A stretch of DNA of 37,615 nt from Wenzhouxiangella sp. (GTDB lineage: Bacteria; Pseudomonadota; Gammaproteobacteria; Xanthomonadales; Wenzhouxiangellaceae), in contig JAWLFD010000001.1 of the NCBI GenBank assembly GCA_041685745.1, positions 1 to 37,615 on the forward strand, in the 5' to 3' direction. The stretch's first letter is position 1. Every line of letters begins with the position of its first letter. Shown here piece after piece: positions 1 through 37,615 of the stretch. Made by a program: the position numbers and the translations under genes. The notes under the pieces are model-generated. The model searched no databases, was not told where the DNA came from, and worked only from the letters and a program-made list of their open reading frames with translations.

Positions 1-1
1 G

Positions 2-1630
2 ATGTTCATCTTCTTTCTGCTGCTTGGCCGCTACGCGGTCCTGGTCGCGCGCCAGAATGCCGGCCAGCTGCAGTCGGCGCTGGCCCGCTCGCTGCCGGTA
101 CAGACCCGGCGCCTGACGCCCGACGGCAGCGAACTGGTCGCTCTGATCGAACTGGCTGCGGGTGACCGCGTTCAGCTCGGCGCCGGCGAAACCGTGCCGG
201 CCGACGGCCGGATCGAGACCGGAACGGTGATGGTCGATGAGTCGTTGCTGTCGGGCGAGTCGATCCCGCGCCGGCGGGGTCCCGGTGACCGCGTGCTGGC
301 CGGCAGCCTGGTGCGCGAGGGCCATCTGACGCTCGCGATCGACGAGCTGGGACAGTCCACGGTGCTGTCGGGCATCGTGCATCTGCTCGATCAGGCGCGG
401 ACCTTCAAGCCGCGCATGGCCCGGATGGCCGATCGCCTGGCGTCCTGGTTCGTGGCCTTCGTGCTGACCGGTGCGACCCTGTCGGGCATCATCTGGTGGC
501 AGATCGACCCGACCATGGCATTGCCGGTGGTGCTGTCCGTGCTGGTCGTGTCCTGCCCCTGTGCGCTCGCCCTGGGTACGCCGGTAGCGCTCGCGGCGGC
601 CGCGCGCGGGTTCGCCCGCCTGGGGGTGCTGATCAGTCGGCCCGACAGCCTGGAACTGCTGCCCGGCATCACCCACGTGGTGTTCGACAAGACCGGCACC
701 CTGACGCTTCCGGACATGCGCCTGGCCGCAATCCGCCGGGTCGGATCAACCGCACCGGAGCAGGCCCGGCTGCTCGCCGGACGCCTGGAGCGCATCAGCC
801 GCCATCCCGTCGCCACCGCCTTTTCCCTGTTCGATGACGGAGCGCCGGTCGAGCATGCCGAGAGCGTCACCGCGGCCGGCGTTGCCGGTCGCATCGATGG
901 AATCGACTACCGCCTGGGCAAACCGGCCTTCGTTGCGGACTGGCTGGGCGAAGTCCCGGAAGAGCCGGGTCCGGGCCAGTGGATTGCCCTGGCCCGACCG
1001 GACGCCTTGCTGGCCTGGTTCCGCGTTGACAGCCCGCTGCGCGAGGGCGCCCGGGAATTGATCGCCGCGCTCAACGACCGCGGCCTGAAAGTCTTTCTGG
1101 CCTCGGGAGATCGGGCCGAGAACGTAGCGACCGTGGCCGCCAGTCTGGGCATCGAACAGGCCCGGGCCGAGTGCTCGCCGGCCGACAAGCTGGAACTCGT
1201 GCGCCGGCTGCAGGCAGCCGGCGCCCGGGTCGCCATGGTCGGCGACGGCATCAACGACGCGCCCGTGCTGGCCGGTGCCGACATTTCGCTGGCGCTGGCC
1301 GAGGGCGCCGACATTGCCCGCACCCAGGCTGACCTGGTCGTGACCGGCCGTGATCTGAGTCGGGTCGGCGCCGCTTTCGACCTGGCTCCGCGCGTGCGCC
1401 GCATCGTGCGCCAGAACCTCGCCTGGGCGTTTGCCTACAACATCACCGCGCTGCCGTTCGCCGCGGCCGGTTTCGTGCCACCGTGGCTGGCGGCCATCGG
1501 CATGTCCACCTCCAGCCTGCTCGTGGTGCTGAACGGCCAGCGCCTTTCCCGCCGCAAGCCGGCGCGCGGGGTCGCGCCCGGGGCCGCGCCGCCCCATCCG
1601 GTCACGTCCACGCCGGCCGAAAACCTGTGA
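2..1630 (+). CDS. ccoI: Heavy-metal (Cu+) P1B-type ATPase, cbb3 oxidase maturation CcoI/FixI; 5' end lies outside the window
   Basis: CPC in TM, DKTGT phosphorylation motif, SGES actuator, HP, GDGIND hinge, YN and MSTSS Cu+ ligands; ccoS follows immediately; frame open to the window edge. Confidence 0.9.
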   Translation: MFIFFLLLGRYAVLVARQNAGQLQSALARSLPVQTRRLTPDGSELVALIELAAGDRVQLGAGETVPADGRIETGTVMVDESLLSGESIPRRRGPGDRVLAGSLVREGHLTLAIDELGQSTVLSGIVHLLDQARTFKPRMARMADRLASWFVAFVLTGATLSGIIWWQIDPTMALPVVLSVLVVSCPCALALGTPVALAAAARGFARLGVLISRPDSLELLPGITHVVFDKTGTLTLPDMRLAAIRRVGSTAPEQARLLAGRLERISRHPVATAFSLFDDGAPVEHAESVTAAGVAGRIDGIDYRLGKPAFVADWLGEVPEEPGPGQWIALARPDALLAWFRVDSPLREGARELIAALNDRGLKVFLASGDRAENVATVAASLGIEQARAECSPADKLELVRRLQAAGARVAMVGDGINDAPVLAGADISLALAEGADIARTQADLVVTGRDLSRVGAAFDLAPRVRRIVRQNLAWAFAYNITALPFAAAGFVPPWLAAIGMSTSSLLVVLNGQRLSRRKPARGVAPGAAPPHPVTSTPAENL

Positions 1631-1812
1631 ACATCATTTATGTTCTGGTGCCGCTGTCGGTGGTGCTGATGGTGCTGGCCATCGGCTTTTTCTTCTGGGC
1701 GGTCAAGAACGACCAGTTCGATGATCTCGACACCCCCGCCCTGGACGTGCTCGACGAGGACGAGCCGGCCCGGCCGGACGCAGACAAGGACCGGAGCGAG
1801 TCGGAGTGCTGA
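1627..1812 (+). CDS. ccoS: cbb3-type cytochrome oxidase assembly protein CcoS/FixS (61 aa)
   Basis: GTG start overlaps the ccoI stop (GTGA at 1627-1630); MNIIYVLVPLSVVLMVLAIGFFFWAVKNDQFDDLD is the typical TM helix plus WAV..QFDDL motif. The ORF track over-extends it to 1483. Confidence 0.92.
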   Translation: MNIIYVLVPLSVVLMVLAIGFFFWAVKNDQFDDLDTPALDVLDEDEPARPDADKDRSESEC

Positions 1813-1861
1813 AGCGGGTGGCTGCTCACGCAACCGGCCGCGTCGGCCGCCGGGGGTGCCC

Positions 1862-2581
1862 GTGACCCCCGAAGCCGCCCTGCTGGCCGGTTTCCTGGCC
1901 GGCCTGTTCGGGTCGACCCACTGCCTGGGAATGTGCGGCGGGATCGCCGGCCTGCTCCATGCCCAGCTGCCCGCCGATCGGCCCGGGCTGGCGACCGGCT
2001 TTCACCTCGGTCGCATCACCAGCTATCTCGCCATCGCGCTGATCGCCACAGCCATCGGGCTGCTGCCGAGCACCCTGCTACCGGAGCGGGCACCGACCGT
2101 CATGCGCTTTCTGCTCGGCGGTCTGCTGGTCGTGATGGCACTCTATATCGCCCTGCCCGGCCGCTTCCGCGACCGCGCCGGCGAGCTGGCCGCGCCGCTG
2201 ACGCGAAAACTGATTCCGCTGCTGGGCCGTTTCCTGCCGGTGAAATCGCTGGACAATGCGCTGGGTCTGGGGCTGCTGTGGGGCCTGCTGCCCTGCGGGC
2301 TGCTCTACTCGGTGGTCGCCGCCGCCGTGCTGCTGGCCGACCCGCTGGCCACCACCGCCATGGTCGTCGCCTTCGGCCTGGGGACCGTGCCGCTGCTGCT
2401 GGGAACCGGCCTGGCTGCGCTCAAGGCGCGCTCGGCGGTCAACCGCCGCAGCCTGCGCTACCTGGCCGCCAGCCTGATGGCTCTGACCGGCCTGCTGGTC
2501 GCCGTTGGGCCCTGGCTGGCCCATCACATCGACCACCCGTGGATGCATTTCGTGGCCGACTGCGTCACCCCGCACACCTGA
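1862..2581 (+). CDS. Sulfite exporter TauE/SafE-like (DsbD_2) membrane protein of the cco maturation cluster
   Basis: HCLGMCG and LPCG motifs, about 6 TM segments, usual position after ccoS; GTG start at 1862 (or 1856) is inferred. Confidence 0.85.
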   Translation: MTPEAALLAGFLAGLFGSTHCLGMCGGIAGLLHAQLPADRPGLATGFHLGRITSYLAIALIATAIGLLPSTLLPERAPTVMRFLLGGLLVVMALYIALPGRFRDRAGELAAPLTRKLIPLLGRFLPVKSLDNALGLGLLWGLLPCGLLYSVVAAAVLLADPLATTAMVVAFGLGTVPLLLGTGLAALKARSAVNRRSLRYLAASLMALTGLLVAVGPWLAHHIDHPWMHFVADCVTPHT

Positions 2582-2594
2582 ATCCGTCCAGAGA

Positions 2595-5099
2595 CTACTG
2601 CTCCGGCGCGGTTTCCGGATACAGGTGGTGCCACCACTGCGGCTCGTCCTTGAGCCACTTGTCGAACCAGGCCAGCATGGTGTCCCACCAGATGTAGCGC
2701 TGCTCGCGGTCGACGATCCAGTGGTCCTGGCCGGGGAACTCGACCAACTCGACCTCGCGATCGAGCAGCTTGAGCGCGGTGAACATGTTGTGGCTCTCGC
2801 CGGGGGGAACGTTGGTGTCGGAATCTCCCGTGACCAGAAGCAGCGGCGTGGTGATCTTGTCGGCCGAATAGACCGGGCTCTGGCCGACGTAGAGTTCCGG
2901 GTTGTTCCACGGGAACGAGCCGCGGCTGGCAATGCCGGAGTAGCCGTAGCCCCACCAGCCCTGGCCCCAGTAGGAAGTCAGCGCGCTGATCCCGGCGTGC
3001 GAGATCGAGGCGGCATACATATCGGTGAGGGTGGCCAGGTGCATGGTCATGAAGCCGCCGTAGCTGGCGCCGATATTACCGATGCGCTCACCGTCGATGA
3101 ACGGGTGGGCGGCGACGAATTTTTCCGTGCCCTCGATGATGTCATCGGCGGTATGGCGGCCCCAGGCATTGACGTGCAGGGCCGAAAAATCCTGGCCGTA
3201 GCCGATCGTGCCGCGCGGCTGGAGCACGTAGACCACGTAGCCCTTGGCCGCCCACAGCTGGAACGGATAGCGGCCGGTGAACTGGCGATTGACCGGCGTG
3301 GTACCGCCGTAGTAATAGACGATCAGCGGATAGGCCTGCTCGGGGTCGAAGTCCGGCGGCAGATAGTAGCGGCCTTCGATCGGGTCACCGCTCTGATTGG
3401 TGAACGTCCAGGGACGGACCTCGCTCAAGCGCACGCCCTGGTACTCGGTCAGGCGGGTATCGACCAGGACCTCGGACCGGTTGGTGGCCGGGTCGAGGCG
3501 ATGGATGCGCTGCGGGGCGTCGGCGTCGGTTCCGCGCACGACCACGACCGGCGATGCTTGCTCGCTGGCCACGAACTGCTCCATGACCTCCAGCCCGGTA
3601 TCGATCCGTCGGAAGTTCTCCGACTCCCGATCGAAATGCACAAGCGCAACCTCCTCGCCCCAGGTCGCCGACAGCAGCAGGTCGCCCGAGGCCAGGCGAT
3701 GGACACCGCCGAAGGACGGGGCGAAATCGCGGCTGAGGCTGCGCGCTGTCTCGCCGTCGGCACTCAGGGCATAGAGCTGGGTGTCGTACTCGTTGGGGAC
3801 CAGTTCTTCGTCGGTGGTCGCGCCGTCGCCCTGGGCCAGACCCGGTCCGGCCAGCAGCCAGTAGCCTTCTTCGGCAAACAGGGCGGCGTTGATCTGGCGA
3901 TATTGCCCGACCTCGCTGGTCTCCAGCGACGGCAATGTGAGGGTGTAGAGGCGAAACAGGCTGTGCGGGGGTTCGCCGTAGTCAATGATGCGCTCCGACA
4001 GCAGCAGCCGTTCGCCGTCCGGATGAACGTCGAGCAGATTGACCGTGGTCGATCCGGCCGTCAGCGGCCGGATCAGGCCGCTTTCGGCATCCACCTGAAA
4101 CAGCTGGCTGTTGTCGCGGAAGGTCGCCCAGCGATCCTCCAGCGAGCGCAGCCGGCGGCGCTGGTCGTTGTCGGACTCGAACGGCTCGGTCCAGACAAAC
4201 AGGATGGAATTGCCGTCAGGATGCCAGCGCCAGGCGCCGATATGCTCGTGCCCGGCCAGCAGCAGGCGCGCCCGCCCGCTGTCGAGGTCGTGCAGCCAGA
4301 GATTGTCCCCTTCGTGGACGGCGAGCCGGTCCGAATCCGGGCTCCAGGCCACGCTGCGCGGGGGTTCGCTGGTCCACTGGCGCACGATGCGGTTGTCGTC
4401 CAGGGTCCGGATTTCGAGCCTGGACAGGTCGAGGTCGGCCGTATCGCTGCGCGCGCCGAAGGTCATCGCCAGACGCCGCCCGTCGGGGGAAATGGCCAGT
4501 TCGTTGACGGTTTCGGCGTTGGTCAGCAGGCGCGCCGAGACCTTCAGCCGCGGCTCGATGTGAAAATCGACGCGGTCGACGTCGGTGCGCCCGTTCCACT
4601 GCAGGCCGGGCGCCGCCTCGTCGTCGGCGCCATGGTGGACCAGCCACAGGGTGTGGGTGCCCGCGGCAAGATCCAGTTCGACCTGGCCGTCTTTCGGCGC
4701 GTGGGCTTGACCGTCCAGCCAGACTTCGGGCGCTGCCAGGCCGGAAACCGCCAAATGCCCGCGCACGAAGCGCTGCGCGTCCAGATGAACCATCCAGACC
4801 GCGGGACCGGCATCGGTCCGGATTGCCGCGGGTGACTGCGCCTGCCAGGTCAGCTGCTGGCCGAAAATACGGATCTGCGCCTGCGCTGCCGGCGGCGCCG
4901 ACTCACTGAGCTGCATGATCAAGGCTCGGCGGATGTCGTCGGCCTTGGCGCTGTCGGCCAACTGCTCGGCGGCTATCGGCAGCGGATCAAGCGCCAGCAC
5001 CGTCTCGATTTCGGCCCGTTCGTCGGCCCGGGCTGGCCCGACCGCCAGCAGCAGGCTGGCCAGGAAGAGGAACATCGGATGGAGCCGGAACTGATTCAT
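2595..5099 (-). CDS. Secreted S9 family (prolyl oligopeptidase/acylaminoacyl peptidase-like) serine peptidase
   Basis: Signal peptide ending ARA-D; beta-propeller repeats (ISPDG, WSPDS, WHPDG); catalytic GASYG, DTNVP and DHW; start uncertain (ATG 5099, TTG 5111 or a later ATG). Confidence 0.9.
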   Translation of the reverse strand: MNQFRLHPMFLFLASLLLAVGPARADERAEIETVLALDPLPIAAEQLADSAKADDIRRALIMQLSESAPPAAQAQIRIFGQQLTWQAQSPAAIRTDAGPAVWMVHLDAQRFVRGHLAVSGLAAPEVWLDGQAHAPKDGQVELDLAAGTHTLWLVHHGADDEAAPGLQWNGRTDVDRVDFHIEPRLKVSARLLTNAETVNELAISPDGRRLAMTFGARSDTADLDLSRLEIRTLDDNRIVRQWTSEPPRSVAWSPDSDRLAVHEGDNLWLHDLDSGRARLLLAGHEHIGAWRWHPDGNSILFVWTEPFESDNDQRRRLRSLEDRWATFRDNSQLFQVDAESGLIRPLTAGSTTVNLLDVHPDGERLLLSERIIDYGEPPHSLFRLYTLTLPSLETSEVGQYRQINAALFAEEGYWLLAGPGLAQGDGATTDEELVPNEYDTQLYALSADGETARSLSRDFAPSFGGVHRLASGDLLLSATWGEEVALVHFDRESENFRRIDTGLEVMEQFVASEQASPVVVVRGTDADAPQRIHRLDPATNRSEVLVDTRLTEYQGVRLSEVRPWTFTNQSGDPIEGRYYLPPDFDPEQAYPLIVYYYGGTTPVNRQFTGRYPFQLWAAKGYVVYVLQPRGTIGYGQDFSALHVNAWGRHTADDIIEGTEKFVAAHPFIDGERIGNIGASYGGFMTMHLATLTDMYAASISHAGISALTSYWGQGWWGYGYSGIASRGSFPWNNPELYVGQSPVYSADKITTPLLLVTGDSDTNVPPGESHNMFTALKLLDREVELVEFPGQDHWIVDREQRYIWWDTMLAWFDKWLKDEPQWWHHLYPETAPEQ

Positions 5100-5159
5100 G
5101 AGCAGATTCAAAGCAGGGCTGATCGGGAGAATGTCAATTTATCAGAACGCTCCGAACTT

Positions 5160-5201
5160 TTGATACGCATCAATTCCCCTCGCCCTGCGCAACGGTAAGC
5201 T
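5160..5201 (+). promoter_or_regulatory. Perfect FNR/Anr box with class II promoter for hemN
   Basis: TTGAT-ACGC-ATCAA at 5160-5173 equals the TTGAT-N4-ATCAA consensus; TAAGCT -10-like hexamer at 5196-5201 places the box centre at about -41.5. Confidence 0.9.
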
Positions 5202-5243
5202 TTCAACTCGAATAATAGGCCGTCCTGCCCAGGAAGCGACAGC

Positions 5244-6641
5244 ATGTCCGAGCTCATTCGCCCCACTTTCGACGTGGACCTGATCGACCGCTACGGCGGC
5301 GAAGGACCGCGCTATACCTCCTATCCGACCGCCGTGCAGTTCAGTGACCGCTTCGGTCCCGAGGATTTCCTGACCGCCATCGACGAGAGCAACCGACTGC
5401 CGATTCCGGCCGATCTTTCGTTGTATGTCCACGTGCCGTTTTGTTCCAGCCCCTGCTTTTACTGCGGCTGCAACCGGGTGATCACGCGCTCGGCGACCGC
5501 CGGCGATGACTTCCTGGCCACGCTGGGCCGCGAGATGGACCTGATCGCGCCGCGCTTCGACGCCGACCGCAAGGTCCGCCAGCTGCACCTCGGCGGGGGC
5601 ACGCCGACGTTCCTGACCGTCGATCAGCTGGCCCGCCTGATGGACATGTTGCGCGCCCGCTTCACGTTCGCCGACGACGGCGAGCTGGGCCTGGAGGTCG
5701 ATCCGCGCACCATCGATCCGTCCGGCATCAAACGCCTTCGGGAAATCGGCTTCAATCGAATTTCCATCGGCGTCCAGGACCTCGATCCGGCGGTTCAGGA
5801 AGCCGTCAACCGGATTCACGACACGGCCACCGTCAGCGCCACGATCGGCGCGGCGCGGGCGGTGGGCTTCGAATCGATCAGCGTTGATCTGATCTACGGC
5901 CTGCCGCTGCAGACAACCACCGGATTCGCGCAAACCGTGGAGACCATGATCAGCCTGAAGCCGGATCGTCTCTCGCTGTTCAACTATGCCCACCTGCCAC
6001 ACTTGTTCAAGGGCCAGAACCGGATCAAGACCGAGCAGTTGCCCAATCCGACCACCAAGCTGGCGATCTTCCGCAATGCGCTGAGCCGACTGCTCGATTC
6101 GGGTTACGAGTTCATCGGCATGGATCATTTCGCATTGCCGGGCGACTCAATGGTCAAGGCCCGGGCCAACGGCACGCTGGTGCGCAATTTCCAGGGCTAT
6201 TCGACCCACGGCGGCCTCGACCTGGTCAGCTTCGGCCCCAGCGCCATCAGCCAGGTCGGCGACAGCTTCGCCCAGAATCATCGCAAGCTGCCCGACTGGA
6301 GAATCGCGATCGAGGAAGACGGACATCCAGCGACCTGCCGGGGCTTGACCCGGACCACGGATGACCGCGTCCGGGCCGAGATCATCGAACGCATCATGTG
6401 CACAGGTACCCTGGTCTACGCCGACCTGGAGCGGTTTTTCCAGCTTTCCTTCCGCAGCTACTTCAGCGGCGAACTGCAGCGCCTGGCGCCACTGGCCGAC
6501 GACGGTTTGATCGAGTGGCGCAAGGATGGCTTCACGGTCACGGCCGCCGGCATGATGTTCCTGCGCGCCATCGCCAAGGTTTTCGATGCCTACCTGGTGC
6601 CGAATCGGCAGCAGCAGGGCCGCTTCTCGCGCATCGTCTGA
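5244..6641 (+). CDS. hemN: Oxygen-independent coproporphyrinogen III oxidase (radical SAM)
   Basis: GPRYTSYP, YVHVPFCSSPCFYCGC (CxxxCxxC), GGGTP, GMDHF, RNFQGY, C-terminal FSRIV; AGGA RBS. Confidence 0.97.
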   Translation: MSELIRPTFDVDLIDRYGGEGPRYTSYPTAVQFSDRFGPEDFLTAIDESNRLPIPADLSLYVHVPFCSSPCFYCGCNRVITRSATAGDDFLATLGREMDLIAPRFDADRKVRQLHLGGGTPTFLTVDQLARLMDMLRARFTFADDGELGLEVDPRTIDPSGIKRLREIGFNRISIGVQDLDPAVQEAVNRIHDTATVSATIGAARAVGFESISVDLIYGLPLQTTTGFAQTVETMISLKPDRLSLFNYAHLPHLFKGQNRIKTEQLPNPTTKLAIFRNALSRLLDSGYEFIGMDHFALPGDSMVKARANGTLVRNFQGYSTHGGLDLVSFGPSAISQVGDSFAQNHRKLPDWRIAIEEDGHPATCRGLTRTTDDRVRAEIIERIMCTGTLVYADLERFFQLSFRSYFSGELQRLAPLADDGLIEWRKDGFTVTAAGMMFLRAIAKVFDAYLVPNRQQQGRFSRIV

Positions 6642-6669
6642 ATTTCGGCCTGCAAATCACCCCAATTGA

Positions 6670-6697
6670 TTGGCAGACCATGGTCTGCTGATATAAT
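6670..6697 (+). promoter_or_regulatory. Sigma70-type promoter of fnr with extended -10
   Basis: TTGGCA (6670-6675), 16 nt, then TATAAT (6692-6697) preceded by TGn (6689-6691), in an AT-richer intergenic region. Confidence 0.7.
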
Positions 6698-6727
6698 CTG
6701 CCTCCATTGATTGTCAGGAGGCGGCGT

Positions 6728-7489
6728 GTGAGCGACAAGCCGAGCATCTCGGAAATCGGCCAGAAGGAGACGTCTTGCGAAGACTGCTCCCTGTTCAACC
6801 TCTGTTTCGCACACGACATCTCCGCCGACGAGCGCGAAGAAATCAACCGCGTTCTCAGGCGCCAGCAGCCGGTCGAACGCAGCGATCACCTGTTCCATGG
6901 CGGGCAATCGGCCAGGACCGTCTCGGTGGTGCGCTCCGGCTCGGTCAAGGCCTATCAGCTTTCCCACGAAGGCGACGAAATCGTCTCAGGCTTCTACCTT
7001 CCCGGTGAAATCCTGGGCCTGGATGCCCTGTCCAACGAAAAGCATCCCGGCTTTGCCGTCGCCCTCGAGGACAGCCGCACCTGCGAAATTCCGTTCAAGG
7101 ATTTCGTCTCCATGCTGCAGTCCAGTCCCAAGCTCAACCAGGTCATGCTCCGCCTGCTGTCGGAGGAAATGGCCGAAACCCGCGAACTGCTGCTGGTGGT
7201 CGGACGCCTGGACGCAAGAACCCGGGTGGCGCTGTTCCTGATGAGCATGTCCAGGCGTCTGGCGCGGCGCAATCAGGATCCGGACCAGTTCCGGCTGACC
7301 ATGGACAGACGGGACATCGCCAACTATCTCGGCCTGACCATCGAGACCGTTTCGCGCACGCTCAGCGCGCTGCAGCGCGAAGATGTCATCGAGGTCCGCG
7401 GCAAGCTGGTGCGCGTTCTCGACCGATCCGCGCTGGAAGAAATGGCCATGCGGGTCGATGAAGGCAGCCGGCGCCAGGCCACCGGCTGA
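6728..7489 (+). CDS. fnr: FNR/Anr oxygen-sensing Crp-family transcription regulator
   Basis: AGGAGG RBS (6716-6721) then GTG; N-terminal CxxCx5C plus central Cys (RTCEIP) as [4Fe-4S] ligands; HTH DIANYLGLTIETVSR; follows hemN. Confidence 0.93.
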   Translation: MSDKPSISEIGQKETSCEDCSLFNLCFAHDISADEREEINRVLRRQQPVERSDHLFHGGQSARTVSVVRSGSVKAYQLSHEGDEIVSGFYLPGEILGLDALSNEKHPGFAVALEDSRTCEIPFKDFVSMLQSSPKLNQVMLRLLSEEMAETRELLLVVGRLDARTRVALFLMSMSRRLARRNQDPDQFRLTMDRRDIANYLGLTIETVSRTLSALQREDVIEVRGKLVRVLDRSALEEMAMRVDEGSRRQATG

Positions 7490-7511
7490 CCAGGCCTTCT
7501 CTCTCCGACGC

Positions 7512-10079
7512 CTACTTTTCGGTCGACGGCAACTCGGTCGTTCCGACGATCGAACTGAAAAACAAGGCGTTGGCAAACAGGCGTTCGGTGCCCGACCAGT
7601 ACCCCCGGAACAGATAATCGTCGGCCATGCGGACGACGGCCCCGGCGCCGTGACGGGTCACGCTCAGTGCCGGACTGCCGGCCAGGCGCTCGCGGTTGTC
7701 CTCGGACAGAAAGCCTGAAACCAGCACGTCGTCGGTATAGACCGCCACGCTGGCGTAGGGGTTGGCAGCCGCCTGCAATCGCTGGCGTCCCCGCCGCATG
7801 ACCGCCAGGCCCTCGCGCGTGTAGCCGAACGCCAGCGGATGGGTCGGGTCGAGCATCACGCCGAGCACGCTGCCGCCGATGAGCTCGCGCGCCCGATCAT
7901 CCCGAAAGTCCCCGTAGGCTCGACGCTCCGGAACGGTTTCCTTTTCATCCTCGGTCGCTTCTTCATCGACCAGTTCCCATTCCAGCGGCAGCGACTCCAC
8001 CCAGGCCGAGGCACGCCGGGCCGCCAGCAGGATTCCTCCTGAGTCGACAAAATCGACCAGCTTTTCGGCGGCCGGCTCGGGCAGGGCCGAGTAATTGCCG
8101 TCGGGCAAAATGATGTGGGTGTAGTCCGACAGGTCGACCCGGGTCAGGCGCAGCCAGTCCAGGCGCGTCAGCGGCTGGTGGAGGTAGCGGTCGAACCAGT
8201 GCCAGACATAGCCGGCGTGGTTGGCCGAAAGCCCCGGGCCGACCACCATGGCCGGCCGCACGGCATCGACAACCGGCACCGACGGCGAGCCCAGGTCCAA
8301 GCCGCTGTCGGCCAGCCCCGAAGCGGTGGCCAGCACCTTGGCGCCATGCTCGCCGGCCAGGGCGCTCAGGCGCTCCCCCACCGGTGCGGCGTCATCGGGC
8401 TGCAGGCCGCGATGAATCACCAGGCTGCCGCGCCCGAATTCACGCGCCTGGTCATCGACCAGACGCAGAGTGCTCGGCCTGGTCAAGACCTGCACCTTGT
8501 AGTCGTCCGCCAGCAGCGCCGCCAGCAACGGCGGCGCGCCGCGCTGATCCCAGGGCACGATCCACGCCAGCGCATCGGCGGCGGGAAGGCCGGGACGGTA
8601 AGCCTCGATCGATGCCAGCGCTTCGCCCCGGGCCGGCAGGCGGCGAACCGCGGCCAGCGGCAGATCGAAGCTCAGCCCCAGCGGCCAGGTCGAGACATCG
8701 TAAAAAGTCTCCATGCTCGGCTCGGTCACCGGCTCGAACACCGAGCGCAGGAGACGATACTGATCCTGATCGGCCGGAACCGCCCAGGCCGTGCCGACCG
8801 GCTGCCGCTGTCCGTCGATGGTCACTTCCTCGGTCACCGGCGCCACGGTGATGCCGTGCCGGAGCAGCAGCGCAACCAGTTCGCGGCCGCGCGCCGGATC
8901 GCCGGCGTCGCCGAAGATCCAGCCTTCGTTGCGGTCGCGATCGGCATCCTGGCGCGCGCTGCGGAAGAATTCGGCCTGGTAGGCAATCAGCTCATCGGCC
9001 TGCGCGACGCCGCCTTCGATGGACGACAGGCTGGTGCGCACCTGATTGGCCACCGCGTCGGCGAAGGTTCGCTGGCCGTAGTCGGTGTCCTGGACATGGC
9101 CGCGCACCGAACCCTGCTCGAACAGGATTCCCACCGAGCCGGTCAGGTCGGGATAGGTCGAGCCCTTGCCCGCGTAATAGTCGTCGAAGGTTTCGCGGGT
9201 GTAGTACGGCTCGGCGGCTTCGTCCAGGCGGCGGGCGTGGTATTCGGCGATCCTTGCGGTCAGGGCGAAATTGCGCGCCGGGGTCAACGGATTGTTTCTG
9301 TCCGGCACGCCGGGCTGGAAGAAATAGGTGCTGTTGGGCCCCATTTCGTGATGATCGGTCACCACGTGCGGTCGCCAGGCGTGGTACTGCGCCAGGCGCG
9401 CCCGGGATTCGGGATGGACCAGCGGCAGCCAGTCGCGATTGAGGTCGAACCAGTAATAGTTGGTCCGGCCGTTCGGCCAGTTCTCGTGGTGCTCCCGATC
9501 GGCCGGATCGCTGACCGGATGGACGCCGCGATGCATGTTGACCCAGTGGGCGAAGCGATCGACGCCGTCGGGATTGAGCACCGGCTCCATCAGGATCAGC
9601 GCCTCATCGAGCCAGGCCGCCACTTCGTCGTTGCGGGCCGAGGCCAGGTACCAGGCCGTGATCAGCGCCGCGGTCACCCCGGAGGCTTCGTTGCCGTGAA
9701 CGGCATAACCCAGCCAGATGACCGGCGGGCCGTCGCCGGCGCGGCTGGCGCGGACCCGATCGGCGCGCAACTCGGTCAGCCGCGCCTGGCGTTCCGGCGA
9801 GCTGAAGACCAGCAGCTTCAGCGGGCGCAGGCCGTGAGTCCGCCCGATCTGTTCGATCGATACCCGCTCGGAAGCCTCGGCCAGGTAATCCAGGTAGGCA
9901 ATGACCTGATCATGGCGCAGGTGGCGCTCAGCCGGGTCGAAGCCGAGAAATTCCGCCGGCGCGGCAATCTCGGGATCCGGATCGAAATCGTCCGGCAGGC
10001 CCGGGAAGGCGGCGGCCTGGCCGGCCACGAAGAACAGCAGCAAGAGCGCAAGGCAGGAACGGGGACAGTTCAAAGGCAC
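7512..10079 (-). CDS. Secreted M14 family zinc carboxypeptidase with long C-terminal extension
   Basis: Signal peptide; HGNE, NPDG, DLNRD and DHHE zinc/substrate motifs; C-terminal glutamine-amidotransferase-like region with no obvious catalytic Cys. Confidence 0.88.
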   Translation of the reverse strand: MPLNCPRSCLALLLLFFVAGQAAAFPGLPDDFDPDPEIAAPAEFLGFDPAERHLRHDQVIAYLDYLAEASERVSIEQIGRTHGLRPLKLLVFSSPERQARLTELRADRVRASRAGDGPPVIWLGYAVHGNEASGVTAALITAWYLASARNDEVAAWLDEALILMEPVLNPDGVDRFAHWVNMHRGVHPVSDPADREHHENWPNGRTNYYWFDLNRDWLPLVHPESRARLAQYHAWRPHVVTDHHEMGPNSTYFFQPGVPDRNNPLTPARNFALTARIAEYHARRLDEAAEPYYTRETFDDYYAGKGSTYPDLTGSVGILFEQGSVRGHVQDTDYGQRTFADAVANQVRTSLSSIEGGVAQADELIAYQAEFFRSARQDADRDRNEGWIFGDAGDPARGRELVALLLRHGITVAPVTEEVTIDGQRQPVGTAWAVPADQDQYRLLRSVFEPVTEPSMETFYDVSTWPLGLSFDLPLAAVRRLPARGEALASIEAYRPGLPAADALAWIVPWDQRGAPPLLAALLADDYKVQVLTRPSTLRLVDDQAREFGRGSLVIHRGLQPDDAAPVGERLSALAGEHGAKVLATASGLADSGLDLGSPSVPVVDAVRPAMVVGPGLSANHAGYVWHWFDRYLHQPLTRLDWLRLTRVDLSDYTHIILPDGNYSALPEPAAEKLVDFVDSGGILLAARRASAWVESLPLEWELVDEEATEDEKETVPERRAYGDFRDDRARELIGGSVLGVMLDPTHPLAFGYTREGLAVMRRGRQRLQAAANPYASVAVYTDDVLVSGFLSEDNRERLAGSPALSVTRHGAGAVVRMADDYLFRGYWSGTERLFANALFFSSIVGTTELPSTEK

Positions 10080-10149
10080 GGTTGGTCGCAGGGCGTGAAG
10101 TGGGCTGCTAGGATAACGGCTCTACGGAAACACTTGGGGACTGACCGCC

Positions 10150-10779
10150 ATGAAACTGTCTTCGATCGATCTCACCGACCAGCACCCCATCGATGCGCGT
10201 TTTGCCTTCGGCAAGCTCGCCGACGATGCCCCGATGGCCCTGTCCGACAACATCTCGCCGCACCTGGCCTGGACCGATGCGCCCGCCACAACGCGCTCGT
10301 TCGCGCTGTTTTGCATCGACCCGGACGTGCCTTCGGAGGCCGACGACGTCAACCAGGCGGGACGCGTACTGCCCAGGGACATGCCCAGGGTCGACTTCTG
10401 TCACTGGGTCATGGTGAACATCCCGCCCGATGTCACCGAGCTTCAGACCGGTCAGTGCAGCGACGGCGTCACGCCCCGAGGCAAGCAGAACCCGCCCGGC
10501 CCGGCGGGTTCGCGCCAGGGTCTCAACGACTACACCAGCTTCATGGCCGGCGATGCGGACATGGCCGGGCAGTATTTCGGCTACGACGGCCCCTGTCCGC
10601 CCTGGAACGACGAATTGCTCCATCGCTACGTCTTCACCGTCTACGCGCTCGACGTCGAGCATCTGGAACTACCGGCGGTGTTCACGGCGCCGGAGGCGCT
10701 CAAGGCCATGCAGGGTCACATCCTGGCCGAGGCCAGCCTGACCGGCACCTACACCCTCAACCCGTCCGTGAAGGGATGA
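10150..10779 (+). CDS. YbhB/YbcL family (PEBP/Raf kinase inhibitor-like) protein
   Basis: DPDVP, FCHW, YDGPCPP and HRYVFTVYALD motifs; GGGGA RBS. Confidence 0.92.
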   Translation: MKLSSIDLTDQHPIDARFAFGKLADDAPMALSDNISPHLAWTDAPATTRSFALFCIDPDVPSEADDVNQAGRVLPRDMPRVDFCHWVMVNIPPDVTELQTGQCSDGVTPRGKQNPPGPAGSRQGLNDYTSFMAGDADMAGQYFGYDGPCPPWNDELLHRYVFTVYALDVEHLELPAVFTAPEALKAMQGHILAEASLTGTYTLNPSVKG

Positions 10780-10782
10780 GGT

Positions 10783-10831
10783 AGCTCATTTTCCGAGCAC
10801 TTGCTCAATGCAGGTGCTCTGATTTTGAGCG
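10783..10831 (+). promoter_or_regulatory. Tandem NtrC-type enhancer boxes upstream of glnA
   Basis: AGCTC-N7-GAGCA (10783-10799) and TGCTC-N7-GAGCG (10815-10831), centres 32 bp apart; a third TGCTC-N7-GTGCT at 10802-10818; all resemble TGCAC-N7-GTGCA. Confidence 0.7.
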
Positions 10832-10842
10832 GACCGGTCTCG

Positions 10843-10878
10843 GAAATGGGAGGCTGACCGCCGCAGCCCCCCATTTTC
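10843..10878. terminator. Imperfect inverted repeat; possible terminator of the ybhB-like gene
   Basis: GAAATGGG-A-GGCTG / loop ACCGCCG / CAGCC-C-CCCATTTTC. Confidence 0.45.
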
Positions 10879-10883
10879 GTCAT

Positions 10884-10899
10884 TGGAACGTTTTGTGCA
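10884..10899 (+). promoter_or_regulatory. Sigma54 (-24/-12) promoter of glnA
   Basis: TGGAAC-GTTTT-GTGCA with GG at 10885-10886 and GC at 10897-10898 (GG-N10-GC), about 47 nt before the glnA ATG. Confidence 0.8.
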
Positions 10900-10945
10900 T
10901 TGCCATAGCCGTGCTCATTCATCCAACAAGGAAGCCTGCTCAACC

Positions 10946-12355
10946 ATGACTCCGACTGAAATCATCAAGCGCATCCGCGACGAAGACATCGAGTTCGTCG
11001 ACTTTCGTTTTGCCAACACTCTGGGCAAGGAACAGCACGTCAGCGTGCCCTCCTCGGCCATCGACGAAGAATTGCTGACCGACGGCAAGATGTTCGATGG
11101 ATCCTCGATCATCGGCTGGAAAGGCATCAACGATTCCGACATGGTGCTGATGCCGGACTGCGAGGCCACGTTCCTCGACCCGTTCGCCGAGCACAAGACG
11201 CTCAACATCAACTGCGACATCCTCGAGCCGGCCACCATGCAGCCCTACAGCCGCTGCCCGCGGTCGCTGGCCAAGCGCGCGGAGGCCTACCTGAAATCCA
11301 GCGGCGTGGCGGATTCAGCCTTCTTCGGACCCGAGCCGGAGTTTTTCGTGTTCGACTCGGTCCGTTTCGGCAACGACATTTCCGGCGCTTTTTTCGAGAT
11401 CGACGCCGAAGAAGCCGCCTGGAACACGGCCAAGAAGTACGAGGAAGGCAACCACGGCCACCGGCCACGGGTCAAGGGCGGTTATTTTCCGGTCCCCCCG
11501 GTCGACGGCCTGGCCGACCTGCGCTCGCTGATGTGCACCACCCTGGAAAGCGTGGGCATTCCGGTCGAGGTCCATCACCACGAAGTCGGCACGGCCGGCC
11601 AGTGCGAGATCGGCACGGTATTCAACACGCTGACCCGCAAGGCAGACGAGTTGCTGATTCTCAAGTACGTGGTCCAGAACGTGGCCCACATGCACGGGCG
11701 CACGGCGACATTCATGCCCAAACCGCTGGTCGGCGACAACGGTTCGGGCATGCACGTCCACCAGTCGCTGTCCAAGGGCGGCACCAACCTGTTTGCCGGC
11801 GACGGCTACGGCGGCTTGAGCGAAACCGCCCTGCACTACATCGGCGGCATCTTCAAGCACGCCCGGGCGATCAACGCCTTCGCCAACTCCACCACCAACA
11901 GCTACAAACGTCTGGTGCCGGGCTTCGAAGCACCGGTGCTTCTGGCGTATTCGGCGCGCAACCGCTCGGCCTCGTGCCGGGTGCCGTGGGTGTTCAGCGA
12001 CAAGGGTCGACGCATCGAGGTGCGCTTCGGCGACCCGGCCGGCAACCCCTACCTGACCTTCGCGGCGATGATGATGGCCGGCCTGGACGGCATCGTCAAC
12101 AAGATCGATCCGGGCGCGCCCATGGACAAGGACCTCTATGACCTGCCGCCGGAAGAGGAACAGAACATTCCGCGGGTCTGCCATGCGCTTGACCAGGCGC
12201 TGGAAGCGCTCGACGCCGACCGCGACTTCCTCAAGGCCGGCGACGTGTTCTCCGACGACCTCATCGACGGCTATATCGCGCTGAAAATGCAGGAGGTCAC
12301 CCGGTTCCGGATGTCGACCCATCCGGTCGAGTTCGATATGTACTACTCCTCCTGA
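10946..12355 (+). CDS. glnA: Glutamine synthetase type I (GSI-beta)
   Basis: [43 protein letters not shown], adenylylation site DLYDLPPEE; AAGGA RBS; the track's TTG start at 10883 lies inside the promoter. Confidence 0.98.
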
Positions 12356-12371
12356 ACCGCCGTTTCACCTC

Positions 12372-12398
12372 CGGCCGTCGTCCCAGGGGCGACGGCCG
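12372..12398 (+). terminator. GC-rich hairpin downstream of glnA (terminator or mRNA-stabilising stem)
   Basis: CGGCCGTCG...CGACGGCCG 9-bp stem, extendable with G-U/C-G pairs, 16 nt after the stop; no U-tract. Confidence 0.5.
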
Positions 12399-12419
12399 AT
12401 CCCCGCGTCCCGGCCCAGG

Positions 12420-12452
12420 CGCGCAAATTTTGTGCAGTTGCGGCAGTACAAT
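12420..12452 (+). promoter_or_regulatory. NtrC-like box overlapping a putative promoter for DUF4124-ntrBC
   Basis: CGCGC-AAATTTT-GTGCA (12420-12436) with one perfect half-site; TACAAT -10 at 12447-12452; no clear -35. Confidence 0.55.
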
Positions 12453-12489
12453 GGAGGCTGGCATCTTGATGATCCAGAAGCGACGCGCC

Positions 12490-13008
12490 ATGTTCCCATT
12501 CCTGCGATTTTTCCTCGCCGCCCTCTGGCTGATCGGCACCAGCGCCGTCGCCCAGCCCATCTACCGCGTCGTTGACGAAAACGGCAACGTGACCTACACC
12601 GACCAGAAACCGTCCGAAGATTCCGAGCCGCTGGACCTGCCCGACATCAACGTGATCAGCGAGATCGACCCCGAAGTCGAATCGGTAATCGAGCCCGACG
12701 GCCCGGGTTCCGACATCGAGCCGTTCCAGATGGCGATCGCCGAGCCCGCCGACGGCAGCGTGATCGCCAACGGCGAGGGCCGAATCGACATCCGCCTGGA
12801 CAGCAACCTGGACATCCCGCCGGCCGCGCAGCTGGTGGTGTATCTGAATGATCAGCCGCAGCCGCCGGTCCGCACTCTGGAGCTGACCCTGGCCGATCTG
12901 CCGCCGGGCGAATATCGCCTGCGCGCCGAGCTCCAGACGCCCAGTGGTCGAGCGCTGGCCGAGACCGCATCGGTCACCGTGCAACTGCTCGCCGCCGACT
13001 CCGGCTGA
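12490..13008 (+). CDS. Exported DUF4124 domain protein with C-terminal Ig-like domain
   Basis: Signal peptide ending AVA-Q; IYRVVDENGNVTYTDQKP DUF4124 signature; PADG...L.LND...LPPGEY Ig-like pattern. Confidence 0.8.
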   Translation: MFPFLRFFLAALWLIGTSAVAQPIYRVVDENGNVTYTDQKPSEDSEPLDLPDINVISEIDPEVESVIEPDGPGSDIEPFQMAIAEPADGSVIANGEGRIDIRLDSNLDIPPAAQLVVYLNDQPQPPVRTLELTLADLPPGEYRLRAELQTPSGRALAETASVTVQLLAADSG

Positions 13009-13018
13009 CCGGGCCGCC

Positions 13019-14030
13019 ATGGACATGGTCGATCCCGACAGCCTCTACACCGGCATCCTGATCATCGGAACCGAGGGCACCATCGACCGGGTCAACCAGG
13101 CGGCCGCCGATTTTCTCGGTCGATCGCCCGCCAGCCTCCAGGGCACCTCGCTTGAGCAGGCCGATCCGGCGCTGGCACGCTGGTCGCAGCGTCTGGCCCA
13201 GGGACACCGCAGTTTCCAGGCCCCGGAAGCCTCGTTGAGCTCGACCGGCCAATCCACCGACGCGGTCTTTACCCGCATCGAGCAGGGCGTGCTGATCGAG
13301 TTGCACCCGGTTGCCGAACGATTGCGCCAGCGTCAGCTGGCCAACCGGGCCGACCAGCAGCAGGCCGTTCACATGCTCTCGCGCCGGCTGGCCCACGAGT
13401 TGCGCAATCCGCTGGCCGGGGTGCGCGCCGCCGCCCAGCTGATCGGCAGCCAGACCAGCGAACCGGCGCTGCAGCGGCACGCCGAGATGATCCAGCGCGA
13501 GGTCGACCGCATTACCGGTCTGATCGAGCGCTTTGCCGGCGAGCAGAACAACGCGTTCGCGCCGGTCAACCTGCACCGGGTTCTGGAAGAGACCGGCGAA
13601 CTGGTGGTCGCCGAGCGTCACGGTTGCCTGGACCTGATCAAGGACTTCGACCCGAGCATCCCCCAGTTGATGGCCGACGGCGACCGGTTGCACCAGCTGG
13701 TGCTCAACCTGGTTCGCAACGCAGTCCAGGCCGAGGCCGGCAGCATTCGGCTGGTCACTCGCATAGAACACGACTCGCCCATGGTCGACCGGCCGGCGCG
13801 ACATGCCGTGCGCATCGAGGTGCTCGACGATGGCCAGGGCGTGCCGGAAACCCTGCGTGACCGGCTGTTTCTGCCGCTGGTCTCCGGACGCGACCAGGGC
13901 TCGGGCTTCGGTCTGGCGATCGTGCAGCAGATTGCCCGCGCCCACGGCGGTCTGGTCGAATACCTGCCGCGCTCGCCCGGCAGCGCTTTCATCGTTCGCC
14001 TGCCGTTGATCGCGGCCGAGGAGCCCGACC

Positions 14031-14038
<8 letters not shown>
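13019..14038 (+). CDS. ntrB: Nitrogen regulation sensor kinase NtrB/GlnL
   Basis: N-terminal PAS-like domain, H-box LAHELRNPL, N-box LNLVRNAVQA, DDGQG, GSGFGL; DFDPSIP; overlaps ntrC. Confidence 0.92.
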
Positions 14039-15419
<1,381 letters not shown>

Positions 15420-15425
<6 letters not shown>

Positions 15426-15440
15426 AGCCGGCCTTCAGTC
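15420..15440. terminator. Inverted repeat spanning the convergent ntrC and tsaC stop codons
   Basis: GACTGAAG-CCGGC-CTTCAGTC; no U-tracts. Confidence 0.35.
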
Positions 15441-16436
15441 GTCGACGCGCGTCCACGCCGACGACGATTTTCGCAGCCGATTGACTACCCCTTCCCAGGC
15501 CGGATCGGCCAGAACGCTCGCCGGAAGCACCAGATCGATGGAGCGCTCCGGCCGGGCGTCGGCCCGGCGCAGGGCCGCATACAGCGCCCGGGCCGCCGAG
15601 GCGGGCCGGTCCGGCAGTTCGACCAGAACCGTCGTCGGATCCGCCTGCCGCAGGCGCTGAAGCCTTCGGGCCGCGGCCTGATCGGCGACCATCGTCACTC
15701 GCAGCGGCTTGGTCGGCCGGTAATGAATCGCCATGCTTCCCGGCACGGACCGACTCGCCGCGGCAGATTCGGGCGCCGGCAGCGACAACTGCCAGCCGGG
15801 CGGAAGCAAAGCGCGCAGCCGCTCCTGGTCGATCTGGCCCGGACGCAGCCACCACAGGGTTCGGGCCGTCTCATCGACCGCCACGATGGTGGACTCGATG
15901 CCCACCCGACACCGGCCTCCTTCCAGGACCAGCACATCCTCGGAAGAAAACACCTCGGCCACATCGGCCGCCGAGGTCGGCGACAGCCGGGTAAAGAGAT
16001 TGGCGCTGGGTGCGACCACGGGAGAGCCCAGCGCCTCGATCAGGGCCAGCGCCACCGGATGATCCGGCATCCGCAGCGCCACCGTATCCTGCCCGGCGGT
16101 GATCCGGTCTGAAATGAGCGGCGAACGCGGCAGGACGAGGGTCAGCGGCCCCGGCCAGAAATGCACGGCAAGGGTTTCGGCCAGCCCGGGCCAGTGGTCG
16201 ACACAGCGCCTGGCCTGTTCTCGACTGGCCACGTGCACGATCAGCGGATGGTTCGCCGGACGACCCTTGAGCGCGAAGATTCGCTCGATCAGCGTCGGCC
16301 GATCGATCGGGGCGGCCAGTCCGTAAACGGTTTCGGTCGGGATCGCGATCAGCCTCCCCTGATCGAAGGCACCGGCCAGCCGACGCATTTCATCGCGATC
16401 GGCAAGGTCGGGCGTCACGATCGAATCGACGGCCAC
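15435..16436 (-). CDS. tsaC: L-threonylcarbamoyladenylate synthase, two-domain Sua5/TsaC2 type
   Basis: PTETVYGL, KGRP..HPLIVH, FWPGPLT, PSAN, GIEST, linker PG...HY plus C-terminal SUA5 domain; GTG at 16436 just after the dtd stop (the track ORF is over-extended). Confidence 0.92.
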   Translation of the reverse strand: MAVDSIVTPDLADRDEMRRLAGAFDQGRLIAIPTETVYGLAAPIDRPTLIERIFALKGRPANHPLIVHVASREQARRCVDHWPGLAETLAVHFWPGPLTLVLPRSPLISDRITAGQDTVALRMPDHPVALALIEALGSPVVAPSANLFTRLSPTSAADVAEVFSSEDVLVLEGGRCRVGIESTIVAVDETARTLWWLRPGQIDQERLRALLPPGWQLSLPAPESAAASRSVPGSMAIHYRPTKPLRVTMVADQAAARRLQRLRQADPTTVLVELPDRPASAARALYAALRRADARPERSIDLVLPASVLADPAWEGVVNRLRKSSSAWTRVDD

Positions 16437-16438
16437 GA

Positions 16439-16879
16439 TCAGTCGACCTCCAGCCAGAAAGTGACCGGTCCGTCGTTGACCAGGCTGACCTGCATGTCGG
16501 CCCCGAAACGCCCGCTGGCGGTGCCTGGCCAGTCGGCCCGCGCCCTGTCGATCAGCTGCTCGAACAGCACCGCGCCCTCGGCCCCAGACGCGGCGGGCGT
16601 GAAGCTGGGCCGATTGCCGGCGTTGGTATCGGCGGCGAGAGTGAACTGCGGCACCAGCAGCAGGCCGCCGCCGGTCTGGCGCAGGGCGAGATTCATGCGG
16701 CCCAGCCGGTCGGCGAAGACGCGGTAGTTGAGCAGGCGCTCGACGAAGCGATCCAGTCGTTCGGCCCGGTCGCCGCGCCGGAACCCGACCAGGACCAGCA
16801 GCCCCGGGCCGATGCGGGCAATCTCCTCTCCCTCCACTGCAACCGCGGCAGCGCTTACCCGCTGCAACAGACCAATCAT
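16439..16879 (-). CDS. dtd: D-aminoacyl-tRNA deacylase
   Basis: LLQRV, QFTLAADT..GNRPSF, FGADMQVSLVNDGPVT (Gly-cisPro motif); GGAG RBS. Confidence 0.96.
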   Translation of the reverse strand: MIGLLQRVSAAAVAVEGEEIARIGPGLLVLVGFRRGDRAERLDRFVERLLNYRVFADRLGRMNLALRQTGGGLLLVPQFTLAADTNAGNRPSFTPAASGAEGAVLFEQLIDRARADWPGTASGRFGADMQVSLVNDGPVTFWLEVD

Positions 16880-17048
16880 CGGCATCTCCCGGCGTCATGA
16901 GCGCGCTGTCGTGCAGCCCGTGCTGGATCAGCGCCACTGATTATAGGCGCCGAGGCCCGGCTACCGCCATGGCCACGCCGGATTGTCCGGTCCGCGAGCT
17001 TTGCAGGTATCCTCTCAGGTTGTTGACCCCGCGCCTGTCGCTCCGCGC

Positions 17049-17939
17049 ATGAAAATCACCCTGGCGCTGCTGCTGATTCGCCTGCTGAGCTGGCTGCCGC
17101 TGCGATTGCTCTACGGCCTGGCGCTGGTCCCGGCCGGCATGCTGTATTGCCTGCCCTGGCGCAAGCACCGGGTGATCCGAACCAATCTGGAGATTGCTTT
17201 CCCGGAATGGACCGCGCGCGAGCGCAAGCGCCTGCACTGGCAAAACCTGGTCGCCATGTCTCGCCTCGTGCTGGAATCCGGCGCGGTCTGGTACTGGTCG
17301 TCGACACGCCTGGACCAGGCGGTTCGGGAAGTGCGGGGCCGGACCCACCTGGCGCGCGCTCGAGCGGCCGGCCGGGGCGTGCTGATGATCGGCGCGCACC
17401 ACGGCAACTGGGAGATCAACGCCCTGCACGTGGGCCTGCACAACGCGTTCAGCGGCCTTTACAAGGCGCCGCGGGACGAGCAGGTCGATCGGGCCGTGAC
17501 CGCGTCGCGCACCCGTTTCGGCAACCGCCTGATCGCTGCCGGCTCCCCGGCCATGCGCCACATGCTGCGGGAGCTGAAAGCCGGAGGAACGGTCGGCCTG
17601 CTGATCGACCAGCAGCCGCGCCAGGGCGAGGGCGTTTTCGCGCCGCTGTTCGGCCGCCCCGCCCTGACCATGACCCTGGTCAGCCGCCTGGCCCGCCGAA
17701 CCGGCTGCGCGGTGATCTTTTCGGATTGCCGAAGGCTTCCGCGCGGACGCGGCTGGCAGCTCGAATATCGGCCGGTGGACCCGGCGGTGGGTGACCCGGA
17801 TCCGGTGGTTGCAGCCACCGCCCTGAACCGCTGCCTGGAAGAACGGATTCGTCAGCAACCCGACCAGTATCTTTGGCTCTACAAGCGGTTTTCGCTGCAG
17901 CCCGAAGGCTGGTCCGACCCCTATCGCGAGCAGCCGTGA
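17049..17939 (+). CDS. Lipid A late acyltransferase (LpxL/HtrB-like) paralogue 1
   Basis: N-terminal TM, HHGNWE (Hx4E), LIDQ, PDQYLWLYKRF. Confidence 0.88.
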   Translation: MKITLALLLIRLLSWLPLRLLYGLALVPAGMLYCLPWRKHRVIRTNLEIAFPEWTARERKRLHWQNLVAMSRLVLESGAVWYWSSTRLDQAVREVRGRTHLARARAAGRGVLMIGAHHGNWEINALHVGLHNAFSGLYKAPRDEQVDRAVTASRTRFGNRLIAAGSPAMRHMLRELKAGGTVGLLIDQQPRQGEGVFAPLFGRPALTMTLVSRLARRTGCAVIFSDCRRLPRGRGWQLEYRPVDPAVGDPDPVVAATALNRCLEERIRQQPDQYLWLYKRFSLQPEGWSDPYREQP

Positions 17940-18841
17940 AAACCGGATCGATCAAAGTCGGCCTGCTGACGATGCTGGCCCGCGTCCTTGGCTGGCTGCC
18001 GCTGCGGGTGGGTCATGCAGCCGCCGTGCCCCTGGCCTGGTTGCTGGGACGGCTGCCCTGGAACAAGCACGGCGTGGTTCAGCGCAACCTCTCGGTCTGC
18101 TTCCCGGAAAAGTCGGCCGCGCAACAGCACAGGCTGGCGCAGCTGCATCGGGTGGAATTGATGCGTCTGGCATCCGAACTGGGTGCCCTGACCGGCTGGT
18201 CCGGCGCGCGCCTGACGCGGCATCTGCCGATGGTGGAGGGCTGGCAGCACGTGCAGGCGGCCCTGGACAAGGGCTGCGGCGTGCTGATGGTCAGCGGACA
18301 CCTGGGCAACTGGGAAATCCTGAACCTGGAGCTGTCGCGACGCATCGACATGGTCACGCTGTACCGCGCCCCGGACGATCCTGCGCTGGACCGGTTCATC
18401 AGCGCCGCGCGGTCACGGTTCGGCGGCCGGGTCGTGGCCAGCGGCAGCGCCGCCATGCGCCTGATGCTGCGCCAGCTTCGCGCCGGCGGAGCGGTCGGCA
18501 TCGCCGCCGACATCCAGCCCAAGCGCGGCGACGGCGTGTTCGTCCCGTTTTTCGGCCTGCCCGCGCTGACCATGACGCTGGTCAATCGGCTGGCAAGAAA
18601 GACCGGCTGCGCGGTGATCTTTTGTCGCGCCCTGCGCCTGCCCCGCGGCCGAGGATGGTCGTTGCACTTCGAGCCCGCGCCCCCCGCGATCTCGGGTCCA
18701 GAGCCGGTAGAGGCACTACAACCGATGAATGAATGGCTGGAAGCGAGCATCCGGGCCGAGCCGGCCCAGTACCTGTGGATCTACAAGCGCTTCAGCCGCC
18801 GGCCGGGCGGCAAGGGCACGCGCTTCTACCCGAAGACCTGA
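17936..18841 (+). CDS. Lipid A late acyltransferase (LpxL/HtrB-like) paralogue 2
   Basis: GTGA overlap with paralogue 1; HLGNWE, PFFG, PAQYLWIYKRF. Confidence 0.88.
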   Translation: MKTGSIKVGLLTMLARVLGWLPLRVGHAAAVPLAWLLGRLPWNKHGVVQRNLSVCFPEKSAAQQHRLAQLHRVELMRLASELGALTGWSGARLTRHLPMVEGWQHVQAALDKGCGVLMVSGHLGNWEILNLELSRRIDMVTLYRAPDDPALDRFISAARSRFGGRVVASGSAAMRLMLRQLRAGGAVGIAADIQPKRGDGVFVPFFGLPALTMTLVNRLARKTGCAVIFCRALRLPRGRGWSLHFEPAPPAISGPEPVEALQPMNEWLEASIRAEPAQYLWIYKRFSRRPGGKGTRFYPKT

Positions 18842-21316
18842 TCAGGTCGAGTCGGCTGCCGGTTCCTTCCAGGCCAGCAGCATGCGCGCAAGCGCAGGCA
18901 GGAGAAGCATGGCGCCGACCATGTTGAAGATGAACATGAAGGCCAGCAGCACGCCCATGTCGGCCTGGAACTGCAGGGCCGAGAACAGCCAGGTACCGAC
19001 ACCGACCGCCAGCGTGATGGCGGTGAAGAACACCGCCTTGCCGGTCAGACGCAGGGTGCGCAGATAAGCCTCGTCGAGGTCGTAGCCATCCTGCATGAAC
19101 GCGCGCATGCGGCTGAAGATGTAGATGCCGTAGTCCACGCCGATACCCACCCCCAGGGCAACCACCGGGAGGGTATTGACCTTCAGGCCGATACCCATGT
19201 AGGCCATCAGCGCATAGGCCATGTAGCTGACCAGGACCAGGGGCAAAACAATACAGGCGGTGCCCAGCACGGTGCGGAACGTGAGCAGACACAGAATGAT
19301 GATGGCCGAGTAGACGTACAGCAGCATCGGCAGCTGGGCGGCTTCGACTTCCTCGTTGGTCGCGGCCATGACGCCGACGTTGCCGGTGGCCAGGCGGAAG
19401 CGCAGGCATTCCTCGCACGGCTCGCCGTCCTGCATGACCAGGTCATCCATGACATCCCCGGCCGGATGGAAATCCAGCTGTTCAACGAAGATCTCTTCGC
19501 GCAGTTCACGCACCGCCCGCACCACCCGAATGATCGTTTCGGCCTTGTGGTCGGTGGTGAACAGCATGATCGGCATGGCGCTGCAGTCTTCATTGAGCAG
19601 CCCGGTCGAGGTCTCGATGTTCTGGAGGTTCTGGCGCATGATGAAGGCGTTGCGCGGCAGCACTTTCCAGCGCAGGTTGCCCTCGTTCCAGCCGGCGTTG
19701 ACCGTCTTGGCCACCATCGGCAGGGAGACCACCTGCTGAACGCCCTCGACGTTGGCCATGCGCCAGGAAAAGCGATCGATGGCCTCCATCACCGCGTGCG
19801 ATTCCGTGCACGCGCCCGGGATGGTTTCGGCGATGATGGAAATCAGGTCGGTACCCAGCGCAAATCGCTCGGCGATCAATTCGGCGTCCTGGTTGTAGCG
19901 AGCCTCTGGCCGCAGCTCGGGAACCCCGGGCTGCGAGTCGCCGATCTGCATGTCCTGGCTCTTGATCCAGGCAAACGCGAACAGGCCGGCACCGACAAGC
20001 ACCGCAATGGTCGCCACGCGGGGTCGGGTGAAACTGGCGATCATGAGCCAGATCACCCCGGTCTTGCGTCCGTTCTCGTACTGGCGTTCGCGGAAGGCTT
20101 CGGGGTTGCGAAGCCGGATGTAGGACAACAGGATCGGCAGCAGCACCAGGTTGGTGAAAATGATGACGGCAACGCCGATGCTGGCCGTAATCGCCAGTTC
20201 CTGGATGATGCGGATATTGATCAACAGAATGGTCAGGAAGCCGATGGTATCGCTGATCAGCGCAATCGACCCCGGCGCCAGCAATCGGGAGAAGGTGCGC
20301 TTGGCCGCTTCGAGACTCGAGATGACCTTGATGTCGTCCAGCCGGTGCCCGTCCTGAGCCAGACCGACCGGCGAATTGCCGCCGAAAAGCTTTTCGGCAT
20401 TCCAGCCGGAGATCATCTGGACACCGTGGCTGACCCCGATGGCGAAGACCAGGAAGGGGGTGAGGATATTCATCGGGTCGATGCCGAAACCCAGCAGGCT
20501 CAACAGACCCAGTTGCCAGATTACCGCCGTGACCGAGCAGACCAGCGGCAGGACCGTCAGCCAGACCGAACGCGAATAGAGAAACAGCAACAGGGCGGTG
20601 ATGACGAAAGCCACGCCGAAATAGACCACGACTCCGCGTGCGCCATCGGCAATGTCGCCGACAATCTTGGCAAAACCGATGATGTGGACGGTATAGCCTT
20701 CTCCCTCGAAGTCGGTGCGAATCTGCTCGAGCTGCCCGGCGACGTCCTGATAATCCAGCGACTCACCGCCGGCCGCGCCCTGCTCGAGAAGGTTGGCCGA
20801 GACCAGGGCGCCGGAGAAATCCTCGGCCACCAGGCGACCCACCTCGCCGGAAGCCACGATGTTGGAGCGCACGCGTTCGAAAGCGTCGGGCGACGGCGAG
20901 AAATCGGCCGGGATGACGTTGCCGCCGGCAAAGCCGTCCTCGACGATCTCCACGAAGCGGACGTTCGGGGTGAAGATCGAGCGCACGCTGGCTCGATCGA
21001 CGCCGGGGATGAAAAATACCCGGTTGCTGATTTCCTCGAAGCGCTCGAAGAATTCGTCGGTGAACATGTCACCGTCTTCGGCCATGAGCGCGACCATGAT
21101 CCGGTTGGCGCCACCGAACTCGCGTTCATACTCCATGAACGTCTGCATGTATTCATGCTCGAGCGGCAACTGCTTGAGAAATCCGGCGTCAACTCGCAGC
21201 TGCGTCAGAAAGAACAGCATCATCGCGGTGCCGACAACGAAGATCAGCAGGACCAGCGGTCGGACCCGAAAGACCGCGTCGGCTGCCCGGCGGCTGAACC
21301 GGCTCGACTCACTCAT
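18842..21316 (-). CDS. MMPL/RND-superfamily inner-membrane transporter (DUF1302/DUF1329-associated type)
   Basis: Two repeats of TM, periplasmic domain, then about 5 TMs; GIGVDYGIY motif; 824 aa; overlaps the YCF48-like gene. Confidence 0.9.
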   Translation of the reverse strand: MSESSRFSRRAADAVFRVRPLVLLIFVVGTAMMLFFLTQLRVDAGFLKQLPLEHEYMQTFMEYEREFGGANRIMVALMAEDGDMFTDEFFERFEEISNRVFFIPGVDRASVRSIFTPNVRFVEIVEDGFAGGNVIPADFSPSPDAFERVRSNIVASGEVGRLVAEDFSGALVSANLLEQGAAGGESLDYQDVAGQLEQIRTDFEGEGYTVHIIGFAKIVGDIADGARGVVVYFGVAFVITALLLFLYSRSVWLTVLPLVCSVTAVIWQLGLLSLLGFGIDPMNILTPFLVFAIGVSHGVQMISGWNAEKLFGGNSPVGLAQDGHRLDDIKVISSLEAAKRTFSRLLAPGSIALISDTIGFLTILLINIRIIQELAITASIGVAVIIFTNLVLLPILLSYIRLRNPEAFRERQYENGRKTGVIWLMIASFTRPRVATIAVLVGAGLFAFAWIKSQDMQIGDSQPGVPELRPEARYNQDAELIAERFALGTDLISIIAETIPGACTESHAVMEAIDRFSWRMANVEGVQQVVSLPMVAKTVNAGWNEGNLRWKVLPRNAFIMRQNLQNIETSTGLLNEDCSAMPIMLFTTDHKAETIIRVVRAVRELREEIFVEQLDFHPAGDVMDDLVMQDGEPCEECLRFRLATGNVGVMAATNEEVEAAQLPMLLYVYSAIIILCLLTFRTVLGTACIVLPLVLVSYMAYALMAYMGIGLKVNTLPVVALGVGIGVDYGIYIFSRMRAFMQDGYDLDEAYLRTLRLTGKAVFFTAITLAVGVGTWLFSALQFQADMGVLLAFMFIFNMVGAMLLLPALARMLLAWKEPAADST

Positions 21317-22400
21317 GGCTCAGTCCGTCCGCACCCGCCAATACCAGCGTGCCGTTCGGCGCAATGAGCACCGATACATAGTCACTGCCCAGGCGGTCTT
21401 CGTCGAGATCGAAGCGCCCGTCTTCGGGTTCGTAGTGCAGGCGGGCAGCACCTGATCCGACCATCAGCGGACGACCCTGAGGATCGATCGTTCCGCCCAT
21501 GAGGGTCGATTCCAGTCCGGTCTCCAGTACCGTCCAGCTGTCGCCGAAGTCATCGCTGCGCTGAACGTGGCCGCGCAGACCGTAGGCCAGCACGGTGTCG
21601 CCTCCCAGATGGAGCAGGCCAAACATCGACCCGGAATAGGGAAAGCGGAAACTCTCCCAGGTCTGCCCGCCGTCGACCGTGCGGAAACCGTAGCCGCGCT
21701 CGGCCGCGATCATCTGGCGGCCCTGGCCAAGATCAAGGAACGCGTTGAGATGGCACTCCATGAACTCGTAGCATCCGCGGTCGAAATCCATGCTGGCGTC
21801 GTAGTATTCGTCGTCTTCCAGGCCTTCATCGACCGGATCACCCTCATCGGCCTGCTCCTCGAGCGCGGCCCGGGCAGCGGCCTCCCAATCGATCGCCTCA
21901 TTGGTGACCATGTCGGCCATGTCCAGGATCTCCCAGTGGCGCCCGGCATCCTCGGTGCGCATGAACAGTCCGTAAGCACCAACGGCGATACCGTTGTCAC
22001 CGTCGAAAAAGTGCACGTCCAGCAGCGGCTGTTCCCAGTCCGGCTCGAAATGCTGCAGGGTCCAGGTCTGGCCGAAATCGTAGCTGTGAATGATGGTACT
22101 GTCGTGACCCACGGCCCAGAGACGCTCATCGGCATAGGCCACGCGGGTCAGGGCTGCCTGAACCGGCACAAACTCCGCCTGGGTCCAGTTGCGACCATCC
22201 TCGGAAAACAGGACATGACCGCGCTCACCCACCGCGACCAGGTTGCGGGGCGTCTGGATGACGTGCAGGATGAGACTCTCCGATGCCAGCGGCGCGTGGA
22301 CCGCCGGACGCGGCAGTTCATGCGGCGGCGCGGCCGCCAGCGGCGCGACCAGCAACAAGACCAGGACAATCGCCTGACACATGCAGACGCGCGCGCTCAT
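21309..22400 (-). CDS. YCF48-related / BNR-repeat beta-propeller periplasmic protein
   Basis: Signal peptide; Asp-box repeats SEDGRNW, SYDFGQTW, TEDAGRHW, TVDGGQTW, SDDFGDSW; AVGERG. Confidence 0.88.
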   Translation of the reverse strand: MSARVCMCQAIVLVLLLVAPLAAAPPHELPRPAVHAPLASESLILHVIQTPRNLVAVGERGHVLFSEDGRNWTQAEFVPVQAALTRVAYADERLWAVGHDSTIIHSYDFGQTWTLQHFEPDWEQPLLDVHFFDGDNGIAVGAYGLFMRTEDAGRHWEILDMADMVTNEAIDWEAAARAALEEQADEGDPVDEGLEDDEYYDASMDFDRGCYEFMECHLNAFLDLGQGRQMIAAERGYGFRTVDGGQTWESFRFPYSGSMFGLLHLGGDTVLAYGLRGHVQRSDDFGDSWTVLETGLESTLMGGTIDPQGRPLMVGSGAARLHYEPEDGRFDLDEDRLGSDYVSVLIAPNGTLVLAGADGLSHE

Positions 22401-22490
22401 GCTCGGCCGTGGATCGTACCGATCGGCAATCCAGGAACGGAGCCGGCGACCGGCATCCGTCCCGCCCGTAGCGGAGCCTTTGCTTCCAAC

Positions 22491-23930
22491 TCAGCGCCGT
22501 CCGCGAACACGCAGCGCCTGCGGCGTGTAGTCACTGGCGCTCAGGTCCTCATCGAAGGTCATGACCGGATCCTGGTTGTCGATGCCGTTGGCGATATAGC
22601 GGCCCGACTGCAGATCCATGGTCGACTCGATCGTCACCCACAGCGTCGGGACGTCGTAGTAGTTGATCGAGTGGGCTTCGGACAGACGCCACATGTTGCC
22701 GCGCTGGTCATAGTGATCGATGATCGCGATCTGGTAGCTGTCGGCATCCAGGTACATGGTCCGGCGGGAATTGATGTGCCGGGTTCCTTCGCGCAGATTG
22801 GCCTCGACGATCCAGACCCGATGCAGTTCGTAGCGCATGTGCTCCGGGTTGAGATGTCCCGGGGTGACCAGATCGTCAGGCTCCAGCTCATCGCTGTGGG
22901 CCTGGTAGGAGTTGTAGGGAATGAACATCTCGCGCTGATCGACGATCTCCCAGGTAAACCGATCCATGGCGCCGTTGAACATGTCGGTCATGTCGTTGGT
23001 TCGCAAGCCGTCGGAGGCCGTGCCCGGGTTGTCGTAGGCGACGTTGGGGGCGCGCCGGACGCGCCGCTGGCCGGGATTGTAGATCCAGGCCTGGCGCGGC
23101 TGCTCGATCTGGTTGAGCGATTCGTGAACCAGCAGGATGTTGCCGGCCAGGCGCGCCGGTGATTCAACCTCCTGGAAGAAGTACAGCAGGATGTTGTTGG
23201 TGTCGGCAATCGTATTGCCTTCGACGTAGTACAGACCCAGGAACTCCTCGCGCAGGCGAATCAGCTGGTAGCTGCCGCGCGCGGTCGGGACCACCTGGTT
23301 GAAATAGCGCCGACCACCCGTGCCCTTGTATTTCATCTTGTGGTTCCAGACCAGCTCGTAGGCATTCTGCGGCAGCGGAAACGGCAGGCCCTCGGCGACG
23401 TTGACCACGCCCTCTCCCCCGGCCACCAGTTGTCCGGTCGAGGCATTGCTTCGGGTGGCCTCGTAAATGCGCTCGGGGAAGGAAGCCGAACGCCGGCTGG
23501 GGTAGATCTTCATCCGGAAGGTCTCCGGATAGCGTTCGAACGCCGCCTTGTGCCCGGCCGAGAGCTGGTCGGCATAGTCCTGGTAGTTCTCGGCGGTGAT
23601 CACGAACAGCGGCTCGTCGTCCGCGTAAGGATCCGGATGGCGGTCGCCGGGCTCGTAGCCGGCCGGCCAGTCATCGCGGCCCAGTCCACCGGTCCACTCG
23701 GGAATGGTGCCGTCGGCATTGCCGGCGCGCAACGAGCCCATCGGCGTGAGGTCCTGGCCGAGACGGGCGATGTTGGCCTCGGTCGCGGGAATGATGTAGT
23801 CGCCTTGTTCATCGGGCACGCCGCCGGTCTGCGCGCTCGCCGAGATCGACAGGGTGAGGACAACGGCAGCCATGGCGCCTTGCCGCGCGGCCTTTCGGCA
23901 GAAGTGGTTGTTCTGCAGTGTCTGCTTCAT
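22491..23930 (-). CDS. DUF1329 family periplasmic protein (soluble copy)
   Basis: GGAG RBS, signal peptide ending ASA-Q; LTPMG..RAGNADGTIPEWTGG, RQAWIYNPGQRRVRRAP, RYELHRVW motifs. Confidence 0.88.
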   Translation of the reverse strand: MKQTLQNNHFCRKAARQGAMAAVVLTLSISASAQTGGVPDEQGDYIIPATEANIARLGQDLTPMGSLRAGNADGTIPEWTGGLGRDDWPAGYEPGDRHPDPYADDEPLFVITAENYQDYADQLSAGHKAAFERYPETFRMKIYPSRRSASFPERIYEATRSNASTGQLVAGGEGVVNVAEGLPFPLPQNAYELVWNHKMKYKGTGGRRYFNQVVPTARGSYQLIRLREEFLGLYYVEGNTIADTNNILLYFFQEVESPARLAGNILLVHESLNQIEQPRQAWIYNPGQRRVRRAPNVAYDNPGTASDGLRTNDMTDMFNGAMDRFTWEIVDQREMFIPYNSYQAHSDELEPDDLVTPGHLNPEHMRYELHRVWIVEANLREGTRHINSRRTMYLDADSYQIAIIDHYDQRGNMWRLSEAHSINYYDVPTLWVTIESTMDLQSGRYIANGIDNQDPVMTFDEDLSASDYTPQALRVRGRR

Positions 23931-24024
23931 GAGTTTTTCGACTCCAGTCTGTTGGAACGGTGCGCTTGACCGTCCGGACAATGGTGTTGGGTCAGCGTAT
24001 CAGCCGACCACGCACGATTTGAAT

Positions 24025-25980
24025 TCATCGACGTCCCCGGGTTCTCAGCGCCTGGGGCGTGTAACTACTCGGACTCAGCGGCACATCGAAGGTATTGACC
24101 GGATCCTGATTGTCCAGCCCGTTGGCGATATAGCGTCCGGACTGCAGATCCATGTGTACTTCGATGGACGACCAGTAGGTCGGTACATCGTAGTAATTGA
24201 TCGCATGCGACTCCGAAGCGCGCCAGAGTTGCCCGCGACCATCGTAATGGTCGATCAGGACGATCTGGTAGCTGTCCTCGTCGAGATAAAAGGTGCGGCG
24301 CGAGTTGATATGGCGAAATTCCGGCCGCAGTTCGGCTTCGATCACCCAGACGCGGTGCAGTTCGTAACGCGTGTAGTCCGGGTTGAGATGACCGGGCATC
24401 ACCAGGTCGTCGGGCGTGACGTCCCCACTGTGGATCCGGTAGGCATTGTAGGGAACGTACATTTCCCGCTTGCCGGCGATGCGCCAGGTGAACCGGTCCA
24501 TGGCGCCGTTGAACATGTCGGTCATGTCGTTGGTACGCAAGCCGTCGGAAGCGGTGCCGGGGTTGTCGTAGGCCACGTTCGGCGCCCGGCGGACGCGGCG
24601 CTGCCCGGGGTTGTAGATCCAGGCCTGGCGCGGTTGCTCGAGCTGGTTCAGGGTTTCATGCACGAGCAGGATGTTGCCCGCCAGCCGGGCCGGTGATTCC
24701 ACTTCCTGGAAAAAATACAGCAGGATGTTGTTGGTGTCTTCAATGGTATTGCCCTCGATGTAGTACAAGCCCAGCAACTCTTCGCGCAGGCGCACCAACT
24801 GATAGCTGCCGCTGGCGGTCGGCGCAACCTGGTTGTTGTAGCGGGTACCGCCGGTACCCTTGTGCTTGAGCTTGTGGTTCCACATCAACTCATAGGCGTC
24901 CTGGGGCAGCGGGAATGGAAAGCCCTCGGCGACATCGGCCACACCTTCACCGTCGGCAATCAACCGACCGGTCGTCGCATTCTCGATGCTGGCCTCGTAG
25001 ACGAATTCCGGAAAAGACGCGCTGCGCCGTGTCGGGTAGACCGCCATCCGATAGGTATCCGGATACCGCTCGAAGGTGGCCACCTGGCCGACGGACAGGC
25101 GATCGCGGTACTGCTGGTAGTTCTGCCCGGTGATCACGTACAGCGGCTCGTCATCGGCAAACGGATCGAGATGGCGGTCTCCCGGCTGGTAGCCGGCCGG
25201 CCAGTCTTCGCGACCCAGACCACCCTCCCAGGGCGGTATCCGACCGTCGGCACTGCCGGCCCGGATGGAACCCATGGGGGTCAGGTCGTCGCCAAGCCGG
25301 GCAATGTTCTGCGGCGTCCGGGCAATAATCACATCCTCATCCAGCGTCGCAGGCGAGGCTTCAGCCTCCGCTTCCGATGCCGTCTGGACCGCCGCCAGCT
25401 GCTCCTCGCGCAGGCGCTCGGCCTCCAGTCGCTCGGCCTCGGCTTCTTCAGCGGCCAGGCGTTCGGCCTCGGCCCGCTCGGCTGCCAGACGCTCGGCCAG
25501 CGCCTGCTCCTCGGCCAGACGCTCGGCTTCCACCCGCTGGGCCTCGGCCTCGGCAGCTCGCGCGGCCGCTTCGCGCTCTTCGGCCAGGCGCGCCTGCTCG
25601 GCCTCTTCAGCAGCCAGGCCCTCCGCCTCTTCGGCGGCTTCCCGAGCCGCCTCTTCGGCCGCCAGCCGTTCCGCTTCGGCCTCGGCGACTGCCTGCCGGG
25701 CTGCTTCCTCTGCCGCCCGCCGCTCAGCCTCGGCCTCTTCTCGCGCTGCCGCCTGCGCAGCCAAACGCTGCTCTTCGGCGTCGCGTTCGGACCGCTCGGC
25801 GGCTTGCCGTTCGGCCTCGGCCTGTTCTTCGGCCTCGCGCGTCGCACTCGCTGCTTCCGCCGACGCCCCGGTCTGATTGCCGTCCGGCCCGCCCGTTTCC
25901 GGCGGGACCGCACAGGCGGTGAAAACCAGCCCGAAGGCGACCAGAACCGCGACCCGCAGCGGGCTCAAGATAATGCTCAT
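24025..25980 (-). CDS. DUF1329 family lipoprotein with long N-terminal Ala/Glu/Arg helical stalk
   Basis: Hydrophobic signal ending in lipobox FTA-C; ~170-aa low-complexity helix; C-terminal ~435 aa highly similar to the adjacent DUF1329. Confidence 0.85.
   Translation of the reverse strand: MSIILSPLRVAVLVAFGLVFTACAVPPETGGPDGNQTGASAEAASATREAEEQAEAERQAAERSERDAEEQRLAAQAAAREEAEAERRAAEEAARQAVAEAEAERLAAEEAAREAAEEAEGLAAEEAEQARLAEEREAAARAAEAEAQRVEAERLAEEQALAERLAAERAEAERLAAEEAEAERLEAERLREEQLAAVQTASEAEAEASPATLDEDVIIARTPQNIARLGDDLTPMGSIRAGSADGRIPPWEGGLGREDWPAGYQPGDRHLDPFADDEPLYVITGQNYQQYRDRLSVGQVATFERYPDTYRMAVYPTRRSASFPEFVYEASIENATTGRLIADGEGVADVAEGFPFPLPQDAYELMWNHKLKHKGTGGTRYNNQVAPTASGSYQLVRLREELLGLYYIEGNTIEDTNNILLYFFQEVESPARLAGNILLVHETLNQLEQPRQAWIYNPGQRRVRRAPNVAYDNPGTASDGLRTNDMTDMFNGAMDRFTWRIAGKREMYVPYNAYRIHSGDVTPDDLVMPGHLNPDYTRYELHRVWVIEAELRPEFRHINSRRTFYLDEDSYQIVLIDHYDGRGQLWRASESHAINYYDVPTYWSSIEVHMDLQSGRYIANGLDNQDPVNTFDVPLSPSSYTPQALRTRGRR
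25357..25863 (-). repeat. Low-complexity coding repeat of degenerate AEAERLAAEE units
   Basis: 169 codons almost entirely A/E/R/Q/L, no Pro and one Gly; recurring GCCGAG/GAACGC/CTGGCC words. Confidence 0.85.
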
Positions 25981-25997
25981 CCCTTGCGCGCCCACGA

Positions 25998-27890
25998 TCA
26001 GAACGAGTAGCTGATCGAGCCCGAAACGAAGTCCCGGTCACCCAGCAGATTGTTGATGCCGGCACCAAAGAAGTTGGTGTAGGCAAAGTCCAGGCGCCAC
26101 TGAGACAGGTAGTTGAGCTGCAGCCCCAGCGTGGCCTGCTTGCGCCCGGCAATGAAGTTGCCACCCGGCCCGGGCGTGACGCCCTGCACATCATGATTGA
26201 ACGCCAGGCGCGGCGTCATGGACCAGGCCGAACCGAACACGTTGTTGTAGGTCGGCGCCACCACCAGGCGATAGCCCCAGCTGAACGCTGTTGCGAATCC
26301 GTCGTTCAGGGTGACCGGATTGCGGCTGTTGCCGCCGGTCAAGCGCGACGGCCCGCCGCCGGTATCGGTGCCGGGACCGTCGAAACGCATGACGGAACGA
26401 TCCGGCAGGTCCCAGAAGTGGGTCGCACCCGCCTCGGCCACGACCGCCACCTGGCTGGCGTTGATCCAGTTGTTCGGGCCGATCAGCTTGGTCAGCGTCA
26501 CCTGGGCCTGAGAGACTTCGCGGCGCTCGTAGCCGGGAATGAATTCACCCGGCGCGTACTGGCCCAGCTGACTGCGGAAGCGATCGTATTCGCTGGGCAG
26601 GGCCGCATTGAGCGGCGACAGGCCGGCGAACAGCAGCTCGACATCGTCGATCTGGATCGGCAGGTTGTCGCGATAGCTGACCTCACCCCCGACCGACCAG
26701 CCGGCGACGGTGGTATTGAAGCTCAGACCGAACAGGTTGATGTCTTCGGGGTATTCGACGATCACCCGCCCGGTCGTGACGTCCGGGCTGGTCACGGCCT
26801 GGCCGGACAACACCGGCAGACGGCTGTGGTAGTTGAGGTAGAACAGCCCGAACTCGGTGTCGTTCAGCCAGGGTGCAAAGTAGCGCAAAGCGATTCCGAA
26901 CTGGCCGGAGTCGCTGGGCTCGTTGTCCTGGGCCCGGCGCGGAAACGCGGCCGAGCACCCCAGAGCCACCAGCTGCGGGGGCAGCCCGGTGTCGCTCAGG
27001 CCGAACTGGCCCTGACGGCAGACCGGGTCGTAGAGGTCGGTGTTGCGCACCGGCTGCGGCACCAGGCCGAAGTTGAGCATGGCATATTGACCCCCCTCGG
27101 TGGCGAAGTCGTTGGTCGCGAAGAACGTTCCCGAGGGCTCGGCCTCGATCGCATCCCAGTCGAACATGACCAGCGCCTCGGCCGACAGGTTCGGCGTGAG
27201 ATCCATGCTGGCCCAGAGCATGTTCAACGGCAGGAAAGCATCCCGCAGCTCGGCGCCCGCAGTGCGCAAGGCGGTGATATCGACGGGGTTGACCGCATTG
27301 ATGCCGCCGGGAATGAACGTGCTCTCACCCCAGCTGACGACCTGCCGACCCAGACGCATCGACAGCAGCCGGCCGCCGGGCATGTCGAAATCGCCGTACA
27401 GGTAGGCGTCGAGCAGTCGCGCCCGCTCCCCAACCCTGTCTTTCGCGTCGTCAGACAGGAAATCCTTGTCGTTGAGGGTAAAGTCGTAGAAATAGTTGCC
27501 GCGAACGAAAGCGCCGAAGTTCCGGTACCCAACCGACAGCTCGGAGGTGACGCGCGCGACGTTGAAGATCGGATCCCACTGATCGAAATTCAGGTTGCCG
27601 TCATCGGAGTTGGCGGAAAAACGGCCGGTGGCTGCCATCTGCTGCTCCAGCGGCGCCTGGACGATCAGCGGGTTGAAGAAGGCCTTGGCCACCAGGTCGT
27701 CGTCGCGTTCGGATGCGCGCACGCCGATCGCGTAACTGAGGGTGGTATCGAGCCGAATGCTGACGTTGTCGGTACTCAGGTCGATGGCGGCGGCCGGGTT
27801 GGCCGCCACGGCCAGAGCGACGGCGCTGGCGAGCAGGCAGGGACGCACGATGCGAGACTGCCGAGGGTCCTGTTTTGCTTGGCGATTCAT
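25998..27890 (-). CDS. DUF1302 family outer-membrane beta-barrel protein
   Basis: Signal peptide; N.DDGNLNF, RLGRQVVSWGESTF, NYHSRLP, YPEDI.LFGLSF, DRDF; terminal YSF beta-signal; AGGGAG RBS. Confidence 0.88.
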   Translation of the reverse strand: MNRQAKQDPRQSRIVRPCLLASAVALAVAANPAAAIDLSTDNVSIRLDTTLSYAIGVRASERDDDLVAKAFFNPLIVQAPLEQQMAATGRFSANSDDGNLNFDQWDPIFNVARVTSELSVGYRNFGAFVRGNYFYDFTLNDKDFLSDDAKDRVGERARLLDAYLYGDFDMPGGRLLSMRLGRQVVSWGESTFIPGGINAVNPVDITALRTAGAELRDAFLPLNMLWASMDLTPNLSAEALVMFDWDAIEAEPSGTFFATNDFATEGGQYAMLNFGLVPQPVRNTDLYDPVCRQGQFGLSDTGLPPQLVALGCSAAFPRRAQDNEPSDSGQFGIALRYFAPWLNDTEFGLFYLNYHSRLPVLSGQAVTSPDVTTGRVIVEYPEDINLFGLSFNTTVAGWSVGGEVSYRDNLPIQIDDVELLFAGLSPLNAALPSEYDRFRSQLGQYAPGEFIPGYERREVSQAQVTLTKLIGPNNWINASQVAVVAEAGATHFWDLPDRSVMRFDGPGTDTGGGPSRLTGGNSRNPVTLNDGFATAFSWGYRLVVAPTYNNVFGSAWSMTPRLAFNHDVQGVTPGPGGNFIAGRKQATLGLQLNYLSQWRLDFAYTNFFGAGINNLLGDRDFVSGSISYSF

Positions 27891-27904
27891 GGTTCGTCTC
27901 CCTG

Positions 27905-30052
27905 TCAGTCAGTCTCGATAAGCGAAGGATTGCCGATCACGACGGCAGCGCCGCCCGATGAGGTCATGCTCGCCGCCTGGCCCTGCATTTCGGCCGTGAC
28001 CGCCGGAGCGGCCGACGGATCCAGCAGCGAACCATGCCCGCCCTGAAGCAGCCGAACCGCACCGCGGATGCCCATCGGATCCTGGGTCGATTCGGCAATC
28101 GAATCCAGGCCCATGACCCGGATCAGAGGCTCGGTGCCCGACAGAGGCGCACCCTGGACCGCGTTGGGCACCACGCTGTCGCCGGCGACCTGCTGCAGCA
28201 GCACGCTGTTGGTCTCGACCGTCAGCGCACCCCAGTTGACCGGGTCGGCGGAATCGACCACGGTTTGCGCGGCCAGCAGGAACTGGGCGAAGTCCGGGGT
28301 CCCGGGTTCGACGCCGGCAGCGGCCAGGCCGGCGCGTATCACCGGTCCGAAAGTTTCCGATCCCGCCAGCAGATTGGCAATGCCGCCGCCGGGCACCGAA
28401 AGCACCCCGTTGTTGACGGTCGGCTCGACGGCCAGGAACGGAATGCCGGCCATGGCGCCCAGGGACAGACCGACGAAATTGATGTTTGATCCGTCCAGGT
28501 CGCCCAGGCCGTCGCCGTCGAGATCGATGAAAGGCACGTTGACGGCAACCGAGGACAGATCGACCTGGGCCTGGCGCAGGTTGTCGCGCGAGGTCAGCAG
28601 GCTCTGCAGGTTGATGAACCACGCCCCGGAGCCATCGATGCTGCCGTCGGGGCCGGGCGCGCCGCTTTCGTTGTCTTGCAGATCCAGATTGAAAGTGCGC
28701 TCTTTGGCAATCTGTCCAAAGGGCGTGTTGCCGATGTAGAGCGGGCTGGTGACGTCGGTGATGCCATGCAGCGGCTTGTCGATGGCCACGACCGCAAAAC
28801 CGATCGAAGCCATGGTGTCGGCCAGCGCCAGCATCTGGCTGCGGTTGCCGGTAATACCGTGCTGGAAGATGACCACTGGCCAACCGGACGCCGGGCGGAC
28901 CCGACCTGAATTTGCATTGGGCACGGTAATGAGCATCGGCGCGGCCTGGCGGGCGCGTTCGACCGGAATCGGGTTGGCGACCGTGACGTTGGTGGATTCA
29001 GGATCCAGACCCAGGCCGTCGAACGGCGGCACGTAGGCACCCGCCTCGGCCTGCCAGAACCCGGTCAGCGGCGCTGACGGATTGTCTTCGCTCGGCACCG
29101 GCAGGAAATACGGCAGCTCGACCACGCCCAGGTACAGATCGGCGATGCCCGGCGAGGCACCGGGCGGCAGCACGTCGGCCGTGGTCAGGCAGGTTCCCGG
29201 CGCGAGGCAGGCCTGAGCCACCTGGGTGCTGGTCGGGCGCAGCGTTGAGCGGATGACCCCCAGGACCGGCGTGATCGCCTGGGTGGTGGCGGTGAACGAC
29301 AGCACGATATCGTCGCGATCGATCCCGGCCGAGGCCGCGGCCATTTCCTGCGCGTTGGTCAGCTGGCGCAACGGCTCCAGCGCCTGGGCCGTGCCGTTGT
29401 CGAGCAGGGGATCGGTGCTGTTGCCCTCGGCGTCGACCAGCGGCTCGGTCCGCTTGGCCAGGAAGTAGGTCTGGGACGGGGTGGCCGGATTGCCGCTGGT
29501 GTCGACGATGCCATCGGTCACCACCGCCATGTAGCCGGTGTTTTCGGCCAGCGGCGTCAGCGGCAGCACGACCACGCCGCTGGGATCTCCGGGATTGGCC
29601 AGCGCAACGTACTCGGCGCCGGGCGTCAGTTCGCGATTGATGCTCTCCACCGCGATCGTGCCGAAGACGAACTGCACCTCGAACATCCGCACCGTGCTGC
29701 CCGGCACCACGCTGTCGGGGTCGATTGCATCGGAAAAGGAAAAACTCCACGGAGCGACCGTACTGAAACCGTCCAGCGCGTTCAGGGCCACGGTCGGGTC
29801 GCCGAAGTCTTCGGGGTCGGCTACGGGAATGTTCAGGGTCAGATCTTCAGATCCGGACCGGAGCAGGTTGTTGGGAAACGGCAGGATGCCCGCCGAAGGG
29901 TCGAACTGGGCCGTCAGCGTGGCGGTGACCGGATCACCGTCGGGCTTTTCGGCCGGGTCGACTTGCGTTGCGCGGTCCACGTCCGAACTACCGCCGCAGC
30001 CGACAAGCCAAAACAGCGCCAGACCCATGGCCGGTACCAGGCGTCTCTTCAT
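27905..30052 (-). CDS. Lipoprotein lipase/phospholipase, Pla-1/cef (VolA-like) alpha/beta hydrolase
   Basis: Lipobox LVG-C; P.PNN, LNALDGFST N-terminal domain; WPVVIFQHGIT, AID.PLHG, RDNLRQ, GLSLG nucleophile, DSVVPN, GTEPL, HGSLLDP; GGAG RBS. Confidence 0.85.
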   Translation of the reverse strand: MKRRLVPAMGLALFWLVGCGGSSDVDRATQVDPAEKPDGDPVTATLTAQFDPSAGILPFPNNLLRSGSEDLTLNIPVADPEDFGDPTVALNALDGFSTVAPWSFSFSDAIDPDSVVPGSTVRMFEVQFVFGTIAVESINRELTPGAEYVALANPGDPSGVVVLPLTPLAENTGYMAVVTDGIVDTSGNPATPSQTYFLAKRTEPLVDAEGNSTDPLLDNGTAQALEPLRQLTNAQEMAAASAGIDRDDIVLSFTATTQAITPVLGVIRSTLRPTSTQVAQACLAPGTCLTTADVLPPGASPGIADLYLGVVELPYFLPVPSEDNPSAPLTGFWQAEAGAYVPPFDGLGLDPESTNVTVANPIPVERARQAAPMLITVPNANSGRVRPASGWPVVIFQHGITGNRSQMLALADTMASIGFAVVAIDKPLHGITDVTSPLYIGNTPFGQIAKERTFNLDLQDNESGAPGPDGSIDGSGAWFINLQSLLTSRDNLRQAQVDLSSVAVNVPFIDLDGDGLGDLDGSNINFVGLSLGAMAGIPFLAVEPTVNNGVLSVPGGGIANLLAGSETFGPVIRAGLAAAGVEPGTPDFAQFLLAAQTVVDSADPVNWGALTVETNSVLLQQVAGDSVVPNAVQGAPLSGTEPLIRVMGLDSIAESTQDPMGIRGAVRLLQGGHGSLLDPSAAPAVTAEMQGQAASMTSSGGAAVVIGNPSLIETD

Positions 30053-30130
30053 CAGATTTTCTCCCCGAAGCAGAACTGAGGTTTATGAAATTGCAGGTCA
30101 GGATCGAGCCCGCCTGCTTCTATCGTCCGT

Positions 30131-30160
30131 ATGATATGAACAACGAGTTTTGATTTGCAA
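30131..30160 (-). promoter_or_regulatory. Putative sigma70 promoter of the lipase-DUF1302 operon
   Basis: Minus strand TTGCAA (30160-30155), 18 nt, TATCAT (30136-30131) in the AT-rich divergent region. Confidence 0.45.
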
Positions 30161-30166
30161 GCAACG

Positions 30167-31459
30167 ATGAAGGAAATGTTGAATCTGCAGGGCGCGAAAG
30201 GACTGACAGCGGCGCTCGGCCCCGGTCTGCTGATGGCCGGCGCCGCCATCGGCGTTTCCCACCTGGTGCAGGCGACCCGCGCCGGGGCGGAATACGGGCT
30301 CAGCCTGCTCGGCCTGGTGATCCTGGCCTGCGTCCTGAAATATCCCTTCATCGAGTTCGGCCCACGCTACGCGGCCGCGACCGGGGAGTCCCTGATTCGC
30401 GGCTATCAACGCCTGGGCAGCTGGGCACTGGGATTGTTCACGCTGATCACGCTGGCGACCATGTTCATCATCCAGGCCAGCGTGACCCTGGTCACCGCCG
30501 GCCTGGCGGGCCTGGTTTTCGGCATCGACGCCACGATCACCCAGCTGGCTTTCGGCGTGCTGATCGCCTGTATCGCGGTCCTCGCATTGGGTCGCTTTGC
30601 CGCGCTCGACGGGCTGATGAAAATCATCATCGCCGCGCTGGCCGTCTCGACCACGGCCGCGGTTTTACTGGCATCGGGCACGGCGGCGGACAATGTAACC
30701 CTGAACCCGTTCAGCGGGTTTGACCAGGTCTGGACCGCCGCCGGCGTGGCCTTCGTCCTGGCCCTGCTGGGCTGGATGCCCATTCCCCTTGACGTGGCCG
30801 CGTGGCACTCGCTGTGGACGCTGGAACGGGCCCGGCAGACCGGCGTTGCACCGAGCGTCCGGCACGCGCTTTTCGACTGTCGGCTCGGCTACCTGGGAGC
30901 GACCGCGACCGCGGTGATCTTCCTGGTGCTCGGCGCGCTGGTCATGCACGGCAGCGGCGCGCGTTTCTCGGAGCAGGCGGTGACCTTCTCCGGGCAGCTG
31001 GTCGATCTGTACGCGGCCAACCTCGGCGAATGGTCTCGCTCGCTGATCGCGATCGCGGCCCTGACGGCGATGTTTTCGACCACGCTGGCGGTTACCGACG
31101 CCTACCCGCGCGTGATCCGGGCCATGATCGAAGTCAGCGGCGCAGCCACCGAGGACCGCACGAACCGTCAGCTGGATTTGCACCGGGGACGCTATATCAC
31201 CGCTTTGCTGATCGTCACCATCGGCGCCCTGATCATCATTCTGTACTTCGGCCAGCGCTTCACCCTGCTGATCGACTTCGCCACCACCGTCTCGTTTCTC
31301 GCCGCCCCTGTTCTGGCCTGGCTGAACATTCGCGTGATCACCGCCGATTTCATGCCCGAGGAGCACCGACCCGGTCCCGGCGTAATGCGCCTGGCCTGGA
31401 CGGGATTTGCCTTCCTGGTGATCTTCTGCCTGATCTGGCTGGGCTGGAGAATCCTCTAG
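30167..31459 (+). CDS. NRAMP-like / APC-fold membrane permease, substrate unknown
   Basis: About 11 TMs; LGPGLLMAGAAIGVSHLVQATRAGA, KYPF.EFGPRY, GWMP; lacks the canonical NRAMP DPGN motif; start 30167 or 30176. Confidence 0.8.
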   Translation: MKEMLNLQGAKGLTAALGPGLLMAGAAIGVSHLVQATRAGAEYGLSLLGLVILACVLKYPFIEFGPRYAAATGESLIRGYQRLGSWALGLFTLITLATMFIIQASVTLVTAGLAGLVFGIDATITQLAFGVLIACIAVLALGRFAALDGLMKIIIAALAVSTTAAVLLASGTAADNVTLNPFSGFDQVWTAAGVAFVLALLGWMPIPLDVAAWHSLWTLERARQTGVAPSVRHALFDCRLGYLGATATAVIFLVLGALVMHGSGARFSEQAVTFSGQLVDLYAANLGEWSRSLIAIAALTAMFSTTLAVTDAYPRVIRAMIEVSGAATEDRTNRQLDLHRGRYITALLIVTIGALIIILYFGQRFTLLIDFATTVSFLAAPVLAWLNIRVITADFMPEEHRPGPGVMRLAWTGFAFLVIFCLIWLGWRIL

Positions 31460-31544
31460 TGGGCCCTCCGGGAGAGTTCCCTGACGAGCCGCATGGCCCA
31501 CGAGCGAGCCACACGGCGCTGCCGCCGCTGCGGCGTTTCCGGCC

Positions 31545-33122
31545 TCAATCGGACCCGGGCAACCCAGGGTAGCCGGGCGCAAACGGCACGGGCGCGGCCT
31601 GTGCGTTCTGGTAGCGTTCCATGTCTGCCCGCAGGTCGGCTCGCGACTCCAGCCGCCCGCTCTTGAGCGCCTCGAACATCGCCTGGGCCTGCAGATCCAC
31701 CGCATCGTCGAACCGCCCGAGCGCGGCGAACACCATGGCCAGGGTCGCCGAGTTGTCCGCCGTCGGCGCAATCTGGTACACGGACTCGGCCCATTGCAGC
31801 GCTTCCTCCAGCCCCTCGGCCGAGGCCGCCCCGCAGGTCGCGCGGACACGCGCCAGCGCCCCCAGCACATCGCCATCGGTGGGGAACCGGACGCTCAATT
31901 CTTCCAGGGCATTCTCCCCACGACCGCACTCTCCGGCAGCCAGCATGGCCAACGCGGCCCAGAAACCGTAGCGCGCGCTTTCGGCCCGCTCGACGTCGCC
32001 GAACAATCGGCTGAAGCGTTGCTCGGCCTCGGCGAACTCGCCGGCCTCCAATTCAAGAAAGGCCAGCGCCTCGGCCGCCTCGACCTGGTCGGCATCCAGC
32101 GCCAGCGACCTGTCATAAGCGCTTGCCGCCGCCTTGGCCGCGCCCTGCAGCTCGCGGACCTGACCCAGCAGGAAGTGTGCTCTTGCCGCGTCGGCATCCA
32201 GGCCGATCCAGCGCTCGAACGCGGCCGCCGCTTCCTCCAGATCACCCTGGCGAGCGACGACCTGGCCGTAGTTTTCGAGAATCACCGGATCGTCCGGCGC
32301 AAGCTGAGCGGAGATCGCCAGCAGCCGCCGGGCTTCGTCCAGGTCACCGGCATCGGCTCGCTGCAGTCCGATCTCGAGGTAGAACTGGGGCGAACGCGAC
32401 TGTCTCTGAACACGCTCGAGCAAAGGGTCGGCGATCGGCTCGCTGCCCGAACCGATCCGTTCGATCTGTTCACGCGCGCGCTCCACATCGCCCAGCGCTC
32501 GATAAGCCATCGCCAGCGGTTGATGCAGGCGGGTCGCTTCCGGGCTGATCTCCAGCGCCCGTTCAAACCGTTGCGCGGCCGCTGCATGTTCGCCCCGGGA
32601 CAGCAGCACCCGGCCCTGCCCGGCCAGTGCGGCGGGCGCGTCGGGCGCCAGCGCCAGGGCGCGCTCGAAGTCCGGCTCGGCCGCCTCCGGCCGACCCTGA
32701 TCCAGCCGGATCTGGCCCCGCCGGATGTGGGCCACCGGATCGAACGGGTTGCGCTCGACCGCCTGGTCAAGATGCGCCACCGCCTGATCGAGTTCGCCGC
32801 GATCGATCGCCAGCATACCGAGCAGGTAATGCCAATCGGCGACCGACGGATTCAGCTCACGCGCGTTGCGGTAGGCCTGCTCGGCCTGGGCCGAAAAGCC
32901 GTGCGCAAACAGGACGTCACCGAGCCGGCCGTAGGCATCGGAACGCACTTCCGGCGCCGCTTCGGCAGGCGCCGGGATGGCGGCTCGGGCCGCATCAATG
33001 GCCTCCAGCACCGCCTCCGGCGTATCGCCTCGGTCCACGGGGTCGACCTCGCGCAGTTCGGCCCACAGAGGCTGAGAAAGCAACATCGCGAGCAGCAGCA
33101 AGACGATCACCGGCGATTTCAT
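31545..33122 (-). CDS. Exported tetratricopeptide-repeat protein (about 525 aa)
   Basis: ATG overlaps the upstream stop (ATGA); signal peptide; many TPR units (e.g. WHYLLG...AVAHLDQAVERNP). Confidence 0.88.
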   Translation of the reverse strand: MKSPVIVLLLLAMLLSQPLWAELREVDPVDRGDTPEAVLEAIDAARAAIPAPAEAAPEVRSDAYGRLGDVLFAHGFSAQAEQAYRNARELNPSVADWHYLLGMLAIDRGELDQAVAHLDQAVERNPFDPVAHIRRGQIRLDQGRPEAAEPDFERALALAPDAPAALAGQGRVLLSRGEHAAAAQRFERALEISPEATRLHQPLAMAYRALGDVERAREQIERIGSGSEPIADPLLERVQRQSRSPQFYLEIGLQRADAGDLDEARRLLAISAQLAPDDPVILENYGQVVARQGDLEEAAAAFERWIGLDADAARAHFLLGQVRELQGAAKAAASAYDRSLALDADQVEAAEALAFLELEAGEFAEAEQRFSRLFGDVERAESARYGFWAALAMLAAGECGRGENALEELSVRFPTDGDVLGALARVRATCGAASAEGLEEALQWAESVYQIAPTADNSATLAMVFAALGRFDDAVDLQAQAMFEALKSGRLESRADLRADMERYQNAQAAPVPFAPGYPGLPGSD

Positions 33123-34876
33123 GGGCCGACCGCCGGCTCGCTTCGACCGCTGCCGCGGCGCAGCGAATGATATTGATCGACCGCCAGATCGGAAAACCAT
33201 TCGCGCTGCCCGTCCGGCCAGTGCACCTCCACGGTACGCGAGGCCGGGTTATCGGCCAGCCCGAAGATCACCCGGGGATCGTTGGCCGAGGCGTAGGATC
33301 CATCGGCCCGCGCGCGCCGACGCCGATCCGGCCCGTCGTTCTCATGGAGCCAGGCGACGGCCTGGGTCAGCACCCGCCCGCGCCCGTCGGCCAGGGCCAG
33401 CCCCAGCCAGTGGTGCTCGTCCGCCTTGCGATTGATCAGCACCCGTGCCGGACCGTTGATGTTGACGATGACCAGGTCGGGCCGGCCGTCGTTATCGATA
33501 TCGCCCACCGCCAGGCCGCGGCCGACGTGCGATGCCTCCAGCGCGGCGCCCGCGCGATCGGTCGCCTCGAGGAAGCGTCCGTCACCCCCGTTCAGGAAGA
33601 GCTGATCCGGCTGATGGTAAGGAAACGGGTCGCCGGCGGCGACCAGGTCTTCCTCGATGACCACGGCACCGTTGACCGCGAACAGGTCCAGCCAGCCGTC
33701 GTTGTCGACGTCCAGCCAGGCGGTACCAAACCCCGTGGAAGGCAGGCTGGGCGCACCCAGACCGCTGGTCGCCGTCACGTCGGTAAACCAGCCCTGGCCA
33801 TCGTTGCGATACAGGGTGTTGGTTTCGCGCCGCATGTGGGTGATGAACAGATCCTCGGCCCCGGAGCGGTTGTAGTCGCCGGCATCCACGCCCATGCCGG
33901 CCTCCATGCTGCCGTCGGCGTTGACCGCAGTACCCGCCATGAAACCGTCGTCGACGAACGTGCCATCCCCCTGGTTGACCCAGAGCGAGTTGGCCGAGCC
34001 GTCGTTGGCCACGAAGACGTCGATGCGACCGCTGCCGTTGAAGTCGGCGGCCACCACGCCCAGCCCGTGACGGGCAGTGCCGGCGATGCCCGCCGCCTCG
34101 GTCCGATCGACGAACCGACCTTCGCCCTGGTTGATGAACAGCGTATCGCGCACGCCCTGGTAGGCGGAAGGCGAACAGTAGTCCTGCCGGTTGGTGGCGG
34201 CCGAGCGGCAGATGCGGTGACCCTGGAAGCTGAAGTCCACGTAGTTGGCGACGAACAGATCGAGCAGGCCGTCGTCGTTGAGATCGGCAAAACTGGCGCT
34301 GACGCTCCAGCGGGCATCGCCGACGCCGGCCTGGTCGGTGATGTCGGTAAACGTGCCGTCGCCGTTGTTGCGCCAGAGCTGGTTGGGGCCGAAGTTGAGC
34401 ACGTAGAGATCCTGCAGGCCGTCGCCATCGATATCGCCAACGGCCACGCCCATGCCGTAGCCGCGGGCGTCTATGCCGGACCGTTCGGTGACGTCGGTGA
34501 AGCGGATCTTCCAGTCACCGTTATCGTCCTGGAACGAATCGTTGCGGTAAAGCCGATCGCCTGGCGGCCGTTCGGACGGGTCGATGTCCGGACCCAGCGT
34601 ACCGCCCTGGACGAGATACAGGTCGAGCAGTCCGTCACCGTTGTAGTCAAGCAGGGCCGCGCCGCCGCCCATGATCTCGGGAAAATAGTACTGGCCGCTC
34701 ATGCCGTTGTCGTAGCGAAAGTCGATGCCGGCCTCGGCGGTGACATCGATGAACCAGTCGCTGTCGGCTCCGGCCGCCGATGCAGCCGCACCCACCAGCG
34801 CGCCAAGGGCTAGCCACCGGAGACACAAGCGCGAGAGGGACTTGAGGGTTTCTTCCATGCCGGAACAGGTTTTCAT
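33119..34876 (-). CDS. CRTAC1-family protein (FG-GAP/VCBS propeller plus ASPIC/UnbV domain), secreted copy
   Basis: Seven DxD/NxDGxxD-like Ca-binding loops, F.DVT..AG repeats, C-terminal GSYASANDPRVIFGL...VHWPDG; exact start uncertain. Confidence 0.88.
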   Translation of the reverse strand: MKTCSGMEETLKSLSRLCLRWLALGALVGAAASAAGADSDWFIDVTAEAGIDFRYDNGMSGQYYFPEIMGGGAALLDYNGDGLLDLYLVQGGTLGPDIDPSERPPGDRLYRNDSFQDDNGDWKIRFTDVTERSGIDARGYGMGVAVGDIDGDGLQDLYVLNFGPNQLWRNNGDGTFTDITDQAGVGDARWSVSASFADLNDDGLLDLFVANYVDFSFQGHRICRSAATNRQDYCSPSAYQGVRDTLFINQGEGRFVDRTEAAGIAGTARHGLGVVAADFNGSGRIDVFVANDGSANSLWVNQGDGTFVDDGFMAGTAVNADGSMEAGMGVDAGDYNRSGAEDLFITHMRRETNTLYRNDGQGWFTDVTATSGLGAPSLPSTGFGTAWLDVDNDGWLDLFAVNGAVVIEEDLVAAGDPFPYHQPDQLFLNGGDGRFLEATDRAGAALEASHVGRGLAVGDIDNDGRPDLVIVNINGPARVLINRKADEHHWLGLALADGRGRVLTQAVAWLHENDGPDRRRRARADGSYASANDPRVIFGLADNPASRTVEVHWPDGQREWFSDLAVDQYHSLRRGSGRSEPAVGP

Positions 34877-34975
34877 GCTGGAGACTGCTTCGTCGGAGGA
34901 CTGACCTGCATCAGGGGCAGGCGACCGGCCATGATGCCACTGGCCCGGCGTCGATGCAATTTGATCATGCCTCGC

Positions 34976-36808
34976 TCACGGCTCACGAGCGATCACGTGC
35001 AGTCGATCGACCGCCGGGTCGTCGATCACCTGCTCTGCTCCGTCCGGCCAGGTCACGACCAGACGGTCCGCGCGATCGCGCGTGCCCAGGCCGAACGTCA
35101 CCGGCAGCTCCACCTGCGAAAGATAGCTGCGACCGGGCATGACCCTGCGTGTCTGGACCAGGTCGTCGGCCTCCAGGCGAATCCGGGCACCGATGGCATC
35201 GGTATTCGGCGGTTGCCCTTCCAGACGCACGCGCAGCCAGTGATGCCCGGCACGGGTGTCGTTGCGCAACAGCAGCGGCGGGCCTGCGATCTGGGTCACG
35301 ATCACGTCCAGTCGGCCGTTGCCGTTAATGTCGGCGTAGGCCGCACCGCGCCCGACCATCGGTCGGGCAAGGTCGCCGATTCGGTCACGATCCAGCGGCT
35401 GCAGGGTCCGCGGACAGACGGCACCGCAGTTCCAGAACAGCTGGCCCGACTGTCGGTACCGCTGGCTGGACTGGACCCGGTTGATGTCGTTTTCGACGTG
35501 GCCGTTGGCCTGCAGGTAATCGAGCCGGCCGTCGAGATCGTAGTCGAAGAAGAACACGCCGAAAGTCAGCGCCAGTCGGGTGGCGGCACCGATACCGGCG
35601 CCGATGGACTGATCGGCAAACCCGCCCAGCCCGGCCTGGCCGACGTAGAACGAACTCATCTCGTTGGCGAAATTGCCGATGGCAATGGCCAGATTGCCGT
35701 CGCTGTCGAACCGGACCGCGTCGATACCCATCGCGCCGGTGGCCAGACCGTTGCGATCGAAGCCCAGGCCGAGCTCGCTGGCCTGCTCGACGAACAGACC
35801 CTCGCCCTGGTTGACGAAGGCAAAATTGCGCACCGTGTCGTTGGCCACCACCAGGTCCAGCCGGCCATCGTCGTTCAGATCGACCGGAACAACCGCCAGC
35901 GCCTTGCCTTCGGGTTCGCCGGTGGCGGGGTGATCGACGTGAATCCCGGCCTCGGCGCTGACGTCGCGGAAGCTGGCGTCGCCGTTGTTGAAGTACAGGT
36001 AGGACTGGACCCCCTGGAAATTGGTCGGCGGCCCGTAGGCCCGGCCGATGCCGGTCAGGCGATAGTCCACCTCGATGTCGATCTCGCGCGACCACTCGAC
36101 GTAGTTGGCGACGAACAGATCCAGGTCGCCGTCGCCATCGGCGTCGAAAAACGCCGCGCTGGTGCTCCAGCGGTCGGCCTCGCCGGCCAGGCCCGCGCGC
36201 TCGGTGGCCTCTTCGAAACGCCCGCCGCGGTTGACGAAAAACCGGTTCGGACCGACCGCGGTGACGAACAGGTCCGGGTAGCCGTTGCCGGTGACGTCGG
36301 CCACCGCCAGGCCCATCCCGTAGAAGGAATGCCCGGCCAGGCCGGCGGCTTCGGTGACCTCCCGAAAGCGGCCCTGACCGTCATTGGCGTAAAGGCGCAG
36401 AGTGGGCGACGCGGGCTCGGCCTCCGGACCGAAGGGCCAGGCGCCGGAGTCGACGAACAGAAGATCCTGGTGGCCGTCCTGGTTGTAGTCCAAAAACGCC
36501 ACGCCACCGCCCATGGTCTCCGGCAAAAGGCGCTCGCCGAAGGCACCGTTGGCGTGCACGAAATCGATACCCGCCGCCTCGGTGATGTCGACAAACTGCC
36601 CGCGCGGTGGCTCGGGGACTTCGGGCCGCGCCATCAGGCTGGCAAGATCCACCTGCGCCTGCTCGATCGGCGGCGGTGGGGCCGGCTGCAAAAGATGCCG
36701 GACCAGCAGCGCCCCGGTCACGAGCACGGCAAGCCCGGCCAGCACCCACAGCGAGCGCCTGAAAGCGCGGGTGATGCGATCGGCGCCGGTAAGCGAGGCT
36801 TTCGTCAT
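34976..36808 (-). CDS. CRTAC1-family protein (FG-GAP/VCBS propeller plus ASPIC/UnbV domain), probable membrane-anchored copy
   Basis: N-terminal TM followed by Pro-rich linker; DYNQDGHQD, DADGDGDLD, DLNDDGRLD, DYDLDGRLD loops; GRSYLSQ...FGLG...TWPDG; ATGA overlap with the upstream gene. Confidence 0.88.
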   Translation of the reverse strand: MTKASLTGADRITRAFRRSLWVLAGLAVLVTGALLVRHLLQPAPPPPIEQAQVDLASLMARPEVPEPPRGQFVDITEAAGIDFVHANGAFGERLLPETMGGGVAFLDYNQDGHQDLLFVDSGAWPFGPEAEPASPTLRLYANDGQGRFREVTEAAGLAGHSFYGMGLAVADVTGNGYPDLFVTAVGPNRFFVNRGGRFEEATERAGLAGEADRWSTSAAFFDADGDGDLDLFVANYVEWSREIDIEVDYRLTGIGRAYGPPTNFQGVQSYLYFNNGDASFRDVSAEAGIHVDHPATGEPEGKALAVVPVDLNDDGRLDLVVANDTVRNFAFVNQGEGLFVEQASELGLGFDRNGLATGAMGIDAVRFDSDGNLAIAIGNFANEMSSFYVGQAGLGGFADQSIGAGIGAATRLALTFGVFFFDYDLDGRLDYLQANGHVENDINRVQSSQRYRQSGQLFWNCGAVCPRTLQPLDRDRIGDLARPMVGRGAAYADINGNGRLDVIVTQIAGPPLLLRNDTRAGHHWLRVRLEGQPPNTDAIGARIRLEADDLVQTRRVMPGRSYLSQVELPVTFGLGTRDRADRLVVTWPDGAEQVIDDPAVDRLHVIAREP

Positions 36809-37615
36809 CGGCTGACCAACTCGTGGTCGGCGGCCCGATACGGGCGCGAGGCGACATAGTCCAGGCTGCCGGGTCGCTGCAGATCGTAGATCACGACCGG
36901 GTCGGCGGCATGATCGGCGGCCGGGTGGGCGCGCCGCGCCGCGGCCACGGCCCGATCGCGCGCGTTGTCGTCGACGCGATAGCGCTCGTGCAGGGCCGCA
37001 TGGCGGACAGCATTTGCCTCCTCGCCCAGCCGGCGATACAGCTGGGCCAGGTTGTAGTGGGCGGTGGCGTTTTCGGGATCCTGGAGCAGCGCGGCTTGGA
37101 ACCAGCGCCGCGCTTCGGCCAGGGCCTGGACATCATCACCGGCCGACTCGAACCAGGCCAGCCCCAGCTGGTTGAGCAGCCGATAGTCACGCGCAAACTC
37201 GAAACCGCGCCGCCGGGCCTCGGGAAAGGCCGTGTTGGCCAGCGCCTGGTAGGCCCGGATCGCGCCCTCGTAGCGGCCTTCCTGGAACAGCAGCTGACCG
37301 CTGAACCAGGCCAGCGACCAGGGCGGCGACGGCTGCTCGTGGCCGGCCGCGCGCTCCAGCGCGGCGGCGGCTTCGGCCAGGCGGCCTTCGGCCAGGTAGA
37401 CGCGGGCCAGGTTCAGCGCGCCGTCGGCGACGCCGAGCGCCTCGACCCGGGCAAAAATCTCTTCGGCCTGGCGCAACTGGCGATTCTGGGGCTTGCGCAG
37501 GGCGCCGATGCCGTAGTCGTTCCAGCGCTCCCAGGCCGGCACCGCCGGCGCTTCGACCCGGCGCGGACGGGCCGTATGACCGACCGGAAACACCACCCGA
37601 TCCTCGGCCATGCGC
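36805..37615 (-). CDS. C-terminal TPR portion of a larger protein; 5' end lies outside the window
   Basis: Frame open to the window edge; TPR motifs (LNLARVY..EGRL.EA, AHYNLAQLY..LG); stop coupled to the CRTAC1 start. Confidence 0.8.
   Translation of the reverse strand, partial: RMAEDRVVFPVGHTARPRRVEAPAVPAWERWNDYGIGALRKPQNRQLRQAEEIFARVEALGVADGALNLARVYLAEGRLAEAAAALERAAGHEQPSPPWSLAWFSGQLLFQEGRYEGAIRAYQALANTAFPEARRRGFEFARDYRLLNQLGLAWFESAGDDVQALAEARRWFQAALLQDPENATAHYNLAQLYRRLGEEANAVRHAALHERYRVDDNARDRAVAAARRAHPAADHAADPVVIYDLQRPGSLDYVASRPYRAADHELVSR

What the first reader, a model, noticed from the sequence alone, without database searches (positions are those of the whole stretch)
18842..30052. 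Six-gene operon coupling a surface lipase to a DUF1302-DUF1329-DUF1329-YCF48-MMPL trans-envelope module
Seen: six co-directional genes with short gaps (14, 17, 94 and 90 nt and an 8-nt overlap). Their products cover every envelope compartment: lipoprotein hydrolase, OM barrel, two periplasmic DUF1329 proteins, a beta-propeller and an IM RND/MMPL transporter. Known: DUF1302-DUF1329-YCF48-RND clusters recur in proteobacteria, often beside catabolic genes for hydrophobic compounds, and are mechanistically poorly characterised. Vibrio VolA is a surface lipoprotein lysophospholipase associated with FadL fatty-acid uptake. Inference: the lipase as first gene points to the substrate, giving a FadL-independent hydrolyse-and-import pathway for lipids or fatty acids (e.g. 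from dead or prey cells), consistent with the nearby secreted peptidases.
Basis: partly seen in the sequence, partly recalled or inferred. Interest (0 to 1): 0.85.

Follow-up and report, generated by a model that had tools for sequence, protein, structure and literature searches.

The report
Lipase-led lipid importer with leashed carrier
A fat-cleaving enzyme gene heads a known but unsolved envelope transport system that in many bacteria stands where the usual fatty-acid channel FadL would, so it likely imports fat-digestion products, and here one of its two carrier proteins is predicted to hang from the membrane on a rod long enough to cross the periplasm.

Summary
All six genes and all five gaps are real. 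Five genes form the published but unsolved DUF1302-DUF1329-BNR-RND module (AmeABCD type); the first is a VolA/Pla-1 lipase. The scan noted this pairing before on other DNA; I retested it. The lipase precedes DUF1302 in 35 of 35 relatives with upstream DNA. Among 51 Gammaproteobacteria with this lipase, 31 have canonical FadL only, 15 DUF1302 only, 4 both, 1 neither, and the partner switches repeatedly on the lipase tree. This supports import of lipase products in FadL's place (0.5). A relative's published proteome has lipase, barrel and carrier far above BNR and RND, favouring a shuttle over a fixed channel. Against: published readings favour export, that relative does not grow on olive oil, weak FadL-like barrels often coexist, and no transport was measured.

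The parts
27905..30052 (-). VolA/Pla-1-family lipoprotein lipase (715 aa): lipobox LVGC19 with Gly at +2, N-terminal Ig-like region, alpha/beta-hydrolase domain with GLSLG (Ser530), Asp625 or Asp603, His673
   Evidence: TIGR03502 above cut-off; PF12262; S530, D603, D625, H673 invariant in 58 aligned homologs; model pLDDT 92, best fold matches are alpha/beta-hydrolase esterases
25998..27890 (-). DUF1302 outer-membrane beta-barrel (630 aa, C-terminal Phe)
   Evidence: PF06980 E 1.8e-175; barrel fold taken from PMC13499233 passages (predicted 18 strands), not modelled here; no solved relative by sequence
24025..25980 (-). Tethered DUF1329 (651 aa): lipoprotein signal (FTAC23, Ala at +2), long helical stalk, LolA-like carrier domain
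   Evidence: PF07044; lipobox and linker; model; fold match to P. gingivalis LolA3 9tp6, Z 20.2, rmsd 2.8, 237 aligned
25387..25851 (-). Coding stretch of the predicted single helix, residues 44-198 (155 residues, about 23 nm at 0.15 nm per residue)
   Evidence: AlphaFold model, block pLDDT 75-88 over residues 51-190; opposite-charge pairs most frequent at i+4 and i+3
22491..23930 (-). Soluble DUF1329 paralog (479 aa), core 77% identical to the tethered copy
   Evidence: PF07044; identity and tree
22401..22490 (-). 90-nt gap with an imperfect stem-loop; candidate step-down element between the abundant and scarce halves of the operon
   Evidence: z -2.42 for 101 nt but only -1.2 for the first 70 nt; z <= -2 at this position in 17 of 35 loci
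21309..22400 (-). YCF48/BNR beta-propeller periplasmic protein (363 aa), AmeC-like
   Evidence: PF14870 E 2.6e-11, BNR repeats
18842..21316 (-). RND/MMPL inner-membrane transporter (824 aa), AmeD-like; 12 hydrophobic segments; His297 and Asp728-Tyr729 conserved
   Evidence: PF03176; best NCBIfam model HAE3 TIGR00921, 164.8 bits, below its cut-off 351.9; MmpL3 as nearest solved relative, E 8e-10; hydropathy and conservation in 32 homologs

Best explanation
The operon encodes a VolA-type lipase and a DUF1302-DUF1329-BNR-RND module that likely imports the lipase's acyl products in place of FadL: the lipase is predicted to cut lysophospholipids or other acyl esters at the cell surface, the products would enter through the DUF1302 barrel, be picked up by the LolA-like DUF1329 carriers (one soluble, one predicted to be leashed to the outer membrane on a roughly 23 nm helix) and be unloaded at a scarcer BNR-RND station in the inner membrane for FadD. 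Shown here: gene content, order, family membership, conserved catalytic residues, the either/or distribution with FadL, the lipobox and stalk sequence. Predicted: the folds and the continuous helix. Inferred: surface exposure, substrate, direction, shuttling, hand-over to FadD. The gain is probably acyl chains for membranes and a side supply of carbon, not growth on triglyceride.
For: (1) Lipase directly upstream of DUF1302 in 35 of 35 relatives with upstream DNA, over 11 families of the order. (2) In 400 class genomes, 51 carry the lipase: canonical FadL only 31, full-length DUF1302 only 15, both 4, neither 1. Among genomes without canonical FadL, DUF1302 is in 15 of 16 with the lipase against 30 of 199 without. 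Over all 399 counted, both occur together in 9, against 24.9 expected. (3) In 49 of these genomes the lipase lies beside FadL in 21, beside the module in 12, beside neither in 16, beside both in 0. (4) The two kinds of neighbour need 5 changes on the lipase tree; starred branches force at least 4 for the DUF1302-linked label. (5) V. cholerae VolA is surface-exposed, co-transcribed with fadL, and in E. coli supports growth on lysophosphatidylcholine only if FadL is present (PMC3656444, parts 1-2 and passages), so this enzyme family needs an entry channel. (6) DUF1329 has a LolA-like fold. (7) P. putida needs the four module genes for Tween 20 and three of them for butyl stearate (bioRxiv 2020.07.04.188060 section 6). 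(8) In the AB-CW3 proteome table the first three genes read 0.07-0.54 and move together (2 to 3 times higher on Staphylococcus cells or peptone than on casein), while YCF48 and MMPL read 0.009-0.024 (PMC7691419 Table 1); its table has no 'FadL' or 'TodX' entry but lists expressed FadD and beta-oxidation enzymes.
Against: (1) No transport or enzyme assay exists for this operon. (2) The AmeABCD deletion was read as loss of export (PMC6394551), and Price et al. proposed export of a cell-wall component with pleiotropic phenotypes. RND proteins are generally exporters (established knowledge). (3) AB-CW3 did not grow on olive oil and makes the proteins without added lipid. (4) The exclusion depends on the FadL threshold (E <= 1e-50), which I set after seeing the two-humped scores: at Pfam's own cut-off 43 of 49 lipase genomes have a PF03349 match, including 8 of the 14 'DUF1302 only' genomes, and 10 of 14 module-bearing relatives outside the genus have one. 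(5) In P. putida the module defect was specific to esters compared with laurate and myristate, so free fatty acid may not be the cargo. (6) 35 of 54 DUF1302 genomes have no lipase of this family, and the avoidance of FadL also holds among lipase-free genomes (5 together, 15 expected), so part of the signal may be lineage history. (7) Genomes are related, so the Fisher values overstate.
Confidence: 0.5

Rival explanations
1. [quoted passage not shown]
For: AmeABCD deletion lowers tolerance to limonene above 5 mM and slightly raises Nile Red accumulation (PMC6394551); RND family; PMC6449761 passages suggest a solvent-stress role; Tween 20 is a detergent.
Against: In the same paper the mutant grows poorly on limonene as sole carbon and is rescued by acetate, and dye efflux was almost identical in both strains, which also fits an uptake defect. 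Efflux does not explain why the module replaces FadL beside the lipase, nor far more barrel than pump.
Confidence: 0.14
2. Envelope housekeeping: lipase and module remove and recycle the cell's own misplaced or damaged outer-membrane lipids, a retrograde route parallel to Mla and PldA.
For: High, near-constitutive levels on lipid-poor media and no growth on olive oil; pleiotropic mutant phenotypes in Shewanella and Pseudomonas; near-universal in this order outside two families (DUF1329 in 101 of 121 genomes).
Against: MlaC is present in this genome and a PldA-family fragment was found; the lipase's other partner, FadL, serves outside fatty acids.
Confidence: 0.14
3. Import first, cut second: the barrel and carrier take in intact monoacyl esters, and the lipase faces the periplasm.
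For: P. putida needs the module for esters but not for the matching free acids; surface exposure is shown only for V. cholerae VolA.
Against: The lipase passes the VolA family cut-off and keeps the same sorting signal; VolA reached the surface even in E. coli.
Confidence: 0.12
4. Lipoprotein delivery: RND, LolA-like carrier and barrel form a dedicated path that puts the lipase itself on the surface.
For: The carrier's best fold matches are LolA-family proteins; the first gene is a lipoprotein.
Against: 32 of 51 lipase genomes have no full-length DUF1302; VolA surfaces in E. coli without the module; 35 of 54 module genomes have no such lipase.
Confidence: 0.06

Closest known systems
AmeABCD of Castellaniella defragrans (PMC6394551; parts 1-3 of 5 read)
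   Same: DUF1302, DUF1329, COG4447/YCF48 and HAE3-like RND in the same order
   Different: Here a VolA-type lipase leads the row, DUF1329 is doubled and one copy is a lipoprotein on a long helix; AmeABCD lies in a monoterpene island and was read as an exporter
PP_0765/PP_0766 + PP_2018/PP_2019 of Pseudomonas putida and Sama_1588-1591 of Shewanella amazonensis (bioRxiv 2020.07.04.188060 section 6; bioRxiv 072470 passage; PMC10866462 section 12; PMC13499233 passages)
   Same: Same four families, cofit, needed on fatty esters; predicted DUF1302-DUF1329 and DUF1329-BNR-RND complexes
   Different: No VolA-type lipase is mentioned in what I read; split in two loci in Pseudomonas; no tethered carrier mentioned
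VolA-FadL of Vibrio cholerae, vca0863/vca0862 (PMC3656444; parts 1-2 of 6 and passages read)
   Same: Same lipase family, lipoprotein signal with non-Asp +2, GXSXG motif, short gap to an outer-membrane barrel gene
   Different: The barrel is DUF1302, not FadL, and periplasmic carriers and an inner-membrane RND are added; the lipase comes first
Lol pathway (LolA carrier) and Mla pathway (MlaC shuttle); details recalled
   Same: A soluble periplasmic lipid carrier moving between an outer-membrane site and an inner-membrane motor; LolA-like fold shown for DUF1329
   Different: No ABC transporter in the operon, the motor is an RND; the carrier has an extra N-terminal region and, in one copy, a membrane leash

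Membership tests
AmeABCD-type DUF1302 module | DUF1302 outer-membrane protein (AmeA) | tested here: met
   PF06980 585.5 bits
AmeABCD-type DUF1302 module | DUF1329 LolA-superfamily periplasmic protein (AmeB) | tested here: met
   PF07044 487 and 480 bits; LolA-like fold
AmeABCD-type DUF1302 module | COG4447/YCF48 propeller (AmeC) | tested here: met
   PF14870 43.8 bits, cut-off 27
AmeABCD-type DUF1302 module | 12-TM RND of the HAE3 branch (AmeD) | tested here: inconclusive
   12 hydrophobic segments; HAE3 is the best NCBIfam model but 164.8 bits is below its cut-off 351.9; no tree with AmeD itself
AmeABCD-type DUF1302 module | Gene order A-B-C-D in one row | tested here: met
   B is doubled
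AmeABCD-type DUF1302 module | Export of hydrophobic compounds as claimed for AmeABCD | not testable with these tools
   needs transport assays
VolA/Pla-1 phospholipase family | TIGR03502 score above the curated cut-off | tested here: met
   413.5 against 383.9
VolA/Pla-1 phospholipase family | Lipoprotein signal with non-Asp at +2, and GXSXG with catalytic Asp and His | tested here: met
   LVGC19-G20, GLSLG; S530, D603, D625, H673 invariant
VolA/Pla-1 phospholipase family | Surface exposure and lysophospholipase activity | not testable with these tools
   shown only for V. cholerae VolA
VolA-FadL system | fadL in the same operon | tested here: not met
   no PF03349 match in the genome (82% complete); neighbours are an Nramp-like gene and DUF1302
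Lol lipoprotein-sorting pathway | LolCDE ABC transporter and LolB as partners of the carrier | tested here: not met
   none among the six genes or their neighbours; only the carrier fold is shared

The most novel reading that the evidence does not exclude
The DUF1302 module is a second, FadL-independent fatty-acyl import machine of Gram-negative bacteria, an RND-driven importer that has repeatedly taken FadL's place beside VolA-type lipases; and in Wenzhouxiangellaceae, Marinicellaceae-like genomes and a third family its LolA-like carrier is fixed to the outer membrane by a single helix as long as the periplasm is wide, swinging cargo from abundant barrels to rare inner-membrane pumps: a leashed shuttle, between the free shuttle of Mla and the rigid bridge of Lpt.
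Probability: 0.3. Interest if true: 0.85.

Novelty: new variant of a known kind. Interest (0 to 1): 0.6.

Why it matters
Full-length DUF1302 was found in 54 of 401 Gammaproteobacteria sampled and is near-universal in P. aeruginosa (PMC13499233 passage), yet cargo and direction are unsettled: export, esterase and 'novel transport system' have all been proposed. The swap with FadL beside one lipase family turns this into a single plate test in E. coli lacking fadL. If import holds, it gives a second route for long-chain acyl uptake and an RND that works inward. The tethered carrier is a natural experiment on how lipid crosses the periplasm: where it is the only carrier, free diffusion cannot be required, and stalk length can be varied.

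Tried and rejected
Complex prediction of DUF1302 (36-630) with the lipase's catalytic part (300-700): no verdict, score 0.00 in two runs, controls not folded; it says nothing for or against binding, and the lipase's N-terminal part was left out for size. RNA runs: two salt-lake metatranscriptomes with shares of 0.12 and 0.10 gave short contigs only, none of the 16 listed pieces bridging a junction; no evidence on co-transcription or habitat. Sequence searches of solved structures found nothing for the lipase, DUF1302 or DUF1329. Promoter and terminator scan was at chance level (2 against 1.9; 10 against 6.7); the sigma-70-like site at 30160-30131 is only a candidate. The first DUF1329 tree lost six long rows to a bad trimming pattern; redone. 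A single origin of the tethered form: long forms held as one clade are rejected (p-AU 1e-40), but one gain followed by several losses is not excluded. Long DUF1329 frames in G100, G204, G479, G454 and G451 are read-through of upstream DNA, not stalks. Neighbours of the 16 unlinked lipases show no third barrel among 45 of 117 nearby frames scanned. Literature: searches for DUF1302+DUF1329, six module names, VolA+FadL, LolA-like+MMPL, P. aeruginosa locus tags, VolA/Pla-1/DUF1302 pairs and FadL-independent uptake listed no paper that links a VolA-type lipase with DUF1302 or describes a tethered DUF1329; the library lacks most subscription papers, and bioRxiv supplements were closed and could bear on this. 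The 'esterase' reading of DUF1302/DUF1329 is rejected by the barrel and LolA-like folds.

Full report
Observation. The six genes are on the minus strand at the stated places, with gaps of 14, 17, 94 and 90 nt and an 8-nt overlap. Family scans give a VolA/Pla-1 lipase above the TIGR03502 cut-off, DUF1302, two DUF1329, a YCF48/BNR protein and an MMPL-type RND. The nearest named homologs are from Wenzhouxiangella (lipase 93% to W. limi; DUF1329 core 96%). The genome is 82% complete.

What is known. The four-family module is in print. In Castellaniella it is AmeABCD, read as a monoterpene exporter from a deletion mutant (PMC6394551, parts 1-3 of 5 read). Price et al. found the four genes cofit and proposed export of a cell-wall component (bioRxiv 072470, one passage). 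In P. putida all four are needed on Tween 20 and three on butyl stearate, compared with laurate and myristate (bioRxiv 2020.07.04.188060, section 6). Two papers predict a DUF1302-DUF1329 complex, one also a DUF1329-BNR-RND complex (PMC10866462 section 12; PMC13499233 passages). V. cholerae VolA is a surface lipoprotein lysophospholipase co-transcribed with fadL and needs FadL to feed E. coli (PMC3656444, parts 1-2 and passages). Seven searches listed no paper joining the lipase to the module. Earlier notes of this scan report the same pairing on other DNA, two with the FadL-replacement idea; I took that idea as a lead and tested it.

Linkage. Of 40 relatives, 37 have a DUF1302 match. In the fetched loci the lipase is the gene directly upstream in 35; the other two (G004, G039) end at a contig edge. 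FadL (PF03349) is not found in this genome and passes the cut-off in 1 of 24 genus relatives, a genome with no DUF1302 match; of the three relatives without a DUF1302 match, two carry canonical FadL. Against this, 10 of 14 module-bearing relatives outside the genus have some PF03349 match over the cut-off, nine of them weak (E 1e-12 to 2e-29).

Class survey. In one draw of 400 Gammaproteobacteria plus this genome, the lipase family matched 51, full-length DUF1302 54 and FadL at E <= 1e-50 185. I dropped G073 (unpublished) and G236 (unscored). Among the 51 lipase genomes, 31 have FadL only, 15 DUF1302 only, 4 both and 1 neither; that one has a divergent FadL-like gene beside the lipase. These counts include this genome and G035. 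Without canonical FadL, DUF1302 is present in 15 of 16 lipase genomes and 30 of 199 others. By family, 16 are FadL only, 10 DUF1302 only, 5 mixed or both, 1 neither. In the 49 other genomes the lipase lies beside FadL in 21, within 5 kb of the module in 12, near neither in 16, near both in none. On a quick tree of 63 lipases the two neighbour types need 5 changes, so this is not one inherited event. Caveats: the FadL threshold was set after seeing the scores; at Pfam's cut-off 43 of the 49 have a match; the avoidance is also seen without the lipase (5 together, 15 expected); kin inflate the statistics.

The enzyme. It has the lipobox LVGC with Gly at +2, the nucleophile motif GLSLG, and invariant Ser530, Asp603, Asp625 and His673 in 58 homologs. 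The model is confident (pLDDT 92) and matches alpha/beta-hydrolase esterases. Activity, substrate and surface exposure are inferred from VolA.

The two carriers. The C-terminal 290 residues of DUF1329 match LolA-family structures (9tp6, Z 20.2, rmsd 2.8, 237 aligned), which fits an acyl-chain carrier. The first copy adds a lipobox (Cys23, Ala at +2) and a linker modelled as one helix over residues 44-198, about 23 nm, near the width of the periplasm (20-25 nm, recalled). This is not peculiar to the window: 427 DUF1329 proteins of 577 residues or more were found, and of the best 120 my patterns picked out lipobox plus linker in 107 (median 198 residues, 79% Ala/Glu/Arg/Gln/Lys); 11 of the 13 misses still showed a lipobox. 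Among 17 genus relatives with the region intact, 7 have both forms, 5 only the long and 5 only the short. In a second draw, 11 of 14 family genomes have the long form and in 7 it is the only DUF1329 match, two of these being single-contig genomes. Similar stalks occur in two other families of the order. The two cores here are 77% identical and belong to separate genus-level paralog groups. So a membrane-anchored carrier can stand in for the soluble one. Which membrane holds the anchor is inferred from the +2 rule only.

Levels. The supplementary table of Wenzhouxiangella AB-CW3 (PMC7691419; sections 16 and 19, passages, and table parts 1, 51, 55 plus searches read) shows the same row: a 717-aa lipoprotein hydrolase, DUF1302, a 481-aa secreted protein, YCF48, MMPL. 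I take the first as the lipase and the third as a single short DUF1329 from position and length, not from sequence. Values on Staphylococcus, peptone and casein are 0.216/0.235/0.071, 0.321/0.437/0.151, 0.428/0.545/0.192, then 0.009/0.010/0.009 and 0.012/0.024/0.010. The first three are abundant and move together; by my division the carrier is 21 to 57 times the propeller. Spectral counts under-report membrane proteins, but the soluble propeller is low too. A stem-loop follows the last DUF1329 in 17 of 35 loci and could cause the step; in this window it is weak. Unequal amounts fit many capture sites feeding few unloading stations through a shuttle, and fit a one-to-one channel poorly. The same strain lists FadD and beta-oxidation enzymes and no FadL entry, but did not grow on olive oil, and its proteomes differ little between substrates. 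This genome has five AMP-binding enzymes, two 3-hydroxyacyl-CoA dehydrogenase matches and MlaC.

Mechanism. Most likely (0.5): surface lipase frees acyl chains from lysophospholipids or similar esters; DUF1302 admits them; DUF1329 carries them, free or leashed; BNR-RND unloads them into the inner membrane for FadD; the use is membrane building and minor carbon. Rivals: efflux (0.14), recycling of the cell's own envelope lipids (0.14), import of intact esters with a periplasm-facing lipase (0.12), surface delivery of the lipase (0.06). No step of transport is shown.

Verdict. Real and conserved; a new variant of a known, unsolved system. The module is AmeABCD-type by four tested features, the enzyme is a VolA-family member, and the pair works like VolA-FadL without being it. 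The either/or with FadL makes the direction question testable in one E. coli experiment, and the tethered carrier is, in the searches made, undescribed. Interest 0.6.

Noticed in passing
L134:2131-4725 (G160), L135:1947-4757 (G082), L136:1677-4250 (G240): DUF1329 fused behind about 440 residues of what reads like a signal peptide plus TPR-type helical repeats (read by eye, not scanned), in three class genomes that hold 4 to 9 DUF1329 copies: another long N-terminal extension of the carrier.
   Followed up: partly
L057:9224-11044 (G032), L147:6372-8249 (G449), L132:3143-5140 (G497), P0115-P0125: Lipoprotein-plus-helical-stalk DUF1329 also occurs in two other families of the order, with Ala/Lys/Glu or Gln-rich stalks instead of Ala/Glu/Arg; one such protein is named from a Marinicellaceae bacterium.
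   Followed up: yes
after the last DUF1329 stop in L035-L084 and others: A strong stem-loop, often with a short T run, follows the last DUF1329 in 17 of 35 loci, against 1, 1 and 2 after the lipase, DUF1302 and BNR stops; those controls are mostly coding sequence, so the contrast is partly intergenic against coding.
   Followed up: yes
window 16983-18841 (+): Two tandem lipid A acyltransferase (LpxL-like) genes converge on the operon, the second stop abutting the RND stop with no gap; kept in four close relatives, not in most of the genus.
   Followed up: partly
window 30155-31459 (+): An Nramp-like transporter is divergently placed 102 nt from the lipase start and keeps this place in most genus relatives with DNA there.
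   Followed up: partly
G240, G160, G204, G322, G421: Some genomes carry 4 to 9 DUF1329 and up to 8 DUF1302 matches, suggesting paralog sets for different hydrophobic cargoes.
   Followed up: no
L094, L107, L114, L119, L123, L127: Unlinked VolA-type lipases in several families lie directly upstream of ftsY and/or an ABC ATPase gene; in G100 the lipase lies between acyl-CoA dehydrogenase and enoyl-CoA hydratase genes.
   Followed up: no
window 31545-37611 (-): Row of TPR proteins and an FG-GAP/ASPIC-UnbV protein; the frame at about 34976-36808 was not scanned.
   Followed up: no
window 10883-15425 (+) and 2595-10079 (-): glnA, a DUF4124 gene, ntrB and ntrC; further left an M14 peptidase, fnr, hemN and an S9 peptidase: ordinary neighbours.
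   Followed up: no
L105 (G252) 5050-7183: The lipase gene there is in two frames (534 and 223 aa) while the module is whole; frameshift or assembly error.
   Followed up: no

Follow-up and report, generated by a model that had tools for sequence, protein, structure and literature searches.

A DUF1329 protein behind a lipobox and a long predicted helical rod in Wenzhouxiangella: a possible tethered periplasmic carrier

The stretch of DNA analysed here (37,615 nucleotides of a Wenzhouxiangella contig, hereafter the window) holds an operon of the DUF1302/DUF1329/YCF48/RND type, in which one of two DUF1329 genes encodes a protein whose DUF1329 head lies behind a lipobox and a 200-residue spacer rich in Ala, Glu and Arg. 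Such a make-up would be that of a lipid-anchored carrier facing the periplasm. The DUF1302/DUF1329/YCF48/RND transporter is known and mechanistically unsolved, whereas the anchor and the rod on DUF1329 are new, conserved and repeatedly acquired. We give somewhat better than even chances to the reading that the protein is a tethered periplasmic shuttle that moves lipophilic cargo, probably inward.

Introduction

A 2016 preprint proposed that a widespread system of DUF1302, DUF1329, YCF48 and RND proteins acts as an envelope transporter. AmeABCD of Castellaniella is described as HAE3-type efflux (PMC6394551), and a DUF1302/DUF1329/BNR/RND cofitness module was proposed to export a wall component in bioRxiv 072470, where DUF1302 and DUF1329 are also reported in Delftia outer-membrane vesicles. 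In P. putida the cassette is stated to be required for growth on Tween 20 and fatty esters (bioRxiv 2020.07.04.188060), and the plain DUF1329 protein of this species has been predicted in two complexes, one with the barrel and one with the BNR and RND proteins (PMC10866462); these complexes are AlphaFold predictions, which that paper calls weak for two of the three contacts. A plain DUF1329 protein with the barrel is given an ipTM of 0.84 in PMC13499233.

For Wenzhouxiangella, a proteome table covering three growth conditions is given in PMC7691419 for a strain with a single operon DUF1329 gene of plain length (481 aa). The values are 0.22/0.23/0.07 for the lipase, 0.32/0.44/0.15 for the barrel, 0.43/0.54/0.19 for the 481-aa product of the DUF1329 slot, 0.009/0.010/0.009 for YCF48 and 0.012/0.024/0.010 for the RND protein. 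By this table, plain DUF1329 is close to the barrel in abundance and 19-57 times as abundant as RND and YCF48, the membrane RND being possibly under-counted, and so many barrels and carriers per pump argue against fixed 1:1 spanning complexes. The same source reports no lipase activity on olive oil for the proteome strain, and feeding by direct cell contact for one Wenzhouxiangella.

Results

The stalked gene and its operon

The minus-strand open reading frame at 24025-25980 encodes 651 aa from an ATG; an in-frame GTG at 25995 would add five residues. An earlier note on this DNA had read in it a lipobox FTA-C with Ala at +2, a linker, a stalk and a complete DUF1329 domain, and all four are present in the 651-aa frame. 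Pattern scoring found the n-region, the h-region and the lipobox Cys of a lipoprotein, and by composition the Pro/Gly linker after Cys23 comprises residues 24-38. The stalk is free of Pro and rich in A, E and R as the note had it, the run being 177 aa long (residues 33-209; 36% A, 29% E, 12% R) and not 169. The features of the operon are the following:

18842..21316, minus strand: MMPL-type RND inner-membrane transporter, AmeD-like (Pfam MMPL match alone)
21309..22400, minus strand: YCF48/BNR propeller, AmeC-like (Pfam PSII_BNR)
22491..23930, minus strand: plain (unstalked) DUF1329 paralogue with cleavable-type signal, 479 aa (Pfam, sequence)
24025..25335, minus strand: DUF1329 head of the stalked protein, residues 216-651 (Pfam match 282-646), predicted LolA-superfamily fold (Pfam, Foldseek)
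25336..25398, minus strand: linker 2, residues 195-215 (pLDDT <50 at residues 196-213 in the full-length model)
25399..25848, minus strand: A/E/R-rich rod, residues 45-194, predicted single continuous helix (AlphaFold2, charge pairs, dN/dS)
25849..25911, minus strand: linker 1, short and Pro/Gly-rich, residues 24-44, predicted disordered (pLDDT <50 over most of residues 23-43)
25912..25980, minus strand: lipoprotein-type signal peptide ending in the lipobox FTA-C23, with a predicted lipidated Cys, Ala at +2 and Val at +3 (sequence pattern)
25998..27890, minus strand: DUF1302 outer-membrane barrel, AmeA-like (Pfam E 1.8e-175)
27905..30052, minus strand: VolA/Pla-1 family lipase with lipobox, first gene of the operon (TIGR03502 above cut-off; Pfam)

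The order of transcription is VolA/Pla-1 lipase, DUF1302, stalked DUF1329, plain DUF1329, YCF48 and MMPL-type RND. VolA is displayed on the cell surface; the Pfam scan of the operon found no dedicated surface-export gene. As in operons of the AmeABCD type, DUF1302, DUF1329, COG4447/YCF48 and RND genes stand together in conserved order, and the same is found in relatives. The DUF1329 protein expected of the type is soluble, periplasmic and about 450 aa long, a description that suits the adjacent paralogue and fails for the stalked copy (651 aa, with a lipobox), which we therefore class as a variant of the AmeABCD type. The paralogue is 74% identical to the stalked copy over 458 aligned residues and, in agreement with the earlier reading, carries a normal signal of the cleavable type and lacks both lipobox and stalk. 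A PDB sequence search with it gave no significant match.

The stalk is a real part of the gene. Contigs from three of four independent DNA runs cross it without a gap, two of them running from the signal to the domain, and relatives keep it; an assembly artefact, or absence from relatives, which had been named beforehand as grounds for abandoning the idea, is thus rejected. A low-complexity habit of the whole genome is rejected as well, the stalk being the sole A/E/R stretch of more than 60 residues in this 82%-complete genome and the runner-up, in an IF2-like protein, measuring only 59 aa. Although other frames are open across the GC-rich stalk, a wrong frame or a downstream start is rejected because nucleotide differences between relatives fall mostly at third positions of the called frame and because the lipobox Cys stands in frame ahead of the stalk in 49/49 stalked loci scored with an intact N-terminus.

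Three metatranscriptomes gave small pieces only, one of 148 bases inside the stalk, which were not counted as expression evidence, and a promoter/terminator scan stayed at chance level. No NCBIfam model matched the stalked protein at E 1e-8. Its nearest named homologues are Wenzhouxiangella proteins, with up to 95% identity in the head. Databases name stalked proteins simply DUF1329 proteins, and in the Atlas the W. marina homologue (P0012, 671 aa) falls under that bare name in a 62-member cluster of 660-aa proteins.

The DUF1329 head

The Pfam DUF1329 profile is matched from position 1 to 368 by residues 282-646 (487 bits, E 4.5e-146), so the domain is complete. Foldseek places the modelled head closest to 9tp6, LolA3 of P. 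gingivalis (E 1.7e-16, TM by target 0.86), followed by 3bk5, 4z48 and 3buu. With a full PF07044 match and a modelled LolA-like fold, the head would belong to DUF1329 within the LolA superfamily, and the fold suggests that its groove may hold a hydrophobic ligand. This predicted fold would be common to LolA3, the other Foldseek matches, LolA and LolB; the head of the stalked protein is larger, its length being about 430 aa compared with about 240 aa. LolA is unanchored, and a short linker tethers LolB to its membrane. To our knowledge, neither has a long rod.

The rod

That the stalk is a helical rod, as first proposed, is predicted by two AlphaFold2 models and by its charge pattern. With a 150-row alignment, AlphaFold2 gave one helix at residues 45-194, with pLDDT 83-92 over most of it and low-confidence linkers on both sides; for the stalk alone and with no alignment, it gave one helix at residues 36-208. 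The predicted single helix spans 150-173 residues, with a contour of 22-26 nm at 0.15 nm per residue. The persistence length of single alpha-helices (SAHs) is quoted as 15 nm in PMC5347031, and with this value the mean end-to-end reach was estimated by hand at 18-20 nm, linkers and head excluded.

The favoured pairs of SAHs are E to R/K at +3 and R/K to E at +4 (PMC5347031). Over 49 stalks, whose pair counts are not independent as the stalks are mutually related, the former pair is 1.9-fold enriched over shuffles (47 of the 49) and the latter 2.3-fold (46 of the 49), while like charges at +3/+4 are down to 0.45 and large hydrophobic residues make up 6%. The sequence agrees with the SAH definition given in PMC5347031 in being rich in E, R and K, in having both types of pair and in having no hydrophobic seam; it is unusual for an SAH in being Ala-rich (37%) and acidic (net charge -28). 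A coiled coil was ruled out, with no power at period 3.5 or 7 and no heptad, and these features together with the spacing of charge pairs and the scarcity of large hydrophobic residues amount to an SAH signature. A folded-back Ala hairpin was seen in neither monomer model, AlphaFold having a tendency to give such sequences long helices.

Gly121, the only Gly of the rod, lies at its middle, and about half of the homologues have a single Gly within the rod, mostly near the middle. Linker 1 ranges from 3 to 57 residues in 49 homologues, with a median of 15 and a length of 3-4 residues in several.

The stalk is under purifying selection. Of 10 pairs of relatives, nine gave it a dN/dS of 0.01-0.24 and one was saturated, on an alignment built on protein that somewhat lowers dN; the head gave 0.015-0.078 in the compared pairs. 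In eight of the nine scorable pairs the stalk has diverged more quickly than the head.

Distribution of stalked forms

All 56 other genomes of the family Wenzhouxiangellaceae that are at least 90% complete contain DUF1329. On inspection of the loci, a stalked form is present in 40 of them, accompanied by a plain copy in 20 and alone in 20, and 16 have the plain form only. The architecture had been called unfamiliar, and it is not a one-off, since it is the commoner state in the family. Four of the 40 stalked genes end at a contig edge within the stalk, and in three genomes the order of the stalked and plain copies is reversed. In the stalked-only genomes inspected, the stalked gene occupies the slot between DUF1302 and YCF48 that is filled elsewhere by the plain gene. 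Six plain-only genomes lie within the genus of the window, of which five have a size of 1.8-2.1 Mb; the Wenzhouxiangella strain that preys on cells has only a plain-length gene in its operon.

Three families of the order contain stalked forms, as does one distant clade, in Pseudomonadales. In a second family of the order (f9), 11 of the 14 genomes in one genus and two of the three in another have K-rich stalks, and the 21 genomes of a third genus show no long frame. In the remaining family (f8), a stand-alone stalked copy is present in at least two genomes, among 150 of 281 matches. Stand-alone stalked copies outside the operon are found in f8, in genus g45 and in Pseudomonadales. A class-wide draw of 400 genomes had DUF1329 in 53, with a stalk in 0/78 matches. 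Among the best 150 representatives at 50% identity are 11 TPR fusions and two proteins with both lipobox and stalk. Of the latter, P0189 has 39% identity to the head of the window protein, and via it three further stand-alone stalked genes were traced in genomes of Pseudomonadales type, out of 85 DUF1329 frames at 80 loci. Long frames in G071, G097, G062, G194, G229, G363, G629 and G474 were rejected as upstream read-through with no stalk.

Other additions to DUF1329 were also seen. In another lineage, an ExbB/TonB operon ends with a gene in which DUF1329 is fused to the TPR protein, and P0197, a distant DUF1329 lipoprotein, has PKD domains together with Pro/Thr linkers of the kind usual in surface proteins.

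Anchor, stalk length and origins

A survey of homologues for stalks and for variation in stalk length, suggested in the earlier note, was carried out on 119 proteins. Lipobox and stalk occur together in 85, and 30 are plain; four are stalked and lack a pattern match (two are cut at the N-terminus, two carry the Cys in a variant motif), and a lipobox never occurs where the stalk is missing. In this set 105-248 residues, a 2.4-fold range, separate the Cys from the domain. In P0062 the Cys and the stalk are both lost. Across 49 loci the distance from Cys to domain is 163-253 residues (median 206, SD 21), and by lineage it is 163-239 in f9, 204-212 in f8 and 174-239 in three Pseudomonadales loci. 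The repeat units vary between strains, with a best period of 6 to about 40 residues, and the cation changes from R to K between families.

Head-domain trees put the stalked forms in five places. These are quick LG+G4 trees (57/138 rows and 34 rows), with groups named after the first tree was seen. AU tests reject a single stalked clade taken strictly (p 1e-58; 7e-10 with Pseudomonadales), and even one with the family-core plain copies inside (p 1e-36), so that a single origin of stalked forms is rejected for the head-domain tree. The sister group of the stalked Pseudomonadales genes consists of plain copies of the same lineage. On these trees we take at least two separate origins of the stalk as secure and consider four or five likely, a number that gene conversion between paralogues could have raised.

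The membrane that holds the anchor is less clear. It had been assigned to the outer membrane by the +2 rule, and Asp+2 is indeed absent in 49/49 loci and in 84/85 homologues, the exception being P0050. In the same genome the +2 residue is Asn in BamD, Ala in Pal and LolB, and Gly in LptE, and LolB starts Cys-Ala-Val as the stalked protein does. The assignment is not established by the rule, however, because Asp+2 is missing as well from the genome's one RND adaptor (membrane-fusion) lipoprotein, an expected inner-membrane protein that starts Cys-Gly-Ser like several stalked homologues, and because helical linkers keep RcsF in the inner membrane of E. coli, as reported in bioRxiv 2021.01.05.425367. 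We favour the outer membrane over the inner by a little.

Discussion

The closest known systems are AmeABCD of Castellaniella defragrans and the cofitness module (Sama_1588-1591; PP_0765/0766 with PP_2018/2019), which have the same four families in the same order and a full DUF1329 head. AmeB is described as a predicted soluble periplasmic protein of 451 aa, whereas the window copy has a lipobox and a 200-residue rod, and the window operon has in addition an extra plain DUF1329 copy and a leading VolA/Pla-1 lipase. In mycobacteria, LppX-MmpL7 and LprG-Rv1410 likewise pair a lipoprotein lipid carrier with an inner-membrane transporter (an MmpL for LppX); according to PMC4709180, LprG moves lipid between vesicles. 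Both systems work in export. They are of another family, the Pfam scan of the window protein having given DUF1329 and LolA_like only. We know of no helical rod and no co-encoded barrel in these systems. RcsF is an outer-membrane lipoprotein whose linker length must match the width of the periplasm for it to reach its inner-membrane partner (PMC5736177); it differs in that its linker is disordered and of 32 residues, and in that it signals and carries no cargo. In the openly searchable full-text literature on DUF1329, DUF1302, Wenzhouxiangella lipoproteins and lipoprotein tethers, we found no description of a stalked, lipid-anchored DUF1329 protein, which agrees with the impression of novelty recorded earlier.

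We infer from this make-up that the protein is lipidated and faces the periplasm. With a hinge at either end, the predicted single-helix rod would allow the head, with its predicted LolA fold, to reach both the DUF1302 barrel and the YCF48/RND complex, on which it would dock alternately. The cargo would be lipophilic, most likely acyl chains or esters freed by the co-encoded lipase, and would be moved inward. The leash would be an optional refinement, with the plain form doing the same job by free diffusion. Indeed, the stalk is not needed for the core function, since it is absent in 16/56 family genomes and in all 78 class-wide matches.

The argument for a tethered shuttle is that an anchored carrier can visit both membranes only if its leash is long enough to bridge the gap, and this is the pattern seen: anchor and stalk are coupled throughout the 119 homologues, a length near 200 residues is held while repeat units and cation change, the SAH charge pairs are kept across the 49 stalks, and the stalked heads do not form one clade in the AU tests. 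Moreover, the stalked gene is the sole DUF1329 found in 20/56 family genomes and sits, where inspected, in the slot of the plain gene. A carrier role between the barrel and the RND/YCF48 proteins, as suggested at the outset, fits the published predictions that put the plain protein in two different complexes (PMC10866462, PMC13499233); the excess of DUF1329 and barrel over RND and YCF48 in the proteome (PMC7691419) and the need of the cassette for growth on Tween 20 and fatty esters (bioRxiv 2020.07.04.188060) point the same way. Against it stand the homologue stalks as short as 105 residues, within a 2.4-fold range, and the 48-kDa head, which on its rod has to thread the peptidoglycan. The published complexes are themselves predictions, weak for two of three contacts (PMC10866462), the direction is disputed by the description of AmeABCD as efflux (PMC6394551), and the proteome strain had no lipase activity on olive oil (PMC7691419). 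Furthermore, the stand-alone stalked copies of f8, g45 and Pseudomonadales are not explained by the slot argument, and what look like separate origins could in some cases be products of gene conversion between paralogues.

The likeness to TolA bears on a second explanation. Domain II of TolA is also a long helical spacer rich in Ala and charged residues (median 192 residues, range 110-335, PMC12204202), which bears out the earlier comparison of the stalk with this periplasm-spanning domain. The stalked protein has a lipobox in place of the SHLS transmembrane helix (its N-terminal hydrophobic segment contains no His), DUF1329 instead of domain III and neighbours other than tol-pal, and is an analogue of TolA and not a member of its family. 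An anchor, most simply in the inner membrane, and a rod of this length might thus act as a static strut in the manner of TolA or TonB, fixing the head permanently to the barrel, or to another partner, in the opposite membrane, with no shuttling. The retention of RcsF in the inner membrane by helical linkers (bioRxiv 2021.01.05.425367), a linker 1 of only 3-4 residues in several homologues, and the DUF1329-TPR fusion that closes an ExbB/TonB operon, and thereby ties DUF1329 to inner-membrane machinery in a second way, are consistent with such a strut. We nevertheless judge it unlikely, given the flexible linkers predicted at both ends of the rod, the single Gly, mostly mid-rod, in about half of the homologues, the plain form that functions strut-free, and a stalked protein with no SHLS motor-binding helix.

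Still less likely, in our estimate, is that the anchor merely stops the carrier from leaking out or leaving in vesicles, or enriches it at one membrane, and that the spacer is a tolerated low-complexity expansion whose exact length is irrelevant. The free turnover of repeat units, the faster divergence of the stalk in 8/9 scorable pairs, the 16/56 plain-only genomes, with five of the six in the genus at 1.8-2.1 Mb, and the report of DUF1302 and DUF1329 in Delftia vesicles (bioRxiv 072470) would all suit such a retention tether. It does not account for the lack of any short-spacer anchored form among 119 homologues, for the similar lengths in separate lineages (174-239 in Pseudomonadales, 163-239 in f9, 204-212 in f8), or for a helix-stabilising charge pattern that is kept, with dN/dS well below 1.

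A surface collector, that is, a lipoprotein flipped outward whose rod lifts a lipid-binding head past the LPS to gather lipase products or bind prey membranes, is improbable: the co-encoded VolA/Pla-1 lipase lipoprotein, the contact feeding of one genus member (PMC7691419), the stand-alone stalked paralogues beside an intact plain operon and the surface-type linkers and PKD domains of P0197 lend it some colour, but the operon copies speak against it, since a stalked form at the surface would leave the periplasmic step empty in the 20/56 family genomes where it is the sole DUF1329. In addition, the cell-preying strain has only a plain-length operon gene, and the window operon has no dedicated surface-export gene.

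Returning to the tethered shuttle, a broader claim, to which we give somewhat less than even chances, is that it is a design distinct from free shuttles, bridges and tunnels, in which a LolA-fold carrier would swing cargo between the barrel and the RND pump on a single-helix arm of periplasm length. Such a design would have been invented independently four or five times and would have replaced the free carrier in many genomes. The repeated gain of an anchor with a 200-residue rod, and never of an anchor alone in the sets examined, is comparative evidence for a head that visits both membranes. A leashed natural version also makes the role of DUF1329, whether enzyme, adaptor, bridge or shuttle, open to direct test: should function vary with the length of the rod and shift with the width of the periplasm, the head must visit both membranes. 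If the reading is true, a bacterial periplasmic example would be added to the known single-alpha-helix spacers, and the arm, whose length would track the width of the periplasm, could be lengthened or shortened to prove that the whole system works by shuttling.

Variation in the rod and anchor of the stalked DUF1329 proteins

The predicted helical rod of the stalked DUF1329 protein of the window contains a glycine:

25618-25620, minus strand: codon of Gly121 in the rod

A rod-internal glycine is present in 25 of the 49 stalked loci scored and in 47 of 86 homologues, mostly as a single residue lying chiefly at 0.45-0.65 of the rod length, and it is possible that it acts as an elbow. The remaining half of the stalked homologues, including the closest relative, have a rod free of glycine.

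Variation is also found at the N-terminal end. In one genus of the same order (family f9, genus g9; loci L055, L057, L060 and L100), short Lys-Cys-Gly repeats are placed between the lipobox and the rod, and we take these repeats to be reminiscent of the precursors of Cys-rich, low-complexity metal-binding peptides. The stalked homologue P0050 carries Asp at position +2, which from sequence makes it a natural candidate for inner-membrane retention. In the homologue P0062 the lipobox Cys is replaced by Tyr, and the rod is lost as well.

Operon partners and plain-only genomes

Two partners encoded in the operon contain cysteine pairs:

21309-22400: YCF48 protein, with an acidic stretch followed by two closely spaced Cys
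18842-21316: RND protein, whose second periplasmic region includes a short segment with a pair of Cys

At locus L053 (G062, a single-contig genome, 70% complete), both genes are split across frames, probably owing to sequencing indels. With the query used, DUF1302 was not detected near eight operons containing YCF48, RND and DUF1329 (L112, L114, L117, L127, L130, L145, L186 and L188), whose barrel may be encoded elsewhere in the genome or be too divergent for this query.

Five of the six genomes of the genus that encode only plain DUF1329, devoid of lipobox and stalk, are small (G267, G202, G012, G009 and G023; 1.8-2.1 Mb versus 2.6-4.2 Mb). Of these, the four that were placed in the tree share a single clade with a further small genome, which suggests that the stalked form was lost during streamlining.

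Fusions of DUF1329 to other domains

DUF1329 is combined with PKD domains and Pro/Thr linkers in P0197, a lipoprotein of 1198 aa, and with thrombospondin type 3 repeats in P0239. A further stretch of the window encodes the following:

31545-37611, minus strand: TPR genes flanking two FG-GAP/ASPIC-UnbV genes

TPR-DUF1329 fusions of ~860 aa account for 11 of the best 150 representatives at 50% identity (P0158, P0163, P0168, P0177, P0186, P0194, P0205, P0206, P0209, P0248 and P0256), and the Atlas holds two clusters of them, with 92 and 95 members. Two loci encode such fusions:

L211, 7134-13237 (genome G426): run of ExbB/TolQ-like, ExbB2 and TonB genes, with the fusion at its end
L246, 2-4982 (genome G696): gene arrangement resembling that of L211

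The TPR fusion is a second route linking DUF1329 to envelope machinery, and its position beside ExbB/TonB genes hints at an involvement of the Ton motor.
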